Positions 1-64,000 of a stretch of 64,000 nucleotides of DNA are shown piece by piece. How positions within the stretch are numbered: the first letter of the stretch is position 1; every line of letters begins with the position of its first letter. Made by a program: the position numbers and the translations under genes. The notes under the pieces were generated by a model. It made no database searches. It had not been told where the DNA came from and worked only from the letters and a program-made list of their open reading frames with translations. Origin of the DNA: Candidatus Omnitrophota bacterium (GTDB lineage Bacteria; Omnitrophota; Gorgyraeia; Zapsychrales; Zapsychraceae); NCBI GenBank assembly GCA_029261065.1, contig JAJDCB010000030.1, forward strand, positions 196,876-260,875, read 5' to 3'.

Positions 1-165
1 TTGGAAATTAGGAGATAAGAAAAATTCTCAGATGTATCATCGTGAAGCTGATTCTATTGATGCCACGAAAAAAGGGAGTCAGGGGAAGGGGAGTAAGAAA
101 GAGTAAAAGCACGAAATAAAGTTTTCTGAGAATTATTGTATTAAATATTAAATAAAGGGAAGTTT

Positions 166-606
166 ATGAACAAGGCATTTTGGAAATTAAATGGTAAGCC
201 CATCTTATTATTGGTATGTATAGCAATCTTTTTTATTCTTTTTATGGTATTTTTTGTTAAGTATAATGCGACTATTTCAGATGATTTCAGGCGATTAGTT
301 GAAGAGGGTAATAATATTCAAGGAAACATAATAGAAATTAAGATTTTAGAAAGTGTTGTTGTGCACAATCGAAGCGGTGATAAACCAAAAATTATACCAG
401 AAGGAGTTAGAGTCGTTATAGATTATCAAGGCAATGATTTAGAAATGAATAAATTGTACGAAGAATGGTCAATAGAATATAAAGACGCGTATGTTGTTGG
501 ATCAAGCGTAGACCTTTTATATTTACCCTCTAATGCCAAGGTTAAGATTTCTTCAGTGAATAATAAGGTGATTAAGCCTTACATTCTGCATTCTAAGAAA
601 AATTAG
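166..606 (+). CDS. hypothetical membrane-anchored protein
   Basis: 146-aa ORF with N-terminal hydrophobic helix (LLLVCIAIFFILFMVFFV); no recognisable motif. Confidence 0.45.
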   Translation: MNKAFWKLNGKPILLLVCIAIFFILFMVFFVKYNATISDDFRRLVEEGNNIQGNIIEIKILESVVVHNRSGDKPKIIPEGVRVVIDYQGNDLEMNKLYEEWSIEYKDAYVVGSSVDLLYLPSNAKVKISSVNNKVIKPYILHSKKN

Positions 607-704
607 GCTCAGATGGAGGTAACTCATGAATTTGCCCGAAGTATTCGCAAAGGCGTGTGTTAGCACAAGATAATGTTCAATAATGTTTCTAATAGGTCAG
701 GAGG

Positions 705-1355
705 TTGCCAATGATTCTAAACAAATCTGTTGTTAGTAAAATAATTGGAATTTATTTTATTATCATTAGCTTATGTCCTGCTTTTGGTTCGCAGTGGTAT
801 TTTTATGAAAAAAATTTATCACAGAGGACCTATCAATCTCTCGAGAATAGGATTACGGATGTGAGTGTGGCTTTAGACAGGGATGGTTTGATAAATGAAG
901 CTGACAGGGATACATTTGAATTGTTATTTGATGATTATAAGACATCTTCCCGTAGTTATAAAAAGAAATATATTGATGGATTTCAATGGTTGTCGTTTTT
1001 TATAAGTATAATGGGTTTGATCACAGGTATTTTGTATTTTTTAGTAGGGGTGTTGATCATAAGAAGATCTAAACGTGGCGTTGGGCTCATCTCTTATGCG
1101 ATACTTACGAGTTTACTCTATTTTGTTCTGCTGATGGGTTATACTTTTGGTCAAGTAACCAACATTTGTGTGTCTATTACGAAGGTGACGACATTAGGTT
1201 CCTATATTAATCCCGAAATCGTCTCCATCCAACTGTCTTTTTATCAGTTTCTTGGCAAACCAGGGGCTGTATGTTCATTGATGTTTATTGTTATTCTTTA
1301 CTTCATTTTACCTGTGTTGTTTGCAAGAAAATTGCATAAGGATAGTGCTTCTTAA
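705..1355 (+). CDS. hypothetical polytopic membrane protein
   Basis: 216-aa ORF with several hydrophobic segments; GGAGG RBS 8 nt upstream. Confidence 0.5.
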   Translation: MPMILNKSVVSKIIGIYFIIISLCPAFGSQWYFYEKNLSQRTYQSLENRITDVSVALDRDGLINEADRDTFELLFDDYKTSSRSYKKKYIDGFQWLSFFISIMGLITGILYFLVGVLIIRRSKRGVGLISYAILTSLLYFVLLMGYTFGQVTNICVSITKVTTLGSYINPEIVSIQLSFYQFLGKPGAVCSLMFIVILYFILPVLFARKLHKDSAS

Positions 1356-1442
1356 CTCTGAAAGTCATAAACGGTGACATTTTTACTTTCACCTTGCCTG
1401 TCGGAATTCTCGCAGGTATAATAGCCCAAAAAGGGGTGAGAT

Positions 1443-1751
1443 ATGAAAAAAGGGATTGTGTTATGTGTTGTTTTGATGTTTTTGGCCACACCTAGTTTTG
1501 CTTTCTTGTATGATATGAAGTTTTTGACACCATCGGAGATTGGGGCGTTAAAGAGTGCAGATTTGCTTGATCTTTATACAGAAGCAAAAATTGAAGAGAA
1601 GGCTAGCTCTGAATTTCATGAAGCAGCGGGTTTTAATTCGGCTAAAGATTATGAGAAGCGTAAAGATTTATTGCGGTATATTGTTTATCTGCGTAAAGAA
1701 ATGCAAAAGCGTGAGATTGAGCCGGATCCGGTGGATGAGTGGTTGAGGTAG
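1443..1751 (+). CDS. hypothetical secreted protein
   Basis: signal-peptide-like N-terminus (VLCVVLMFLATPSFA), GGGGTGAG RBS. Confidence 0.5.
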   Translation: MKKGIVLCVVLMFLATPSFAFLYDMKFLTPSEIGALKSADLLDLYTEAKIEEKASSEFHEAAGFNSAKDYEKRKDLLRYIVYLRKEMQKREIEPDPVDEWLR

Positions 1752-1794
1752 AAATGTTTTTGGGCTCGTAGCAGTCATTTTGTATAGACCAACA

Positions 1795-1896
1795 ACACTG
1801 TCATTTCCGCCCCTTATGTCATTCCCGCGAAAGCGGGAATCTACTGGAGTAAACACCAATCTTTAGATCCCGGATCAAGTCCGGGATGACAAGTTC
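1795..1896. repeat. REP-like element family A (GTCATTCCCGCGAAAGCGGGAATC hairpin with GAAA tetraloop, plus CCCGGATCAAGTCCGGG hairpin)
   Basis: same unit recurs at 9 other intergenic loci in this window. Confidence 0.85.
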
Positions 1897-1937
1897 CATA
1901 GTTTTTAATATTAACAATAAGTAAACAAGGTGACAAC

Positions 1938-2498
1938 ATGTCTAGCGATACAATAAGTACCGATCGAAGTCGTTTATTAGAAATTTTAATTAAAGAAGCT
2001 TATTTTAAAGAAAAAATTATTCTCTCTTCAGGTAAAGAGAGTGATTATTATATTGATGCGCGGCGGGTGACGTTAAGTGCGGAAGGTGTTTATTTGATTG
2101 CAAAATTGATTCTTGATCATGTGAAAGATGATAACGTTGATGCTATTGGCGGACCAACACTTGGTGCTGATCCAATGGTAGGTGCTGTTGGTTCGTTAAG
2201 TTTTCAGAATCAAAGACCGGTACAAACTTTTATTATTCGCAAAGCTCCAAAAGCGCATGGGAAACAACAACAAATAGAAGGCCCTTCTATCAGTTCCGAT
2301 CAACGCATTGTCATCATCGATGATGTGGCCACTACAGGTAAAGCATTCTTAGAATCCTTAGATGTTCTCGATAAAATGGGGATTAAGCCGCTTAAGGCGA
2401 TATGCATTGTTGATCGCAATGAAGGCGCCAAAGAGGCTTTAGCCGCTCGCGGGTGTGAGCTGGTTTCCCTTTTCGACATTTCCGAAATCCACAAATGA
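1938..2498 (+). CDS. pyrE: orotate phosphoribosyltransferase
   Basis: type I PRTase PRPP-binding motif VIIDDVATTGKA; length 186 aa; overall OPRTase-like layout. Confidence 0.8.
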   Translation: MSSDTISTDRSRLLEILIKEAYFKEKIILSSGKESDYYIDARRVTLSAEGVYLIAKLILDHVKDDNVDAIGGPTLGADPMVGAVGSLSFQNQRPVQTFIIRKAPKAHGKQQQIEGPSISSDQRIVIIDDVATTGKAFLESLDVLDKMGIKPLKAICIVDRNEGAKEALAARGCELVSLFDISEIHK

Positions 2499-3823
2499 AA
2501 AAATTGATCCTTGCCTCAGGTTCTGCGCAACGAAAAACCCTTCTTAAGAATTTAGGGGTGAAGTTTATTGTTCGTCCAAGTTCTGTTGATGAAATACAGT
2601 CGGTTCAAACCACAGTTTCTGCATTAGTCAAAGATAATGCACGTCTTAAGGCTGAAGATATTGCCGCGCGTTATAAAGAAGGTGTTGTCATTGGAGCGGA
2701 CACGGTTGTTTACGCTGGTAATAAAAAAATTATCGGTAAACCGAAATCCTACAAAGAAGCTCGTCAAATCCTCAAACTTTTGTTTTCCAAACCACAATGG
2801 GTTTACACCGGTGTCGTTGTTATTGATATTGCAACGAATAAACGTATCATTGATTATGAAAAGACGCGTGTGCATATGTTGCCTTTAACGGATGAAGAGA
2901 TTAAAACATATCACAGTAAAGTAAATCCTTTTGATAAAGCGGGTGGATTTGATATTGAAGGGTGGGGGAGTATTTTCATTCATCGGATAGAAGGGTGTTA
3001 TTCAAATGTGATTGGTTTACCGATGTCCAAACTGGCGACGATGTTAAAAAAGGTAGGCGTCTCAATATTAAGTGTGTTGATGCTTTGTATTTTAAGCGGT
3101 TGTGCGACAGAATATAATTTAGCTACGGGTAAAGAAGAGACCTTGATGTATGGAACGGATAAGGAGGTGAATATTGGTCGTAAGGTATCGCAGTCCGTTG
3201 AGCGAAGGTATAAAATTAATACAGATGTGGATATTAATGAACGGATAGAAAAAATTTTTGAGCGTATTGTAGCTGTCTCTGATCGTCGTGATATTGTCTA
3301 TTTTATTAAAATTATTGATGAGGAAGATGTTGTGAATGCTGTTAGTTTGCCTGGTGGGTATGTTTATCTTTTTAAAGGGTTGTTGGATAAGCTAGAAAAC
3401 GATGATCAAATTGCCGGTGTCATCGCGCATGAGGTGGGACACATTACGGCAAAACACGGTATTAAAAGATTACAAGCTTCTTATGGGGCGATGTTATTAC
3501 AGATCGCCTCCACACAAGCCAATGGTAATGTGGCAGGGGGCTTAAGTTTTGCGTTACAGTCCTTATTTTTGGAGTATTCACAGAAAGCAGAGTTTGAGTC
3601 TGATCGATTAGCGGTTAAGTATACAAAAAAGGCCGGCTATGATCCCAATGAAATGCTTTATGTTTTAAAAGTTTTAAAAGAAGAGAATGACAAATCTCCT
3701 TTGCGTCAATATTCTTACTGGCGCACACACCCTTTTGTCTCTCAGCGTATTGCTGTTGTTAATGAAGCGATTACGGGGAAGTTAGAGTATCGGGATTATT
3801 TGAAGTTGATTGATAGTTATTGA
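2495..3823 (+). CDS. maf: Maf-like nucleoside triphosphate pyrophosphatase (aa 1-~185) continuous in-frame with a lipoprotein M48-family Zn metallopeptidase (HEVGH)
   Basis: N-terminus MKKLILASGSAQRK... is typical Maf; after aa 183 a lipobox signal peptide (MLKKVGVSILSVLMLCILSGC) and HEVGHITAKH motif; no stop between the two. Confidence 0.6.
   Translation: MKKLILASGSAQRKTLLKNLGVKFIVRPSSVDEIQSVQTTVSALVKDNARLKAEDIAARYKEGVVIGADTVVYAGNKKIIGKPKSYKEARQILKLLFSKPQWVYTGVVVIDIATNKRIIDYEKTRVHMLPLTDEEIKTYHSKVNPFDKAGGFDIEGWGSIFIHRIEGCYSNVIGLPMSKLATMLKKVGVSILSVLMLCILSGCATEYNLATGKEETLMYGTDKEVNIGRKVSQSVERRYKINTDVDINERIEKIFERIVAVSDRRDIVYFIKIIDEEDVVNAVSLPGGYVYLFKGLLDKLENDDQIAGVIAHEVGHITAKHGIKRLQASYGAMLLQIASTQANGNVAGGLSFALQSLFLEYSQKAEFESDRLAVKYTKKAGYDPNEMLYVLKVLKEENDKSPLRQYSYWRTHPFVSQRIAVVNEAITGKLEYRDYLKLIDSY
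3041..3823 (+). CDS. alternative model: separate lipoprotein M48 peptidase initiating at internal ATG
   Basis: ATG at 3041 starts a canonical lipoprotein signal peptide (LSGC lipobox) followed by HExxH peptidase. Confidence 0.35.
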   Translation: MLKKVGVSILSVLMLCILSGCATEYNLATGKEETLMYGTDKEVNIGRKVSQSVERRYKINTDVDINERIEKIFERIVAVSDRRDIVYFIKIIDEEDVVNAVSLPGGYVYLFKGLLDKLENDDQIAGVIAHEVGHITAKHGIKRLQASYGAMLLQIASTQANGNVAGGLSFALQSLFLEYSQKAEFESDRLAVKYTKKAGYDPNEMLYVLKVLKEENDKSPLRQYSYWRTHPFVSQRIAVVNEAITGKLEYRDYLKLIDSY

Positions 3824-3844
3824 GGGGTGATTTCGGGCATGGGA

Positions 3845-3995
3845 TCCTCGCTGGAGTTTACCCCATGGATTCCCGCTTTTGCGGGAATGTCAGATGGGGA
3901 GGGGATGACAAATCCTTGTCATTCCCGTGAGTTTGTCATTCTCGAGAGCTTGTCATTCTCGCGAGTTTGTCATTCCCGCGAAAGCGGGAATCTAT
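3845..3995. repeat. REP-like element family A cluster (several GTCATTC units)
   Basis: GTCATTCCCGCGAAAGCGGGAATC plus degenerate GTCATTCTCG copies; inverted partner GGATTCCCGCTTTTGCGGGAATG. Confidence 0.85.
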
Positions 3996-4008
3996 TTTCG
4001 GTTGCCCT

Positions 4009-4461
4009 ATGATGCTAAAATTAAAATACTACCTCACAGCAGCAATACTCCTTACCCTCAGCGCTTGCTCAAATCAATTAAGCAATAAAGTCTGCTTTGA
4101 AAAACAATGCATAGACGTTGAGGTTGTTACGAAACAAGAAGATGTCATGCGAGGTTTACAGGAACGGGAATCATTGCGAAAAAATTCTGGTATGTTGTTC
4201 GTGTTTCCTAAAAGGGGCAAACATTCCTTTTGGATGAAGGATACCTGGATTCCCTTAGATATGATTTGGTTGGATGCCTCTCAAAGAATTATATATATTC
4301 AAAACAATGTGCCACCTTGCAAAAATGATCCATGCCCATCTTATGGTCCTGATGGTGATTCTTTTTATGTGCTGGAAGTTAATACCGGCTACGTAAAGGA
4401 GTTAGGGTTAAAGGTAGGAGATCGAGCGGAATTTCATATTGTCGATGAGGCACAGTCTTAA
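4009..4461 (+). CDS. DUF192 family lipoprotein
   Basis: lipobox LSAC; conserved DUF192-like IPLDMIWLD...YVLEVNTGY; the ORF-track start at 3967 lies inside the repeat, so ATG 4009 is used. Confidence 0.65.
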   Translation: MMLKLKYYLTAAILLTLSACSNQLSNKVCFEKQCIDVEVVTKQEDVMRGLQERESLRKNSGMLFVFPKRGKHSFWMKDTWIPLDMIWLDASQRIIYIQNNVPPCKNDPCPSYGPDGDSFYVLEVNTGYVKELGLKVGDRAEFHIVDEAQS

Positions 4462-4475
4462 AATAAAGCTACCTT

Positions 4476-6185
4476 ATGAATAAATTTAAAGTATGCGCAA
4501 TTGGCGTCTTGCTCGTAATATTTTCTCTATCTTGTGTTTTTTTCCTTGATCGGATGTTCGCCGCCTCCCAAAGCCCTCTCTGGCTTGATGAACATTATGG
4601 GTTAAAACGTTCGACCCGTTATCCTAGTTATGGAGAACTCATTGTTCGTGGTGCCCAGTCCCAAGGAAGTGCCGCCCCGCTAGATTTTCTTATTATTAAA
4701 AGTATTGATAAGATGAAAACATCTCTTAATTGGTTGGGATTAAGACCGCATGTTTATTATCGTTTATTCGCTAACCTTGTAACCGTTTTTAGTGGGCTGC
4801 TTATTTTTATTTTGTTTCTAAAAGAGGTTTATCGGGAAAAAGAACACCTCTGGCTAAGGTATGTTCAGCTGCTCCTACTGATACTTGGCATCATGTCTTA
4901 TTATTATGCCCCCGTTATTCATCATTATGCGGCTGAGATGCGACCATATGCTTTGTGGAGTTCTCTTTGGTTTATTGTTCTTGGTTTAACATTATTGAGA
5001 GTGGCATGGATGCCGTATATCTTCGTTACTCTCATTTTATTATCCTTTAGCGCCACAGCTTCTATTTTTCAGATGGGGGCCTTGGGTATTTGTTATTTTT
5101 TTCTTAGCGCATCTTCAAATCGAAAACAAAGTCTTGTTGAGATAGTCAAAGTTTTTGGTTTACCAATTTTCATTGCACTGTATTACTGCTTACAAGTTCA
5201 ACAGTTTGATCACCCAGCTGAAAGCAATACCTGGAATAATTTTTTCACCTTTTGGAGTCATAAAGCTTATTTGCTTCCTTTATTGATTATGGTTACAGGG
5301 TTTTGTTTATTTCAGAAAAAGAGTAAGTCGTTGGCGATTGCACCTGCAAGTGTTGTATTGTTAACTCTTATGGGCCCCTTAATTTTCTTCATTACAAGAT
5401 TAAAGGGCGTCTTTTTAGCGGAAAGGCATTACATTTATTATGATCATATTCTGCCAATAACGATATTGACACTTGTTGTTGTATTTCCAATAATTATTGA
5501 GCGTATTAATAGTAAAGTTTGGCAAAAGGGAGTCGTTATTGGGTTAGTTCTTATTGCAATAATAGTCACTTTTCGTCCTGCGGTGAATAAGCGCTTTAAG
5601 GCTAGTGTTATTAATGGTTTGTATTTGTTGAAAGATGCTTCTTTGATTAAACAGACATCTCTTGATAAAAAGTTTACGGTTCCTTATTGGGATTCCGATA
5701 AACTAATTTGGGAGGCGAAAGATTTTTCAAGGGCGTCTCAGCATATAATAGGTCAGGCCGTTTGGTTTTTTGATGAGAAGAATCCAAGAATTGCATTGGT
5801 TCATGAAGTGGGTGATGATAAGATAAATCAACAGTCTTTAATTGAGATCGTTAAGCAGCACTATTCTACGGGAGAATTAAAGGTAACTGTTCCCTATCTG
5901 GATGGCGAAATCCATGGGGATCTAGAAATGTTTTATAAAGATGGTTCGTATAAAGCTTTGGCTCAGTATGTTAAAGGCCAACAGCATGGTTTGACGCGTA
6001 AATATTATAAAAATGGTAAGCTTCAAGCTGAAGGGGCGTTTGTTGCAGGTAAAACACAAGGAAAGTCTCTTTTTTATTATGAAAATGGGAGTGTCCAACG
6101 TGAAGATCATTTTGAAAAAGGGCAGTTGCTACAACGAAAACAATTTAATCAAGATGGTCAATTAATCTCAGAAAAAAAGTTCTAA
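4476..6185 (+). CDS. polytopic membrane protein with C-terminal MORN/YwqK-type repeats
   Basis: ~10 predicted TM segments, then YxxGxxxxxxxYxxGxxxG repeats in the last ~90 aa. Confidence 0.6.
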   Translation: MNKFKVCAIGVLLVIFSLSCVFFLDRMFAASQSPLWLDEHYGLKRSTRYPSYGELIVRGAQSQGSAAPLDFLIIKSIDKMKTSLNWLGLRPHVYYRLFANLVTVFSGLLIFILFLKEVYREKEHLWLRYVQLLLLILGIMSYYYAPVIHHYAAEMRPYALWSSLWFIVLGLTLLRVAWMPYIFVTLILLSFSATASIFQMGALGICYFFLSASSNRKQSLVEIVKVFGLPIFIALYYCLQVQQFDHPAESNTWNNFFTFWSHKAYLLPLLIMVTGFCLFQKKSKSLAIAPASVVLLTLMGPLIFFITRLKGVFLAERHYIYYDHILPITILTLVVVFPIIIERINSKVWQKGVVIGLVLIAIIVTFRPAVNKRFKASVINGLYLLKDASLIKQTSLDKKFTVPYWDSDKLIWEAKDFSRASQHIIGQAVWFFDEKNPRIALVHEVGDDKINQQSLIEIVKQHYSTGELKVTVPYLDGEIHGDLEMFYKDGSYKALAQYVKGQQHGLTRKYYKNGKLQAEGAFVAGKTQGKSLFYYENGSVQREDHFEKGQLLQRKQFNQDGQLISEKKF

Positions 6186-6188
6186 GGT

Positions 6189-7649
6189 ATGTATTATTTT
6201 AATCCATATGCTATTGGGCCGTTATTAACGGGAGTGATGTGTTTTGCTTTAGGGCAATATGTGCATCAGATGGATCGTGAAGATCGGACACGTCAGGCTT
6301 TTTTTGGTTTGAATGTGTTAGCGAGTCTTTGGTGTTTGAGTCAAGCGATGGTGTTAAGTGCTACAGATTTAACGTTAGCCAGCTTTTGGTCTCATGTTAT
6401 GTTCTCAGCCATCATCCTTATGCCTGTCAGCATGTTTCATTTGGCCAGTCATTGGTGTAAGAGATATCAACGACAAAAGCTTATTCGATGGGTGATAAAT
6501 TTTCAAGCCTTATGCCTTGTGATCTTAAGTTGGGGACCCGATTTTTTATCGGGATACACGCCATACTTTTTCGGTCTTTTTCCGCGAGCAGGTGCTTTGA
6601 TGTATTTAGTTGTTTTCTTTATGTTGTCTAATTTCACAATCAGTTTTTTAAACATTAATAAGTATCATTTTTCTCAAAAAAAATTAAAAAAAAGACAAGA
6701 AGCTCGTTTTGTGATGTTATCGTTCTTGATTCTTCTTTTAAGTTATTCGGATGTTTTTGTTAGTTATCAACAAAGTTTGTATCCTTTAGGTTATATTGTT
6801 CTCTTTGGATTTTCTTTAAGTATGTCATTGTTTCTTTTAAGAAAAAGTGTGGCTTTATTGCATGAGCGTGTAAGGAGTGTTGAGGAGCAAATGCAATTTA
6901 AATCTAATGAGGCATCTATAGTTTCTGAAGAACTGAAAGGCGTGCAGTTTCAGCTCTTGGAAGCTGGAAAAAAATCAGCATTAGTAAGTTTGAGTGCAGG
7001 AATCCTTCATCAAATTAGCCAACCTATTACAGCAATTTATGGGTTTATCAAATTTTTAAAAAAAGAGGTAAAAGAAGATCACGAGTTTTATAAGCCGATC
7101 CATCTGGTAGATGAGCAAACGATGTATTTAAAGCAGATGCTTGGAAATTTGATGGAGCTTGTGCAGCATAAAGATATAAAGAAGGAAGCTATTAATGTTA
7201 ATGAACCTGTAGAAAATGCTGTTAATTTATTAACGGATGAATTACGCATTGGACGGGTTAAGTGGGAGTTAGACCTAGCTGAGGATTTGCCTCAGATTTG
7301 TGCGGATAACATTAATCTTCAACAAATTTTCATGAACTTTATTATTAATGCCATTCAAGCCCTTGGAACGTTGCCCAAGGGGGAGGAGCGTCAGTTATTG
7401 GTGTCGAGTAAGGTTGATGAGGATAACAAATTTGTTGCAGTGTCTTTTCAAGATTCTGGTCCGGGGGTCAGTAAAGGAGAGGTGGAGCGGATATTTGAGC
7501 CGTTTTATTCTACGAAAGAAAAGGCTGTTGGGATTGGCTTAGCCCTTTGTCAGGATTTGGTTGAGGAGCATGGGGGGCAGATTTTGGTGGATTCAAGTGT
7601 TAAGCAGGGTGTTAGTTTTGTGGTGAAGTTGCCGGTGATTGGATCGTAA
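6189..7649 (+). CDS. sensor histidine kinase (membrane N-terminal domain, HisKA, HATPase_c)
   Basis: H-box LHQISQPITAIYGF; G-box region GIGLALCQDLVEEHGGQI; multi-TM N-terminus. Confidence 0.8.
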   Translation: MYYFNPYAIGPLLTGVMCFALGQYVHQMDREDRTRQAFFGLNVLASLWCLSQAMVLSATDLTLASFWSHVMFSAIILMPVSMFHLASHWCKRYQRQKLIRWVINFQALCLVILSWGPDFLSGYTPYFFGLFPRAGALMYLVVFFMLSNFTISFLNINKYHFSQKKLKKRQEARFVMLSFLILLLSYSDVFVSYQQSLYPLGYIVLFGFSLSMSLFLLRKSVALLHERVRSVEEQMQFKSNEASIVSEELKGVQFQLLEAGKKSALVSLSAGILHQISQPITAIYGFIKFLKKEVKEDHEFYKPIHLVDEQTMYLKQMLGNLMELVQHKDIKKEAINVNEPVENAVNLLTDELRIGRVKWELDLAEDLPQICADNINLQQIFMNFIINAIQALGTLPKGEERQLLVSSKVDEDNKFVAVSFQDSGPGVSKGEVERIFEPFYSTKEKAVGIGLALCQDLVEEHGGQILVDSSVKQGVSFVVKLPVIGS

Positions 7650-7689
7650 AGTATTGGAGTGTAGTTGTTTATGTGTAAGTTGTAGAAAT

Positions 7690-7772
7690 CATGTCGTCCC
7701 CGCGGAAGCGGAGATCCAATAATAGAAATATTATTACTTATTGGAGGTTCACGCTTCTGCGGGAATGACATG
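7690..7772. repeat. REP-like element family A (variant)
   Basis: GTCGTCCCCGCGGAAGCGGAGATC ... TCTGCGGGAATGACATG inverted pair. Confidence 0.75.
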
Positions 7773-7913
7773 TTTACTATGACACGATTACGATGACTTG
7801 TTTTAAGCGGATTATGTTGTATATTTAAAGTAGCACAAAGGGGGGATAAACCATTTAGGTTTATGCCCCTATTTTTTTGGATCTTAGGCTTGTTGCAATG
7901 TAAAGGACATCTA

Positions 7914-8291
7914 ATGGATAAGATCAATGTGTTAGTGGTGGATGATAAGAAAATTATTCGAGATCTCTTTGACTACATTTTGGGCTATCATGGTCATCAT
8001 ATTACGGCCGTCAGTAACGGTACGGATGCTATTGAGGCTGTGATTCAGAATCAGTTTGATGTTGTTTTTTTGGATATTGTGATGCCTGGAACGGATGGTG
8101 TTACGGTCCTTGAAAGGTTTAAAGAAATAAAACCCCAAATGCCGGTTGTCATGATGAGTGGCTATTCCGTAAAAGCTAAACAAGAGAGAGTTGCTGAGTT
8201 AGGAGCTGTGACGTGTCTTAGAAAGCCGTTTGAGATGGATGAGGTTGCTGAGGTTTTAAAGGTGGCTTTGGGTAAAGAGATTCAGGAATGA
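7914..8291 (+). CDS. single-domain response regulator (CheY-like receiver)
   Basis: MDKINVLVVDD...FDVVFLDIVMPGTDG...MSGY; start moved to ATG 7914. Confidence 0.8.
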   Translation: MDKINVLVVDDKKIIRDLFDYILGYHGHHITAVSNGTDAIEAVIQNQFDVVFLDIVMPGTDGVTVLERFKEIKPQMPVVMMSGYSVKAKQERVAELGAVTCLRKPFEMDEVAEVLKVALGKEIQE

Positions 8292-8303
8292 TAATATTAC
8301 GTA

Positions 8304-10070
8304 TTATTTTCTTTTCGGTCGATATATATGCGTACTCTGACCATAGAAGCTTTCCGCTGCTTCCATAATCGTTTCGCTAAGAGTGGGATGAGGATGTATG
8401 GTGAGTTTCAGATCAGAGGCAAGTGCGCCCATTTCTAAAGCGAGGACACCTTCGGCGATCATCTCACCGGCACCAGCTCCAACAATGGAGACACCTAAAA
8501 TACGTTCGGTATCAGGATCAATAAGAAGTTTTGTAAGGCCATCGGTACGATCCAATGTGATAGCACGACCGGATGCGGCCCAAGGAAACTTTTGTACAAC
8601 GTAATTTCGATTCTGGGCTTTAGCTTCTGTTTCGGTTAACCCGCACCAAGCAATCTCAGGATCTGTAAAGACAACGCATGGAATGGCATTGGGTTCAAAG
8701 GCAACTTTGTGACCGGCGATGGTTTCAGCCGCGACAATACCTTCATGAGATGCTTTGTGGGCTAACATGGGTTGTCCTACAATATCACCAATAGCAAAAA
8801 TGGATGGATCTGCCGTTTGCATCTGTGCGTTAACGTCAATAAATTTTTGTTCATTAAGAGTGATTTTTGTCTTTTCTAATCCGATGTTTTCCGTGTTTGG
8901 ACGACGACCGATGGCCATTAATACTTTTTCATATTCTTTATCAAATGTCTTTCCATCTTTATCTTCAAATGTAACTTTAAGACCCTTTTCAACTTCTTCA
9001 ATTTTAGCCACTTTTGTTTCAACCATAATATCGCGTAGGATTGTTTTTAATCTCTTCTCTAAAATGTTAGCCACATCTCGATCGGCGCCAGCCATAAGGG
9101 TAGGAAGCATTTCAACGACGTCAAGCTCGCTTCCTAATTCAGCATAGACCGTACCTAATTCAAGTCCGATGTATCCACCGCCCACAAGCAACATGGTCTC
9201 TGGAACGCTTTCGATATCAAGGGCTGTTGTTGAATCGAGTATGCGTGGGGAATCTGGTAAGTTAGGAATCATGATAGGTCGTGATCCTGTTGCCAGAATG
9301 GCTTTTTCAAATTTTAACTCTTCATTAGATCCATCGGCTTTGGCAATGTTCAGTGTGTTAGAGTCAACAAAGGTGCAGCGGCCTTGAATGAATTTAACTT
9401 TACGTTGTTTGGCTAGTTGTCCTAAACCACTTGTCAGTCGATCAACCACACTATTTTTCCACGCTCGTAATTTATCTAAGTAGATCTTAGGACGACCAAA
9501 TTCAATACCAAAATTCGCAGCTTCTTTGGCTTCTGATAAAACTTTAGCAGCATGAAGAAGAGCTTTAGAAGGAATACATCCGCGGTACAAACAGACGCCT
9601 CCGGGATTAACATCCAAATCAATTAAGGTCACATCTAATCCAAGATCAGCGGCCATGAAGGCGGCCGTGTAACCACCAGGTCCACCACCGATGACAACAA
9701 CACTTTTGTTTTCTGTTGGAACTGTTTCTTCAACGGCGGCAGGTTTCGGTTGCGATTCTGTTTTGGGAGCTTCGGGTGTTGATTTTTGTTCGGTCACAGG
9801 TTTGCTTTCAGGCGCGGATGATTTTTCAGCTGCAGCGGATTCTTCGATTGTTAAGACAACAGAGCCAACTTTAATTTCATCACCTTCTTTAACTAAGATT
9901 TCTTTAACGACACCTCCTACAGGCGAGGGGACAGGAAGGGATGCTTTATCTGTCTCTAATTCAATAAGGTCTTGATCTTTGGTAATGGTGTCACCGACAG
10001 CGACAAAGATTTTAACAATTGTACCTGATTCTATATTTTCACCGACTTCGGGGAGTTTGAATTCGAACAT
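8304..10070 (-). CDS. lpdA: dihydrolipoyl dehydrogenase E3 with N-terminal lipoyl domain
   Basis: lipoyl motif LELETDKASLPVPSP; FAD-binding GGGPGGYTAAF; redox-active CLYRGCIPSK; Ala/Pro/Glu linker. Confidence 0.9.
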   Translation of the reverse strand: MFEFKLPEVGENIESGTIVKIFVAVGDTITKDQDLIELETDKASLPVPSPVGGVVKEILVKEGDEIKVGSVVLTIEESAAAEKSSAPESKPVTEQKSTPEAPKTESQPKPAAVEETVPTENKSVVVIGGGPGGYTAAFMAADLGLDVTLIDLDVNPGGVCLYRGCIPSKALLHAAKVLSEAKEAANFGIEFGRPKIYLDKLRAWKNSVVDRLTSGLGQLAKQRKVKFIQGRCTFVDSNTLNIAKADGSNEELKFEKAILATGSRPIMIPNLPDSPRILDSTTALDIESVPETMLLVGGGYIGLELGTVYAELGSELDVVEMLPTLMAGADRDVANILEKRLKTILRDIMVETKVAKIEEVEKGLKVTFEDKDGKTFDKEYEKVLMAIGRRPNTENIGLEKTKITLNEQKFIDVNAQMQTADPSIFAIGDIVGQPMLAHKASHEGIVAAETIAGHKVAFEPNAIPCVVFTDPEIAWCGLTETEAKAQNRNYVVQKFPWAASGRAITLDRTDGLTKLLIDPDTERILGVSIVGAGAGEMIAEGVLALEMGALASDLKLTIHPHPTLSETIMEAAESFYGQSTHIYRPKRK

Positions 10071-10099
10071 GATTGCCTTGTTTGTATTGTTGATTATGG

Positions 10100-10195
10100 A
10101 AGCGAGTGATAGAGTGCTAGAGTGATAAAGTGGTAGGTTGAGTTTTTATTAACAATTTTTATTATCACTTTATCACTCTAGCACTTTACCACTAA
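10100..10195. repeat. inverted array of 8-mer units (GAGTGATA/CACTCTAC family B) forming a long hairpin
   Basis: left arm GAGTGATAGAGTGCTAGAGTGATAAAGTGGTAG, right arm ATCACTTTATCACTCTAGCACTTTACCACT; located between aceF stop and lpdA start. Confidence 0.8.
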
Positions 10196-10217
10196 ATAAA
10201 TTTAATCTTAATCCAAT

Positions 10218-11498
10218 CTATCCCTCAAGTTCCATCATAAACGGTTGCTCAATCGCCTCACACACCCATTTTAAAAACCGAGCGCCATCAGCGCCATCGA
10301 TGATGCGATGGTCGTAGGACAAGGAAAGGGGGAGCTTAAAGCGTGGGATGAATTGTTTATTTTCATAAACAGGTTCCCATCCCCCTCGAGAAACGCCAAG
10401 AATAGAAACTTCAGGCCAATTGACAATTGGTGTAAAACTTGTGCCATAAATGCCACCCAAATTTGTTAAGGTGATACATCCGCCTCGCAAATCATCAATC
10501 ACAGTCTTTTTTGTGCGTGCTTTCTCAGCCATATCGTTTAATTCTTCATGAATTTCAAAAATACTCTTTTTCTCAACATCTCGAATAACAGGAACGAGTA
10601 AGCCTCGATCTGTGTCAACGGCAACGCCAATACTAAAGTATTTTTTATATATAATTTCGTACGTATTCATATCAATGCTGCAATTAAATTGAGGAAATGT
10701 TTTAAGGGCAGCTGCCATGACTTTTAATAGAAACGGCGTGATTGTTAACTTTCGTTCGGGTGTTGAATATTTTTTGCGTAGCTTTTCTAGGTCTGTAATA
10801 TCCGCCTTGCCAAATTGAGTCACATGAGGGATGTTTTGCCAGCAATAGCTTAAATGATCAGCGGTGACTTTTCTAATTTTAGGCATGGGTTCACGATTAA
10901 TCTCACCCCATTTTGAAAAATCTGGTAAAGCTTTCTGTGCCATGCTAGCACCAGACGCGGCTCCACCACCGGATGTGTTTAATTGTTTGGCAAAGGCCTT
11001 AACATCATCTTTTGAAACGCGACCTGAAGGTCCTGTTCCAGGGACTTGGGAGACATCGATGCCAATCTCACGTGCAAATCGTCGAATGGAAGGGGCGGCG
11101 GCGACATCTTTTTGAGCTGGAATAGCTTTTGCTGGTGCTGCTTGTGCCTTAGGAGCAGGCTTTGATTCCGCTTTTGGTGCTTCAGCTTTAGGCTTCTCTG
11201 CTGGAGTTTCTTTTTTTGTAGTTGGAGTTTCCGGTTTGCTTGTCGTCGCTTGTTCTGCAACTTCACCAGCTTCAATGGTCATGGCCAACTGACCAATCTT
11301 CACCTCATCGCCAGCTTTAATATGGATCTCTTTAATGACACCATCTGCTGGAGAGGGAATAGGAAGAGATGCTTTATCTGTCTCAAGCTCCAATAAATCT
11401 TGATCTTTCTTAACGGAATCACCGACAGCGACAGCTAAGCTGACAACTGTTCCTGATTCAATATTTTCACCAACTTCAGGGATTTTAAATTCAAGCAT
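10218..11498 (-). CDS. aceF: dihydrolipoamide acetyltransferase E2 (pyruvate dehydrogenase complex)
   Basis: lipoyl domain LELETDKASLPIPSP; Ala/Pro-rich linkers; E3-binding region; catalytic DHRIIDGADGARF. Confidence 0.9.
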   Translation of the reverse strand: MLEFKIPEVGENIESGTVVSLAVAVGDSVKKDQDLLELETDKASLPIPSPADGVIKEIHIKAGDEVKIGQLAMTIEAGEVAEQATTSKPETPTTKKETPAEKPKAEAPKAESKPAPKAQAAPAKAIPAQKDVAAAPSIRRFAREIGIDVSQVPGTGPSGRVSKDDVKAFAKQLNTSGGGAASGASMAQKALPDFSKWGEINREPMPKIRKVTADHLSYCWQNIPHVTQFGKADITDLEKLRKKYSTPERKLTITPFLLKVMAAALKTFPQFNCSIDMNTYEIIYKKYFSIGVAVDTDRGLLVPVIRDVEKKSIFEIHEELNDMAEKARTKKTVIDDLRGGCITLTNLGGIYGTSFTPIVNWPEVSILGVSRGGWEPVYENKQFIPRFKLPLSLSYDHRIIDGADGARFLKWVCEAIEQPFMMELEG

Positions 11499-11539
11499 GA
11501 TAGTTTCCTTCTTGCAAAGCGGGATTTAAAAAGCACTAA

Positions 11540-11675
11540 TGTCATCTCAAGACAGCAATGTCATCCTCGCGAAAGCGGGGATCCATTAGTAGTTATAAAG
11601 ATTACGAAGTTCCCGCTGGGGCTTACCCAATAGGATTCCCGCTTTCGCGGGAATGACAGATGGAGCGGGGATTAC
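11540..11675. repeat. REP-like element family A (inverted pair)
   Basis: GTCATCCTCGCGAAAGCGGGGATC ... GGATTCCCGCTTTCGCGGGAATGAC. Confidence 0.85.
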
Positions 11676-11677
11676 TT

Positions 11678-14359
11678 TTACGAAATCATCGGATTCAATT
11701 TATCCGGATTAATATTCAAATCTTTCGCCGCCTGCTCAACAATACTAGCCTCAATTTTCTTTTCCTTGCATAACTGTCCTAACGCGGTAAAAGCAATGTG
11801 ACGGGCGTCGACTTCAAAGAAATCGCGAAGGGCTTGGCGTGATTCGCTGCGGCCAAAACCGTCTGTTCCAAGAGTGGCATGAGGGTTTAAGATCCATTTG
11901 GAAAGTCCATCAGGCATAATCTTCATGTTATCTGAGGCAAAGACACAAACATCATCGTTTCCTTTAAGGATATCTTGAATGTAAGGCGTCTTTTGTTCTT
12001 TTGTCGGGTTAAGCATGTTGTAACGCTCAACATCCAGACAATCGCGACGGAGTTGATTGTAGCTTGTAATGCTCCAGACATCGGAGGCGACGTCATATTT
12101 TTCTTCTAATATTTTTTGGGCTTCTAACACTTGATTAAGAATCGCCCCACTCCCAAAGAGTTGAACATGCGCTTTGTCGGTCGTTTTTTCTTCACTCTTA
12201 AATTTATACATCCCCTTTATAATGCCTTCTTTAGATCCTTCAGGCATATCTGGCATCGGATAATTTTCGTTACCCACACTAATGTAATAAAAAACATTTT
12301 CTTGTTTTTCATACATGCGATAAATACCTTCTCGGATAATCACGGCAATTTCAAAAGCGTAAGTTGGATGATAAGTAATAATGTTTGGAACGGTGGAAAG
12401 AAGGACATGGCTGTGTCCATCTTGATGTTGTAAACCTTCACCGTTAAGTGTTGTTCGACCAGCTGTACCACCGATAAGAAATCCTCGGCATCGAGAGTCA
12501 GCTGCCAACCAAATCAAATCACCCACGCGTTGAGGGCCAAACATGGAATAATAAATATAGAAGGGAATTGTGTTAATCCCGTGAGTTGAGTACGCTGTTC
12601 CAGCGGCAATAAAAGAGGAGATGGCGCCAGCTTCATTGATGCCTTCTTCTAAAATTTGACCATCGATCGCTTCTTTATAATAGAGAAGACTCTTAGCATC
12701 GACCGGTTCATAAAGTTGTCCAACATGAGAATAGATGCCGAATTGTCTAAATAATCCTTCCATCCCAAATGTTCTCGCTTCATCAGGAATGATAGGAACA
12801 ATGAGTTTTCCGATTTCTGGATCTTTGAGCAATTCTGTGAGGATACCAACATAGGCCATGGTTGTTGAGATGTCACGACCAACCATTTTACTTGTCGCCT
12901 TTTTGAAAAATTCCTCAGAAGGTGTTTTAAGCGGTTCGCTTGTTTCTTGACGAGCTGGCATGTATCCGCCAAGCGCTGTCCGACGTTCTTGAAGATATTT
13001 CATTTCTTCTGAGTCTTCGGCTGGTTTGTAGAAGGGGGCATCAGCGACTTCGTCATCAGAGATAGGAATGCTAAAACGTGTGCGAAATTCGCGCAATTCA
13101 TCTTCGTTTAACTTCTTTTGCTGATGAGTAATGTTTTTCCCTTCACCACTTTCACCAAGCCCGTATCCTTTAATTGTTTTAGCAAGAATAACAGTTGGCG
13201 CGCCCTTAAAATCAGAAGCGGCTTTATAAGCGGTATAAACTTTTTCAGGGTCATGACCACCACGTTTTAAGGTGCGTAATTGTTCGTCGGATAAATTTTT
13301 AACCAAGTCTAGCAATTCAGGATCTTTGCCAAAGAAATCATTACGAATGTATTCGCCGGATTCTACCGAATATTTTTGATATTGTCCGTCAACAACCTCG
13401 CCCATACGTTTAACGAGTAACCCTTGCTCATCATTTTCTAATAGCGGATCCCAGTCTCCTCCCCAAACAACTTTTATGACATTCCATTGGGCCCCACGAA
13501 ATAGCGCTTCAAGCTCTTGAATAATCTTTCCATTACCGCGAACAGGTCCGTCTAAACGTTGAAGGTTACAATTGATGACAAAAACCAAATTATCTAATTT
13601 CTCACGCGAAGCCATCGTTAGCGCCCCTAAAGATTCAGGTTCATCAGATTCCCCATCACCCATGTAGACCCAAATTTTGGCATCGTCTTTTTGTTTTAAT
13701 CCACGATCTTCTAAATAACGCATAAAGCGTGCTTGATAAATACTGCAAATAGGACCTAATCCCATTGATACGGTTGGAAATTGCCAGAAGTTTGGCATCA
13801 ACCAAGGGTGAGGATAAGAGGAGAGACCTTTTTCCTCTTGAAGCTCTCGTCGGAAATTTTTTAGATTTTCTTCGCTTAAACGCCCTTCAACAAAGGCGCG
13901 TGAATACATTCCAGGAGAGGCATGACCTTGAAAATAAACAAAGTCGCCACAAAAGTCTTTAGTGCGCGCGCGAAAGAAATGGTTGTATCCGACTTCATAA
14001 AGAGTCGCTGATGATGCGTACGTTGAAATATGTCCACCAATCCCCGCTTCAGCCCGATTTCCACGCACAACCATAGCCATTGCATTCCAACGAATAATAC
14101 TTTTAATGCGTCGTTCAATTTCTCGATTACCAGGGTAAGTTGGTTGTTTATCTGGGTGAATAGTGTTGACGTAAGGGGTGTTGACGGTAAAGGGAAGGGT
14201 AACGCCGGCTTCTTGAGCACGAATTTGAAGGCGGGCTAATATTTGTTGAGCTTGATCTTTCGATCCATTCTTTAAAACATATTCAAGAGAACTTAACCAC
14301 TCTTGAACTTCTATTTCATCGACCTCAGTGGATCGGTTGTTGACGCCATCTGGACTCAT
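11678..14359 (-). CDS. aceE: pyruvate dehydrogenase E1 component, homodimeric type
   Basis: 893 aa; ThDP-dependent E1 layout upstream of aceF-lpdA on the same strand. Confidence 0.9.
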   Translation of the reverse strand: MSPDGVNNRSTEVDEIEVQEWLSSLEYVLKNGSKDQAQQILARLQIRAQEAGVTLPFTVNTPYVNTIHPDKQPTYPGNREIERRIKSIIRWNAMAMVVRGNRAEAGIGGHISTYASSATLYEVGYNHFFRARTKDFCGDFVYFQGHASPGMYSRAFVEGRLSEENLKNFRRELQEEKGLSSYPHPWLMPNFWQFPTVSMGLGPICSIYQARFMRYLEDRGLKQKDDAKIWVYMGDGESDEPESLGALTMASREKLDNLVFVINCNLQRLDGPVRGNGKIIQELEALFRGAQWNVIKVVWGGDWDPLLENDEQGLLVKRMGEVVDGQYQKYSVESGEYIRNDFFGKDPELLDLVKNLSDEQLRTLKRGGHDPEKVYTAYKAASDFKGAPTVILAKTIKGYGLGESGEGKNITHQQKKLNEDELREFRTRFSIPISDDEVADAPFYKPAEDSEEMKYLQERRTALGGYMPARQETSEPLKTPSEEFFKKATSKMVGRDISTTMAYVGILTELLKDPEIGKLIVPIIPDEARTFGMEGLFRQFGIYSHVGQLYEPVDAKSLLYYKEAIDGQILEEGINEAGAISSFIAAGTAYSTHGINTIPFYIYYSMFGPQRVGDLIWLAADSRCRGFLIGGTAGRTTLNGEGLQHQDGHSHVLLSTVPNIITYHPTYAFEIAVIIREGIYRMYEKQENVFYYISVGNENYPMPDMPEGSKEGIIKGMYKFKSEEKTTDKAHVQLFGSGAILNQVLEAQKILEEKYDVASDVWSITSYNQLRRDCLDVERYNMLNPTKEQKTPYIQDILKGNDDVCVFASDNMKIMPDGLSKWILNPHATLGTDGFGRSESRQALRDFFEVDARHIAFTALGQLCKEKKIEASIVEQAAKDLNINPDKLNPMIS

Positions 14360-14389
14360 AGGAATTCCTTATGATTGGTTATAATGATT

Positions 14390-14484
14390 AGAGTGATAGA
14401 GTGGTAAAGTGATAGAGTGGTAAGAATTGCGGAATTAACTCCATACTATCACTTTATCACTCTACCACTTTATCACTTTTTTTG
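14390..14484. repeat. family B 8-mer inverted array followed by T7 run
   Basis: AGAGTGATAGAGTGGTAAAGTGATAGAGTGGTAAG ... TATCACTTTATCACTCTACCACTTTATCACT TTTTTTT; sits in the aceE 5' region. Confidence 0.8.
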
Positions 14485-14599
14485 TCTCAAGTTCACAGCA
14501 TTGTATTATGGTTTGGGGCAATGTGCAAGAATTAAATGAGGGGATGTTGATGGGGAGAAGCAAATAAGTGTCCTTCGTCCTTGTCTTGTATTTTATTTT

Positions 14600-14735
14600 T
14601 GCCTTGCATGTTATTCGTGCCCTGTATGTCATTTCCGCCCCATATGTCATTCCCGCGAAAGCGGGAATCTCCTGGAGCCAAGTTTGTTATAAAACCCTAT
14701 TTCAGATCTCGGATTAAGTCTGGTACGACAAGCTC
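14600..14735. repeat. REP-like element family A with TGTCATT tandem units
   Basis: TGTCATTTCCGCCCCATATGTCATTCCCGCGAAAGCGGGAATC + AGATCTCGGATTAAGTCTGGTACGACAAG. Confidence 0.85.
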
Positions 14736-14747
14736 AACATAATTTCT

Positions 14748-15767
14748 CTACACCACATGAGCCAACCCCGCATTAAGAAGCTCTTGATTAAGATACTTCC
14801 CTTTTTGTGCCACAATTTTGGCATCAGTTTCGTTCTTTAAATAAAAAACATCCACCAGGTAACGATCGTATTTATCGGTGGTGTAGGTTTTGTGGGTTTT
14901 GATGATGAGGGGAGAGGCGTTTTTAAGCTGTGCCTCTACAAAATTTTTGGCTTTGGCGCCTTTGGCAGATGACATCTCTGGGGTGTTGATGTGACGCAGG
15001 CGTAATCGTTGGCTGATGAAGGTGTTAAATCCGCAATCAATGATCGCGATTAAGGTATCGCCATCCACGACTCTTTGAAGATGGGCTTTGTAACAAAAAC
15101 GTTGATCGTCATCGCTGGTCACGCGATTTATTTTGGTTCCATTAACGTGAAGATAATCTTGATCCTTTAGGCGGATGCCTTTAAGGGGAGGCAGAGGTTT
15201 TAAAATTTTAAAACCGCAATCCACAAAGAGGGGCGCGTTCTTTGAAGGGATTTCAGGGACGCTTATCACTTGATAAGTGTTTAATTGGCCTCGGGTAAAA
15301 GCTAACGTTGGAGGATTTTGTGATATTTGATGAATGCGTTCACGTGTTTTGAGTGTTGTAATCTGCTGAGCTAATTCGTTAGAATTCCAATTGTTTTTTA
15401 GGGCGCGATTTTCTATCTGTAGTCTTTGTTGATCATCTTTGACGGTGAGTAAAAGCTTGTACTTGGTCCATTCCAATTCTGGCCGCGCGGCCAGTTTTGG
15501 GTAGGTTTGATAAAATTTAACCACCCGCCACAAGAGGCTCCCGCTACAATTTAAATCTTCCGCCAATCGTTCAATCACCGTCTTCCCGTATTCGGGCTTT
15601 GCCGCATTCTCCAAAATATGCTCTGAAATATATTGTCCGACACTCCAATAAGTCCCCACCGTTTCTTGTTTGATTAACCTCTCTAACCCCATCAACCGAT
15701 CCTTCACCCGCACCAACAATGTTGAATATTTAGAACCAAGTGCAATGACATTCTTTTTTTTAGGCAT
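14748..15767 (-). CDS. DUF1016 (YhcG N-terminal domain) fused to SNase-like (thermonuclease) domain
   Basis: N-terminus YWSVGQYI...YGKTVIERLAEDL...LWRVVKFYQTYP (DUF1016_N pattern); C-terminus VVDGDTLIAII...RLRLRHINTPE...YDRYLVDVF (SNase pattern). Confidence 0.6.
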   Translation of the reverse strand: MPKKKNVIALGSKYSTLLVRVKDRLMGLERLIKQETVGTYWSVGQYISEHILENAAKPEYGKTVIERLAEDLNCSGSLLWRVVKFYQTYPKLAARPELEWTKYKLLLTVKDDQQRLQIENRALKNNWNSNELAQQITTLKTRERIHQISQNPPTLAFTRGQLNTYQVISVPEIPSKNAPLFVDCGFKILKPLPPLKGIRLKDQDYLHVNGTKINRVTSDDDQRFCYKAHLQRVVDGDTLIAIIDCGFNTFISQRLRLRHINTPEMSSAKGAKAKNFVEAQLKNASPLIIKTHKTYTTDKYDRYLVDVFYLKNETDAKIVAQKGKYLNQELLNAGLAHVV

Positions 15768-15769
15768 CT

Positions 15770-16012
15770 TTAATTTCCTTTCCAGTCTAATGGTTTGCTA
15801 CCACCGACACTCATGCAGAGGTCTTTGACTTCTTTGAGCCCGTAAATAATAAGATATTCATCTTCAGTGGGTTTAAATTCTTCACTTAGCATGTCTACAG
15901 GGCGGCCGGCAATTCTCGCTTTGAGATATTGTTTGCAGTCATTGATGTACATGCAGACTTCCTTTTTAAAACTTCCTGTCCAAAATTCTGTTGGGATCTC
16001 ATCTTTATTCAT
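15770..16012 (-). CDS. small hypothetical protein, 2-nt gap to the nuclease gene
   Basis: 80-aa ORF directly upstream on same strand as 14748..15767. Confidence 0.4.
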   Translation of the reverse strand: MNKDEIPTEFWTGSFKKEVCMYINDCKQYLKARIAGRPVDMLSEEFKPTEDEYLIIYGLKEVKDLCMSVGGSKPLDWKGN

Positions 16013-16297
16013 GCGATGTTTCCTTTTCTTGTGTGTTGGTTAATTTTTATAAGTATACGTATCATTTAAAAACCTGTCAACGTTGCGTTGATGGAGGGGG
16101 TGTTTGATGTTAAACTGGAGCATAATCTGTGACACCTGTCATTATTCATACAAAAGAAATAAACTCTTTCCATTTTGGAAACAGTTTAAAATGAGGGGAT
16201 GAAGGGATCTGGTACTAAAATACTGATTTAGCTAAAGAAAGTAGAATGCTGAGTAAGTTGGATGAAATTTAAGCTAATAAACAAAGGATAAATAATT

Positions 16298-17551
16298 ATG
16301 AAACGGATAGTTCTTATGGCAGTATTCTTATGCATAATACAAATTGCATTTGCTCAGGAAAAGCTAAAAGATGGAGTTTTTAATGATTATTACGACAGCG
16401 TTAGTTTGAAGGAGGAAGTCATATATAACAATGCTGAAAAGCATGGTCCTTTTAAAAAGTATTATGAAAATGGGAGTCTTTATAGTGAAGGTGTATATGT
16501 TAATGGAAAGTTATATGGAATAGTAAAATATTATTACGACAATGGGCAGTTACATAAAGAAGTAGAATATCTGGATGGAAAGAGGAACGGTGTTGAAAAG
16601 ACCTATACAAATCCGAATCAAGGAATTGGAACAGAATCTTATTTGTATAGTGAGATTGGATATAAGGATAACAAATATCATGGTGTCTATAAAACATACT
16701 ATCCTAACGGGCAAATAATAGTTGAAAAGCAGATTGTTAATCAAAAAGAAGAGGGTGAATTAAAAGAATATTATCAAGATGGTTCATTGAAACAAAAAAG
16801 CATTGTCAAGAATGGTCGTCCTGTTGAAGAAAAGAACTTTGATGAAAGTGGTAATCTCCTTCCCAGTGGTTTTAGAGATGGAATGTATTGGCAGTATGAT
16901 GTAAGTGGAAAATTAAAATTAACTCATGAACCTGTTTATAATAGTAAAGATGGAATTATGGGAATATATCGTTATTATTATCCAAATGAAAAAATTAAAT
17001 TAGAGATACCAATTACTAAAGGTGGAAGTGAGTTAGGCTTTTGTGTTCATGGCCTTATGAAAATCTATTTTGAAGATGGTCAGTTAAAAGATGAGGTTAG
17101 GTTTAGAGATTGCAAAGAAGATGGTGGCGTTCAGCGATTTTATAATAATGGGCAGTTAAGAGAAAAAGGTGTTTACAAAGAGGGTGAATGGCTTAAAGTA
17201 AAAAGATTTAACAGAAAAGGCGAAGAACTTGCTAAAGGCCCCACAATACATATTGAGTTTGATAAAGGAAAGTATATTTCAGGGGATATAGTTACAATTT
17301 ATATTGATAATAATTTAAATAGCCATGTAAGATTAGCGTGGCTTTTTATTTGTGCAGAAGGCGATAGTGATTGGGATTGCAAATCTAAGAACTCTGATAT
17401 TAGCGGTAGTACTATTGATAAGGGTGAAACGATGATTGTAGAATTAAAAGCTGATGAACTAACCCCTGGTAAAGGTAAATTTAGAGTTTCATATGCAACG
17501 GATGGTGAATATCCCTTTTTCGAATCCCAAGAGTTTATTTTCACTAAATAA
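16298..17551 (+). CDS. secreted MORN/YwqK-repeat protein
   Basis: signal peptide; >8 repeats of YYxNGQLxxEgxYxxGKxxG. Confidence 0.7.
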   Translation: MKRIVLMAVFLCIIQIAFAQEKLKDGVFNDYYDSVSLKEEVIYNNAEKHGPFKKYYENGSLYSEGVYVNGKLYGIVKYYYDNGQLHKEVEYLDGKRNGVEKTYTNPNQGIGTESYLYSEIGYKDNKYHGVYKTYYPNGQIIVEKQIVNQKEEGELKEYYQDGSLKQKSIVKNGRPVEEKNFDESGNLLPSGFRDGMYWQYDVSGKLKLTHEPVYNSKDGIMGIYRYYYPNEKIKLEIPITKGGSELGFCVHGLMKIYFEDGQLKDEVRFRDCKEDGGVQRFYNNGQLREKGVYKEGEWLKVKRFNRKGEELAKGPTIHIEFDKGKYISGDIVTIYIDNNLNSHVRLAWLFICAEGDSDWDCKSKNSDISGSTIDKGETMIVELKADELTPGKGKFRVSYATDGEYPFFESQEFIFTK

Positions 17552-17606
17552 GGTTGTCTTAAGAAAAGAATAGAATAGGTGACAGCTTAGATTCAAAAGA
17601 GTGCAA

Positions 17607-17660
17607 AAATAATCCGTGACAGGCACTCATTATTGAAATAGCGTGCCTGTCACTATTAAT
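17607..17660. repeat. 52-bp hairpin element family C (AATCCGTGACAGGCACTCATTATT-N-GCGTGCCTGTCACTATTAAT)
   Basis: GTGACAGGCAC / GTGCCTGTCAC 11-bp inverted stem; 3 copies in window. Confidence 0.85.
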
Positions 17661-17699
17661 ATGTTACTTTACTCGTCCCAAAGTCAAAGAGCAGTTTAA

Positions 17700-18413
17700 A
17701 TGAAAAAAGTAATGCTAATTTTAATAATTATGTTTTGTTCAGTGAGCTCTTGGGCGGGGCCTATTTGTGATGGCGCAAAAGAATGTGCTAAATTACAGAT
17801 AAAGGTTGTTGAGCAAGTCGTTAATCCTGTTAATTATGTTATTGCGGCTAAAGGTGATCTTAATGCTACGAAAAGATTGATTGCTGATGTTCAGAAGTTA
17901 TCTTTTGACGTTTACAAGGTTAATTATGTTCCCGAAAAGGTCAAAGTAAAAAAGACGCATATTGCTGGGTATTACAGGGAGTTAGATGACATTCAAATAG
18001 AAACTGTTCTTAAACGGAGAAGTCGCAAACGATGGCTAGAGGATGACTATACGCCAGATGCTTGGAAGAAACGGTGGGCCGTTATAAATCAGTTTAAAGT
18101 TAAAGGCGAATTCGGATATCCAGAACGGTGTCCCTCATCGTACACACCTAAGAAGAATAAAAAGTTTTCAGACAAGTGTGAATTCTTAATAGAAACAAAA
18201 AGTGGGCTACGACTGTACAAGAACTCTCGTCATAGTAGTTACGGAGATATTGTTTATACCAGAATAAATAATACTTATATTGTTTTTTCATATTTTAGAA
18301 AATTAAGAAAAGAGGATGCTTCAGAAATAGCAAAGGTGTTTGATGCGTTAACCGTGTTTAATAAAAAAGAATTAAAAAAACAGCAAGTGAGTCATTTAAG
18401 CATACTAAGATAA
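17700..18413 (+). CDS. hypothetical secreted protein, bracketed by family C hairpins
   Basis: signal peptide MKKVMLILIIMFCSVSSWA; Cys-containing; no known motif. Confidence 0.5.
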   Translation: MKKVMLILIIMFCSVSSWAGPICDGAKECAKLQIKVVEQVVNPVNYVIAAKGDLNATKRLIADVQKLSFDVYKVNYVPEKVKVKKTHIAGYYRELDDIQIETVLKRRSRKRWLEDDYTPDAWKKRWAVINQFKVKGEFGYPERCPSSYTPKKNKKFSDKCEFLIETKSGLRLYKNSRHSSYGDIVYTRINNTYIVFSYFRKLRKEDASEIAKVFDALTVFNKKELKKQQVSHLSILR

Positions 18414-18420
18414 AGATAGA

Positions 18421-18473
18421 GATAATCCGTGACAGGCACTCATTATTTAAAAAGCGTGCCTGTCACTATTAAT
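18421..18473. repeat. family C hairpin element
   Basis: GATAATCCGTGACAGGCACTCATTATTTAAAAAGCGTGCCTGTCACTATTAAT. Confidence 0.85.
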
Positions 18474-18490
18474 TTTTCTGGAGAACGGAA

Positions 18491-19072
18491 ATGACTAAAT
18501 CAAAACAAAAAAAAGTGCGGTGCGCGTGGGTTGGGGCAAGTAAACCCCTTTACGAGGAGTATCATGATGCCGAGTGGGGTGTGCCGGTGCATGATGATCG
18601 GGTGCATTTTGAGTTTTTGATTTTGGAAGGGGCGCAGGCGGGGTTAAGTTGGTATACGATTTTGCAGAGAAGAGAGGGGTATCGTAAAGCGTTTAAGGGG
18701 TTTGATGCGCAAAAAGTTGCTAAGATGACAGATGCGCAATTGGAAAAGCAGTTGTTGAATCCTGGAATTATTCGTAATCGTCTTAAAGTTTTTTCCGCTC
18801 GTAAAAATGCACAAGTGTTTCTCAAAATTCAAAAAGAATTTGGTAGTTTTGATAAGTATGTTTGGTCTTTTGTTGGGGGTAAGCCCATCATCAATAAACG
18901 GAAGACCTTAAAAAATTTACCTGCTACAACTCCTGAAAGCGACGCCCTCTCCAAAGACCTCAAAAAACGAGGCATGTCCTTTGTTGGATCAACCATCATC
19001 TACGCGCACATGCAAGCCACGGGGTTGGTTAATGATCATACGGTGGATTGTTGGCGGCACCATAATCCGTGA
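18491..19072 (+). CDS. tag: DNA-3-methyladenine glycosylase I
   Basis: YHDAEWGVPVHDDRVHFEFLILEGAQAGLSWYTIL is the Tag family signature; Cys/His Zn site near C-terminus. Confidence 0.85.
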   Translation: MTKSKQKKVRCAWVGASKPLYEEYHDAEWGVPVHDDRVHFEFLILEGAQAGLSWYTILQRREGYRKAFKGFDAQKVAKMTDAQLEKQLLNPGIIRNRLKVFSARKNAQVFLKIQKEFGSFDKYVWSFVGGKPIINKRKTLKNLPATTPESDALSKDLKKRGMSFVGSTIIYAHMQATGLVNDHTVDCWRHHNP

Positions 19073-19114
19073 CAGGCACTCATTATTGGAAAAAGCGTGC
19101 CTGTCACTATTAAT
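19062..19114. repeat. family C hairpin element overlapping the tag stop codon
   Basis: CATAATCCGTGACAGG... ; the TGA stop of tag is the TGA inside CCGTGACAGG. Confidence 0.85.
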
Positions 19115-19158
19115 CCGATCCCTACCAATTTTATTATTTCCTGTTATAATATCTGACT

Positions 19159-19614
19159 ATGTCAAGCGCTATTGCCACCAACAAAAAAGCTTTTCGCGAT
19201 TTTTTCCTCTCTGATAAATGGGAATGCGGGATTGCCCTTTTAGGTGGTGAGGTTAAATCCATTCGAGCCGGGCATGTCAATTTTAAAGATACCTTTGCTC
19301 GCATCGATAAAGGCGAGATCTTTCTTTATAACCTTCATATTGAGCAATATAACGCTGCCAGCCACATGAATAAAGAGCCGGATCGCGTGCGTAAACTTTT
19401 GATGCATAAGAAAGAAATTAAGCGTCTTGAAGGTAAACTAAATCAGCAGGTGGGAACGCTCATTCCAACGAAGATTTATTTTAATAAGCGAGGCTTAATT
19501 AAGGTTGAGATTGCCTTGGGACGAGGAAAGAAGCTTTATGATAAGCGTGAAGCGATTAAGAAGCGGGATGTGGATCGCCAGATTGGGCGGGAGATGCGTA
19601 ATCGGCGGGGGTGA
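19159..19614 (+). CDS. smpB: SsrA-binding protein
   Basis: GIALLGGEVKSIR...YNLHIEQY...KIYFNKRG pattern typical of SmpB; 151 aa. Confidence 0.9.
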   Translation: MSSAIATNKKAFRDFFLSDKWECGIALLGGEVKSIRAGHVNFKDTFARIDKGEIFLYNLHIEQYNAASHMNKEPDRVRKLLMHKKEIKRLEGKLNQQVGTLIPTKIYFNKRGLIKVEIALGRGKKLYDKREAIKKRDVDRQIGREMRNRRG

Positions 19615-19616
19615 TT

Positions 19617-19812
19617 GAGTGATAGAGCTAATTAGTGATAGAGTGGTAGAGTGGTAAGAGGGTATTGAAAAGGAAGTTAGTGATAGGTTCTTATCTATTT
19701 GTAAATATTTAATTTAACACCAATAAGCATTCAATCAACTCTATCACGTTACCACTCTACCACTCTACCACTCTACCACTTTACCACTTTATCACTCTAT
19801 CACTTAATCACT
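19617..19812. repeat. family B 8-mer arrays in inverted orientation (7 tandem CACTCTAC-like units on right arm)
   Basis: GAGTGATAGAG...GTGGTAGAGTGGTAAG / CCACTCTACCACTCTACCACTCTACCACTTTACCACTTTATCACTCTATCAC. Confidence 0.85.
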
Positions 19813-19846
19813 AACTCCCCTTATCAAAACAACCAACAACATACTC

Positions 19847-22039
19847 ATGTCAAATCCTAAACTAACCCTTATTAAATCGATTACCTTCTTATCGGCCTTT
19901 TTGATGTTTCAAATTGAGCTTATTATAGGAAAGATTTTTTTGCCAAATTTTGGCGGAAGTTTTGTCGTTTGGGGAGCCTGTGTCGTTTTTTTTCAAGCGG
20001 CATTGTTGTTAGGGTATATGTATTCCCATTGTGTCGTTCAAAAAATAGGTATATATAAATATCGTTATATTCATCTCATTTTATTAGGGCTGCCATTTTT
20101 GTTCTTTCCAGGAAAGCCGTTGGCGATGCGTTATGAGATTAGTACGCTTCCTATGGTTCTTGAAATATTTTTAAAGCTTATTTTTACCATTGGTCCAGCT
20201 TTTTTTGTGCTCTCAACGATGAGCATTATTTGGCAGGCATGGTTGTCACAATCCACTATTGAAGAGCGATCAAATCCGTATACTCTCTTTGCCGTTTCCA
20301 ATTTTGGCTCTTTTGCAGCTCTTCTTACATATCCTTTTTTTATAGAATCTTATTTAGATCTTTTTCAACAGCAACATATCTGGCGGTGGATGTATGTAGG
20401 AATGTTTTTTCTTCAGGCGCTGGCTTTATTTGTAGTGAATGTCGATAAAAAACTGGATAGCAAGCGTGAGAAGGTTAAGAAAGTCTCTCTCTCTAAAGGA
20501 ATGCCAATCTTAATTTATGGAGCTGCGGGTGTCATGATTTTTTTATCTGTCACAAGCATTATCACAGCCGAGATTGTACCCATGCCTTTGTTGTGGGTTC
20601 TACCGTTAACACTCTATTTGTTTTCTTTTGTTTTGATTTTTAAAAAGAAGTCCTGGGCTCCTGCGTGGATGGTTAAGCGTTTTGATGTGTTAGTAGGGTT
20701 TGCTGTTCTTTTTTATTTTTTTACACAGATGAAGGCCTTTCCTATTTTGTTTGAATTAGCTGTGCTTTTGATGATTACATTTTGGACATGTCTTTACTGT
20801 CAGTATCAGGTTTTTCGTCTTCGCCCTAAAGATTTAAGAAATTTAACATCCTTTTATTTGTATTTGGCTTTAGGTGGGTTCTTAGGAGGTGTTCTTGTGA
20901 CGTGGTTTGTTCCTTTGTTTTCGACGACATTTGTTGAATACTTCTTATCATTTTTTGTTATTTATTTGGCGGGTCTTAAGGATAAATCTTTACGATTAAA
21001 TAAATTTTATGTCGCTCGTCTTTGTCTTTATGTTCTTGCTATTCTTTTTGTCTGGCCTTTGGTGTTTAAGCAGTACAATTTTTGGGGAATGATTTTGATT
21101 ATTGCTGTGATGAGTTTTGCCTTTAAGGAATTAGCTCGGCATCGCTTTGGGATACTTAGCGTATTGTTGATTTTATCTTCTTCTTTAAATGTTCTGGAGC
21201 CGATTTGGAACAAGCAAGTCGACATTTATCGTGATCGTAATTACTATGGTATTAGCAAAATTTCAGAAGAAGAGGGGGTAAGGTATTTTCTTCATGGGGC
21301 AACAATTCACGGGGCGCAATTTTTAAACCCAAAAGGCCTCGATATTCCTTTAACTTATTTTTCATCCACGTCTCCGATTGGAGAAGTTATGCAATCCGAT
21401 AATTTTGATTTTAGAAAAATTGGTGTAATCGGTTTAGGTGTTGGGACGTTAGCTACATATTTAAATGATGGGGAACATCTAGATTTTTTTGAGTTGGATC
21501 CTGATGTTGAAAGTTTGGCGAAGAATTATTTTTCATATTTAAAGAACGCCAAAGGAAAGATTCAACATTTTACGGGTGATGCCCGAATTACTTTAGAAAA
21601 GATGCCGTTACAGAACTATCAATTGTTAGTAGCAGATGCCTTTAGCGGTGATGCCGTTCCTGTCCATTTGATAACAGAGGAGGCTATGCATCTTTATCAA
21701 AAACATTTAGCCCCGGAAGGGTTGGTGTTATTTAACATCACGAATCGCTATATTAATAATCAATACCCCATATTAAGCACGGCTCTTAGTACTGATGCTA
21801 AATTGTGTTATAAGGTTGCAAATTTTGATAGTGTTGTGTTTTTTTCATCCACTTGGGTTGCGGTCACATGGAATGATGAGGTTTATAAGACATTAACAGA
21901 AGAGATGGGGTGGTTAACAGTGGATAAAAATTTGGCAAAAAGGGTAAGAAAATGGAATGATCGATATACGAATATTCTACCTTATGTCAAATTTAAAGAA
22001 CTTGGCTATGCCCTTAAAAATTTTGATTTTTTAAGATGA
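19847..22039 (+). CDS. membrane-anchored spermidine synthase-like (PABS) protein
   Basis: ~12 TM segments then IGVIGLGVGTLATYL...FELDP...GDA...LLVADAFSGD (SAM-dependent aminopropyltransferase fold). Confidence 0.7.
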   Translation: MSNPKLTLIKSITFLSAFLMFQIELIIGKIFLPNFGGSFVVWGACVVFFQAALLLGYMYSHCVVQKIGIYKYRYIHLILLGLPFLFFPGKPLAMRYEISTLPMVLEIFLKLIFTIGPAFFVLSTMSIIWQAWLSQSTIEERSNPYTLFAVSNFGSFAALLTYPFFIESYLDLFQQQHIWRWMYVGMFFLQALALFVVNVDKKLDSKREKVKKVSLSKGMPILIYGAAGVMIFLSVTSIITAEIVPMPLLWVLPLTLYLFSFVLIFKKKSWAPAWMVKRFDVLVGFAVLFYFFTQMKAFPILFELAVLLMITFWTCLYCQYQVFRLRPKDLRNLTSFYLYLALGGFLGGVLVTWFVPLFSTTFVEYFLSFFVIYLAGLKDKSLRLNKFYVARLCLYVLAILFVWPLVFKQYNFWGMILIIAVMSFAFKELARHRFGILSVLLILSSSLNVLEPIWNKQVDIYRDRNYYGISKISEEEGVRYFLHGATIHGAQFLNPKGLDIPLTYFSSTSPIGEVMQSDNFDFRKIGVIGLGVGTLATYLNDGEHLDFFELDPDVESLAKNYFSYLKNAKGKIQHFTGDARITLEKMPLQNYQLLVADAFSGDAVPVHLITEEAMHLYQKHLAPEGLVLFNITNRYINNQYPILSTALSTDAKLCYKVANFDSVVFFSSTWVAVTWNDEVYKTLTEEMGWLTVDKNLAKRVRKWNDRYTNILPYVKFKELGYALKNFDFLR

Positions 22040-22061
22040 TCGTTGAGCGCGGCTTTATTTT

Positions 22062-22089
22062 TGCATATATCTTCAGAACCCGTTATAAT
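22062..22089 (+). promoter_or_regulatory. sigma70-like promoter for ssrA (TTGCAT-16 nt-TATAAT)
   Basis: TTGCAT at 22062-22067, TATAAT at 22084-22089, ~37 nt before the tmRNA 5' end. Confidence 0.55.
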
Positions 22090-22126
22090 TAATGACATAG
22101 ATTTGATCATTTAAATTAAAGGCTCC

Positions 22127-22542
22127 GGGGGTGACATGGTTTCGACTTGGGTTATCGGAGTTTGAGTGGCATGCGGAGGACGTCTGGTTGGCCTCCTAAA
22201 AAATCCAGGCACACAATAAACGCTAACGATGAAACGTTGACGTTTGCTAGCTTGACTAATTCAACAATGGACAGCGATGTTCCTGTTGAACCATCACTAG
22301 CAACAGCACCAGCCTTATCGGTCTAATTCACTGGTAAGCCCTCTTGTAGCAGGCCTGTGGGTTACAAGTGGAACAAGCAGGCTGGTCTTATAAATTTGCT
22401 TCATTTATAAGATAAGATTTAGAAGCTAGTTTCATTTACGTTTGTTTATTTAGAGAAGTGAAGCGAAATTAAAAATAAACTAAGCATGTAGAAGCTCTTA
22501 CAAAGGAACCAAAGGACCGGGGTTCGATTCCCCGCACCTCCA
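22127..22542 (+). ncRNA. ssrA: tmRNA (transfer-messenger RNA)
   Basis: 5' GGGGGTGACATGGTTTCGAC and 3' GGACCGGGGTTCGATTCCCCGCACCTCCA (T-arm + acceptor) match tmRNA ends; tag frame starts GCT AAC GAT GAA (ANDE...) at 22222, stop at 22324. Confidence 0.85.
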
Positions 22543-22683
22543 TTTAGTTGTAGTGCATCTCCACCCCATTGAGGTGCATAGGCTTATGATAGTATATTGT
22601 TTTAATTCTCGATTGGTGCCCATTTAGTGCCCAAAGTATCACATTTTTCTTGCATTCATTCTATTGACTATTATAATAAACCC

Positions 22684-22893
22684 ATGAGTAAGATTTTTAA
22701 TCCTTTAAAAGATGTAGGTCGATTGATTGAGCCATTTCCTGGCGAATGGGTCACATTATCTTCTGATAAAAAGCAAGTTGTTGGGCATTCAAAAAAAATG
22801 GAAACAGCATTAAATCAAGCTTACAAAAAAGGCGTTGAACATCCTTTCCTTATTAAATCTCCTGATGGTAACATCGCTGCAGTCATCTATTGA
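22684..22893 (+). CDS. small DUF5678-like protein (cassette 1, gene A)
   Basis: GEWVTLSSDKKQVVGHSKKMETALNQAYKKG...P.LIKSP fits the DUF5678 pattern (recalled from memory); 64% identical paralog at 23661. Confidence 0.6.
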   Translation: MSKIFNPLKDVGRLIEPFPGEWVTLSSDKKQVVGHSKKMETALNQAYKKGVEHPFLIKSPDGNIAAVIY

Positions 22894-23333
22894 GTTATAT
22901 CACTCTCCCATATACAGAATTAGTTATTCCGGCAAAAAACAATAGGCCAAGAAAGATTGTTCGTCGTCCATTATTAAATACAAAATTATTTTATGGTAAG
23001 GCAGAAACGATGTTTGATTTTTCATCTCTTGTAGACTCTGGTGCCGATTTTTGTATCTTTCCTGCAAAGTATGGATCGATACTCGGGTTGGATGTTAAAA
23101 AAGCTCAATCAATTATGACTTATGGCATTGGTGGCCAAGAGACGATATATTTTCATAAAGTTAAGATAGGTGTGTTTATTGGAAATGAGATTTGGAAATT
23201 TACAGTCAAAGCTGGATTTTCTTATAGAATGAATATAGAAGGAACAGGCTTGCTTGGTCGCAAAGGTTTTTTTGATCAATTTAAAGAAATTGTATTTAAT
23301 CAAAAGAAAAAGATGTTTCGTATAATGGAATAA
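22890..23333 (+). CDS. retropepsin-like aspartic protease (cassette 1, gene B)
   Basis: LVDSGADFCIFP (D-S-G-A catalytic motif), GIGG flap-like, GLLGRKGFF; TTG start overlapping gene A stop (TTGA). Confidence 0.65.
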   Translation: MSYITLPYTELVIPAKNNRPRKIVRRPLLNTKLFYGKAETMFDFSSLVDSGADFCIFPAKYGSILGLDVKKAQSIMTYGIGGQETIYFHKVKIGVFIGNEIWKFTVKAGFSYRMNIEGTGLLGRKGFFDQFKEIVFNQKKKMFRIME

Positions 23334-23460
23334 TTTAGTGCCCAAACGGTGCCCATCTTACACCAAAACAACGGTAACGAACCGTAACCAAATGTAAACA
23401 ACCGCATAGTTTAAATTAGTTGTATTCGACGACAATTTAGTTAATCGGTTGATATTTATG

Positions 23461-23500
23461 GGGTTACACCGACGGGGATTATCGATTCCCCGTACCTCCA
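23461..23500 (+). repeat. tmRNA 3'-end-like fragment (T-arm + acceptor half)
   Basis: GGGTTACACCGACGGGGATTATCGATTCCCCGTACCTCCA vs tmRNA GGACCGGGGTTCGATTCCCCGCACCTCCA; similarity continues ~45 nt downstream. Confidence 0.8.
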
Positions 23501-23660
23501 TTTAGTTGAAGTGCATATCCATCCTGTTGCGATGTATAGACTTATGATTTCATAAAGTATTAATTTTCAATTGGTGCCCATTTAGTGCCCAAAAGTTATA
23601 GTAATTTCAATATGATTTATAATTGCAAACATTATAGTTTTGTAATATGATAAATTAATT

Positions 23661-23870
23661 ATGAAAAAGAAATTTATTCCTGAAAAAGATATGGCAGACG
23701 TTATACTCCCCTTTGCAGGGCAATGGGTCACGTTGTCGTCGGATAAGACGAAGGTTTTGGGGCATTCTAAAAAGATGGAAACCGCTTTAAACCAAGCCTA
23801 CAAAAAGGGTGAGAGTACACCACATTTAATCAAATCTCCAGATTCCAGCACCTCAGTATTTATTTTTTGA
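23661..23870 (+). CDS. small DUF5678-like protein (cassette 2, gene A)
   Basis: paralog of 22684..22893 (GQWVTLSSDKTKVLGHSKKMETALNQAYKKG). Confidence 0.6.
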   Translation: MKKKFIPEKDMADVILPFAGQWVTLSSDKTKVLGHSKKMETALNQAYKKGESTPHLIKSPDSSTSVFIF

Positions 23871-24310
23871 AAACACATACTTTACAATACACAAAACTAT
23901 CAATCCCCTCTCAAGGAAAAGTTCCAAAAAAGGAATTATACTGTCCTCTTTTAGATACTTTTTTATTTAACAAGTCTATTCAAACTCATTTTTCATTCAA
24001 ATCCATTGTTGATTCTGGAGCCGATTTTTGTGTGTTTCCTGAAAAGTTTGGAAAGTTGATTGGATTAGATGTTAAAGCTGGTGATAAAGTTTTAACTTTT
24101 GGTGTTGGTGGTATTGAGACACTTTATTTTCATAAAATTCAGATAGGGGTACATATTAAAGGTGAACTTTGGAAATTAGATTGTAAAGCTGGCTTTTCTG
24201 CAAAGCTAAATCCAAAAGGAATTGGTCTGCTTGGACGGAAAGGATTTTTTGATCAATTTGCAGAGATTGCCTTTAATCAAAATAAAAAAATGTTCCGTAT
24301 TAAAGAATAA
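23867..24310 (+). CDS. retropepsin-like aspartic protease (cassette 2, gene B)
   Basis: IVDSGADFCVFP, GVGG, GLLGRKGFF; TTG start overlapping stop, same as cassette 1. Confidence 0.65.
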   Translation: MKTHTLQYTKLSIPSQGKVPKKELYCPLLDTFLFNKSIQTHFSFKSIVDSGADFCVFPEKFGKLIGLDVKAGDKVLTFGVGGIETLYFHKIQIGVHIKGELWKLDCKAGFSAKLNPKGIGLLGRKGFFDQFAEIAFNQNKKMFRIKE

Positions 24311-24438
24311 TGTAGTGCCCAAATGGTGCCCATCTTACACCAAAACAACGGAAAACAACCGTACTCAAATGTAAACAATCGCACAGTTTAAATTAGTTGT
24401 TTCCGACGATATTTTAGTTAATTTGTTGATATTAATGA

Positions 24439-24477
24439 GGTTACAGCGACGGGGCTTATCGATTCCCCGCACCTCCA
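24439..24477 (+). repeat. tmRNA 3'-end-like fragment (third copy)
   Basis: GGTTACAGCGACGGGGCTTATCGATTCCCCGCACCTCCA. Confidence 0.8.
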
Positions 24478-24675
24478 CTTTGATTCGCTCAAATGCTTTC
24501 GCGTTTGAGCTACGCAGAAGTAAATTCTTACTCAGATCTAAAAGTTTGAGCGAGGCGAGTGCTTCTACGAAGCTCCAACACGAAAGTATTGGAGCGTAGT
24601 AGAGCGCTGCAGTTCAAGATTATTAATTGAACGAAGCCTAAAAAATTCAAATGGTTAAAAAGTAAGGGTGAAAAA

Positions 24676-25245
24676 ATGATAAAGAAAAGTCTTCTGATTA
24701 TAATTTTACTCATGATGATATGTCCTCGCACATCAGCTGAAAGTGTGCGTGAGCGATTAAGAAAAGCTCGGATGCCTAAGGATAGTACCCATGAAAATGA
24801 GACACCTAAAAAAGTAAAACAAAAGACTACTTCTCAAGAAAGTTTATTTGGAAAACCTTTCAACCCAAGTAAGATCGAATTTAGCCCTTATTATGCAGGG
24901 CAATTATTTTTTACCGAAATTAACGAAAAAGATCTGTCATCAAGGACTGTTAGTATTATCACCCTTATTGGTGCCCATAAAGATACATTCGAGGAGGAGA
25001 AAATTGCTAGTGAGAATCAGGTTTTCCAAAAATCTAATTCTAATACGGGGAATAAGGGTGGTGGCCTGACTTTAGTTAATAAAGGAAGAATAGTACCTAT
25101 TGAGGGAGATTGGGACGTGAAGGTATCTTTAGGAAAAGTTGAAAATAATAAGATATCAGGGCATATATTGATTACCGTACCTGAGCATAATACGAAGTTA
25201 AACAGAAATTTTATCGCAAATATAAAGCCTCGTCGAAAAGAATAG
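24676..25245 (+). CDS. secreted hypothetical protein (cassette 3 cargo)
   Basis: signal peptide then AESVRERLRKAR; ends before the third copy of the right-boundary motif. Confidence 0.55.
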   Translation: MIKKSLLIIILLMMICPRTSAESVRERLRKARMPKDSTHENETPKKVKQKTTSQESLFGKPFNPSKIEFSPYYAGQLFFTEINEKDLSSRTVSIITLIGAHKDTFEEEKIASENQVFQKSNSNTGNKGGGLTLVNKGRIVPIEGDWDVKVSLGKVENNKISGHILITVPEHNTKLNRNFIANIKPRRKE

Positions 25246-25582
25246 AAAACTGTTTTAGTGCCCCAAGGGTGCCCATCTTGCATCAAAACAACGGCATTTT
25301 AGTGTAACCAAATGTAAGCAACTGCGAAACGCCTCTCCTACATAATTCTTCCCCCCATAAGGCAGTCCCAAATAATTTTGATAGACGATTATCTAACATA
25401 ATAATCGTCAAACCACAGGTCATACTAAAAAGTATGGGCCTTGGGAGCTAAAGTTGTATATAATGTTTCAAGATAAAGTCAAAGACTATCAATTTGAAAA
25501 ACATTTAAAGTCCTATGCAGAAACGGCTTTTTTAAGAAAAAGATTAGTTTCAGGAATAAAAGGGCGAAGGAGTGTTAAGGTC

Positions 25583-26107
25583 ATGAAAAAATTATTATTA
25601 TGTGTATTAATTTTTAGTCTCACGACACCCACATTTGCTGAATCTATCAAAGAAAGGTTGAGAAAGACGCGAGAAAAAGAAAAGATGGGACTGGAAAAAA
25701 ATACTACAAGTAATAACTCTAAATTGAGAAGTAAACAGAAAAAACAAGAAACGTATGATCCTTATAAGAAAGAGGATGATGCGGTTATTCAAGAATTGCA
25801 AAAATCAGTTGATAAATCTTTAACGGATATGAAAAGAAGTGAAAAAGGTATGGTTAACGGTTTTGGCGAAACGACAGGCAATATTATTAGTAACACGGAA
25901 GAAATTCTAAAAGGAAAAAGTCTGGAAGATATTAATAGAATCAATGCAAAAATGGAACGACAATTTGAAGAAATGAAGAAGAAAGATAAAAAAGAGCGAA
26001 ATGAAAGAACTGAAAAGATGCTAGAGGATATGCGCAAAGATTCTAAACAGTGGCAGGAGCAGAATAAAGGAAAAAAGATGTCAGTTGAGAAAATATATGG
26101 CAAATAA
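25583..26107 (+). CDS. secreted Lys/Glu-rich protein, N-terminal paralog of 24676
   Basis: MKKLLLCVLIFSLTTPTFAESIKERLRKTREKEK; RBS AAGGAG; start moved from 25454 to ATG 25583. Confidence 0.5.
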   Translation: MKKLLLCVLIFSLTTPTFAESIKERLRKTREKEKMGLEKNTTSNNSKLRSKQKKQETYDPYKKEDDAVIQELQKSVDKSLTDMKRSEKGMVNGFGETTGNIISNTEEILKGKSLEDINRINAKMERQFEEMKKKDKKERNERTEKMLEDMRKDSKQWQEQNKGKKMSVEKIYGK

Positions 26108-26230
26108 TAGTCTTTAGGGTCAATTAAGGGGGCTGAGAGCCCGTATTTGATTTGCTATTCATTAGTGGAGGGAGAGTTAGTTAAAGCGTTTGCTATTTTC
26201 TTAATTTTTTCTAAAAGGTATGGTTGAAGG

Positions 26231-26974
26231 ATGAAAGTTGCGAATATATCAATAATTAAAGGAATTATTAAAAGACGGTTTTTATTAAATTTTAGGTTGG
26301 ATCCTAAAGTTGTAGAAGACATTCTTCCCGCTCCTTTTGTTCCTAAAACTTATAATGGGTATGCTATTGCAGGTATTTGTTTGATACGCCTTGAGAATAT
26401 GCATCCAAAAATGATGCCTATTAATTGTGGATTTTCAAGCGAAAATGCTGCGCATCGTTTTGCTGTGCAGTGGCAAGATGAACATGGGAATCTTTTATCA
26501 GGCGTTTATATTCCAAGGAGGGATACTAATTCATTATTGAACCGATTGGCAGGAGGACGAATATTTTCAGGAATTCAAAATAAAGCGTACTTTGATGTTA
26601 AAGGAAATAATAATGCTTATCAGTTTGAAATGAAATCTCAAGATGAAAAAGTGTTTATCAATTTTAAAGGAAGTATATCAGCTGAGTTTCCCGCTACTTC
26701 TTGTTTTGAAAGTTTGGAACAATCATCCTCTTTTTTTGAAGGTGGTTCGTTAGGTTACTCTAAAACAGATTCACAAAATACATATGATGGAATAGTATTA
26801 GATGCCTTTGATTGGAAAGTTAAGAATTTTCATATAGATGAGTGTTATTCAAATTATTTTATGAACGAAGATCAATTCCCCAAAGGGTCTGTCGAATTTG
26901 ATCATGCTCTTATAATGGAAGACATTGATCATGAATGGCATCGAGCGCAAGAGTTGTGTTGCAAAAATGAATGA
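26231..26974 (+). CDS. hypothetical protein
   Basis: 247-aa ORF, no clear motif. Confidence 0.45.
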   Translation: MKVANISIIKGIIKRRFLLNFRLDPKVVEDILPAPFVPKTYNGYAIAGICLIRLENMHPKMMPINCGFSSENAAHRFAVQWQDEHGNLLSGVYIPRRDTNSLLNRLAGGRIFSGIQNKAYFDVKGNNNAYQFEMKSQDEKVFINFKGSISAEFPATSCFESLEQSSSFFEGGSLGYSKTDSQNTYDGIVLDAFDWKVKNFHIDECYSNYFMNEDQFPKGSVEFDHALIMEDIDHEWHRAQELCCKNE

Positions 26975-27515
26975 AAAATTCCTACAACATTTTCGCGAAT
27001 CAAAATCATCAAATTCGATTTGGAATATTCTAAAAACATTATTCCAAACAGTAATTTTTTGGACGTTATTTCTTCTGATCATTCCGTATGCTATCTACAA
27101 TATGGAAATAGCTTTAAAGGTTCCATCATTTCATTTTTCTTATCAACAGTTAGTTAGCTGCAGTATCTTTTTATTAGCTAGTATATTGGGTTTGAGTAGC
27201 GGTGTTGTTTTGGCGCATTTTGGAAAAGGCACACCATTGCCATTAAATGGTACGCAATTATTAGTTATAAATGGTCCGTATCGATATATACGAAATCCCA
27301 TGGCTGTTGCGGGATTATCTCAAGGTGTTGCTGTAGGTATTTGGTATGGTTCGTGGGGTGTTATCTTATATGTTTTTTTAGGAATGTTTATATGGGATAG
27401 ATTTGTTCGGCCAATAGAAGAAGCTTATCTATTTAATAAATTTGGTGATGTATACGAGACTTATCGAAAGCACATTAAGTGTTGGTGTCCTAGTCTTTCC
27501 GGTTATTCTAAATAA
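26967..27515 (+). CDS. isoprenylcysteine carboxyl methyltransferase (ICMT/PEMT) family membrane protein
   Basis: GPYRYIRNPMAVAG and EEAYLFNKFGDVYETYRKHIK motifs; 4-5 TM segments. Confidence 0.7.
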   Translation: MNEKFLQHFRESKSSNSIWNILKTLFQTVIFWTLFLLIIPYAIYNMEIALKVPSFHFSYQQLVSCSIFLLASILGLSSGVVLAHFGKGTPLPLNGTQLLVINGPYRYIRNPMAVAGLSQGVAVGIWYGSWGVILYVFLGMFIWDRFVRPIEEAYLFNKFGDVYETYRKHIKCWCPSLSGYSK

Positions 27516-27532
27516 AGAATAAGATTTTTTTA

Positions 27533-29089
27533 TTATGGCTTAACCATCCGCAAAACAGTTTTACCCTCCTCACAAAAATCAATAGCATAAGAACTGACTC
27601 GCATGAAGATGAGGGGGAGTTTTTCACGATTTTTACATTGAACGCCTTCTCTTCCTCCAAAGGGATTTCTGTGGCCTACTTTGGCAATGGAGAAAGGGCC
27701 ACCGGTGTAGAGTTGCCAGGTTTGGTCGATCATATTTCCATTGATGTCCTGTTGATTAAAATGAGTGAAGTTAGGTTCTATGCCAAGAACATGAGTGACT
27801 TTTCCATAGGCGTCGTGAGTAAGAATTTCTTTGCGAATTTTTGTCCATTGGTCTTTTTTGTAAGATTCTTTTAATTGAGGCTTTCTCCAATAGGTGAGAC
27901 TGGTGGGTGGAAAAATAAGATATAACATTAATCCCGCCAAACACACGTAACCACCCCATTTCATTTCCCAGTTTTTTTTGATCACATCGCGTGCAAAATA
28001 ACTTAAAAAGAAAATAAACGGAAGTAACCCAGCCATCGCATAGCGACCAATCCACGTCTCAGGCCCCCAGGACCATTTGAAGTATTTAACGGAAAGAAGT
28101 AACATCAACGCAAGTTGGGCTAGGCCTAATCCCGCGACAATAAGAAGTTTTAATCGATCATTTCGATTTTTATTTTGAATAATAGTATAACCTATACAAA
28201 AAAGAAATAATCCTACCCAAAGCCAAATGTTTGGAATAAATAAATATTTGCTTAAACTTTGTAAGCTTAGCGAAATGGCTTCAGACGTGTTTGATGTTAT
28301 TTCTGTACGAAGCGCAGGTTTTGTCATTACGAAACGCAGGAATAGCCCTTCTATAATTCCAACGCCATAAACGAGAAGGAGGCAAGCACTTTTAAATAGG
28401 TCGTTTAATTTCTCAAGCGAAAGAGAAGGAATGCAATGGTGATTAGTCAGAACAAAAACAAAGACTTGGATAAACAAAGAGTAGGTCGAATAAATGTGTG
28501 CGGCTCCTGCAATAAGGACTGAAATACTCCAACACATAAGCAGGATGTGAGAGGCGAGCTTTGATTTATGTTCGCTTGTTAAGAGTAGCGTTAATAAACA
28601 CCAAGAAAGGGCGCTATGAGCAAAGCCGCTTGTATGAAATCTTAGCTCTGTTCCCAAATGAGAAGACATATAATTAATGGTGACCAATAACACCGTAATA
28701 AATGTTGCAAAGAGATTTGATCGAGAGAGGCGACGGCTGATAATAAAAACGCTTGTTATAAAGATGATGCTGTAAAGAGTAAGGGGAAGTCTTAAGATCA
28801 ATTCAACATGTTCCATAATACTATTTAAAGGCAAACTGGCCTTTAAGAGTTTTAGATAAGCCCAATACTCAACAAATGACCAAGGCATAGCAGCAATCAG
28901 ATCACGGAGGGCTACGTAGAAATAGGGAGAGAATGGTTTATGATTGGCCACATAGAGCATCAACGTTTCATCTTGCCAAAGAGGGGTGTACCAACTATAG
29001 AGAATGCGTCCAATGAGGGTGTGCAGGACGATAATAATAAAAGAAAGATAGATAAGGAGCGAGCTGAAGTGAGTTTGGGGGCGTTTCAT
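27533..29089 (-). CDS. polytopic membrane protein (possible glycosyltransferase-like)
   Basis: 518 aa, >10 TM segments. Confidence 0.5.
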   Translation of the reverse strand: MKRPQTHFSSLLIYLSFIIIVLHTLIGRILYSWYTPLWQDETLMLYVANHKPFSPYFYVALRDLIAAMPWSFVEYWAYLKLLKASLPLNSIMEHVELILRLPLTLYSIIFITSVFIISRRLSRSNLFATFITVLLVTINYMSSHLGTELRFHTSGFAHSALSWCLLTLLLTSEHKSKLASHILLMCWSISVLIAGAAHIYSTYSLFIQVFVFVLTNHHCIPSLSLEKLNDLFKSACLLLVYGVGIIEGLFLRFVMTKPALRTEITSNTSEAISLSLQSLSKYLFIPNIWLWVGLFLFCIGYTIIQNKNRNDRLKLLIVAGLGLAQLALMLLLSVKYFKWSWGPETWIGRYAMAGLLPFIFFLSYFARDVIKKNWEMKWGGYVCLAGLMLYLIFPPTSLTYWRKPQLKESYKKDQWTKIRKEILTHDAYGKVTHVLGIEPNFTHFNQQDINGNMIDQTWQLYTGGPFSIAKVGHRNPFGGREGVQCKNREKLPLIFMRVSSYAIDFCEEGKTVLRMVKP

Positions 29090-29173
29090 TTGAAATCACC
29101 TTAACAGGTAAGAGAAATATTGTCAAAAAGTTAAGAAAGACTGCTGGGGTCTTCAAGAGGTCGAATTGATTTA

Positions 29174-30019
29174 TTGAGACCGTATAGTATACTGGTAATC
29201 ATGGATTATCAAAACAGTGCTCGTGACATTCTAAATAATCGACTTAAAAAACCTAAAGCAGGTTTGTTTCAGGTTGATACCTGTTTAAAAAACTTTGCCC
29301 TCATAAACTATGCCTTACCTAAGAGTCGTTTGGAGCGGCATATTCCAGCGCAACATTTTGATATCCCTGAATTTGAGATAGGTGGCAAAAAGATGGCTCT
29401 TATGAGTGTCGTGCCTTTTTATGACGAAGATTTTCGATTTGTGAATATATGTCCATTCTTAAAATTTGGTTTTCCTCAAACCAATTTTCGTGTTTATGTG
29501 ATCAACAAAAAAACAAACGAACATGTGGCTTGGTTTTTGGGAACAACGCTAGGCTCTCCCTTGGTTAAAATTTCACAATTGTTCTGGAAATTACCTTGGC
29601 ATTTTGCGAGATATGATTTTAAATGCCAATTTAATGCTGCTGAGAATAGGTTTCAAAAATACAACGTAGAATTTACTTCTGATTGGTGTCAAGCATCACT
29701 TGAAATAGAAGACACCGGACATCCGATTGATACGGTTGAAGGATTTAGCTCTTTTGATGAGATGATGTTAATATTAACGCACCCGGTAGAAGGTTATTTC
29801 TTTAGAACGGATGGTAAGGTAGGAACGTATTCAATTTGGCACGAAGAGATGACATTAACGAAAGCGCATTCAAAACATCTATATTTTAGTCTTTTTGAAA
29901 AGTTAGGACTTCTCTCGAAAGAAGAGATGAATAGCCCTCATTCTATCTTTGTGTGTCCTGAGATAGGGTTTAAAATTTTGTTGCCGCCAAAAGAACAATT
30001 AGGGCTCCGACCCTATTAA
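29174..30019 (+). CDS. hypothetical protein
   Basis: 281-aa ORF; no motif recognised. Confidence 0.45.
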   Translation: MRPYSILVIMDYQNSARDILNNRLKKPKAGLFQVDTCLKNFALINYALPKSRLERHIPAQHFDIPEFEIGGKKMALMSVVPFYDEDFRFVNICPFLKFGFPQTNFRVYVINKKTNEHVAWFLGTTLGSPLVKISQLFWKLPWHFARYDFKCQFNAAENRFQKYNVEFTSDWCQASLEIEDTGHPIDTVEGFSSFDEMMLILTHPVEGYFFRTDGKVGTYSIWHEEMTLTKAHSKHLYFSLFEKLGLLSKEEMNSPHSIFVCPEIGFKILLPPKEQLGLRPY

Positions 30020-30026
30020 TATTATT

Positions 30027-30476
30027 ATGAAAATAATAAGAAACCTTTTTCTAGTTTTTATTATCCTAATTTTTACAGGTTGTGCCAGCCTATTTATGGA
30101 GAAAGATAGTTATTCTCAACGTATATCTATTAAGACTAATCCTTCTGGTGCTGCAATTTTTGTGGATGGAATTCCTGAGTATGAAAATGATCGTTTGAAA
30201 GCTCCTTCTGGTGGTGCTATTCTCAAAACATCAGAACGTATGCGAAGGACACCAAATATAATTTCTTTAACGAAAAATAAAGGCCCGTATATCATTAGGC
30301 TGGAAAAAGAGGGTTATCAGTCTGTTGAGATTGAAGTCAGTGAAAAATTTAACAACATGGCATTGCTTAATACTGTAAATTTTATTGCTTGGGATATTGA
30401 TAGTCAAATGGGTTTTACAAAAGTCTTCAAACCTAGAAAAATTAAAATCAAACTTGAGAAGATTGAGGTAGAATAA
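30027..30476 (+). CDS. PEGA-domain lipoprotein
   Basis: lipobox FTGCAS; SIKTNPSGAAIFVDG PEGA-like. Confidence 0.6.
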   Translation: MKIIRNLFLVFIILIFTGCASLFMEKDSYSQRISIKTNPSGAAIFVDGIPEYENDRLKAPSGGAILKTSERMRRTPNIISLTKNKGPYIIRLEKEGYQSVEIEVSEKFNNMALLNTVNFIAWDIDSQMGFTKVFKPRKIKIKLEKIEVE

Positions 30477-30527
30477 TTGGTATTTTTTATTGAGCTATAA
30501 GATGTTGTGTGTCAATATTTGAATAAT

Positions 30528-30577
30528 AGGGGTCAGCGCCCTAATTATTAAAAAGAACAGCTAGGGCGCTGACCCCT
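30528..30577. promoter_or_regulatory. perfect 16-bp inverted repeat (AGGGGTCAGCGCCCTA...TAGGGCGCTGACCCCT), terminator/operator-like
   Basis: GC-rich palindrome with 18-nt loop between PEGA gene and purB. Confidence 0.5.
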
Positions 30578-30599
30578 ATTATTGTAAGAAAGAGGTTAT

Positions 30600-31958
30600 A
30601 TGTCACAACTAAAATCACTTACATCTCTCGACGGCCGATATCAGAAATCGGTCGAAGAGTTGAGGGATATTTTTTCCGAATTTGGATTAATGAAATCGCG
30701 TGTTTTTGTGGAGGTTCAGTGGTTTAAGTTTTTGGCGGCTGACTTAAAAGTTTTTACTGTTGCGAATGATAAGTTGAAGGAAATTGATCATATTGTTGAT
30801 GGGTTTGATTTAAAAGACGCACAAGAGATTAAAGATATTGAGAAAACAACGAATCATGATGTGAAGGCTGTGGAATATTTTCTTAAGAAGAAGTTTGTGG
30901 CGCTTGGGCTAGAAGAGCTTCAAGAATGGATTCATTTTTCATGTACGTCAGCTGATATCAACAATACTTCTTATGCCTTGATGCTTAAAGAGGGGCGGGG
31001 GTTTTTGTTAAATTCTTTTCAAGAGACATTAACGCGGTGTGAGGATCTTGCCAAACAATATAAATCTGTTCCCATGATGTCCCGCACCCATGGGCAGCCA
31101 GCGACACCTACGACGGTGGGGAAAGAATTTGTTAATTTCGCTTGGCGAATCAAAAGAGAGCTTGAAATTTTAGAACGTCTTCCTATTGAGGCTAAGTTTA
31201 ATGGCGCTACAGGAAGTTTTAATGCGCATCATTTTGTTTATCCTGATATCGATTGGATACAGGCAAGTCAAAAATATTTGTCAGAATATTTAGGCGTTAC
31301 CCCACTTCTTTACACCATTCAAATTAACCCCAACAATTATATCTCCGAACTATTGCATTGTTTGATTCGTCTATCTTCCATTCTCATTGATTTGGATCGT
31401 GATATGTGGGGTTACATCTCGCTTGGTTATTTTAAACAAAAATTAAAAGCGGGTGAGGTTGGTTCCTCAACCATGCCGCACAAAGTAAATCCGATTGATT
31501 TTGAAAACAGTGAAGGCAATTTAGGACTTGGCATTTCTCTTATGCAACATCTCTCAACAAAACTCTTAAACTCCCGTTTTCAGCGTGATCTCACCGACAG
31601 CACTGTCATGCGTAATCTTGGTGCTGTGTTTGGATATGTGTTGTTAGGCATTAAGAGCACGCAAAAGGGTTTAAATAAAATTGATATTAATGAAGAAGGC
31701 ATCGCCGCAGATCTTAACAATAACTGGGAACTTCTCGCTGAACCCATTCAAACCGTTATGCGCGTTTATGGGGAGGAGAACCCTTATGAGAAACTCAAAG
31801 AACTAACGCGAGGTGTCAAGATTTCACAAAAGGAGTTGGTTGCCTTTGTCGATAATCTTAAAAATGTGCCAGAAGATGTCAAACAAAGAATGAGAGCGTT
31901 AACACCGTCAAGTTATGTTGGGGTAGCCGAGCAATTGGTGGATCGTTATTTTGCTTAA
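30600..31958 (+). CDS. purB: adenylosuccinate lyase
   Basis: fumarate-lyase signature GSSTMPHKVNP; N-terminus SLDGRYQ typical of PurB; 452 aa. Confidence 0.9.
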   Translation: MSQLKSLTSLDGRYQKSVEELRDIFSEFGLMKSRVFVEVQWFKFLAADLKVFTVANDKLKEIDHIVDGFDLKDAQEIKDIEKTTNHDVKAVEYFLKKKFVALGLEELQEWIHFSCTSADINNTSYALMLKEGRGFLLNSFQETLTRCEDLAKQYKSVPMMSRTHGQPATPTTVGKEFVNFAWRIKRELEILERLPIEAKFNGATGSFNAHHFVYPDIDWIQASQKYLSEYLGVTPLLYTIQINPNNYISELLHCLIRLSSILIDLDRDMWGYISLGYFKQKLKAGEVGSSTMPHKVNPIDFENSEGNLGLGISLMQHLSTKLLNSRFQRDLTDSTVMRNLGAVFGYVLLGIKSTQKGLNKIDINEEGIAADLNNNWELLAEPIQTVMRVYGEENPYEKLKELTRGVKISQKELVAFVDNLKNVPEDVKQRMRALTPSSYVGVAEQLVDRYFA

Positions 31959-32043
31959 CCTAATGTTGTTTTGAAAGCAGAAAATGATCGTTAGTTTTTT
32001 TCTGGTGTGATATACTTATGAAAAAATAAAAAGGTATTAAGAG

Positions 32044-32337
32044 ATGAAATCAATTAAAAATATAAAGAGTTTGCTTGAGAAAAAACGCGATAAATTGGAT
32101 CAAGAGTATAACATTAAGAAGCTTGGTATTTTTGGATCTTACAGTAAAGGAACGGCTTCCAAGAAAAGTGATTTAGATATTCTTGTAGAATTTTCTGAAC
32201 CTCCAACAATATTTAAATTTGTACAACTTGAAAGGCGTCTTAGTCGTATATTAGGAATTAAAGTGGATCTTGTTACGAAGAATGCCTTAAAATCATTAAT
32301 GAAAAAAGAAGTTTTAACTGAGACTGTTTTTTTATGA
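32044..32337 (+). CDS. mntA: MNT-type nucleotidyltransferase antitoxin
   Basis: LGIFGSYSKGTASKKSDLDILVEF (Pol-beta NTase GS...D.D motif). Confidence 0.75.
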   Translation: MKSIKNIKSLLEKKRDKLDQEYNIKKLGIFGSYSKGTASKKSDLDILVEFSEPPTIFKFVQLERRLSRILGIKVDLVTKNALKSLMKKEVLTETVFL

Positions 32338-32672
32338 CTAAGAGAAAAGATGATCTTTATCTGAAAGATATGCTGGGTGCCATAAAAAATATTGAAAATT
32401 ATACAAAAAATATTTCTTTTAAAAAATTTTCTTCAACGCAAATGATTATCGATGCTGTTGTTAGAAACTTCGAAATCATAGGTGAAGCTTCCAAAAATCT
32501 ATCCCAGAAAACCAAATCCACCATTTCTGATATTCCATGGAAAGACGTGACAGGTATGCGAAATAAGATTGTTCATGAATACTTTGGAGTTGATTTACAA
32601 ATTATTTGGACAACGATCCATGAAGCTTTACCCGTTTTTAAGAAAGCAATTAAGAAATGGAATAAAGTTTGA
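32334..32672 (+). CDS. hepT: HepT-like (DUF86) toxin RNase
   Basis: RNKIVHEY (Rx4HxY motif); overlaps mntA by 4 nt. Confidence 0.75.
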   Translation: MTKRKDDLYLKDMLGAIKNIENYTKNISFKKFSSTQMIIDAVVRNFEIIGEASKNLSQKTKSTISDIPWKDVTGMRNKIVHEYFGVDLQIIWTTIHEALPVFKKAIKKWNKV

Positions 32673-32704
32673 GTCCTGCTTTGTATTTAAATAACTTCTA
32701 AAAA

Positions 32705-33382
32705 ATGAACAAGATACTCATCCTCATCCCCCCTTCAGAAGGAAAGCAGCCCAATGGCCATTCTAATCCTTTAAAAAAAGTTGAAGAACCAGCACGGAGC
32801 ATGGTCTCTAAGATTAATGAATATGAGGGCGAGTGGGGTAAGGTGTTGGGAGTTAAGGATAAGGCTTTAGAGAAGGCGTTGGATGCCAATAAGAAGATAT
32901 TAAGTTCTAAAACATTACCCGCGATTGAACGGTATACAGGCGTTGTTTACAACGCTATTGGTTATCCTTCCTTTTCAAAGGAGTCGAAGAATTTTTTTGA
33001 TCAACATGTGCGCATTGTTTCAGCTCTTTGGGGATTAGTTAAGCCCACGGATCTCATTCCGGATTATAAATTAAAGATTGATAAATTGGGGGCAGATAAA
33101 TATTGGTTGCCTATTAATCGCGAAATATTAAAAAATGTTTTTGTCATTGATTTATTACCTAAGGCGCATAAAAAGGCTGTTGCTTTTGACAGTGGTGTTT
33201 CGGTTGATTTTATTGTAACCAAAAATGGCAAGTCGGTTCCCGCAGGTCATCAGGGAAAACACATTAAAGGTCGTTTTATTCGTTGGTTGGCTCAGCAGCA
33301 ATCTTGCGATCCTAAGATGTTTAAAGAATTTAAGGAAGAGGGTTTTCAATGGTGTGGAGAAAAATTTGTGAAGGTTTCCTAG
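32705..33382 (+). CDS. yaaA: YaaA/UPF0246 (DUF328) peroxide-stress protein family
   Basis: N-terminus MNKILILIPPSEGK and ERYTGVVYNAIG resemble YaaA. Confidence 0.7.
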   Translation: MNKILILIPPSEGKQPNGHSNPLKKVEEPARSMVSKINEYEGEWGKVLGVKDKALEKALDANKKILSSKTLPAIERYTGVVYNAIGYPSFSKESKNFFDQHVRIVSALWGLVKPTDLIPDYKLKIDKLGADKYWLPINREILKNVFVIDLLPKAHKKAVAFDSGVSVDFIVTKNGKSVPAGHQGKHIKGRFIRWLAQQQSCDPKMFKEFKEEGFQWCGEKFVKVS

Positions 33383-33589
33383 AAACAATTGAGCTATTAT
33401 TGGATACAGAAGCGCTAAAGCGAATTAAGCGATCTAAAAAGGCTATTTTAAAAGGCGAGGTTTTCTCGCTTAAAGATATTAGACGAAAGCTTGAAAAGAA
33501 TGTATGATGTTGAATTATCGCTTGTTTTTTTGAAGGGTAATGGCATATAAGCATTGTTTGTTATTTCAATCCTGGCTGTTCTGTTCTTC

Positions 33590-33790
33590 ATGGATGTCAT
33601 TCTCGCCTCTTATGTCATTCCCGCGAAAGCGGGAATCCTATGGGATAAACTCCAGCGGGAATCTACAGGAGCAGAACTTGTTATAAATACCAAATTTTAG
33701 ATCCCGGATCAAGTCTGGGACGACAATTTCCGCTTTGTTACCTTAATTGTGATGAAGTACAGAAAGCGGGAATGACATTATGTCTTTTAA
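33590..33790. repeat. REP-like element family A composite
   Basis: GTCATTCCCGCGAAAGCGGGAATCC...CCAGCGGGAATC...AGATCCCGGATCAAGTCTGGGACGACAA...AGAAAGCGGGAATGACA. Confidence 0.85.
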
Positions 33791-33828
33791 GACATTTATT
33801 ATCAATACCAAATCGAAAGGTGCCTTCC

Positions 33829-34896
33829 ATGGATCAAGAATCAAAAGAGTTTTTAAAAGGCCTTTTGGCCCAATGCGGACCTAGTGGGTTTGAGGAAAGT
33901 GTGCAGAAGTTTTGGACAAAGCGAACTAAAAATTATGCCGATAACATCACACGTGATGTGCATGGCAATGCGATTGCGGTTTTAAATGAATCAGCCAAAT
34001 TTAAAGTGATGCTTGCCGGACATTGCGATGAGATTGGTTTTATTATTTCGCATATTTCTGAAAAAGGTTTTTTGCACGTCGTCCCTATTGGTGGAATTGA
34101 TTCAGGTGTTTTGCCTGGATCGCAAGTCAAGATTCAGACGGAGAAGGGATGGGTTGATGGGATTATTGGAAAGAAGGCTATTCATCTTTTGGAACCTGAA
34201 GAACGTAAAAAAGCCATTCCCTTAAAAGATCTTTGGATTGATATTGGAGCGAAAAATAAAAAAGAAGCTCTAAAGGTTGTTTCTCTAGGAGATCCTGTTT
34301 CTTATGCGCCTAATTTTTTAGAATTATGTAACAATAATTTTTCTTCTAAGGGATGTGATAATAAGATGGGTGCTTTTGTTGTTTCAGAGGTTTTAAAAAT
34401 TTTATCTAAGCGCAAAAGTAGTTTAAAGGTTGCCGTGTATTCGGTATCAACCGTTCAAGAAGAAGTTGGGTTAAGGGGGGCAACGACAAGTGCTTACGGG
34501 ATTGATCCTGATGTGGGTATCGCTGTTGATGTTGGTCATGCTTCAGATTTACCGGATGTTGATAAAAGAGAAGTGGGCGATGTTTCTTTAGGTCTTGGTC
34601 CGATTCTTCATTTAGGTCCTGTTGTTAATCGAACTCTTGGCGCGCTTTTAATTAATACCGCCAAAAAGAAAAAAATTCCTTACCAATACTGTTCACTTGG
34701 TCGACCAGGTGGCACAGATACATCTGCTATGCAGTTAACACGAGCGGGAGTTGCTACAGCTTTAGTTAGCGTTCCGAATCGATATATGCATACCATGGTT
34801 GAAACGTGTTCCTTTACCGATTTGATTAACTCTGCCAAGCTCATCGCGGAAACAATATTGACGATGACGCCAAAAACGAGTTTTATTCCGAAATAA
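33829..34896 (+). CDS. M42 family aminopeptidase
   Basis: AGHCDEIGFIISHISEKGFLHV...; start moved to ATG 33829 because the ORF-track start lies in the repeat. Confidence 0.75.
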   Translation: MDQESKEFLKGLLAQCGPSGFEESVQKFWTKRTKNYADNITRDVHGNAIAVLNESAKFKVMLAGHCDEIGFIISHISEKGFLHVVPIGGIDSGVLPGSQVKIQTEKGWVDGIIGKKAIHLLEPEERKKAIPLKDLWIDIGAKNKKEALKVVSLGDPVSYAPNFLELCNNNFSSKGCDNKMGAFVVSEVLKILSKRKSSLKVAVYSVSTVQEEVGLRGATTSAYGIDPDVGIAVDVGHASDLPDVDKREVGDVSLGLGPILHLGPVVNRTLGALLINTAKKKKIPYQYCSLGRPGGTDTSAMQLTRAGVATALVSVPNRYMHTMVETCSFTDLINSAKLIAETILTMTPKTSFIPK

Positions 34897-34902
34897 TAAT
34901 AG

Positions 34903-35022
34903 TGTCATTCCCGCCCCTTATGTCATTCCCGCGAAAGCGGGAATCCTACGGGGTAAACTCCAGCGGGGAACTATTAATAGTTATCATCCTTATGAGGTCC
35001 CCGCTTTCGCGGGGATGACACG
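34903..35022. repeat. REP-like element family A (inverted pair)
   Basis: GTCATTCCCGCGAAAGCGGGAATCC...CCCCGCTTTCGCGGGGATGACA. Confidence 0.85.
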
Positions 35023-35041
35023 TTTACTTTAAATATCTAGT

Positions 35042-36430
35042 ATGCCCCCAAAATCCAAACCCAAACTCACCGAAGGCCCTGTTGGCGCGCTTCTTATCAG
35101 ACTTACCATCCCCATGATCTGGGGACTGTTTTCAATTTTTACATTTAATTTAGTCGACACCATTTTCGTTGCGCGTCTTGGAACGACACATCTAGCTGCC
35201 ATTAGTTTTACATTTCCGGTTGTTATGGTTGCCACCAATCTTGCTATTGGTTTAGGGATTGGAACCTCATCGGTTGTCGCTCGGGCCATTGGTGAAAATG
35301 ATCATAAAAAAATTCAAAATTTAGCGACTAGTAGTTTAGTTTTGTCTTTAAGTGTTGTGTTTATATTTATGACGATTGGTTTTTTAACGATGGATCCGTT
35401 GTTTAAATTTATTGGTGCCAACGAAGAAACGTTAGTGCTCATTAAAGATTATATGAACATATGGTATGTTGGTTTGGTTTTTCTTTTTGTTCCACTGGTT
35501 GGAAATTATATTATTCGTGCGACAGGAGATATGTTTTGGCCCGGTATTATTATGGTGATCTCCTCAGTGGTTAATTTGATTTTAGATCCTATCTTCATTT
35601 TTGGTTTGTTTGGTTTTCCACGTTTAGAGATGAAGGGAGCGGCCTTGGCGACATTGGTGGCTTGGGTGATGACATTTTGTGCATCAAGCGCGATTCTATT
35701 TTTTCGAGAAAAATTTATTTCTCTACGTTGTCCGTCTTGGTCTGTGATTGTGAAATCTTGGAAGTCTATCATGCATGTCGCGCTTCCAGCGGCTGGCACG
35801 CATATGATTGTTCCTGTGGGAGTAGGTATTGTTATGAGTATGGTCGCCGTCTATGGAAAGGAAGCTGTAGCGGCTTTTGGTGCAGCTAGCCGTATTGAGA
35901 TGTTTGCGTTCATTATTGTTCTCGCTCTTTCTGCTGTGATAGGCCCATTTGTCGGACAGAATGTGGGGGCTAAAAGATGCGATCGTATTAATGAGGCGCT
36001 AAAAAAGTGTTATCGGTTTTGTATCTATTTTGGACTTCTGGAAGCGATTGTGTTAGCCTACTTCTCTAAAGAGGTGATGATGCTTTTTGATAGTGATCCG
36101 CTTGTGATTTATTACGGTCGGATGTTTCTTCTTATCATGCCTTTGGCTTATTGCGCTCATGGAATCATTTTTATTGCCTCAGGCGTCTTTAATGGTTCAG
36201 GGCATCCGTTACCAGCTGTTGTTGTATCGGTGTGTCGTATGTTTGTGCTTTATATTCCTTTGGCGTTTTGTTTTAAGGGTATGTTTGGGGTTCTGGGGAT
36301 TTATAGCGCTTATACTATTGCGACTTTGATTATGGGTGTGGTTGCGGTGAAGTGGAGTTTTAAGTATATTAGATCTTTTGAAAGTAATAATGTTGTTCCC
36401 GCGAAAACGGGGACCTCGGAATCGTTATAA
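35042..36430 (+). CDS. MATE family efflux transporter
   Basis: 12-TM layout, 462 aa; C-terminal ~12 codons are encoded by a family A repeat. Confidence 0.75.
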   Translation: MPPKSKPKLTEGPVGALLIRLTIPMIWGLFSIFTFNLVDTIFVARLGTTHLAAISFTFPVVMVATNLAIGLGIGTSSVVARAIGENDHKKIQNLATSSLVLSLSVVFIFMTIGFLTMDPLFKFIGANEETLVLIKDYMNIWYVGLVFLFVPLVGNYIIRATGDMFWPGIIMVISSVVNLILDPIFIFGLFGFPRLEMKGAALATLVAWVMTFCASSAILFFREKFISLRCPSWSVIVKSWKSIMHVALPAAGTHMIVPVGVGIVMSMVAVYGKEAVAAFGAASRIEMFAFIIVLALSAVIGPFVGQNVGAKRCDRINEALKKCYRFCIYFGLLEAIVLAYFSKEVMMLFDSDPLVIYYGRMFLLIMPLAYCAHGIIFIASGVFNGSGHPLPAVVVSVCRMFVLYIPLAFCFKGMFGVLGIYSAYTIATLIMGVVAVKWSFKYIRSFESNNVVPAKTGTSESL

Positions 36431-36548
36431 TTATTAATGGATTCCCACTTTCGTGGGAATGACAAGGGTAATATGTCATCCCCGCGAAAGCGGGGATCTC
36501 GAAACAGTAATATTATTAATGGATCCCCGTTTTCACGGGGACGACACT
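36391..36548. repeat. REP-like element family A cluster (3 hairpin units)
   Basis: GTTCCCGCGAAAACGGGGAC, GATTCCCACTTTCGTGGGAATGACA, GTCATCCCCGCGAAAGCGGGGATC, GGATCCCCGTTTTCACGGGGACGACA. Confidence 0.85.
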
Positions 36549-36561
36549 AAAGGAGCAGACT

Positions 36562-36981
36562 ATGGGATTGGAAATTAACAATGTTGTTGTAAGTGGAAAT
36601 TTAACAAGAGACGTTGAGCTTAAGGAGTTATCTTCAGGACGTAAGGTCTGTGCGATGGGAATCGCGAATAACCGAACTTATGTGAGTAATGGTCAAAAGA
36701 CAGAAGAGGTATCTTTTTTTGATGTCGAAGTATGGGGCGTGATTGCTGAGAATTGTGCTAAGTATTTAAGTAAAGGGAGTCCTGTGGTTGTTGTTGGACG
36801 GATCAAACAAGAGAGATGGGAAACGGAACAAGGGGATAAGCGGAGTCGGATTAAGGTTGTTGCCGCGACAGTGCAATTTCTTATGTCAGGAAATAAGGGT
36901 GGAGATGGGAGTTCACAAACATCAACCGCATCAGCAGCACCAGCAGCATCAACAAGCACTACGGCTGAGGCGTGGAGTTAG
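36562..36981 (+). CDS. ssb: single-stranded DNA-binding protein lacking the canonical acidic C-terminal tip
   Basis: OB-fold SSB N-terminus (VSGNLTRDVEL...VVVGRIKQERWE); tail ends ...STTAEAWS rather than DDDIPF. Confidence 0.75.
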   Translation: MGLEINNVVVSGNLTRDVELKELSSGRKVCAMGIANNRTYVSNGQKTEEVSFFDVEVWGVIAENCAKYLSKGSPVVVVGRIKQERWETEQGDKRSRIKVVAATVQFLMSGNKGGDGSSQTSTASAAPAASTSTTAEAWS

Positions 36982-37700
36982 AGCAAGCTCAAATCAGTTG
37001 GGATGAGAATGGGCTTCCCCATTCCACTCAGTTTGACGATAAGTATTTTTGCATCGAGAATGGCTTGTTGGAATCCCAATATATTTTTTGTGAGGGCAAC
37101 GCGTTACAGTCACGATTCGAAAACTTATCGTCAGAGGCCCCTGGAATCTTTATTATTGTTGAAACCGGTTTTGGCACAGGGCTTAATTTTTGTTGTGCCT
37201 GGCAACTTTGGAAACAACACGCGCCACAAAACTGGCAGTTGCAATATGTCTCTATGGATTTATATCCTTTGTCCCAAGAACAACTCAAAACATCTCTAGC
37301 CCTTTGGCCGGGAATAACGGACTTTACTCAACCGTTAGTTAAGATGTATCCCTCTTTGATAAATGAATCACGCTATGAATTATCATTTGAAAAAACACGC
37401 GTCAAACTTGTTTTGTTGTTTGATCATGTCAATGATGCTTTAAGTCAATTGATTGAGGATAAATGCGTGGCAGATGCGTGGTTTTTGGATGGTTTTGATC
37501 CAGCTAAAAATCCTCATATGTGGAGTGAAGATGTGTTCTCTCGGATGGCCAAGATGAGTAACCTTCAGACAACGTTAAGCACCTTTAGCGTTGCAGGATT
37601 CGTAAGGCGTGGATTGACAGCACAAGGTTTTACAGTTGAGAAAATTAAGGGTTTTGGGAGAAAGCGGCATATGTTAAAAGGTTTTTACGCGAAGTCATGA
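36972..37700 (+). CDS. mnmC: MnmC methyltransferase domain (DUF752) as separate gene
   Basis: ETGFGTGLNF SAM-binding motif of the MnmC N-terminal domain. Confidence 0.7.
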   Translation: MELEQAQISWDENGLPHSTQFDDKYFCIENGLLESQYIFCEGNALQSRFENLSSEAPGIFIIVETGFGTGLNFCCAWQLWKQHAPQNWQLQYVSMDLYPLSQEQLKTSLALWPGITDFTQPLVKMYPSLINESRYELSFEKTRVKLVLLFDHVNDALSQLIEDKCVADAWFLDGFDPAKNPHMWSEDVFSRMAKMSNLQTTLSTFSVAGFVRRGLTAQGFTVEKIKGFGRKRHMLKGFYAKS

Positions 37701-38743
37701 AAGATTACCTTATTGTTGGTCAAGGAGTGGCGGGTAGTTTTCTCGCCTGGGAACTCATCCAAAGACAACAAGATGTGATTGTTGTCGATGATAGTCATCA
37801 GAGTTCTTCTTCCATTATCAGCGCTGGAATTATCAATCCTATTACAGGTAAACGTTTTGTTGTCACACCTCATTTTGATCAATTTTTTTCTTTTGCCCAA
37901 TCAGCTTATGCGCAATTAGATCAAGTGTTTAATGATTCCTTTTTTGAAACAAAACCAGTGTTGAGGTTAATTCAAGATGACTTTGAGCAGGAACTCTGGC
38001 GCGAAAAACAATCCTCCGATGATATTAAAAAATATTATTCCAATATCTATCCACCGCATAAATATTCTTCAAATTTAGATGATTCTCTAGGCAGTTTTGA
38101 AATTTCTCAAGCAGGTTTTTGCAGGAGCGAAGCCTTATTAAAAGCTTTTGAAAACTACTTTCAAGAAAAGAATATTCTTAGGCCGCAGCACTTTTCTTAT
38201 GATGCCATCGAAATCGATAAGAATAGTGTGATTTTTAATAACGAACGATTTAAAAAAATAATATTTTGTGAAGGTTACAAAGCGCAAGATAATCCTTGGT
38301 TTAAGTCCTTACCTTTTGCTTGTGCTAAGGGAGAAATTTTACGGCTAAGCATGAATTCAAGCGCGTTGCCTGATGCGATTCTTAATAAGACAAAATGGTG
38401 TGTACCTGTTAAAGCAAACGAATGGATGGCCGGATCAAATTATAACTGGGATCAATGCGATTGTCTGCCAACGGATTGTGGGGCTCAAGAAATCTTAGAA
38501 GGATTGGCTTTTATTAAAAAGGGGAGACCGCACATTACTGATCATAAAGCCGGCGTTCGTCCTGTTATAAGGGATCGAAAAGCTGTGTTGGGTTTGCTGC
38601 CAAGCACTCCGGAGGTAGGTATTTTTAATGGACTAGGTTCCAAGGGTTTTTTATTAGCTCCTTATTACGCTCATCAATTGGCTGAGTCGCTAATAAAAAA
38701 GACTCAGATAAAAATATCTGTCAATATTGAGCGATTTTTTTAG
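37697..38743 (+). CDS. FAD-dependent oxidoreductase (MnmC oxidase-domain-like, DAO family)
   Basis: VGQGVAGSFLAWEL dinucleotide-binding motif; ATGA overlap with upstream gene. Confidence 0.65.
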   Translation: MKDYLIVGQGVAGSFLAWELIQRQQDVIVVDDSHQSSSSIISAGIINPITGKRFVVTPHFDQFFSFAQSAYAQLDQVFNDSFFETKPVLRLIQDDFEQELWREKQSSDDIKKYYSNIYPPHKYSSNLDDSLGSFEISQAGFCRSEALLKAFENYFQEKNILRPQHFSYDAIEIDKNSVIFNNERFKKIIFCEGYKAQDNPWFKSLPFACAKGEILRLSMNSSALPDAILNKTKWCVPVKANEWMAGSNYNWDQCDCLPTDCGAQEILEGLAFIKKGRPHITDHKAGVRPVIRDRKAVLGLLPSTPEVGIFNGLGSKGFLLAPYYAHQLAESLIKKTQIKISVNIERFF

Positions 38744-38849
38744 AAAATCGCTTTTTTTGCCAAGATAAATGATTGCCTTGCAAAATTTGAGAATCTTGTT
38801 ATCTTAGGGAAGATAAAGAGTGTGAATTAATCCATATTTATGATGTATT

Positions 38850-39758
38850 TTGATGTTGGGAGAAATGATGGAAAAAACGCCATTACATGACACAACAGAA
38901 GAAACAACCGATACCTTCCGATTGATGGCTGATACCGCGCCTGTTATGATTTGGATGTCTTGTACAGATGGGTTGTGCAATTTTTTTAATAAATTGTGGC
39001 TTGATTTTAGGGGGCGCACGATGGAGCAGGAGCTAGGTGACGGTTGGATGCAGGGCATTCACCCGTTAGATTTTGATGCTTCTACAGAGGCGTTTGAGAA
39101 GTCTGTTAAAGTTTTCGAGGCCTTTCGCTTAGAATTTCGTTTAAGACGTTTTGATGGAGAGTTTCGTTGGTTGTTAGGAACAGGCGTACCGCGTTTTGAT
39201 AAGAGAGGGCAGTGTTGTGGGTATATTGGTTCTTGTATAGATATTACGGATAGAAAAAATATGGAAGTTCAGTTAAGAAAATCTCGCGAAGAGTTGGAAG
39301 AAGGTTTTGAGCAGAGAACGAAGGAGTTAAGTAATCAAAAAGAAAATTTAGAGAAAATGAATCTGACGTTACAAGAAGTGTTGATGAAAAATGAGCTTGA
39401 AAAGAAACAGATTAAAGAAGATATCATTGCAAACGTTGAAGAACTTATTTTGCCACTTTTAAAAAAGATCAAGAAAGAAGGTTCTATTGAGTTAACGGAG
39501 TATGTGAATTTATTAGAAAAGAATATTAGACAATTAACATCACCCTTTGGTAGCCAAATTTCTGATCGAAGATGGCGACTAACACCGCGAGAAATTGAAG
39601 TGTGTGATATGATAAAAAATGGATTAAGTAGCAAAGAAATGGCAAAACTCTTAAATACCTCTCATCGCACCGTGGAAATTCATCGTCAAAATGTGAGAAG
39701 GAAATTAAAAATATCTAATTTGAACATCAATCTTATAACCTACCTTAGAACCCTTTAG
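38850..39758 (+). CDS. PAS-domain LuxR-family transcriptional regulator
   Basis: PAS-like N-terminus; C-terminal LTPREIEVCDMIKNGLSSKEMAKLLNTSHRTVEIHRQNVRRKL (GerE/LuxR HTH). Confidence 0.75.
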   Translation: MMLGEMMEKTPLHDTTEETTDTFRLMADTAPVMIWMSCTDGLCNFFNKLWLDFRGRTMEQELGDGWMQGIHPLDFDASTEAFEKSVKVFEAFRLEFRLRRFDGEFRWLLGTGVPRFDKRGQCCGYIGSCIDITDRKNMEVQLRKSREELEEGFEQRTKELSNQKENLEKMNLTLQEVLMKNELEKKQIKEDIIANVEELILPLLKKIKKEGSIELTEYVNLLEKNIRQLTSPFGSQISDRRWRLTPREIEVCDMIKNGLSSKEMAKLLNTSHRTVEIHRQNVRRKLKISNLNINLITYLRTL

Positions 39759-39781
39759 AATTTATTCTAAACGACCTCATT

Positions 39782-40537
39782 ATGAATCCACCTAACACAA
39801 TAGATAAAGAAACTCCTCTATTTATAACTGTATCAAAGTTTGCTGGTAAAGCGATTATGGAATTTGATATGATTGAAGATCAAGACAAAATCGTTGTTGC
39901 TGTTTCTGGAGGAAAGGACAGCTTATCCTTACTCCATATTTTACGTCACAGACAAAAAGTCGCGCCTATCCAATTTGATGTGTGTGCGGTTCATGTCGAT
40001 TTCGAATTATCCGATTTTGATCCTCAACCTTTAGTGGAATATTTTAAAGCGCATGGCTTTTCTTATAGGGTTGAGAAAGTAGCTTCCCTAAAGGGACAAA
40101 AATATGATGAGATTGATTGTTTCTCGTGGTCACGCGCGCGACGAAAAGCGTTGTTTGAGCTGGCTAACAAGCAAGGTTTTACTAAGATTGCCTTTGGGCA
40201 TCACATGGATGATATTGCCGAAACCATTGTCTTAAATCAATTTTATCGTGGAGAAATTGGTGCGATGAAACCCAAGCAAGAATTATTTGATGGAAAAATC
40301 GTCCTTATTCGCCCCTTAGCGTATGTTCGTGAAGATTGGATGCGGGATTTAGCTGTTGAGTTAAAAATTGACTCGATGGGCCAATCGAAATGTTCGTTTG
40401 ATGACACATCGCATCGTATGAAGATAAAGAAAATGCTTCGCGAGTTTGAAAATGATAATACACCTGTTGTTAAAAATATTTTCAATAGTCTAAGTAAGGT
40501 CCGCGAAGACTATCTTATTGATAGAAAGGATAAATAA
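39782..40537 (+). CDS. ttcA: PP-loop ATPase, TtcA-like tRNA thiolase family
   Basis: VAVSGGKDSLSLLHIL (SGGxDS PP-loop). Confidence 0.65.
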   Translation: MNPPNTIDKETPLFITVSKFAGKAIMEFDMIEDQDKIVVAVSGGKDSLSLLHILRHRQKVAPIQFDVCAVHVDFELSDFDPQPLVEYFKAHGFSYRVEKVASLKGQKYDEIDCFSWSRARRKALFELANKQGFTKIAFGHHMDDIAETIVLNQFYRGEIGAMKPKQELFDGKIVLIRPLAYVREDWMRDLAVELKIDSMGQSKCSFDDTSHRMKIKKMLREFENDNTPVVKNIFNSLSKVREDYLIDRKDK

Positions 40538-41143
40538 ATGGATAATATTATTAAGTATTGGTTTCACGATGTAAGTGATGAGCGGCCAATTGATAAGAAG
40601 GGGATGCCGGTTAAGATGTGGTTTATGAAAGATAAAGAGATTGATGTTGAAATCACTAAGAAATTTGAACAAGATATTATTAAGGCTAACGAAGGTGAGT
40701 ATAAAGATTGGGAAAAAACGGCAAGAGGATCTTTGGCTTTGATTCTTTTGTTCGATCAATTTACAAGAAATATTTATCGCAATACAAAGAGGATGTTTGC
40801 TTACGATCATTTGGCCTGTGATTTAAGTGTAAGGTGTGCAGACGCTCATATCGATCAAGATTTGTCGCTTATTCAACGTGTCTTTATGTATATGCCTTTT
40901 ATGCACGCAGAAGATCTTCGTTTGCAACAGTTATGTATTTCATCTTTTGAGGGATTAGTTAAAGATTCAAATGAAAAAAGTCCTTATAATACTTCTTATT
41001 ACGAAAGTAATTTGTTGTTTGCTAAAAAGCATAGTGAGATTATTGAACAATTTGGACGATTTCCTCATCGGAATCAAATCCTTGGGCGAGAGTCAACGAG
41101 TGAAGAGTTAGAATTTCTTAATAAACCAGGATCTTCTTTTTAG
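40538..41143 (+). CDS. DUF924 family protein
   Basis: YWF...LALILLFDQFTRNIYR is the conserved DUF924 core. Confidence 0.65.
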   Translation: MDNIIKYWFHDVSDERPIDKKGMPVKMWFMKDKEIDVEITKKFEQDIIKANEGEYKDWEKTARGSLALILLFDQFTRNIYRNTKRMFAYDHLACDLSVRCADAHIDQDLSLIQRVFMYMPFMHAEDLRLQQLCISSFEGLVKDSNEKSPYNTSYYESNLLFAKKHSEIIEQFGRFPHRNQILGRESTSEELEFLNKPGSSF

Positions 41144-41185
41144 AAAGTAGAAATTTTGTTATACTAAGAGCCGAAAGGTTCGGCT

Positions 41186-41911
41186 TTGAAAAAAAGAAAT
41201 AAGAGTAGTTTTCCCACCACATTTATTATTGTGTTTATCGTTTTTATCCTTATCGGAGTTTTTGTTTCTAATAGAATCATGGAACAAGAATTAAGGGGCC
41301 TAGAAAGTGATAAAAAATCTCGAAGTCAAATAACACGAGCCCCAGCCCTGCCAACGCAAACACCTACAAAAGAAAAAAAACAAGTTATTCGAAAAACACG
41401 CTTTGATCCTAGCCGAAAATTTGAAGAAAGTATTTTCTTTATCGAAGAGAAAGAAATCGCGCGGTATAAACATAAGGAAGAGGATATTTACGAATTTTCA
41501 GGAGAAATTCCAGATGGTAAGGTTGGTTTTATAAATGAATCTAAGCGAACTAAAGGTTATGAGCATTATAAAGGTAATAAAAGACATGGAAGGTATGTAG
41601 AGAATTATGACAATGGTCGGGTTAAAAAGGAGAAGAGGTATTTTCATGGTGAATTAAGAAAAGTTAATGAATATTTTTATGATGGGCAACTTAGAATGAA
41701 AGCTGATTATGATGATGCTATTATCTATGATGTAGAAGAAGATGTGGGGGAGGGTGCTGTATATTATCGTGATGGTCAATTGATGTATGAATGGAAGGTG
41801 ACGATTATGGGGCAGGAGAGATATAAGCGCTCTTATAATAGAGAGGGAGAATTAGTTGAGGAGAAAACGTTTGATAAATATGGCCAGCTTATAAATGTTG
41901 TAAAGCACTGA
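41186..41911 (+). CDS. membrane-anchored MORN/YwqK-repeat protein
   Basis: TTG start; N-terminal TM; repeats YxxGxxxGxxxYDNGxxKxE. Confidence 0.55.
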   Translation: MKKRNKSSFPTTFIIVFIVFILIGVFVSNRIMEQELRGLESDKKSRSQITRAPALPTQTPTKEKKQVIRKTRFDPSRKFEESIFFIEEKEIARYKHKEEDIYEFSGEIPDGKVGFINESKRTKGYEHYKGNKRHGRYVENYDNGRVKKEKRYFHGELRKVNEYFYDGQLRMKADYDDAIIYDVEEDVGEGAVYYRDGQLMYEWKVTIMGQERYKRSYNREGELVEEKTFDKYGQLINVVKH

Positions 41912-42212
41912 AAATAAACTATTTAAGTTTGTGCATTGTTATTGCTGGTAAAATAAGCTACACTTAAAATAGTAGTATGAGTGTTAATGAAAAAGGCAAA
42001 CTTCAGCCATTATTTATGGCTGGTGCGTCAAGAGTTTTGGCGCATGGGGTAACCCAAGGACGTCCCACATTTCTAGAAATTGAAGTATGTGGGACCCCGT
42101 CTAAAGAGGCGGGGCAAAGCATTAGGGTCCTATTAAGGATAGCCTGGCCGCCGTAACAATGAGAAAGTATTTTCTCGGCCTATCCTTAATAAAAATTAGG
42201 ATAGGTTTTTTT

Positions 42213-42686
42213 ATGGAAAAACTGAAGATTAAAATTTATACAAAAGGTTTTACACTCGTTGAACTCCTCGTTGTTGTTGCCATTCTTAGCTTTATTCTTA
42301 CAGGTATGATTGGGTTGTTTATTCAGACTTCGACTCATGGAAATATGTCAACCAATAAGACAATAGCCTTAAACGAAGCTCAGGGTATTCTTGAGGCTGT
42401 AAGAAATCATGATTTTGATAGTATTGTTACAGACTATAGTTTTGGCGGAAGCCCAGGAGATACGTTTGCGCTAACAAATCCAACAGGCATGGGAAAAATT
42501 TATATCAATAGTGCGGACCCAGATTTACTCACTCTTCAGGTCGTTGTGAGTTGGCAAGATAAATATAATCGTATTATCGGTGAAGATACTGATTTAGATG
42601 GTGTTCTAGATGGCGGAGAAGATATCAATGGAAATACCCAACTGGACTCACCGGTATCTTTAATGAGCATGATTACAAGAAGGTAA
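42213..42686 (+). CDS. prepilin-type (type IV pilin / pseudopilin) protein
   Basis: KGFTLVELLVVVAILSFIL class III signal/N-methylation motif. Confidence 0.75.
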   Translation: MEKLKIKIYTKGFTLVELLVVVAILSFILTGMIGLFIQTSTHGNMSTNKTIALNEAQGILEAVRNHDFDSIVTDYSFGGSPGDTFALTNPTGMGKIYINSADPDLLTLQVVVSWQDKYNRIIGEDTDLDGVLDGGEDINGNTQLDSPVSLMSMITRR

Positions 42687-42690
42687 AGAT

Positions 42691-43245
42691 ATGAGACACA
42701 GTATAACGAAAAAAATTCTGCAATCCCTGAATCAAAATTCTGGTTTTACGATTGTGGAAACATTTATCACCATGGCCATTTTTACGATTGTGATGACAGG
42801 TTTATATGCGACGGTCGCGGTGGGGGAAAGTTCTTGGCAAGTCAATCAGGCTAATGTTGAATTACAACAGCAATTGCGACAAGGAATGGGATGGATGATT
42901 AACGATTTAAGATCTTCTGGAAATAGTTCTATCGTCAACGTTCCAGCCAATGATACATTGTATACAACGATAACTTTTAAAGTGCCTACAGGTGTGACAG
43001 CAGGTTCTCTTGTTTGGGCGGCAAATACCATTCAATTTGTTTTAGGAGGCAGCGGAGGAACGGATTTACAGCGTATTGAAGGAGGAGTGACAACCGTCAT
43101 AGCTCAGAACATTCAAACATTACAATTTCGTCGTAGTTCCTCAGCATCTGATACGTTAGAAGTTTTTATGACAGCACAAAGAACGACAGCAAAAGGAAAT
43201 GTTATGGCGGCACCATTAGATTTTTCTATTCAATTAAGAAATTAA
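42691..43245 (+). CDS. prepilin-type minor pilin
   Basis: NSGFTIVETFITMAIFTIV prepilin motif. Confidence 0.7.
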   Translation: MRHSITKKILQSLNQNSGFTIVETFITMAIFTIVMTGLYATVAVGESSWQVNQANVELQQQLRQGMGWMINDLRSSGNSSIVNVPANDTLYTTITFKVPTGVTAGSLVWAANTIQFVLGGSGGTDLQRIEGGVTTVIAQNIQTLQFRRSSSASDTLEVFMTAQRTTAKGNVMAAPLDFSIQLRN

Positions 43246-43257
43246 GAGGGTGATGCG

Positions 43258-44766
43258 ATGAAAAAACAATTATTAAAGAGGCTAACGGATACAAAGGGAA
43301 GCGCATTTCTGATTTCGTATTTTGCTATTGTTGTCCTTCTTGGTTTGGGAGCTACATTTTTACTGTTAGTGACGGGCGAATCTCGTGTTTCAGAAAGACA
43401 ACGATTAACAACAGTGGCTTTTCACATTGCTGAGGCAGGTATTGAACGCGGGCTTAATGAATTAAGAGAAGACTTTGTTAATGATACATCTCCAAGTTGG
43501 GCTGATGGCCTTATTAATACTTACACGATTGGTCCAAACACTGGCACTTATTATACGATTCCTTTTTCATCAACAGTTTTTAATTCAGGATCTTACGTTG
43601 TTGAGTTATTAAATGTATCAGGTGCCGTTGATGATATTTGGTTGCGTTCGACAGGAATCATTAGTGGTGTCACGCATACCATTGATGTTTACGTGCGGAT
43701 GGTGAGTTTGTCTCCGTGGGAATATGCGATATTTGCGGGAGCTGGGGCATCAGGTGCCATGGTTAACGGGAATGTCGACATTCGTGGATCTGTTATCGTT
43801 TTGGGGTCAGGACTGTCACCAGGCGATTATGCCATTGATTTAGGTGGGACGGCAGAGCTCGTTGGAAATAATTACAATGGTCTTTCTGGGACGATTACGG
43901 CAAAAGTTCCAGCTTTGCCTACAGTGAGTTTTGGCGGGGAGACTGTTGAAACATTGAATGCGACATTGCGTGTTAAACAAGGTTTGGTTGGTTTAAGCGG
44001 GTCTTCTACAGTAGGGGAGTCGAATGCGACAGGAAATGCTGTTAAAGAAACTGTTGATGGTGTTTTTGTTACGGAAGGTTTTGGCGGAAGTCAAGGAACC
44101 TCGGGTGTGCATTCCGATAATGGTGTGACAGAAGCCTATGATCTTGGCGGAGCTGTTACATTTCCCAGTTTAAGTGATCCTTATCCTGGTCATGCGAGTT
44201 ATCAAGCGTATTTACAATCGACGGGTTATACTTTAACAGCGGCTGAGGCAGCTGTTTTGAGTAGTGGTATCAAGCCAACATCAAGTTTTTCTTTTGGAGA
44301 TGCTAATGGAAGTATTAGTGTAGATGGTAGTGGAAATTTAGCGATTGATGGAGTTGTTTATGTGGATAGTGGTGCTGATGTGAATTTTGAAAAAGATGGA
44401 TCTAATAAAACAATTAATTATACAGGAACGGGATCTTTGTTGGTCACAGGGAACGTGCAAATTGATGTTAATTTGTATACGGCTGGTAATAATTCTTTTC
44501 CTAACAATATTATGGGAATTATGACACCTAATAATATTGGTTTTAACGAAGCTAATATTGATGTCATGGGCATTTTTTACGCTGAAAATTCTGTTGTGGT
44601 TCAAAAACAGACAGATATTATGGGAACGATTGTTTCTAATTACTTTGATATGGGAACCAATGTCCCATCTATATTTCAAGTCCCCGATACCGCCAACAAT
44701 CTTCCTCCAGGGATGATTGGAGGAAATGCGACATGGTATATGGTTGTCGGATGGCTTAAATCATAG
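43258..44766 (+). CDS. PilX-like pilus assembly/minor pilin protein
   Basis: N-terminus KGSAFLISYFAIVVLLGLGATFLLLVTGESRVSERQ resembles PilX_N; Gly/Thr/Ser-rich beta-rich C-terminus. Confidence 0.6.
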   Translation: MKKQLLKRLTDTKGSAFLISYFAIVVLLGLGATFLLLVTGESRVSERQRLTTVAFHIAEAGIERGLNELREDFVNDTSPSWADGLINTYTIGPNTGTYYTIPFSSTVFNSGSYVVELLNVSGAVDDIWLRSTGIISGVTHTIDVYVRMVSLSPWEYAIFAGAGASGAMVNGNVDIRGSVIVLGSGLSPGDYAIDLGGTAELVGNNYNGLSGTITAKVPALPTVSFGGETVETLNATLRVKQGLVGLSGSSTVGESNATGNAVKETVDGVFVTEGFGGSQGTSGVHSDNGVTEAYDLGGAVTFPSLSDPYPGHASYQAYLQSTGYTLTAAEAAVLSSGIKPTSSFSFGDANGSISVDGSGNLAIDGVVYVDSGADVNFEKDGSNKTINYTGTGSLLVTGNVQIDVNLYTAGNNSFPNNIMGIMTPNNIGFNEANIDVMGIFYAENSVVVQKQTDIMGTIVSNYFDMGTNVPSIFQVPDTANNLPPGMIGGNATWYMVVGWLKS

Positions 44767-44834
44767 AGTTAACCAATTCTTCACAAGAAAATCATTTCCT
44801 TTTCAGAAAAATCAATTAGAATAAAAATTCATCA

Positions 44835-44970
44835 TGTCGTCCCCGCCCCATTTGTCATTTCCGCGAAAGCGGGAATCCATGGATTAAACTCCAGCGGGGA
44901 TCCAAAAAGAGTAATAGTAAAATTATTATTTTCTCTATTACGAGGTTCCCGGTTTCGCGGGAATGACAAT
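44835..44970. repeat. REP-like element family A (inverted pair)
   Basis: GTCATTTCCGCGAAAGCGGGAATCCATGGATTAAACTCCAGCGGGGATCC ... GGTTCCCGGTTTCGCGGGAATGACA. Confidence 0.85.
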
Positions 44971-44996
44971 ATTACTTTTTACATCAGGAGATATTT

Positions 44997-45428
44997 ATGA
45001 GCAAACAAAAAGTTCTTTTCGTCTGCATCCACAACTCCGCCCGCAGTCAAATGGCGGATGAGCTGTTAAAATTTTTAGCCCCAGAGCGTTTTGAAGTTGA
45101 AAGCGCTGGGATTGAGCCGGGTAAGTTAAATCCATTAGTGGTTCAATCGTTAAAAGATTACGACATTAACATTGAAGGGAAGGCTACCCAGTCGGTTAAA
45201 GAGATGATAGATCAGGGAAAGACATATGATTATGTGATAACCGTGTGTGATGAAACAAGTGCCGAGCGATGTCCCGTTTTCCCAGGAGACACCAAACGCA
45301 TTCATTGGAGCTTTACAGACCCTTCGCAGTTTCAAGGGAGTGATGAAGAGAGGTTAAGCAAGATTAAAGATGTTCGTGAAGAGATTAAAACAAGACTGGA
45401 ACAATGGATTAAGACAGAGGACACATAA
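44997..45428 (+). CDS. arsC: LMW-PTP family arsenate reductase/phosphatase
   Basis: VLFVCIHNSARSQMAD (CX5R P-loop). Confidence 0.7.
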   Translation: MSKQKVLFVCIHNSARSQMADELLKFLAPERFEVESAGIEPGKLNPLVVQSLKDYDINIEGKATQSVKEMIDQGKTYDYVITVCDETSAERCPVFPGDTKRIHWSFTDPSQFQGSDEERLSKIKDVREEIKTRLEQWIKTEDT

Positions 45429-45451
45429 TGTTTGTCAAAAGAGGAGTTCAA

Positions 45452-45859
45452 ATGAAAAAATTTATTGTAAGCACCATAATACTGTTTAATGTCATATTAT
45501 TGAGTATTAGCGTTAATGCGCAGGAGGCAACAGAAGCTGGTAAGTTGGAGTCAAAACAAGAGGCGATTGATCGCAAGGTGGCGGAATTTTCAAAACAACG
45601 TCAAATGATGGCGGAGTTTCAAGCCTTAAGTTTAGAGCATACTCAGTTAATACAAGAGCGTTATAAAATTTTTCAAGAAAAACTAAAACTAGCTCAAACC
45701 CCAGAAGATAAGTATCGATTACAACTTGAGTTTCAAGCTGAGCAACAGGAGTCTAAAGGAAAATTTCAGGAGAAAGTAAAAGCGTTTTACGAGCAAGCTA
45801 ATCCAGCGAAGCGTGGAAAGGGTGCTAAGGAGGAAAAAAAGCAAATGAAGGCCGAATAA
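45452..45859 (+). CDS. secreted coiled-coil hypothetical protein
   Basis: signal peptide; Gln/Glu/Lys-rich. Confidence 0.45.
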   Translation: MKKFIVSTIILFNVILLSISVNAQEATEAGKLESKQEAIDRKVAEFSKQRQMMAEFQALSLEHTQLIQERYKIFQEKLKLAQTPEDKYRLQLEFQAEQQESKGKFQEKVKAFYEQANPAKRGKGAKEEKKQMKAE

Positions 45860-45981
45860 TATTTATCCGTAATGTTTTAGGTTTAAGCACGCTCATAAAT
45901 GATTGACTTTAAACAAACTCTAGGATACGATGTTTTTAATTCATTTAAGTGTTAAATACTATTTTAAGAAAGGAATGGAGC

Positions 45982-46632
45982 ATGAAAAAAATTGATTTGA
46001 TTGCCGCATGTTTATTGTTTTTGGCAGCGATGAGTGTATCAGCTGTTGCTTATGAAAAAGGATCGATGACAGATGATGAATTAGAGAAAGGTTCGATGTC
46101 AGAAGGAATGAAAGGCTCAGGTCATGATGATATAATGGAAAAAGGCTCTATGAAAGGTGATATGTTAGAAGCGGCTGTTTTTTCAATGGCCATTGCTCAT
46201 ATCGCTCCAACTGGACCAGGATCAGATGTTGCTGGAAAAGCAGTGTTTACAGAAAATGAAGATGGTGTGACTGTTGTTGTCACATTAAAGGGTGTTCCAG
46301 ATCCAGGCAATCATGGCTTTCATATTCATCAAAACGGAAGTTGTGCGGAAGCTGGAAAAGCGGCTGGTGGTCATTATAATCCCAACAGCGTTGATCACGG
46401 TTTTCTCCCCAAAGACGGCCATAGTGCCGCTCATGCCGGAGATTTAGGAAATATTGCAATTGATGAAGACGGAAATGGAAGTCTAACCGTATTATTACCA
46501 GGACTTAGCATTGCAGATGAAAATAACGTATCCGGACGCTCTGTTATCCTCCACGCCAAAGAAGACGATTTTGGCCAACCCACCGGAAATGCGGGTGGAC
46601 GGATTGGTTGTGGTGTGATTATCTCCAAATAA
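45982..46632 (+). CDS. sodC: Cu-Zn superoxide dismutase
   Basis: HGFHIHQNGSC...GHYNP...HAGDLGNI...GGRIGCGVI; signal peptide; RBS AAGGAATGGAG. Confidence 0.9.
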   Translation: MKKIDLIAACLLFLAAMSVSAVAYEKGSMTDDELEKGSMSEGMKGSGHDDIMEKGSMKGDMLEAAVFSMAIAHIAPTGPGSDVAGKAVFTENEDGVTVVVTLKGVPDPGNHGFHIHQNGSCAEAGKAAGGHYNPNSVDHGFLPKDGHSAAHAGDLGNIAIDEDGNGSLTVLLPGLSIADENNVSGRSVILHAKEDDFGQPTGNAGGRIGCGVIISK

Positions 46633-46642
46633 TAATTCTCCA

Positions 46643-46683
46643 AAACCCCCTTTGGAATTTAACGATTCTAAGGGGGTTTTTCT
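46643..46683 (+). terminator. rho-independent terminator after sodC
   Basis: AACCCCCTTTGG...CTAAGGGGGTT then TTTTT. Confidence 0.75.
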
Positions 46684-46779
46684 ATGTTATAGCTAATTTT
46701 AGAATAAGACTTGATTTCTAACTATATGCAATTAAACAATTTAAGGTTTATATTGTCCGATTACAAAAATGATGTCAGT

Positions 46780-46821
46780 TTATAATTAACAGGGTCAATA
46801 AATTCATGTATACTTAATTAG
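46780..46821 (+). promoter_or_regulatory. conserved promoter/operator motif TTATAATTAACAGG-N15-TATACTTAATTA (copy 1)
   Basis: identical motif and spacing at 48483-48524; ~35 nt before gene 46857. Confidence 0.5.
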
Positions 46822-46856
46822 TTTGTTGCGTGTCGTTTAAGGAGAGGACAGTCTAA

Positions 46857-47777
46857 ATGGATTCTGATTTCGAAGGTCTTGCGTATACTATTATACTTTT
46901 AGTTTTAGGTGTTTTTGGCTTTTTTTGGGGATTCAAGCGCTTTAAGAGAAAGCGGCTCATTGAAAATACGCCAACTTCGACGATTCGGGGTATGGCTATG
47001 GGGCTTGTTGAGATTCTGGGAAAGGCTCGTAAAACGCCTTTGATTCATAGTCCTTTGATTAAAGAAAAATGCGTCTACTATCAATATCAGATTGAAGAGT
47101 ATCGCTCTGATGGGGAAGATAGTAGTTGGTATACCCTTGTTCGGGGAAATAGCAAAAATGCTCCTTTTCGAATCGAAGATGAAACTGGGGTCGTTTCTAT
47201 TATTCCGAAAAGGTCAGAAGTTGTGATACCAAAAACATACACATTGACGACAGGTTTGGGCGTTTCTATTCCGCAAAGTATTAAGCAGTTTATGATAGAT
47301 AGAAAAATAAAATATCGAGGATTATTCGGAAGTAAAAAACTACGTTTTACGGAATGGCGTATTCATAGTGAAGAAACGGTTTATATTTTAGGAACGGCTC
47401 AAAAAGAAAATGATCTTGTCAATGTTCAGAAAATGAAAATGGACAGTTACCTTTCAGATTTAGCAACTAATCCAGAAGCGTTAAATGCTATTGATAAAAA
47501 TAAGGATGGAGATGTTGATCAGAAAGAATGGGATGCGGCTGTTAAACAAGTTGAGAAAGAACTTATAGAAGAGGAAGGCAAGTCTGTCCATCTATCTCAA
47601 TTAAATGATGTATATATCTCTTGGAGTGATGTTGATAAAGTGTTTATGATTTCCAATCATCCGCAGAAAGATTTAACTAAGAAATTGTTTTGGCAGTCGA
47701 TGCTTGGAATTTATGGTGGTTCTGCGTTAGCGGTTGCGATGTTAGTGTTGCTATTACATTATTTTCAAATATTTTAA
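46857..47777 (+). CDS. membrane protein with EF-hand Ca-binding loop
   Basis: N- and C-terminal TM helices; DKNKDGDVDQKE canonical EF-hand loop. Confidence 0.55.
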   Translation: MDSDFEGLAYTIILLVLGVFGFFWGFKRFKRKRLIENTPTSTIRGMAMGLVEILGKARKTPLIHSPLIKEKCVYYQYQIEEYRSDGEDSSWYTLVRGNSKNAPFRIEDETGVVSIIPKRSEVVIPKTYTLTTGLGVSIPQSIKQFMIDRKIKYRGLFGSKKLRFTEWRIHSEETVYILGTAQKENDLVNVQKMKMDSYLSDLATNPEALNAIDKNKDGDVDQKEWDAAVKQVEKELIEEEGKSVHLSQLNDVYISWSDVDKVFMISNHPQKDLTKKLFWQSMLGIYGGSALAVAMLVLLLHYFQIF

Positions 47778-47852
47778 TTTAGGAATTTCGAAGCTTTAAC
47801 GAAATTCCAGGTTGGCTTAATACCTTAGATAATTGAGTCCAGAGGTTCATAC
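47777..47852 (+). repeat. ~85-nt conserved element with perfect hairpin GGAATTTCG-N-CGAAATTCC (copy 1)
   Basis: second copy at 62127-62217 has the same orientation and a shared GAGTCCAGA...TTCATAC tail. Confidence 0.7.
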
Positions 47853-47876
47853 TTTTAATTAAAGAAGGAGATGAGA

Positions 47877-48458
47877 ATGGGAACAGTGATTGTTGTTTTA
47901 GCAGTATTATTTTTTATTGTTGTCGGTTTAATTATGTACGGCGTCTCGATCTATAATGGCTTGATTAGTCTTTTTCATAATGTGGATAAGGCTTGGTCGA
48001 ATATTGATGTGTTGCTTAAGCAGCGGCATGATGAGATTCCGAAGTTGATTAAGGTGTGTGAAGGGTATATGAAGCATGAACGCGATACGCTTGAAAGTAT
48101 TACTAAAGCGCGTACAAGTTGTATAAACGCGGGAAGTGTTGGGGAATCAGCGCAATCAGAGGGTATGCTAACTCAGGCTTTGAAATCTTTATTTGCAGTG
48201 GCGGAAAATTATCCGGATCTTAAGGCGAATACAGGGTTTTTACAGCTTCAGGATCGGGTTAGTTATTTGGAAAGTCAAATCGCTGATCGACGTGAAATGT
48301 ATAACGATTCCACAAATAACTACAATATCCGGATTCATCAAATTCCAGATATGTTTGTCGCGGGCATGATGAATATGAAGGATAAAGAATTGTTTAAGGT
48401 CTCAGAGACAGATCGTCAGGATGTGGATATTAAATTTAATTTTCCAGATGGTAAATAG
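47877..48458 (+). CDS. lemA: LemA family protein
   Basis: N-terminal TM then LemA-like ...NIDVLLKQRHDEIPKL...AENYPDLKAN. Confidence 0.75.
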   Translation: MGTVIVVLAVLFFIVVGLIMYGVSIYNGLISLFHNVDKAWSNIDVLLKQRHDEIPKLIKVCEGYMKHERDTLESITKARTSCINAGSVGESAQSEGMLTQALKSLFAVAENYPDLKANTGFLQLQDRVSYLESQIADRREMYNDSTNNYNIRIHQIPDMFVAGMMNMKDKELFKVSETDRQDVDIKFNFPDGK

Positions 48459-48482
48459 TGGCGTTATAAACTTCGTTTGGGA

Positions 48483-48524
48483 TTATAATTAACAGGAAGG
48501 TGTTTTTTGGGTATACTTAATTAA
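48483..48524 (+). promoter_or_regulatory. conserved promoter/operator motif (copy 2)
   Basis: TTATAATTAACAGG-N15-TATACTTAATTA, followed by CCCCGCCTTTGGCGGGG hairpin in the leader. Confidence 0.5.
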
Positions 48525-48625
48525 AGGTATTTGGTTAATACCCCGCCTTTGGCGGGGTCAATTCGTGCTTCTAGTTTATGCCTCCTTTGGTCGCATAAAC
48601 TAAGCTTTCATTGAGGAGATTCAAA

Positions 48626-49105
48626 GTGCAAAGGTCACATACGGTTTTAAAAAAAGCGATCAATAAGGTTGGGGTTAAGGCATTGGCTGCGAAATTGGGG
48701 GTGTCTCAGACGCTTGTTTATAAATGGTGTCAGCCCTCAGTGCATGAAGAGAGTCCAGATCTCTATGATGTGAGTGGGGCGCAAAATCCGTTGGATCGGT
48801 TAAGAAAGGTTTATGAATATACCAAAGATCCTGAAATCATTAATTGGATTTGTAAATTAGCTGATGGTTATTATGTGAAGAACCCTACTCTAAATAAGAA
48901 AAGCCATGAAACGGTTGTGGTTAAAAACACACAAAAGCTTATTAAAGAATTTTCAGAAACATTGGCAGCGATTTCAACATCTTACAGCGTTGATAAGAAA
49001 ATTACGGCTAAAGAGGCTAAGGTGATTCGTAAGGAATGGGAGGATTTGAAGAGGATTGGAGAAGGATTTGTGAAGGCGTGTGAGATGGGGAAGTTTGATA
49101 AGTAG
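48626..49105 (+). CDS. lambda CII-like HTH DNA-binding protein
   Basis: ALAAKLGVSQTLVYKWC resembles the CII HTH (AEKLGVDKSQISRWK); GTG start with GAGGAG RBS. Confidence 0.5.
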   Translation: MQRSHTVLKKAINKVGVKALAAKLGVSQTLVYKWCQPSVHEESPDLYDVSGAQNPLDRLRKVYEYTKDPEIINWICKLADGYYVKNPTLNKKSHETVVVKNTQKLIKEFSETLAAISTSYSVDKKITAKEAKVIRKEWEDLKRIGEGFVKACEMGKFDK

Positions 49106-49119
49106 TCAGCTCGCAGGAA

Positions 49120-49270
49120 GGTTCCCGCTGGAGTTTACCCCATAGGATTTCCGTTTTCACGGGAATGACATAAGGGACGGGAATGACACGATTACTTTTA
49201 ATATTTGTAGAAAACAAAAATGTTATCCCCGCCCCATTTGTCATTCCCGCAAAAGCGGGAATCCATTAAT
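49120..49270. repeat. REP-like element family A cluster
   Basis: GGATTTCCGTTTTCACGGGAATGACA...GGGAATGACACG...GTCATTCCCGCAAAAGCGGGAATCC. Confidence 0.85.
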
Positions 49271-49290
49271 AATTATAGAAGGAGTAAACC

Positions 49291-49749
49291 ATGGACATAG
49301 AAATTTTTAAAAACCCCATTCTCATCTGGTTTTTCGTAGGCGCATTTATTTTCTTACTAGAGTTCGCAGCTCCTGGCTTGATTCTTTTTTTCTTTGGAAT
49401 CGGTGCCTGGGTGGTTGCTCTATTGCTTATTGTTTGGAAAGTCTCTATTAATGTTCAACTTGTAGTGTTTTTGATTACATCAATTTTATCACTGATTCTT
49501 TTTCGTAAGATGCTAAAAGAGGCATTTCATGGCCATGTGAAAGGAAAACAAGCTTTAGAAGATGATTATAGTGATTTTATTGGACAAAAAGCAGAAGTAA
49601 GCGAAAAGATTGTTCATAATAAATCAGGAACAGTTGAGTTTAAGGGCGTTGTGTGGAAGGCAGTCGCAGATGAAGCGATTCCTGCTGGAACACGAGTGGA
49701 GATTATCAGTAAAGATAATTTAACATTGAAGGTTAAGCCGTTGGCATAG
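49291..49749 (+). CDS. NfeD-like membrane protein (short form)
   Basis: two N-terminal TM helices + C-terminal beta domain; precedes an SPFH gene. Confidence 0.7.
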   Translation: MDIEIFKNPILIWFFVGAFIFLLEFAAPGLILFFFGIGAWVVALLLIVWKVSINVQLVVFLITSILSLILFRKMLKEAFHGHVKGKQALEDDYSDFIGQKAEVSEKIVHNKSGTVEFKGVVWKAVADEAIPAGTRVEIISKDNLTLKVKPLA

Positions 49750-49778
49750 ACCGTTAATTAAGTGAAGGAGGTTGTATC

Positions 49779-50726
49779 ATGGGTGCATTTACAGTTATTT
49801 TTATAGGAATGTGTGTTTTTGCGATTATTCTCGCATTTATGTCCCTTTTGGTTGTTCCTCAAAAACAGGCTGTTATTGTGGAGCATTTGGGTAAGTATCG
49901 AGCGACATTGTTAGCAGGGTTTCATATTCTGATTCCTTTTTTGGATCGCGTCGGATATCGTCATACATTAAAAGAACAAACCATTGATGTCCCGCCACAA
50001 AGTTGTATTACAAAAGATAATATTGCTGTTACAGTAGATGGTATTTTGTATTTACAGGTGATGGATCCAAAGAAAGCGTCATATGGGATTAATGATTATC
50101 AATTTGCTTCTATTCAAATTGCACAAACAACAATGCGTAGTATTATTGGAAAGATGGAGTTGGATAAAACATTTGAGGAACGAGAAACGATTAATGCGAC
50201 AATCGTTCAAGCTGTTGATAAGGCTTCAGATCCTTGGGGTGTTAAGATTACACGTTATGAGATAAAAAATATTGTTCCTCCACAAAGTATTAAAGACGCG
50301 ATGGAGAAGCAAATGCGTGCCGAACGTGAGAAGCGCGCTCTTATCGCTGAGTCTGAAGGGGATAAGCAAGCTAAAATTAATCGTGCAGAAGGACAAAAAG
50401 AAGAAACCATTCGTTATTCTGAGGCTGAAAAGCTTAAACGTATTAATGAAGCGGAGGGTAGTGCTTTTGAAATTGAGCGCGTGGCAGGTGCAACTGCAAA
50501 AGGGATACGTGAGATTGCTCTTGCGATCAATGAAAAGGGAGGAACAGATGCTGTTAACTTACGCGTTGCTGAACAGTATTTAGAGCAATTTGGAAAGTTG
50601 GCACATAAAAATAATACGATGATTATTCCTACTAATCTTTCTGATGTTGCCGGTATTGTTGCTGCGGCAAATAGCGTGTTTGTAAAGACATCTGGAAAGA
50701 ACATTAAGCCATTAGAAAGTAAATAA
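49779..50726 (+). CDS. SPFH/band 7 (stomatin/prohibitin-like) protein
   Basis: N-terminal TM, SPFH core, Glu/Lys-rich coiled-coil region. Confidence 0.8.
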   Translation: MGAFTVIFIGMCVFAIILAFMSLLVVPQKQAVIVEHLGKYRATLLAGFHILIPFLDRVGYRHTLKEQTIDVPPQSCITKDNIAVTVDGILYLQVMDPKKASYGINDYQFASIQIAQTTMRSIIGKMELDKTFEERETINATIVQAVDKASDPWGVKITRYEIKNIVPPQSIKDAMEKQMRAEREKRALIAESEGDKQAKINRAEGQKEETIRYSEAEKLKRINEAEGSAFEIERVAGATAKGIREIALAINEKGGTDAVNLRVAEQYLEQFGKLAHKNNTMIIPTNLSDVAGIVAAANSVFVKTSGKNIKPLESK

Positions 50727-50861
50727 ATTAAAAATGAATTCTATCATTTTAAACCACCATAACATTTATTGTTATGGTGGTTTTTTTATGTGAAAGAAGT
50801 ATTCTTTTGTTTTGTGTTTAGTGGTATATTGAATTTATTCATAACTTATCAAGGAATAATA

Positions 50862-51233
50862 GTGAAGCGTATTGTAATAGTGGAAGATGATGATGACATT
50901 AGGGAATTATTCCAAAAAAAATTGGAACGAGCAGGTTATGGGGTGAGTATTGCTTGTAATGGTGTAGAGGCAAGTCGCTTATACAAGAATGAATCTCCTG
51001 ATTTAGTCATTACAGATATCATCATGCCTGAAAAGGATGGTGTTGAAGTTATTATGGAGCTAAAAAAGGATTTGCCAGAGGTAAAAATATTAGCCATATC
51101 CGGTGGAGGCTGCAAAGCTGGTCACGCTGTTGATTTTCTAAATATGGCAGAAGGCATGGGAGTTGATTTAGTGCTCGCCAAACCAATTAATCCCGATAAA
51201 TTATTAGATGAAGTAAAAAAACTTTTAGCTTAA
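50862..51233 (+). CDS. single-domain response regulator (CheY-like)
   Basis: VKRIVIVEDDDDIREL...DLVITDIIMPEKDG...; GTG start preferred over the upstream hydrophobic extension. Confidence 0.65.
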   Translation: MKRIVIVEDDDDIRELFQKKLERAGYGVSIACNGVEASRLYKNESPDLVITDIIMPEKDGVEVIMELKKDLPEVKILAISGGGCKAGHAVDFLNMAEGMGVDLVLAKPINPDKLLDEVKKLLA

Positions 51234-51294
51234 GTGTAGTTTAGGCTTCTATTAGAGACACCTCCACACAATTTGTACTTCCGAGACTTATTAA

Positions 51295-53361
51295 ATGAAA
51301 AAATATATTTTCAGTATACTACTTATATTGATGCTGATGGGCTGTGCAACGATGACATCTCAAGATAAACGAGACCCTCGTGATGTTGTTAAGGTTTGGG
51401 TTAAGCAAACTGCTGCTGTTACGGTTGACGAGGCTTATAGTGATGGACAAGAATTATATGTCAACTTCAATTCTTTGTTAAAAGATAGTAGTCACCAAAA
51501 AGGTTTCTACGCGTATGCCAACCTAGATCCCAATGAGAATAAGAATGTTGATTTTACCAAGAATCTTGCCGTGTCTATTGATATCATATCCTTTGATCAA
51601 TGGAAGCAAAAAGGATCTCAGTTACAGAAATTAGTTAGTTTAGATAATACGTATTGGCTGGAATATCGAAAATACTTATCAAAGAATATTGCCATCAATG
51701 AAAAGAATGTTGGTGTTGTTGTGCGCAATGATGAGGAGGAGTTGATTTTCTATTATGATGAAAATCAAGAGCTTGTTGTTAAAGATCTCGTTGAGAAGCC
51801 AGTTGAGGTTATTGTGCGAAAGATATTATCGCAAATTAAATTACGTGAGATTGTTCTTTCTTCGATGGAGGATTTTTTAAAGAGTAAAAAAAATGATAGT
51901 ACTCGCATACTTATGACTATGAGTTTAGAAGATGATTATACGAATCCTTTTTTATTTGTTGATTTAGAAAACAAGGTCGTGGCAAGTTTAAAGTTTAAAA
52001 CATCAACAAAAAATAAACATCATGAAAATGTTTTTCGTAAGAGTGTTAAGTCTGTCGATTATTTGATTGAGAGTAATATCCTTGGCGTAATTACAAGACC
52101 TGTTTCCACAACGTATCGTTTATTGTCTTGGACAAAAGGAACGACCTCAGATATTGTTATTCCCTCTTCCATAAGACTTCCTAATAATGCAAAGATTGCG
52201 TCTATTTATGAAGGCCATTCTATGGATTTAGAAGTCTTTGAAAAGAAGTTGGACAATTTAGTTAAGAGCAAACGTTCATCGGGGGTTATTCAATTTTATA
52301 TTGGCGGTGATGAATATTTTCCTCGATTAATTGAGGCTTTTATTGGCGCTAAGAAATCTATTAATTTACGAACCTTTATTTTTGATAATGATGATTATGC
52401 CGTTGAGATTGCTGATGTCCTTAAGAAGAAGTCTCTTGAAAAAGGTGTGAAAGTAAAGGTGTTATTAGATGGGATGGGACAGATTATGGGGGAGGGAAAA
52501 ATTGCTGATGATTTACCGCCGGACTTTGTATCGCCCGTTTCTATTGAAAAATATTTGCTTAAAGATTCAAAAGTTAAAGTGCATGTTCGATCTTCTGCTT
52601 TATTTAAAGCTGATCATACCAAGACCACAACTATTGATGAGGATTTAAGTTTTACAGGAGGGATGAATATTGGCCGTGAATATCGTTATGATTGGCATGA
52701 TTTGATGATGGAGGTGCGTGGACCCATTGTTGGTGAAATCCTTAAAGACTTTAATTATGGTTGGGCTTATGCAAGCAAATGGGGGGATATTGGTTACTTA
52801 AAACAACGCTTTTTTAAAAGTGATGAGATAGTTGAAGGCGAAGGTTATCCTATCCGAGCGCTTTATACTAAACCCAATGACCCGCAAATTTTTAGAGCAC
52901 AGATTTTGGCTATACGTGAAGCTAAAAAGTACATATATGTTCATAACGCGTATTTTTCAGATAATGCTATTTTAGGTGAACTTATTAAGGCTCGCAAAAG
53001 AGGTGTTGATGTGCGTGTTATTTTACCCGTAAATGGCAATCATGAAATTATGAATGCGAGTAACGTGGTGACGGCTAATATTATGTTTGAGAAAGGTATT
53101 CGCGTCTATTTTTATCCAGGTATGTCTCATGTGAAGGCTGCTATTTATGATGGTTGGTTGTGTACGGGATCGGCAAATTTTGATAAATTAAGTTTTCGAG
53201 ATAATATCGAATTTAATCTTGCCACATCTGATCCGGAGTCAGTCAATTATCTTAAAGAACATCTTTTTGAGAAGGATTTTGTCAAATCATTGGAAATGAC
53301 TCAAACCTTAGAAAGCTCATGGCGTGAACGTTTGGCTGAATTTTTAGCAGAGCAACTTTAA
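51295..53361 (+). CDS. lipoprotein with C-terminal phospholipase D-like domain (two HKD motifs)
   Basis: lipobox LMGCAT; HTKTTTID and HVKAAIYD (HxKx4D) motifs; ~300-aa N-terminal region of unknown type. Confidence 0.7.
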   Translation: MKKYIFSILLILMLMGCATMTSQDKRDPRDVVKVWVKQTAAVTVDEAYSDGQELYVNFNSLLKDSSHQKGFYAYANLDPNENKNVDFTKNLAVSIDIISFDQWKQKGSQLQKLVSLDNTYWLEYRKYLSKNIAINEKNVGVVVRNDEEELIFYYDENQELVVKDLVEKPVEVIVRKILSQIKLREIVLSSMEDFLKSKKNDSTRILMTMSLEDDYTNPFLFVDLENKVVASLKFKTSTKNKHHENVFRKSVKSVDYLIESNILGVITRPVSTTYRLLSWTKGTTSDIVIPSSIRLPNNAKIASIYEGHSMDLEVFEKKLDNLVKSKRSSGVIQFYIGGDEYFPRLIEAFIGAKKSINLRTFIFDNDDYAVEIADVLKKKSLEKGVKVKVLLDGMGQIMGEGKIADDLPPDFVSPVSIEKYLLKDSKVKVHVRSSALFKADHTKTTTIDEDLSFTGGMNIGREYRYDWHDLMMEVRGPIVGEILKDFNYGWAYASKWGDIGYLKQRFFKSDEIVEGEGYPIRALYTKPNDPQIFRAQILAIREAKKYIYVHNAYFSDNAILGELIKARKRGVDVRVILPVNGNHEIMNASNVVTANIMFEKGIRVYFYPGMSHVKAAIYDGWLCTGSANFDKLSFRDNIEFNLATSDPESVNYLKEHLFEKDFVKSLEMTQTLESSWRERLAEFLAEQL

Positions 53362-53469
53362 GAACGGGTATACAAAATTTATTAATTCCATATTGTGTAA
53401 CCCTTATTCTTGGAATATTATAGATAAAGACGAGAATTGAAGATTTGGCGTTATTTAAGGAGAGTCTAA

Positions 53470-53907
53470 ATGGATAAGAAAGTGTTATTTGTCGAAGATG
53501 AGGATGTCATTCGAGAAATGGCCGGAAATAAATTGAAACGTGAAGGTTATGAGGTTTTTGTAGCGGCTGATGGTGTTGAGGCTTTGGAATTAGTTGAGAA
53601 GAACGACCCGGATCTTATTATTACGGATGTCGTTATGCCGCGAATGGATGGATATGAATTTTTTAAAAGTGTTAGATCTGATCCTAGCACAGCAACCATT
53701 CCTTTTATTATATTAACAGCAAGAGGTATGATGGAGGATGCGTTTTTAGCTTTAGGGGCTGAGGAATTTATTGCTAAACCTTTTGCACCAGAAGATCTTT
53801 CCAAGCTTGTTAGTAAAGCGCTAAAGGATTCGAAGAAGGAATATCGTCAAGAAGTAAAAGATAATGCCAATTTAATGAACATAATTAGAAAAAATAAAGA
53901 AGAGTAA
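53470..53907 (+). CDS. single-domain response regulator (CheY-like)
   Basis: MDKKVLFVEDEDVIREM...DLIITDVVMPRMDG...AKPF. Confidence 0.8.
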   Translation: MDKKVLFVEDEDVIREMAGNKLKREGYEVFVAADGVEALELVEKNDPDLIITDVVMPRMDGYEFFKSVRSDPSTATIPFIILTARGMMEDAFLALGAEEFIAKPFAPEDLSKLVSKALKDSKKEYRQEVKDNANLMNIIRKNKEE

Positions 53908-53943
53908 AGGTTTTTTGTTTTTAACACATAAAGGTTTTCATCT

Positions 53944-54972
53944 ATGAGTCCGGCGATGATCGGCATAGTTTTTTGTTTGGCACACTCAGCGCTGTTTTCG
54001 GGGCTTAATCTAGGCTTTTTTGGAGTAAGTCGATTAAGACTTGTTGTGCAAGCGGAAACAGGGGATGCCGATGCCCAACGCATTTTAAGTTTAAGACGAG
54101 ATGCTCATTTGTTGCTGGCTACGTTATTATGGGGTAATGTTGCTAGTAATGTTTTATTAGCGCTATTGGCCGATTCTCTAATGAGCGGTATTGGCGCTTT
54201 TTTCTTCTCCACCATTGGTATCACATTTTTTGGTGAAATCATTCCACAAGCGTATCTTTCCAAAAATGCTTTAAAAGCAAGTGTTGTTTTAGTTCCTATC
54301 GTAAAATTTTATCAAATTATATTATTGCCTATCACGAAGCCTACCGCTTTATTGCTTGATAAGTGGTTGGGTAAAGAAAAAATTAGTTATTTTCAAGAAG
54401 ACGAAATAACGGTTCTCCTTGAAAGACATGCGCAATCCAAATTAACAGATTTGGCGAAGTTAGAGACTTTGGGGGCTGTTAATTTTTTAAAGATCGATGA
54501 TGTCAAAGTTGAGGAAGAAGGAGAGGTTATTAATCCTAAAAGTATCATAACACTTCCTGTTTCGGAAAAAGGATTACCTCTATTTCCAAATTTTGATAAA
54601 GAATCGGACGATTTATTTCTACAAAAAATTCATGCTTCGCAAGAAAAATGGGTGATTATTGTTGATGAAGGTGAAAAGCCTGTATTGGTGCTCAATGCCG
54701 ATCAATTTTTAAGAGATGTCATGTATGGTAAAGAAGTAAAAAGCGTTTATACTTATTGTCATCGTCCCATTATTATTTCTGAGGCTGGCACGAAATTAGG
54801 GGATGTGATGCTCAACTTTAAGGTGCGAGCGGAACATGCTGAGGATGACGTTGTGGATAATGATATTGTGCTGTATTGGAGTCAGCAAAAGCGTATTATT
54901 ACGGGTGCCGACATTTTAGGGCGATTATTAAGAGGTATTGTCAAACGTGATCAGATTACACCGCAAGAATAA
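53944..54972 (+). CDS. DUF21/CNNM-family membrane protein
   Basis: N-terminal DUF21-like 4-TM region (...LLATLLWGNVASNVLLALLAD...); degenerate CBS region. Confidence 0.6.
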   Translation: MSPAMIGIVFCLAHSALFSGLNLGFFGVSRLRLVVQAETGDADAQRILSLRRDAHLLLATLLWGNVASNVLLALLADSLMSGIGAFFFSTIGITFFGEIIPQAYLSKNALKASVVLVPIVKFYQIILLPITKPTALLLDKWLGKEKISYFQEDEITVLLERHAQSKLTDLAKLETLGAVNFLKIDDVKVEEEGEVINPKSIITLPVSEKGLPLFPNFDKESDDLFLQKIHASQEKWVIIVDEGEKPVLVLNADQFLRDVMYGKEVKSVYTYCHRPIIISEAGTKLGDVMLNFKVRAEHAEDDVVDNDIVLYWSQQKRIITGADILGRLLRGIVKRDQITPQE

Positions 54973-55220
54973 AATCTTCAAATGGGTTGTTAAGCGTCAA
55001 CCGATCCATTGCAAAGCATATTATTAATGCCTATCAAGAAGAAATTTGCGTTTCAATCAACTGAAAAAAATTAATTATTTTCTTTCATTTACAAAATATG
55101 ACTGTAAATTGAAGGTAATAGTAAATTATTACTAAAAGCTTTGTAATAATAAGTTGTCTAGATTATTATAATAAATTTATAAGTTTTATTTGAATGTTGA
55201 GAAAACAAAAGGGGAAGGCA

Positions 55221-56567
55221 ATGAAAAAAACTTTAAGTGTTTTAATAGTAATGTGTTTGGCTTTCGTAGCGCCTGCAGATGCTGGGAAGTATATTAATGA
55301 GCATTTACCGGAATGGGTAAATGTAGATGTTCAGTTGCGTCATCGTTATAGTTGGAAAGATAATGCTGACTTTGATGATGGCGTTGATGATGGCAAGGGG
55401 AAACATGAATGGAGGGGTCGACTTAGTATTGCGTTGATGCCTATGGAGAATTTAAAACTTTTTTATCAACTTCAAGATTCTCGTATTTCTCATGACAGTA
55501 AATTATCAACTTCTGTAGCAGGTTTTCAAGACTTTGCTGATACTAGACAACTTTATCTGCAAGTGACAGATATAGCTTCTTTTCTTAATGTTGATTCAAA
55601 CATTGATTATGGGGTTCGGCTGGGACGTCAGGAGTTGTCTTATGGGGCTCAAAGACTTGTAGGTGGATTTAATTGGTCGAACGTTGCTCAGACTTTTGAT
55701 GCCGGTAAGGTCATGCTAAGGTTTGATGATTTAGATCTTACGGTTGACGGTTTTGGTGGTACAAAAACACCAAACAATGCCCCTCGTGAAGCCGATGGGT
55801 TTTTTGATGGTTCTACGCACGATTTGTTGGCTGGTTATTATGCCACTTATAAGGGTGTGGAGAACATGACGATTGAGCAATACTTGTTACATCGTAAAAC
55901 AAACAAAAATATCACATATCGCCCTGGAACAACGGGTGAGCTTGATATTACTACTATAGGTGGTCGTTTTAAGGGAAAAATTGCGGATACACATTTTGAT
56001 TATGAACTGGAGGGAGCCGCTCAATTTGGTGATCATAATAGCTTAGATGTTGAGTCAAAAATGGCAGTGGCCATTTTAGGTTATACTTTTGATCATGATT
56101 GGAAACCTCGATTTGCATTTGAATTTGATTATGGATCAGGAGATACGAATTCTTCTGACCAAACTCAAGGAACATTTGATAATCTTTTTCCAACAAATCA
56201 TCTTCATTTTGGCTATATGGATTTAGCCAGTTTACAAAATATCAATAATTATCGTCTTCAATTAACGGCTAAACCTACAAAGAAGTTGGCGATGCAAGCT
56301 GACCTGCATTTTATCTTTTTGGATACAGCCAAAGATTCACTATTTAATGCCGGTCGTTCTGCTAAACGTACAGCAACAGGAAATGGAACAGGCGAGACGC
56401 ATGTTGGGAATGAGTTGGACCTTAAGGCGAAGTATAAAGTTACAAAATATGCCAATGTATTGGTAGGATACTCTCATTTTTGGGCTGGTGACTTTCTTCA
56501 TGAGTCTGGAAGTGGTGCACAAGATGATGGAGATTATTTTTATATTCAATCTTTATTAAATTTTTAA
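55221..56567 (+). CDS. outer-membrane beta-barrel protein (alginate-export/porin-like)
   Basis: signal peptide; alternating amphipathic strands; C-terminal ...LLNF. Confidence 0.55.
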   Translation: MKKTLSVLIVMCLAFVAPADAGKYINEHLPEWVNVDVQLRHRYSWKDNADFDDGVDDGKGKHEWRGRLSIALMPMENLKLFYQLQDSRISHDSKLSTSVAGFQDFADTRQLYLQVTDIASFLNVDSNIDYGVRLGRQELSYGAQRLVGGFNWSNVAQTFDAGKVMLRFDDLDLTVDGFGGTKTPNNAPREADGFFDGSTHDLLAGYYATYKGVENMTIEQYLLHRKTNKNITYRPGTTGELDITTIGGRFKGKIADTHFDYELEGAAQFGDHNSLDVESKMAVAILGYTFDHDWKPRFAFEFDYGSGDTNSSDQTQGTFDNLFPTNHLHFGYMDLASLQNINNYRLQLTAKPTKKLAMQADLHFIFLDTAKDSLFNAGRSAKRTATGNGTGETHVGNELDLKAKYKVTKYANVLVGYSHFWAGDFLHESGSGAQDDGDYFYIQSLLNF

Positions 56568-56696
56568 ATAAGTTTCATTTTGCCGATTGGATTAAGAAAT
56601 AAGTGCTATTTTTAAGATTGTTACTAAAAATAGTACTTATTTTTTTGAAATTAGAGGAAAGTGGTTATAATATAACTACTATAAAGGAAGTAATGT

Positions 56697-56963
56697 ATGT
56701 CTTATGTTCCAAAGAAAAAGTGTCGTTATTGCGCCAATGAGTTTTCTGGTATGAATGTGGAATGTCCGGAATGCGGGAGTCGAGATCTTATTGAGACAGA
56801 TCTTCATAAGGGAGCTCAAGATTCTCAAGAAACTAAGAATTACTTTGCTCTTGGATTAATCGGAACATTTATTGTGGCAGGTGCAGCATATTACGTTACA
56901 GGAAAAGTGGTAATTTCATTTATTGTCGTTACTGCTTTTGTTGTTTATCAATTAAAGAAATGA
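56697..56963 (+). CDS. zinc-ribbon small membrane protein
   Basis: CRYC...CPECG then a TM helix. Confidence 0.5.
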   Translation: MSYVPKKKCRYCANEFSGMNVECPECGSRDLIETDLHKGAQDSQETKNYFALGLIGTFIVAGAAYYVTGKVVISFIVVTAFVVYQLKK

Positions 56964-56988
56964 GTCAAAGAATAATAAGGAGTATATA

Positions 56989-57414
56989 ATGAAAAATATC
57001 ATCATACTTATGTTTGTTCTAGTCGTAGCAGCTTCAGGTTGTGAAACAATGGGTGAGAAGACCAAAAAAGGGGCTGCCATTGGCGCCATAACTGGGGCGG
57101 CTATTGGAGGAATTGTTGGGTATCAAGATGGTCATGCTTGGGAGGGTGCTCTTATTGGAGGGGCCGCAGGTGGTGTTGGAGGTGGATTGATTGGAAATCA
57201 GATGGAGAAGAATCAGATGGCAACCAATACCGATTATCTTTCTACTGTCCAAATTTCTCAAATGGCTCAAGATAATGTTCCTGATGGGGTTATTATTAGT
57301 GAAATTGATCGAACGAAATCCAAGTATGAGTTAACCTCAGAGGTTATCGACTATTTAGAAGAGAATGGTGTGAGTGATAAAGTTATCGATCATATGCTGG
57401 CAACGGTTAGATAA
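56989..57414 (+). CDS. glycine-zipper lipoprotein
   Basis: lipobox ASGCET; GAAIGAITGAAIGGIVG glycine zipper. Confidence 0.6.
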   Translation: MKNIIILMFVLVVAASGCETMGEKTKKGAAIGAITGAAIGGIVGYQDGHAWEGALIGGAAGGVGGGLIGNQMEKNQMATNTDYLSTVQISQMAQDNVPDGVIISEIDRTKSKYELTSEVIDYLEENGVSDKVIDHMLATVR

Positions 57415-57542
57415 CCTTTTTTAGAAAATTATATAATTGTGGTATCATGAATTAGGGTAGATAAAGACTTATCTACCCTTTTTTTGTTCCGTCAAACGGG
57501 AGAACCTCGGCGTAGCCCAAAGGGCGAAGACGGGTAAATAAA

Positions 57543-60500
57543 ATGAAAGAATTAAAAGATTCCACACATTGGTTTCAATCCAATATTGTAAAAAAGCTTG
57601 AGAAGTTAGAAATGCAATATTGTAAATTGCTTTCCCAGTTTAATCATGAAGTTTTTCTAAATTTAGAACGCGTTGACTCATTAAAAAATATATACTCTCA
57701 AATCTCTCAATACCTTACTCGATTACAAGTCTTTCCAAAAGAACAAGATGTCAAATTTGTGGGAATTATAAAGCGATATTCAAATCATTTTGATTCATTG
57801 CATCAAAATAATTTGCGCTGGATCTATGCGTATTGCGAATTAAGATGGCCTAGTGATGATTATTTATCAAGAAAATTTAAAAAGAAATTAAAGCAAATTT
57901 ATCCAGATGTTGTATTACGGGCTAATAAGTTTTGGTTAAGCGTAGAAACCCTAAAGAAAGAGGATGACATAAATCACTACAAATTTAGTAGGGTCTTAAG
58001 TATTAAAAAAATGAGAGATTCATACGATTATGGTTCCCCTATTTGGCATAAATGGCATAAGCAATTGGTTGTTATGGTTTTTCGTCTAATGTCTGCGAAT
58101 CTTAAGAATAACAGACATCAAATGGATGGCTTGTTTAAAGAAAGCATCTATCAGGAAGTATTAAGTAGTGATGTGCTTAACGGTAAAGAGAATGTGAGCT
58201 CACAGCGTATATCGGGGTTGTTTAATACTGGTTCTCTTACTAATAATTTAATTAAATCTAGGGTGAATCATTGGTTTAAAGGTTACAAAAAATTTAGCGG
58301 AGAGGATGAAAAGCTTATTCATGCGCATGTTCATGGCTTTATAAAAGATGAATTGCAGAAAGGGGAAAGAAATTATTGGAGAAATAAAATTTTTCATTTA
58401 GCAACGTTTTCATTTATTGTTGCTGTGTTAGCTTTAAGTTTATATCAGATTCGAGTTCCACAGGCAATGGCAATGCATACAACCCAGTTTATCAATACTA
58501 TCAAATCTTTTCGAATTTTTACCAAGAAAGAAAATAAAATGCAGCAGTTTTTTCTAAATGAGATGATTACAATGGAATCTGATTATACTCAAGAAGACAT
58601 TCTCTCAAACCTAAAAATATTTAGCGAGGAGGGTTGGTATCTAAAAGAGGGTGGATATTATTATTTTGCTCAGGAAATATTAAAAGGAATGTTGGTATTA
58701 TGGGCAGATGGTCAGTCCAATGATGAGCTTAATGAAGAAGTGATTAAGGCCGCTAACCTTTTAAATGCTGAATTAGGCTCTAATCTAAGCAATATTCTTG
58801 CACTTTATCAAAAAATGTTAATGAGAGAGTCAAAATTAAGAGAAAATATGTTGGAGCTTAGAAGACTTTTCATTAAACAAGGCGTGTATCCATTTATGTT
58901 CCTTGTGCTTAATGATTATTCACCATTTATCTTTATGTATCCTGAGAAAATTATAAATGAATATATTTTTGAAGATGATTATGCCCAAGTTTTGGGTATG
59001 AATGTCGAATATTATTCAAAACTCGAGCATTGGCCTCCAAAAGCGTACGTTCTTAAACCCGACTCCTATCCGTTTGAAAATAAAGCTGGTTATTTTGAGG
59101 GTGAATTTGCTGTTGTTTTTGAAAGTTTTGCAGCTAACGTAAGATGGACCGCTTGGCACGAGCTTGGCCATGTTATTGAGAACTTTAAATATGAGCATGA
59201 ATCAAAACGTTTGTTTGATAATGTCGAGCTAAATGCCATGATTTTTCCTGTGATTTTTGATAAAGATGCAAGGGCCTATCTGACACATTATGTGGTGCCA
59301 TTGGCAGATAGAAAGATGGCGAAGAGTTATTATGGGCAGGCGGCCAAGGGGATTTTAAATGGATTAGTTATTTATGAAAAGTTGCATAATGGTCGTGAGT
59401 TAACACCTCTATTAACGAATCGAATGGAAGAAGATCGTAAAGAAGTTATTAAGAATTACATTTTATCATTAACGTCCAAGGAAATTCGTAAAATCGGGTA
59501 TACGATGTATTTTCATCCAGATCGTTATTTGTATACCACAGAGGCAGGAAAGTACCGGGGGATTGTAACAAATGCAGAAGAAATAATTTTTGGAGCACAT
59601 TCTTCTCCAGAACAAGATGTGGTCATGGCCAGTTCTGGATTAGGAGGTTTCCGACTTGGTTCAAAAATGATTAGAGATGGGGATGGAAGCTCAACGAATT
59701 GGGCCATGCAACAACTCGCTGCTTTTATTGATGCTATTATTGTATTTATTTTATTTGAATCTAGTTTTGTCTTCATGCATATTTTAGGAACGCCCATTCG
59801 TATAAAGAAATTTAAAGGAAGACGCGTTGTTTTAATTTTGAATAACATGTTTAAAAAGAATCAAAGTTCAGATGGTCATGGTTTAGGAGAAGAGGTCGGT
59901 TTAAGGCAATTGTTGACAAAGATTTATGAAAGTCACGGCAATTTTGATCAATCTTTAATAGCAGACATCCAAGCATTCAAACTGACAGCAAATAGTCGAG
60001 ACCTTTTATTGTTTCAGTTGGGCTTAACCTTTGCATCAGAAAATCCAAAAATTTCTGAAATTAAAAATCCATTTCATCTTATTCAATTTTATCTTCCCTT
60101 TTTGGGTCCGTATATTGCTCGTTCTAAATGGTTATATGGAAAACAAAAAGCGTTTGATGAAAGGGAAGTATTTAATAAAAGGTTAGAGCATTTCTTGGTG
60201 TCGCTTGAGAAAGATAAATCTATAGAGGAGGTTTCTAATCAATATAATGAATTGATCAAGCCTTACGCGCAGCCTGGTAAGGAGATGGGGGATAGTCATC
60301 AAATTTTAAAAAATATTAAATTGCTTGAGAAAACGATGTCAGAATTCTTTTTACCGAATAAAGATTCCAGTAGGAAAATAAATGGAGTCAGGTCGAATAA
60401 GAATGGAGAGTCTTTGTTGAAGCGTAATGCAGGAGATATAGATTTTGATCGATTAGAAGTTTATACGCCGGGAGATGATGTGCGAGAAATCGACTGGAAT

Positions 60501-61070
60501 GTTACAGCGCGATCCGCAAAGAATGATGTGATCGTACGAAAGCGAGTAGGACATGAATCGTTTGAAATGAGTTTGTTGTTGGATATGTCTGTACTAAGTG
60601 ATGAAACTTTATTGGAGAGTTGGGTGCAAGATTATTTGATGACGCTCAAATTGCTGGGAAAAGAAAAGAGAATGCAGAAAATCATGATTGTCATGCCCTA
60701 CGGAAAAGTCATTCAAAGAGCCATAAAGGTCAATACTCATCTTGGATTTAGACAAACGGCATTAAAAACTTTTTCTAGATTAAAAGAATATATTTATGAT
60801 GAACTAGAAGGGGAATATCTTGAATCTATCAATGGGCTTAAATTTTATGATGAAGAAGAAAATAATCAATATTTGAAACGCATCAAATTATGCCGATTTA
60901 AGGGAAGGGGAGCGTCGTTGCAAGCGAATGCATTGCGTGGACATCATCAGAATATATTTTTAGTGGGGGTTATCCCCCATAAACGGCTTGACTATGTAAA
61001 GTCATTGGGGCGAACTAACAGTATTTATTTTTGGCATGAACAAAATGCTCAATTAAATAAAATTCCATAA
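57543..61070 (+). CDS. large multidomain protein: N-terminal unknown region, HExxH motif, TM helices, C-terminal DUF58-like domain
   Basis: WHELGHVIENF; DUF58 hallmark YTPGDDVREIDWNVTARS; TM segments near aa 285-305 and 715-740. Confidence 0.6.
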   Translation: MKELKDSTHWFQSNIVKKLEKLEMQYCKLLSQFNHEVFLNLERVDSLKNIYSQISQYLTRLQVFPKEQDVKFVGIIKRYSNHFDSLHQNNLRWIYAYCELRWPSDDYLSRKFKKKLKQIYPDVVLRANKFWLSVETLKKEDDINHYKFSRVLSIKKMRDSYDYGSPIWHKWHKQLVVMVFRLMSANLKNNRHQMDGLFKESIYQEVLSSDVLNGKENVSSQRISGLFNTGSLTNNLIKSRVNHWFKGYKKFSGEDEKLIHAHVHGFIKDELQKGERNYWRNKIFHLATFSFIVAVLALSLYQIRVPQAMAMHTTQFINTIKSFRIFTKKENKMQQFFLNEMITMESDYTQEDILSNLKIFSEEGWYLKEGGYYYFAQEILKGMLVLWADGQSNDELNEEVIKAANLLNAELGSNLSNILALYQKMLMRESKLRENMLELRRLFIKQGVYPFMFLVLNDYSPFIFMYPEKIINEYIFEDDYAQVLGMNVEYYSKLEHWPPKAYVLKPDSYPFENKAGYFEGEFAVVFESFAANVRWTAWHELGHVIENFKYEHESKRLFDNVELNAMIFPVIFDKDARAYLTHYVVPLADRKMAKSYYGQAAKGILNGLVIYEKLHNGRELTPLLTNRMEEDRKEVIKNYILSLTSKEIRKIGYTMYFHPDRYLYTTEAGKYRGIVTNAEEIIFGAHSSPEQDVVMASSGLGGFRLGSKMIRDGDGSSTNWAMQQLAAFIDAIIVFILFESSFVFMHILGTPIRIKKFKGRRVVLILNNMFKKNQSSDGHGLGEEVGLRQLLTKIYESHGNFDQSLIADIQAFKLTANSRDLLLFQLGLTFASENPKISEIKNPFHLIQFYLPFLGPYIARSKWLYGKQKAFDEREVFNKRLEHFLVSLEKDKSIEEVSNQYNELIKPYAQPGKEMGDSHQILKNIKLLEKTMSEFFLPNKDSSRKINGVRSNKNGESLLKRNAGDIDFDRLEVYTPGDDVREIDWNVTARSAKNDVIVRKRVGHESFEMSLLLDMSVLSDETLLESWVQDYLMTLKLLGKEKRMQKIMIVMPYGKVIQRAIKVNTHLGFRQTALKTFSRLKEYIYDELEGEYLESINGLKFYDEEENNQYLKRIKLCRFKGRGASLQANALRGHHQNIFLVGVIPHKRLDYVKSLGRTNSIYFWHEQNAQLNKIP

Positions 61071-61086
61071 GCTTAAGGAGGATGAA

Positions 61087-61548
61087 ATGTCAAAGGCAAC
61101 GTTTGCCGCTGGATGTTTTTGGGGGGTTGAGGAGGAGTTTCGTCAATTAAAAGGCGTGCTCAAAACCCAAGTAGGATATACAGGTGGGCATCTAGAAAAA
61201 CCTACGTATAGGGATGTCTGTACAGGCGCAACTGGACATGCCGAGGCTGTTGAGATTGAATTTGATGACAATATAATATCCTATAAAGAGTTATTAGACT
61301 TTTTTTGGAAAATTCATAATCCTACAACCTTAAATCAACAAGGCCCGGATGTTGGTTCTCAGTATCGTTCAGCTATTTTTACACACAATGAAGAGCAGGT
61401 GAAAATTGCCCAATTATCAAAAGAAGAGCTAAACAATGAAGGTTATTTTCCTGAACCAATAGTTTCTGAGATTTGTGATGTTACAGAATTTTTTCCAGCA
61501 GAAACTTATCATCAGCAGTATGTTGCCAAGCAAAGAGGTGAGTTGTAA
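61087..61548 (+). CDS. msrA: peptide methionine sulfoxide reductase A
   Basis: GCFWGVEEEF...GYTGG MsrA active-site motif. Confidence 0.9.
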   Translation: MSKATFAAGCFWGVEEEFRQLKGVLKTQVGYTGGHLEKPTYRDVCTGATGHAEAVEIEFDDNIISYKELLDFFWKIHNPTTLNQQGPDVGSQYRSAIFTHNEEQVKIAQLSKEELNNEGYFPEPIVSEICDVTEFFPAETYHQQYVAKQRGEL

Positions 61549-61693
61549 CGTGTTACAATGGAACGCTTTGCATATTTTAGTATTGATGGACGCTTCTTTT
61601 TAGAACTATTTGAAGTTTTTGCGAAACTTTTTTCTTCCTTTTGAGTTTAATACATTGAATCCATTCGAAACAATTAAACGTATATAAACCAAA

Positions 61694-61702
61694 GGGGGGG
61701 GG
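61694..61702 (+). repeat. G9 homopolymeric tract inside the RBS of the downstream gene
   Basis: AAAGGGGGGGGGCAATAATG; only long G tract in this AT-rich window. Confidence 0.9.
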
Positions 61703-61707
61703 CAATA

Positions 61708-62067
61708 ATGAGAAAAGAACTTATTGTTTTGGTCTTGTTATCAACAGGTGTTTTTTTTACCGGGACTTCTGAGGCGAGCAAAAAAAGTTCCAAAAAGGAT
61801 GATTATCATTATGGTGTTGGTATAGGCCACGACGGTTTTTATTTTCACGTAAATACTCATCATCCTAAATACTATCCCCGTTATAAAAAGAGATATCATT
61901 ATCCTGAGGGTAGGTATCATCGCAGACATCATCGTAGGGCTTATCGAAAATATAAACGTGTCAGAAGGCATCATCGTAGACACCATCGTATAGATTATTA
62001 CGAAGAGCCTGTTTATCACAATGGTCATTATCACTATTATGACTATGACTATGATTGTGAAAGATAA
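61708..62067 (+). CDS. secreted His/Tyr/Arg-rich low-complexity protein
   Basis: signal peptide then HRRHHRRAYRKYKRVRRHHRRHHRIDYY...YHYYDYDYDCER. Confidence 0.55.
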   Translation: MRKELIVLVLLSTGVFFTGTSEASKKSSKKDDYHYGVGIGHDGFYFHVNTHHPKYYPRYKKRYHYPEGRYHRRHHRRAYRKYKRVRRHHRRHHRIDYYEEPVYHNGHYHYYDYDYDCER

Positions 62068-62090
62068 CGAGTAATATAAATTATAAAAAA

Positions 62091-62127
62091 GGCATAGCCG
62101 ATATTGAAACGGTTATGCCTTTTTTTA
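62091..62127 (+). terminator. rho-independent terminator
   Basis: GGCATAGCCG-ATATTGAAA-CGGTTATGCC then TTTTTTT. Confidence 0.75.
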
Positions 62128-62217
62128 TTTAGGAATTTCGAAGCTTTTACGAAAATTCCAGGTTGGTTTAATCTTTCTGCGGGTAATCGAGTCCAGAACT
62201 TGCTCTGGGATTCATAC
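62127..62217 (+). repeat. ~85-nt conserved element with GGAATTTCG hairpin (copy 2)
   Basis: ATTTAGGAATTTCGAAGCTTTTACGAAAATTCCAGGTTGG...GAGTCCAGA...TTCATAC. Confidence 0.7.
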
Positions 62218-62237
62218 CCTTGATTTAGTAAAAAATA

Positions 62238-62660
62238 TTAACGTTCGTTAAGTATGGATTGAATTTGAGAGATGAGAATTTTAGGGCTTATAGGCTTTGT
62301 TAGGAAATTATCAGCTTCGGATTCAAAACTATCGAGGATGATTTTTGGGGTGTTTTTATTGGTGATGACAATAATAGGAATGTTTTGTGTTCTCTCATCC
62401 GATTTAAGTTCTTTGCAGATATCCAATCCTCTATTTTCAGAAATTTCTAAATCAAGTAATATAAGATGTGGGATATTATTGAATGCCATTTCAAGGGCTA
62501 AAGAGAAATTGTTTGCTGTCAGCGTCAAGTATCCTATTTTTTGAATGATTCTTGAAAACTCGTTAAGATCATCAAGGTTTTCTTCAATAATGAGGATCGA
62601 TAGTTTGGAGTTTTTAACGTTTTTGTTTTTTTTATAAATGGTGGATAGTCTTTTAAACAT
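62238..62660 (-). CDS. single-domain response regulator (CheY-like)
   Basis: LSILIIEENLDD...LILLDLEI... receiver fold. Confidence 0.7.
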   Translation of the reverse strand: MFKRLSTIYKKNKNVKNSKLSILIIEENLDDLNEFSRIIQKIGYLTLTANNFSLALEMAFNNIPHLILLDLEISENRGLDICKELKSDERTQNIPIIVITNKNTPKIILDSFESEADNFLTKPISPKILISQIQSILNER

Positions 62661-62717
62661 GAGCGGCGTTTTTAGAAAAATTACGCTGATAAATAGCGTA
62701 AAATTGTTTTTGCGTTT

Positions 62718-63221
62718 TTAGTTTAGGTTTTTGGCCGCGGCGGCAATTTTTTTGACCTTATCAACTGGAATGTTCATTTCTTGCGCGATTTCTTCAGGAA
62801 GAGGTTTACGATTGAGCTGTTGGGTTAGTGTATCCACAGAAGAGGTGTATCTATTTAGTTCTGGTTTTAGATATATGGGTATTCCGATCATTTTTCCTTG
62901 GTCAATGATAAATTGGGATAAGCGATGTTTAATGCACCATCGAAGGTAGGTATCTAGAGCGAAACCTTTGCTTGCATCAAACTTTTTAATACTTTCTTCG
63001 ACGCATTCGTTGCCGGCTTCAACGAGATCGTCTAAAGGAATGCCTAGCTGACTATAATTTTTGGCGATTTTGGTAATATATTGTTGATTAAATTGTACCA
63101 TACGATTTTTGGCCTCTAAGTCGCCATTTTTTATTCGATCCACCAATTGTTGCTGTTCTAGAGAGGTTGTAGCTTTTTGCTTTAGGCTAGCATTCTTAGA
63201 GTTTTCATTGGATTTGTACAT
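62718..63221 (-). CDS. sigma-70 family fragment (regions 2-3 only, no region 4)
   Basis: DLVEAGNECVEESIKKFDASKGFALDTYLRWCIKHRLSQFI (region 2.2-2.4), IGIPIYLKPELNRY...PLPEEIAQEMNIPVDKVKKI (region 3); stops before any region 4 HTH. Confidence 0.55.
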   Translation of the reverse strand: MYKSNENSKNASLKQKATTSLEQQQLVDRIKNGDLEAKNRMVQFNQQYITKIAKNYSQLGIPLDDLVEAGNECVEESIKKFDASKGFALDTYLRWCIKHRLSQFIIDQGKMIGIPIYLKPELNRYTSSVDTLTQQLNRKPLPEEIAQEMNIPVDKVKKIAAAAKNLN

Positions 63222-63554
63222 TCTATTCTAATCCTCATAAGTGTTACGCGCAAGCTTTGAAGAATGTATTGTGATAAACGCAATTTGAAATGAACAAGGG
63301 TATGGTCGCCTTGAAAAGTCTTCTTTTATTTGTAAAATACTTTAGCATAGTATTGGTATGCTGTCAATTTGATTTGATAATAAATCAACTCATAAAATGA
63401 TATACACCAGTAATTTACGGAAATACTCTAGAGTTATTTTGGAAATGAGGTGTAAATAATTGATGCTAGATGAAAGTTAATTGACTCAAGATCAATATAT
63501 GTTAAGCTAAATAATAATATTTTTGAGTTAATTGGGAAAAAGAAGGAACTATAT

Positions 63555-64000
63555 ATGTTTATTGGCAAAAAAATTAAAGAAATAAGAGAAACTCAGGGGA
63601 TGAGTTTGTCTGAATTGGCAGAAAGAAGTAAGGTTCAGATAGCTACTTTAAGCCGATTAGAAAATTTAAAGATGACTGGCAGTTTAGAGTCTCACATGAA
63701 TATTGCTCGCGCCTTAGGTGTAGATATTACTAAGTTGTACGCTGGGATAGTGAAAGAAGAGAGTAGGGTTGATGTCAAAACTCAAAATAGTTCAACAGAT
63801 GTATATATTCACAATGATAAATCTTCTTATGAAATACTAACTAATAAAGTGCTCTCTAAGAAAATAATGCCTATTTTGTTACAGATTGAACCTGAAGGGA
63901 AGACAAATAAAGAAGAGAACCTGGTGGGAACCGAGAAATTTATATATGTTATAGAAGGTAAAGTTATGGCATATATCGGTCAAGAAAACTACTCCTTATC
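63555..64000 (+). CDS. XRE-family HTH regulator with cupin-like C-terminus (3' partial at window end)
   Basis: MFIGKKIKEIRETQGMSLSELAERSKVQIATLSRLEN HTH_3; continues to window edge. Confidence 0.6.
   Translation, partial: MFIGKKIKEIRETQGMSLSELAERSKVQIATLSRLENLKMTGSLESHMNIARALGVDITKLYAGIVKEESRVDVKTQNSSTDVYIHNDKSSYEILTNKVLSKKIMPILLQIEPEGKTNKEENLVGTEKFIYVIEGKVMAYIGQENYSL

Follow-up and report, generated by a model that had tools for sequence, protein, structure and literature searches.

A rare family of two-helix membrane proteins joins an uncatalogued zincin-like domain to DUF58 and may be coupled to MoxR ATPases

Background

Few bacterial domains that lack an assigned function are as widespread as DUF58, and the role of MoxR is largely open in most genomes. 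What, then, might a DUF58 domain be doing at the end of a protein of 1175 residues that also carries an HExxH motif and membrane helices? The question is raised by P0001, encoded in a stretch of 64,000 nucleotides from Candidatus Omnitrophota bacterium (the window), of which 2.9 kb lie downstream of the P0001 ORF. A preliminary description, made from the sequence, had picked out this combination, called the architecture unfamiliar, and remarked that no AAA+ gene was adjacent.

One interpretation of the operon coding for MoxR, a vWA protein, and YebA, a TM-anchored TGL peptidase, is that of a membrane-proximal degradation system (PMC3495828); the operon is counted among the known MoxR-vWA couplings (PMC7159879), and clusters of MoxR, DUF58, and transglutaminase genes have also been described (PMC12067865).

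Results

An intact reading frame and a conserved family

The HExxH motif, both hydrophobic helices, and the terminal DUF58 were all found in one intact 1175-aa chain, as the preliminary description had it (Table 1). The coding signal was in frame throughout the ORF, with codon-usage correlation highest in the ORF frame in all 4 segments tested, and independently assembled homologues of 1130-1224 aa, taken from ENA, JGI, Logan, and NCBI, were collinear with P0001 in a single stretch. An assembly chimera is rejected on both counts, as is a chimera of frameshifted genes, which the preliminary description had named as a way in which its reading could fail; we found no point in support of such an artefact and regard its probability as practically nil.

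The same description had called for a homologue search. An exhaustive HMMER search gave 77 matches among 1.84 billion representatives, including about 22 full-length relatives with 23-35% identity, collinear over residues ~14-1165; two homologues have named records, from Omnitrophota and Planctomycetales MAGs. A word-indexed protein search, run with the single sequence and with a 20-sequence profile, returned the query itself only, and because the exhaustive search found a family, this null result reflects the index and not orphan status. The architecture is thus unusual, as had been claimed, but it is not that of an orphan: P0001 belongs to a family, rare but conserved, whose members carry an undescribed zinc-protease-like domain and a complete DUF58 on one chain, with the HExxH motif and its accompanying Glu, the YPF..GYFEGE motif, the two hydrophobic helices that flank the domain, and the signature of DUF58 present family-wide. 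Beyond the existence of homologues, the preliminary description had missed the large, well-folded, uncatalogued zincin-like domain that harbors the HExxH motif and the placement of hydrophobic helices on both sides of it.

Upstream, the terminator-like hairpin between a lipoprotein gene and the ORF suggests that the ORF begins its own transcription unit. A role in anti-phage defence was considered and dropped, with PADLOC assigning 0 families to P0001, to the MoxR of a relative, and to the giant protein P0049 described below.

Table 1. Features of the P0001 locus, in positions of the window
Feature	Residues	Position	Strand	Basis or remark
Terminator-like hairpin, 11-bp stem then T-tract TTTTTTTG		57454..57479	+	Gap between upstream lipoprotein gene and ORF
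P0001, multidomain membrane protein	1-1175	57543..61070	+	ORF list and translation, ATG start
N-terminal all-helical domain	1-280	57543..58382	+	AF2 helical, pLDDT mostly 80-94
Hydrophobic helix 1	283-305	58389..58457	+	KD mean 2.08
Zincin-like (gluzincin-type) domain	~335-700	58545..59642	+	Domain AF2 model, HMM
Strand motif YPF..GYFEGE, just upstream of active-site helix	509-521	59067..59105	+	Conservation
HELGH, putative zinc-binding/catalytic motif	539-543	59157..59171	+	Helix 533-553
N560-V-E562, putative third zinc ligand Glu	560-562	59220..59228	+	HExxH-x18-E, E562 +19 from H543
Hydrophobic helix 2	722-745	59706..59777	+	KD mean 2.21
Helical middle domain with LPFLGPYLAR motif	750-940	59790..60362	+	pLDDT 80-95
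DUF58 domain, signature and divergent vWA-like alpha/beta part	957-1175	60411..61067	+	Pfam, hhalign
DUF58 signature FDRLEVYTPGDDVREIDWNVTAR	968-990	60444..60512	+	Conservation
msrA (peptide methionine sulfoxide reductase)		61087..61548	+	Pfam PMSR, E 6e-65; 17 nt downstream of P0001

Membrane helices and topology

Kyte-Doolittle analysis identified two strongly hydrophobic helices of 19-23 residues in P0001, both predicted to be transmembrane. Helix 1 was found in 20/20 aligned family members, with a mean of 4.55 K+R residues on its N-terminal side and 2.4 on its C-terminal side, a bias suggesting that the N-terminus is inside. Helix 2 is kept in all members and is followed by a conserved basic GxPxRxRKFxGR segment (F735, R753, and G759 are invariant in this region); the mean K+R count rises from 1.8 before it to 4.45 after it, suggesting that the C-terminus is inside as well. 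A topology with both ends inside and the loop outside would fit the conserved helices and the K+R bias, and on this topology the N-terminal and middle helical domains are predicted to be cytoplasmic and the zincin-like domain extracytoplasmic.

Neither helical domain had a Pfam match or could be placed in a known family; scans of the N-terminal, central, and middle segments against Pfam at permissive thresholds gave noise only. Both are nonetheless marked by invariant residues across the family, namely E23, Y79, and G247-Y248 ("DWxxGY") in the N-terminal domain and H845, F849, P852, G855, P856, R860, Q868, and F871 in the middle domain. The sub-alignment from helix 2 to LPFLGPY was too variable for deriving search patterns.

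An uncatalogued zincin-like domain

The domain between the helices was modelled by AF2 with a pLDDT of 89.8 and a pTM of 0.88. It contains the sole HExxH motif of P0001, at residue 539 within WHELGH (aa 538-543). H539, E540, and H543 are invariant in 20/20 family members and in 32/32 sequences when fragments of giant proteins sharing the domain are added, and a domain HMM found the motif intact in all complete copies of the domain, giant proteins included. Within the family N560 and E562 never vary, and conservation stays at 90% or more once the giant proteins are included; the same holds, with the giant-protein fragments, for Y509, P510, G516, F518, E519, and G520 of the upstream strand motif, where beta strands are predicted at 516-518 and 522-526.

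Gluzincins (clan MA(E): M1, M3, M4, and M48) carry HExxH on one helix and the third-ligand Glu on the next. The same arrangement appears in P0001 at the level of sequence and predicted secondary structure, where E562 begins the following helix (562-572) in the AF2 model and so provides the putative third ligand. Its x18 spacing is the one found in the M1 signature, HEXXH-X18-E, and the Gly/Glu-containing upstream strand recalls the GxMEN strand of M1, although this is a resemblance only. In contrast to gluzincins, the domain, of ~365 residues, begins with a large helical part for which no counterpart was identified.

We found no match to the domain in Pfam in any of 32 members, nor any NCBIfam model, so that no catalogued peptidase model in either collection applies to P0001. 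A single-protein sequence search of the PDB with P0001 gave nothing, and Foldseek against the PDB gave no significant match for the full-length or the high-confidence domain model. The solved proteins that surfaced for the domain were zincins only, neither of them significant: the best fold match was the M48 protease ZMPSTE24 (E 0.06, TM about 0.15) and the best PDB profile match the M3 oligopeptidase A (E 0.059), which aligns over HExGH...N[IV]E..A...P. In the latter alignment, the zinc-ligand Glu of M3 falls on Leu567, so the ligand in P0001 must be a different Glu, E562.

From the conserved residues we infer that the central domain would be a catalytically competent zinc metallopeptidase of gluzincin type, belonging to an uncatalogued family. 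It probably represents a new zinc-peptidase family, whose known members so far all come from MAG and metagenome assemblies. Were the HExxH motif incidental or the domain a pseudo-enzyme, P0001 would be a structural or scaffolding membrane protein, a reading compatible with the absence of significant similarity to characterised peptidase families in these searches; we consider it very improbable, since HExxH and the Glu are invariant despite 23-35% identity and across two wholly different protein contexts.

A complete DUF58 domain

The DUF58 of the preliminary description, a motif match to YTPGDDVREIDWNVTARS (aa 974-991), stood up to a profile search: PF01882 matched P0001 at E 7e-8 with a score of 32.3 bits, above the gathering cut-off of 23.4, and also matched 20/32 relatives. 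This match spans only profile positions 5-46 of 216, but when the family C-terminus was compared by hhalign with 60 ordinary DUF58 proteins, 175 columns (aa 957-1147) aligned at 99.0% probability and E 8.5e-18, so the whole domain is present despite the short Pfam match. Residues F968, Y974, D979, D984, W985, T988, and R990 of the signature are invariant in the family, and alternating beta and alpha elements follow from 1008 to 1173 in the AF2 model. Chains containing vWA domains (6fpz and 3hrz) surfaced in the Foldseek search with the full-length model, far from significance. Ordinary DUF58 proteins (PF01882; ~300 aa, in operons of the MRP subfamily of MoxR and of Bat/aerotolerance type) thus align with P0001 over both the signature and the vWA-like remainder, whereas in P0001 the domain is confined to the final ~220 of 1175 residues. 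Where ordinary DUF58 has the MIDAS-like DxSxS, the family consensus reads LLLDxR, which makes metal-dependent ligand binding by the vWA-like part doubtful.

MoxR genes beside the sister clade

The absence of an AAA+ gene next to P0001 was confirmed for the window, where tblastn with the MoxR of a relative gave no match at E<=10 over the whole 64 kb. The expectation that DUF58 is normally found with MoxR was likewise borne out: a MoxR-like gene was present in the flank of 72/78 ordinary DUF58 loci, and in 49/51 of those of at least 15 kb. These 78 loci were among 80 kept in a contig profile scan, of which the other 2 were true family loci. The scan, made with the full family alignment, was dominated by ordinary DUF58 genes through the DDxRxIDW pattern.

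Within the family, a MoxR gene (AAA_3 and AAA_lid_2, E 5e-62) lies directly downstream in about half of the P0001 relatives. In a sister clade it was identified in 6/6 loci with a known downstream flank, starting at most ~30 nt after the stop codon (L001/L090, L002/L091, L083, L085, L093, and L098), and it is the sole conserved neighbor of family members in these loci. In the clade of P0001, no adjacent MoxR was seen in 4/4 members with known flanks, the flanks being short, and the downstream neighbors differ, with msrA in the window and a methyltransferase with NUDIX, TerC, or a toxin-antitoxin pair in the others. The msrA gene stands where sister-clade loci have moxR and is not conserved as a neighbor; a functional link to it is rejected, as no other family member has an adjacent msrA. 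The escape of DUF58 from its MoxR context that the preliminary description implied is therefore true of gene adjacency in the window's clade and misleading for the family, whose overall association is with MoxR-type ATPases.

These loci bear on an alternative that we hold to be unlikely yet deserving of serious attention, in which P0001 acts as a stand-alone membrane zinc metallopeptidase that has lost the link to MoxR and keeps DUF58 as a cytoplasmic domain for regulation, oligomerisation, or the binding of a substrate or partner, acting without an ATPase. The missing adjacency, the varied neighbors, and the degenerate MIDAS-like motif all speak for it. However, the DUF58 signature is no less invariant here than in the clade with adjacent MoxR, pointing to an interaction that has not changed, and with such short flanks a moxR gene may lie elsewhere in the genome. 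One possibility under the stand-alone reading is that DUF58 senses a cytoplasmic signal that gates an outward-facing protease.

The zincin-like domain in giant midasin-like proteins

We also identified the zincin-like domain, with HExxH intact, in giant midasin-like proteins of 2,000-6,900 aa (P0032, P0039, and P0049), where it lies between tandem AAA_5 modules, accompanied in P0039 by the midasin AAA lid, and a C-terminal vWA domain. It has no nearby hydrophobic helices in these proteins, which are soluble around it, and is presumably cytoplasmic there. The fusion is an independent covalent link of the domain to MoxR-clade ATPases and vWA. Whereas the giants have fused AAA+ modules and a canonical VWA just after the shared domain, P0001 ends in DUF58 and has no AAA domain in Pfam; the zincin-like domain is all that they have in common.

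The position of the domain in the giants, between the AAA ring and the vWA, is that of the midasin linker, and this favors a reading in which P0001 belongs to a chaperone or maturation module, with MoxR and a vWA-like partner remodelling a client or inserting a metal instead of degrading a substrate. Models would be NorQ/NorD, CbbQ/CbbO, CoxD/E, and the chelatases, with the zincin-like domain as a client, in its zinc loading or activation, or as a non-proteolytic metal-binding module, and MoxR-vWA systems are indeed established as cofactor-insertion or remodelling chaperones (PMC7159879, PMC12067865). We judge this reading to be quite improbable, as the general-base Glu of HExxH is invariant together with the ligands and with the substrate-strand-like GYFEGE, a pattern expected for a working hydrolase.

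Discussion

The explanation that we favor, and consider probable on balance, is that P0001 is a zinc metallopeptidase anchored in the membrane, with its cytoplasmic DUF58 providing the link to a MoxR AAA+ ATPase. P0001 would be a bitopic, two-pass inner-membrane protein whose inter-helix loop forms the peptidase domain, with a gluzincin-type catalytic site made up of H539-E540-x-x-H543 and E562, and with the helical domains at either end, the C-terminal one together with DUF58, facing the cytoplasm. The fused DUF58 may serve as a docking or adaptor module that lets a MoxR hexamer control, assemble, or feed the peptidase; the gene for MoxR is adjacent in the sister clade and presumably lies at another site in the genome of P0001. 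Because no moxR was found in the window or beside the 3 other clade members, the argument for this coupling in P0001 is purely one of homology. What the analysis shows is the domain composition, the conserved catalytic-type residues and helices, the full DUF58, the MoxR adjacency in relatives, and the giant fusions; a peptidase activity, the topology, a physical coupling to MoxR, and a substrate are inferred for P0001.

Further points count against this explanation. The central domain has no significant match to a defined peptidase family, it is soluble and presumably cytoplasmic in the giants, and the MIDAS-like motif of DUF58 is lost from the family consensus. In addition, the predicted topology places it across the membrane from DUF58 and MoxR, so that a simple FtsH-like model of unfolding and threading cannot work. 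FtsH is likewise a membrane-anchored zinc protease with an AAA+ ATPase, and two TM helices flank its extracytoplasmic domain; its AAA+ and M41 zincin parts, however, are both cytoplasmic and fused in one chain. In P0001 the protease domain is predicted to lie in a loop outside the membrane, and the ATPase, if present, would be a separate MoxR-clade protein with a vWA-like adaptor in between.

The closest parallel is the module of MoxR, vWA/DUF58, and the membrane transglutaminase-like peptidase YebA/TgpA, which includes the bifidobacterial PFNA cluster and the mycobacterial moxR1 operon (PMC3495828, PMC7159879, PMC12067865) and has the same three component types; the P0001 system may be its zincin counterpart. 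A membrane-proximal, ATP-dependent role in processing proteins has been proposed for this module. The catalytic domain of P0001 is HExxH zincin-like and not of the papain-fold transglutaminase-like kind, with Pfam matches to Transglut_core/TGL absent from every family member, and its DUF58 is fused to the peptidase-bearing membrane protein, unlike the separate ~300-aa protein of the YebA/TgpA modules. The module of the P0001 type would comprise two genes, one of them in the window, without adjacent moxR in the window's clade.

More tentatively, and as a proposal that we think rather unlikely to hold, the family and the giants together could form a new class of AAA+-coupled proteases, made up of a MoxR/midasin-clade ATPase, a vWA-like adaptor, and an uncatalogued gluzincin, in which a cytoplasmic MoxR, working on the DUF58 and helical domains of the membrane form, would pass force or a conformational change through two TM helices and so switch an extracytoplasmic protease. 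Transmembrane, ATP-dependent control of this kind would set the class apart from FtsH, Lon, Clp, and HslUV.

The P0001 family attaches DUF58 covalently to a catalytic domain of recognisable type, and the giants tie the same catalytic domain to AAA_5 and vWA. The proposal that MoxR-vWA modules serve peptidases was made for the transglutaminase-like YebA/TgpA, and these proteins would give it a second, unrelated peptidase example. A zincin-DUF58 protein with its MoxR would be a compact two-gene system that is directly testable.

The DUF58 reading frame and its family

The 1175-aa reading frame encoding the window protein (P0001) is real, and all features quoted for it in the preliminary description are present in its translation (see the table). 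Its codon-usage correlation with the other window genes peaks in its own frame in 4 of 4 consecutive segments, and collinear homologues align to it from residue ~14 to ~1165 in one unbroken stretch; a chimera of frameshifted genes, named earlier as a possible artifact, is ruled out by these 2 observations. The msrA gene starts 17 nt past the stop codon.

A word-indexed protein search returned the query alone and no relative. Scanned exhaustively with HMMER, 1.84 billion cluster representatives yielded 77 proteins at E<=1e-3; the full-length homologues among them (1130-1224 aa, 23-35% identical) number about 22. Two family loci were recovered from species-representative genomes, 1 Omnitrophota MAG and 1 Planctomycetales MAG, with the remaining members coming from metagenome assemblies. 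Four blocks of invariant residues were identified in the 20-sequence family alignment (A1).

Features of the window, of P0001, and of giant carriers of the central domain
Feature	Location	Strand	Details
ORF of P0001	window 57543..61070	+	ATG start, 1175 aa; ORF listing and translation
Terminator-like hairpin	window 57454-57479		strong; between upstream glycine-zipper lipoprotein gene and ORF
Hydrophobic stretches (helices 1 and 2)	P0001 283-305 and 722-745		Kyte-Doolittle 19-residue means >2
WHELGH	P0001 538-543		HExxH at 539, sole such motif in protein
DUF58 signature stretch	P0001 974-991		YTPGDDVREIDWNVTARS
Invariant block 1	P0001		YPF..GYFEGE (509-521), W535-T536, H539-E540-x-x-H543, N560-x-E562
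Invariant block 2	P0001		F735; R753 and G759 directly after helix 2
Invariant block 3	P0001		H845, F849, P852, G855, P856, R860 (LPFLGPYLAR motif)
Invariant block 4	P0001		DUF58 signature F968, Y974, D979, D984, W985, T988, R990; F1101-Y1102..E1106
Zincin-like domain	P0032 1822-2206		AAA_5 modules up to 1699; VWA 2324-2478 (Pfam and domain HMM)
Zincin-like domain	P0039 3212-3622		midasin AAA lid 2687-2791; AAA_5 2966-3096; VWA 3759-3905
Zincin-like domain	P0049		fragment cut by contig end; AAA_5, zincin-like domain, then VWA_2
Zincin-like domain	P0038 2678-3046		metagenomic giant, 4492 aa; long N-terminal HEAT/Arm repeats, AAA_5 modules; C-terminal SAM-methyltransferase domain 4195-4352
Maf-like/Peptidase_M48 ORF	window 2495-3823	+	442 aa; Maf-like nucleotide pyrophosphatase (aa 3-186), Peptidase_M48 (aa 248-424)
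ORF, 730 aa	window 19847-22039	+	no Pfam match at E<=1e-5
tmRNA, full-length	window 22127-22545	+	Rfam RF00023, 179.8 bits, model positions 1-374
ORF, 518 aa	window 27533-29089	-	no Pfam match at E<=1e-5
TtcA/ATP_bind_3-like gene and ~200-aa (201-aa) gene	window 39782-41143		about 16 kb upstream of ORF
Three consecutive ORFs	window 42159-44766	+	175, 184, 502 aa; prepilin-type-leader-like N-termini ('GFTLVELLVVVAI', 'GFTIVETFITMAI'), by eye
GIDE-domain membrane protein, then LemA-family protein	window 46857-48458	+	EF-hand-like segment in the former
Phage regulatory protein CII family ORF	window 48611-49105	+	164 aa; Phage_CP76, E 1.3e-7
His/Arg/Tyr-rich ORF	window 61708-62067	+	119 aa, just 3' of msrA; signal-peptide-like N-terminus, body extremely His/Arg/Tyr-rich (HHRRHHRRAYRKYKRVRRHHRRHHR...); no Pfam match

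The C-terminal DUF58 domain

DUF58 (PF01882) was the sole Pfam family identified in P0001, and the match proposed from its motif survived the profile search (32.3 bits, E 7e-8; gathering score 23.4); an NCBIfam scan gave no match. Because the Pfam match spans the signature only (profile positions 5-46 of 216), we aligned 60 ordinary ~300-aa DUF58 proteins from the fetched loci and compared them with the family C-terminus by hhalign, obtaining 99.0% probability and E 8.5e-18 over 175 aligned columns (aa 957-1147). By this match, the family C-terminus contains a complete DUF58, with both the signature and the vWA-like alpha/beta part. Where ordinary DUF58 proteins have a DxSxS-like motif, the family consensus has LLLDxR, and P0001 itself reads LLLDMSVLS.

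A zincin-like central domain

At permissive thresholds, Pfam identified no family across residues ~335-700 in P0001 or any of 32 relatives, and this central domain is an uncatalogued family, missing from Pfam and NCBIfam. AlphaFold2 predicted it confidently from a 32-sequence alignment (pLDDT 89.8, pTM 0.88), the mean pLDDT of full-length P0001 being 78. In the model, a helical N-terminal part is followed by a long beta hairpin, short strands carrying GYFEGE, a helix (533-553) bearing HELGH, and a helix (562-572) beginning at the invariant E562. The HExxH-x18-E spacing, as modeled, is the gluzincin arrangement, and the M1 family has the same spacing.

No solved structure matched the central domain significantly by Foldseek or profile search, and the top-ranked, non-significant matches were zincins, namely, ZMPSTE24/M48 (Foldseek; E 0.06, TM about 0.15) and M3 oligopeptidase A (profile search), the sole match with profile alignment A3 (E 0.33) and first-ranked with A4 (E 0.059). 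The oligopeptidase A alignment follows the pattern T-x-HE-x-GH ... N-[IV]-E-x-x-A-x-x-x-P, in which the glutamate that we take to be the M3 zinc ligand pairs with Leu567, so that E562 would have to serve as the zinc ligand in the family. Conservation and predicted architecture give the zincin assignment good support, short of proof by homology.

Giant proteins and membrane topology

The central-domain HMM also matched inside proteins of 1,300-6,900 aa, and HExxH was unbroken in all complete copies found. Pfam annotated the giant carriers as midasin-like, and in P0029 and P0030, 2 other giants, the C-terminus was DUF58, not VWA. No hydrophobic helices were found near the central domain in the giant midasin-like proteins; P0030 and every family member of ~1.15-1.2 kaa have 2 flanking it, and P0029 has the upstream helix only.

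Lysine plus arginine, counted in the 15 residues flanking each helix and averaged over 20 aligned members, came to 4.55 before and 2.4 after helix 1, and 1.8 before and 4.45 after helix 2. The positive-inside rule predicts an inside N-terminus, an outside zincin loop, and an inside C-terminus (helical domain plus DUF58). With the protease and ATPase predicted to lie on opposite membrane sides, simple substrate threading could not be the means of coupling; regulation or conformational change would have to take its place, unless the topology prediction is wrong.

MoxR context

The premise that DUF58 normally accompanies MoxR is sound, as a MoxR-like gene was present in the fetched flank of 72 of 78 ordinary DUF58 loci and, among the 51 that span 15 kb or more, of 49. 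Searching all 64 kb of the window by tblastn with a relative's MoxR gave zero matches at E<=10, with 2.9 kb of DNA visible 3' of the ORF, and Pfam scans identified the larger window ORFs as ordinary chromosomal genes. The reported lack of a MoxR partner holds for the window but not for the family's other clade, in which MoxR (331 aa, AAA_3 at E 5e-62 plus AAA_lid_2) lies directly downstream at all 6 loci with a known downstream flank, starting within about 30 nt of the family gene's stop. It is the sole neighbor common to the MoxR-adjacent loci (L001/L090, L002/L091, L083 with P0003, L085 with P0006, L093 with P0008, and L098). In L085, genes for VWA and DUF11/CARDB-repeat proteins of 550 and 506 aa, respectively (1393-4880), lie 5' of the family gene, recalling Bat-type aerotolerance operons; no such arrangement was seen at the other loci.

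Adjacent MoxR was absent from the window and from the loci of P0002, P0005, and P0010, and a neighbor-joining tree grouped these 4 proteins, P0009, and P0022 in one clade and every MoxR-adjacent member in the other. A ~25-residue insertion before helix 2 is missing from the window's clade. The main rival to MoxR coupling is that this clade, with no MoxR beside these genes, is now MoxR-independent; the DUF58 signature is no less invariant here than in the MoxR-adjacent clade, and we consider such independence rather unlikely.

Other genes of the window

The TtcA-like pair has a counterpart directly upstream of P0002 (L081/L082; L081 1506-2958), where the second gene is called DUF924, and type-IV-pilin-like, SOD-like, GIDE/LemA, PLD, and porin genes separate the pair from the ORF in the window. 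This suggests related organisms with insertion or rearrangement since. The 3 ORFs with prepilin-like leaders suggest, by eye, a gene cluster for pseudopilins or type IV pilin-like proteins, GIDE and LemA look like a recurrent gene pair, and the Maf-like/Peptidase_M48 fusion is unusual. The surroundings of the CII-family ORF are otherwise chromosomal-looking. ARAGORN identified no tRNA or tmRNA gene in the window, at odds with the Rfam tmRNA match.

Interpretation

The zincin-like domain is linked in two independent ways to vWA-type domains and to AAA+ ATPases of the MoxR clade: in giant proteins it is covalently joined to AAA_5 on one side and vWA on the other, and in the membrane family it is fused to DUF58, with an adjoining moxR gene. 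We lean toward P0001 being a membrane-anchored zinc metallopeptidase that its cytoplasmic DUF58 would couple to a MoxR ATPase, whose gene, in the window's clade, would be located at some other place in the genome. We found neither a zincin-DUF58 fusion nor a zincin domain flanked by AAA_5 and vWA described in the searchable literature. Among described systems, the MoxR-vWA-YebA/TgpA module comes closest; in it, a TM-anchored transglutaminase-like peptidase, MoxR, and a vWA protein form a proposed membrane-proximal degradation system (PMC3495828), counted among known MoxR-vWA couplings (PMC7159879). The P0001 family differs in having a zincin instead of a papain-fold peptidase and a DUF58 component fused to the peptidase. 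Bifidobacterial MoxR-DUF58-transglutaminase clusters are also known and have been likened to the mycobacterial moxR1 operon (PMC12067865). The components are each of a known kind, and the logic of MoxR, a vWA-type domain, and a membrane peptidase has precedent.

Follow-up and report, generated by a model that had tools for sequence, protein, structure and literature searches.

A G9 tract best read as the Shine-Dalgarno element of an orphan gene for a predicted secreted protein in a Candidatus Omnitrophota bacterium

We analyzed a tract of nine consecutive G residues (G9) immediately upstream of a small open reading frame in a 64,000-nucleotide stretch of DNA, referred to here as the window, from a Candidatus Omnitrophota bacterium. 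We found that the tract is best read as an unusually G-rich ribosome-binding site (RBS) that may be length-polymorphic, and not as an on/off contingency switch. Our preferred reading, that G9 is the unusually G-rich Shine-Dalgarno (SD) element of an orphan gene for a secreted protein, has a probability of roughly 55% in our estimation. The tract would be physically prone to slippage, but a phase-variable switch is neither demonstrated nor well-founded. The features at the center of the analysis are the following.

61694-61702, + strand: G9 homopolymer (direct reading).
61691-61702, + strand: probable SD sequence AAAGGGGGGGGG, which corresponds to AAGGAGG with G·U wobble and can pair in several equivalent registers (duplex energy).
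61703-61707, + strand: CAATA, the constant 5-nt spacer separating the start codon from the tract (direct reading).
61708-62067, + strand: orphan ORF of 119 amino acids, with a predicted secreted, polycationic, His/Tyr/Arg-rich and largely disordered product (ORF listing).

The G9 tract within the probable ribosome-binding site

The tract has AAA on its 5' side and CAATA followed by the ATG (61708) on its 3' side; AAAGGGGGGGGGCAATAATG contains the nine Gs, the spacer and the ATG. It is the sole run of G or C of at least 7 nt in the window, in which the next longest runs are 6 nt, including five of G, and the G+C content is 37.5%. The original prediction had placed a G9 tract within the RBS and had called it the only long G tract in an AT-rich window, and it was right on both points, including the coordinates.

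The rarity of the tract is modest and barely beyond chance. The number of G runs of at least 9 nt expected per window under a first-order Markov model is 0.12, and two or more G8 matches (the equivalent of one G9) occurred in 16 of 100 dinucleotide-preserving shuffles; several chance tracts of the G9 type would therefore be expected in a genome of a few Mb. Long G/C tracts were not enriched within the 64 kb window when run counts were compared to the Markov expectation, with one G run of at least 7 nt observed compared to 2.1 expected, and no C runs of that length. G9 is within the range considered hypermutable by the SSR length criterion (a G/C run of ~7-8 or more), and occasional replication slippage is expected at this length.

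Assuming a canonical anti-SD for the organism, the tract is complementary to the 3' tail of 16S rRNA at 5-10 nt upstream of the start codon, and the duplex between the anti-SD and AAAGGGGGGGGG has a calculated energy of -8.2 to -9.5 kcal/mol at aligned spacings of 4-8. Of the 46 gene starts in the window, 14 have a duplex at least as strong as -4 kcal/mol, mostly with an aligned spacing of 3-6, and this SD ranks third strongest. The SD used by other genes in the window is AAGGAG(G). AAAGGGGG would pair with the 16S 3' tail as AAGGAGG does, with one G·U wobble. We infer that G9 is the SD sequence itself, and not the spacer, of a genuine orphan small gene. Because the run of Gs is homogeneous, the ribosome could bind in several registers, at distances of 5-9 nt to the AUG. 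The minimal distance between the SD and the AUG is set by the CAATA spacer and not by the length of the tract. The original prediction located the tract at the very point that determines SD-start spacing; this part of it does not hold, since the tract appears to be the SD and its 3' edge lies 5 nt from the AUG at any length.

The probable orphan gene, its product and its transcription

The discussion of the gene and its surroundings refers to the following features.

57543-61070, + strand: gene for a protein of 1175 amino acids with a short DUF58 match, located 5' of msrA (Pfam).
61087-61548, + strand: msrA, encoding peptide methionine sulfoxide reductase, the upstream neighbor (Pfam PF01625, E = 6e-65).
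61708-61776, + strand: Sec-type signal peptide, residues 1-23 of the ORF product, with predicted cleavage between SEA and SK (inspection).
61741-62034, - strand: antisense ORF of 97 amino acids with a GTG start, judged spurious (codon score -0.156).
62085-62126, both strands: bidirectional intrinsic terminator consisting of A6, GGCATAGCCG, a 9-nt loop, CGGTTATGCC and T7 (fold energy).

The + strand ORF is very probably a real gene, and we would expect it to be expressed. We scored codon usage by log-odds, with 45 long genes from the window as the training set. This ORF scored 0.015, higher than the other five frames and than any of the off-frame controls (maximum -0.034). Each of the 45 reference genes scored higher (mean 0.281, minimum 0.126); a low score is expected because the mature part of the product is 52% His, Tyr and Arg. 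The choice between synonymous codons resembles that of the genome (CAT, 11/16; TAT, 17/19). The antisense ORF was considered as a gene and rejected, based on its codon score and on its Met/Ile-rich product, which is the complement of CAT, TAT and CGT codons. The preference of the original prediction for the + frame over the antisense ORF is borne out by the best codon score, the signal peptide, the ATG, the strong SD and the terminator after the stop codon.

The N-terminus of the product, MRKELIVLVLLSTGVFFTGTSEA, with SKK following the cleavage site, has the characteristics of a Sec (SPase I) signal peptide by inspection. There is an n-region (MRKE), an h-region (LIVLVLLSTGVFF) and a c-region (TGTSEA) with small residues at -3 and -1, and inspection of this region revealed neither a lipobox Cys nor a twin-Arg motif. 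The product would thus be secreted, as judged from this N-terminus. The mature part has 96 residues, including 19 Tyr, 16 His, 15 Arg and 9 Lys, with three occurrences of RRHHR and a YDYDYD tail. It has a mass of 12.5 kDa, a pI of 9.8 and a net charge of about +14. The earlier description of a His/Tyr/Arg-rich product with a signal peptide was therefore accurate. Single-sequence AF2 modeling gave a mean pLDDT of 47, and only two helices were modeled, at residues 2-17 (the signal peptide) and 72-88. Together, these properties suggest an exported, polycationic and intrinsically disordered protein, as a prediction from models.

We detected no relatives of the 119-aa product. There were no Pfam matches, the protein found only itself among 5.8 billion proteins and, in an exhaustive phmmer search, only itself among 1.84 billion representatives, and a back-translated scan of JGI metagenome DNA recovered no homologue. 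There were no other His/Tyr/Arg-rich ORFs within the window. Searches of GTDB genomes and of 5.8 billion proteins likewise recovered no homologue of the 1175-aa protein encoded 5' of msrA, indicating that orphan status is normal for this lineage. Histatins, which are eukaryotic (human), and the cytoplasmic Hpn protein of H. pylori are both His-rich and cationic. The product described here is comparable to them in composition only, with a high content of His together with Tyr, Arg and Lys, predicted disorder and plausible metal or polyanion binding; no sequence homology to them was detected in Pfam and protein searches with the product. Binding of metals or polyanions by this protein is a guess from its composition, and an orphan His/Tyr/Arg-rich protein is a minor curiosity.

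Transcription of the ORF would probably occur by read-through from msrA, from a weak promoter of its own, or both. A consensus scan of the interval between msrA and the ORF found no convincing terminator and no sigma-70 promoter, so co-transcription is possible. At 61612-61645, 3' of msrA, GAAGTTTT-TGC-GAAACTTT makes up a weak, AT-rich hairpin with a T/C-rich run after it, possibly a leaky terminator. The pairing predicted for G9 (see below) involves the pyrimidine tail of this hairpin. We considered TTGAAT-N19-TATATA as a promoter and rejected it, as it is poor by eye and the sigma-70 scan gave no site 5' of the ORF. The same type of scan revealed no recognizable -35/-10 pair enclosing G9. 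The tract is downstream of any -10-like sequence, and the classical mechanism in which a repeat alters a promoter spacer is therefore not applicable.

The terminator at 62085-62126 begins 18 nt past the stop codon of the ORF. It has a folding energy of -22.1 kcal/mol (z = -5.6), and none of 200 shuffled sequences folded as well. It was missed by the consensus scan because its loop exceeds 8 nt. The terminator is common to the + strand ORF and a convergent response-regulator gene (62238-62660, - strand). In Rfam searches of the ORF region, the only matches with an E value of 1 or less were below threshold and centered on this terminator. At the gathering threshold, the only Rfam match was a tmRNA elsewhere in the window (22127-22545, + strand; 179.8 bits), which was not reported by ARAGORN.

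Several other features of the window were observed. The response regulator is of the receiver-only type and its gene lies 57 nt after a sigma-70-like ORF (62718-63221, - strand). The product of this ORF has 167 amino acids, with regions 2 and 3 and without region 4 or 1.2, and its only relatives have 270-278 amino acids, all regions and 42-44% identity; the ORF could encode a truncated sigma factor or be a pseudogene. The + strand of the window contains 14021 G and 9992 C residues, a GC skew of about +0.17, and nearly all of the long ORFs are on this strand. There are three intergenic elements, each composed of tandem 8-mers (GAGTGATA/GAGTGGTA) in 4-9 copies and an inverse array (TATCACTC/TACCACTC) 25-75 nt later:

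10104-10136 and 10162-10193: 8-mer arrays of the first element.
14389-14423 and 14447-14479: 8-mer arrays of the second element.
19634-19664 and 19738-19812: 8-mer arrays of the third element.

The paired arrays form long imperfect palindromes. Two of the elements flank the pdh genes (lpdA, E2, aceE) and the third is 5' of the ORF at 19847-22039. They look like either regulator-site arrays or a hairpin-forming repeat family. A second small repeat family may be represented by a 17-bp tandem repeat (TTGTCATTCCCGCGAGT, 3.9 copies, 3916-3981) and a related hairpin (GTCATTCCCGCGAAAGCGGGAATC, 14640-14675) in another intergenic region.

Effect and variation of tract length

We modeled translation initiation as a function of tract length from hybridization and spacing with a Salis-type penalty. 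The model is crude, and kinetic effects, including ribosome stalling on long SD-like runs and transcriptional slippage, lie outside it. Initiation relative to G9 was 0.88-0.90x for G8, 1.07-1.09x for G10, 0.55-0.60x for G6 and about 0.3x for G5, and there was a substantial drop only at G5 or shorter. In the model, ~7 Gs already saturate the anti-SD. When a G is gained or lost, the 3' edge of the tract is still 5 nt from the AUG and the spacing in the best register is constant. With a fixed 3' edge and saturation at ~7 Gs, translation should therefore hardly respond to the gain or loss of one or two Gs, and the translational effect of a change in tract length would be small. None of the variants from G7 to G11 had an in-frame upstream start, a frameshift or an N-terminal fusion. 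The claim that slipped-strand changes would modulate translation is not upheld by these values.

Folding of the 5' UTR could add to the effect of tract length, by an estimated 2- to 3-fold at most. In short transcripts, the RBS unfolding term differed by no more than 0.3 kcal/mol among G8, G9 and G10. Only in the msrA read-through transcript was the RBS with G10 easier to open than that with G9, by ~2.3 kcal/mol, corresponding to ~2.8-fold. The pairing partner in this transcript is the following.

61631-61643, + strand: pyrimidine tract TTTCTTCCTTTTG, the predicted partner of AAAG9 in the read-through transcript (MFE, centroid).

The predicted pairs between TTTCTTCCTTTTG and AAAG9 are mostly G·U, and the fold was not better than those of shuffled controls (z = -1.3 and -1.6). 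The ORF, promoter-spacer, SD-model and fold checks together placed the tract outside the length-sensitive positions by which a contingency locus is recognized.

Tract length was compared in two assemblies only, the NCBI assembly and the Logan assembly of run SRR15505515, representing one genome and one read set. The Logan assembly (contig L001) also has G9, with identical flanks, and it may have reads in common with the NCBI assembly. The Logan contigs in this region are short (4.0 and 1.5 kb). They run straight through G9 and break inside the ORF near position 61890. The break between L001 and L002 is at window position ~61887-61895, with a contig overlap of only ~9 nt, and suggests low coverage or a local variant in the His-rich ORF.

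Searches for strains and relatives did not recover additional copies of the locus. An exact-protein look-up with the 119-aa product found no contig, and the ORF product, MsrA and the response regulator are each alone in their 90% clusters. A DNA pattern that allowed a variable-length tract had no matches in JGI metagenomes. A search with MsrA found 80 loci from unrelated phyla with no more than 65% identity, and tblastn detected no synteny at these loci; the relatives of the sigma-like neighbor (42-44% identity) are in a different context, with no syntenic locus. The GTDB representatives do not include the source genome, and the other data were limited to the Logan contigs of SRR15505515. This lineage is very poorly sampled.

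Known systems and alternative readings

In Neisseria, Haemophilus, Campylobacter and Helicobacter, poly-G/C tracts are found within ORFs, where frameshifts turn expression ON or OFF, or between the -35 and -10 promoter elements, and there are many tracts per genome. The tract described here is like those loci in composition, in a length within the hypermutable range, and in having an exported product (predicted here). It is unlike these classical contingency loci in that it is neither in an ORF nor between -35 and -10 elements, and there is one such tract per window, approximately the number expected by chance.

Two described systems are closer. In T. pallidum, the tprL poly-G tract varies from 7 to 11 Gs, mostly 9, within strains. 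The poly-G tracts of tpr genes and tp0126 are in promoters, with the transcription start site 4 nt downstream or with the tract between -35 and -10, and they act on transcription, with measured variation and reporter effects (PMC7864442). The locus analyzed here is like these in having a run of ~9 Gs close to the 5' end of a gene for a protein with a signal peptide, and in the rarity of such tracts. It is different in that the tract lies 5 nt before the AUG, where it would act as an SD, and no promoter could be placed around it; furthermore, tract length varies in T. pallidum, whereas both assemblies here read G9. In M. tuberculosis, insertion in a poly-G tract in the espR 5' UTR raises EspR translation, an effect attributed to folding of the UTR (PMC11898584). 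The G homopolymer described here is also in a 5' UTR, with a proposed translational effect through folding around the RBS. It differs from espR in that the tract would itself be the SD and the predicted fold is no better than those of shuffled sequences. We found no literature on phase variation through a homopolymer embedded in an SD, and espR and tprL are the nearest cases.

These comparisons bear on the possibility that the tract is a true contingency locus, in which slippage switches the secreted protein through the geometry of the promoter and transcription start site or through UTR structure, and not through SD-AUG spacing. This seems unlikely to us. G9 is within the range of lengths that varies in known systems (7-11 Gs in tprL; PMC7864442), the product has a predicted signal peptide, as do those of most phase-variable genes, and poly-G tracts just 5' of genes for signal-peptide proteins are phase-variable in T. 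pallidum (PMC7864442). The precedent of espR (PMC11898584) and the predicted pairing of G9 with the pyrimidine tract, with its ~2.8-fold difference for G10, also fit this possibility. Against it, no length variation was observed between the two assemblies, the model gives an SD whose strength and spacing hardly depend on length, the sigma-70 scan placed the tract in no promoter spacer, the z-scores for UTR structure are within -1.3 to -1.6 compared to shuffles, and both the number of G/C tracts in the window and G9 itself are within chance. A working translational or transcriptional contingency switch for the orphan protein in this deep-branching bacterium, operating through pairing with the pyrimidine tract or through the position of the transcription start and not by the classical routes of frameshift or promoter spacer, is, in our view, quite improbable. 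A change in transcription could also come from reiterative transcription, in which RNA polymerase would initiate in the G tract or at its border (TTGAAT-N19-TATATA at 61656-61686 being one candidate promoter) and stutter on the run of Gs; GTP and CTP pools, and not phase variation of the DNA, would then set the length of the 5' UTR and the level of expression. The -10-like sequences TATATA/TATAAA (61681-61688) are 5-7 nt 5' of the tract, and the first base that is not G is a C. Reiterative transcription is known from pyrBI, from codBA and from B. subtilis pyrG (GGGC). There is, however, no acceptable sigma-70 site here, as the -10 is missing its last T and the spacer would be 19-21 nt; there is no attenuator between the tract and the AUG, and no room for one because they are separated by only 5 nt; and nothing connects the gene with nucleotide metabolism. 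We regard this mechanism as having only the slightest chance of being correct.

Two other readings concern the gene and the tract themselves. The ORF might not be a gene, in which case the 690-nt stretch between msrA and the response-regulator gene would be non-coding (a long msrA 3' UTR or a spacer) or would encode an sRNA, and G9 would be a neutral tract due to chance. The ORF is a strict orphan across all of the databases that were searched and has no Pfam domain, its sequence is of low complexity with a codon score under that of every reference gene, no confident fold was predicted, the frequency of the tract is compatible with chance, and no homologue was found by which purifying selection could show. 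We nonetheless doubt this reading: the probability of an ATG-initiated ORF of at least 119 amino acids in a random 690-nt sequence of the composition of the window is 0.006, the frame scores best of the six and above all off-frame controls, the ATG is behind the third-strongest SD and begins a textbook signal peptide, and there is a strong terminator 18 nt past the stop codon. In addition, the Rfam matches in the region are limited to those below threshold at the terminator, and the neighboring 1175-aa gene is an orphan too. The length of the tract could also be an artefact of assembly or sequencing, with a true length other than 9 or apparent variation due to errors of the sequencing polymerase. 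Homopolymers are prone to error on most platforms, and the short Logan contigs suggest modest coverage. However, two assemblies made with different software have the same G9 and identical flanks, and the k=31 graph spans the entire tract, which is internal to unique sequence and not at the end of a read or contig; an artefact is very unlikely. The reading of G9 as the G-rich SD of an orphan secreted-protein gene is the one that we favor over these alternatives.

The useful result, as it stands, is a negative one. A homopolymer that is itself the SD cannot alter SD-start spacing by slippage, and an RBS homopolymer of this kind should therefore not be counted as a candidate for phase variation without read-level evidence. 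If the tract did switch expression, repeat-mediated phase variation would be extended to an unsampled, probably environmental lineage and to a repeat position within an RBS, and the orphan protein would be flagged as a surface or host-interaction factor.
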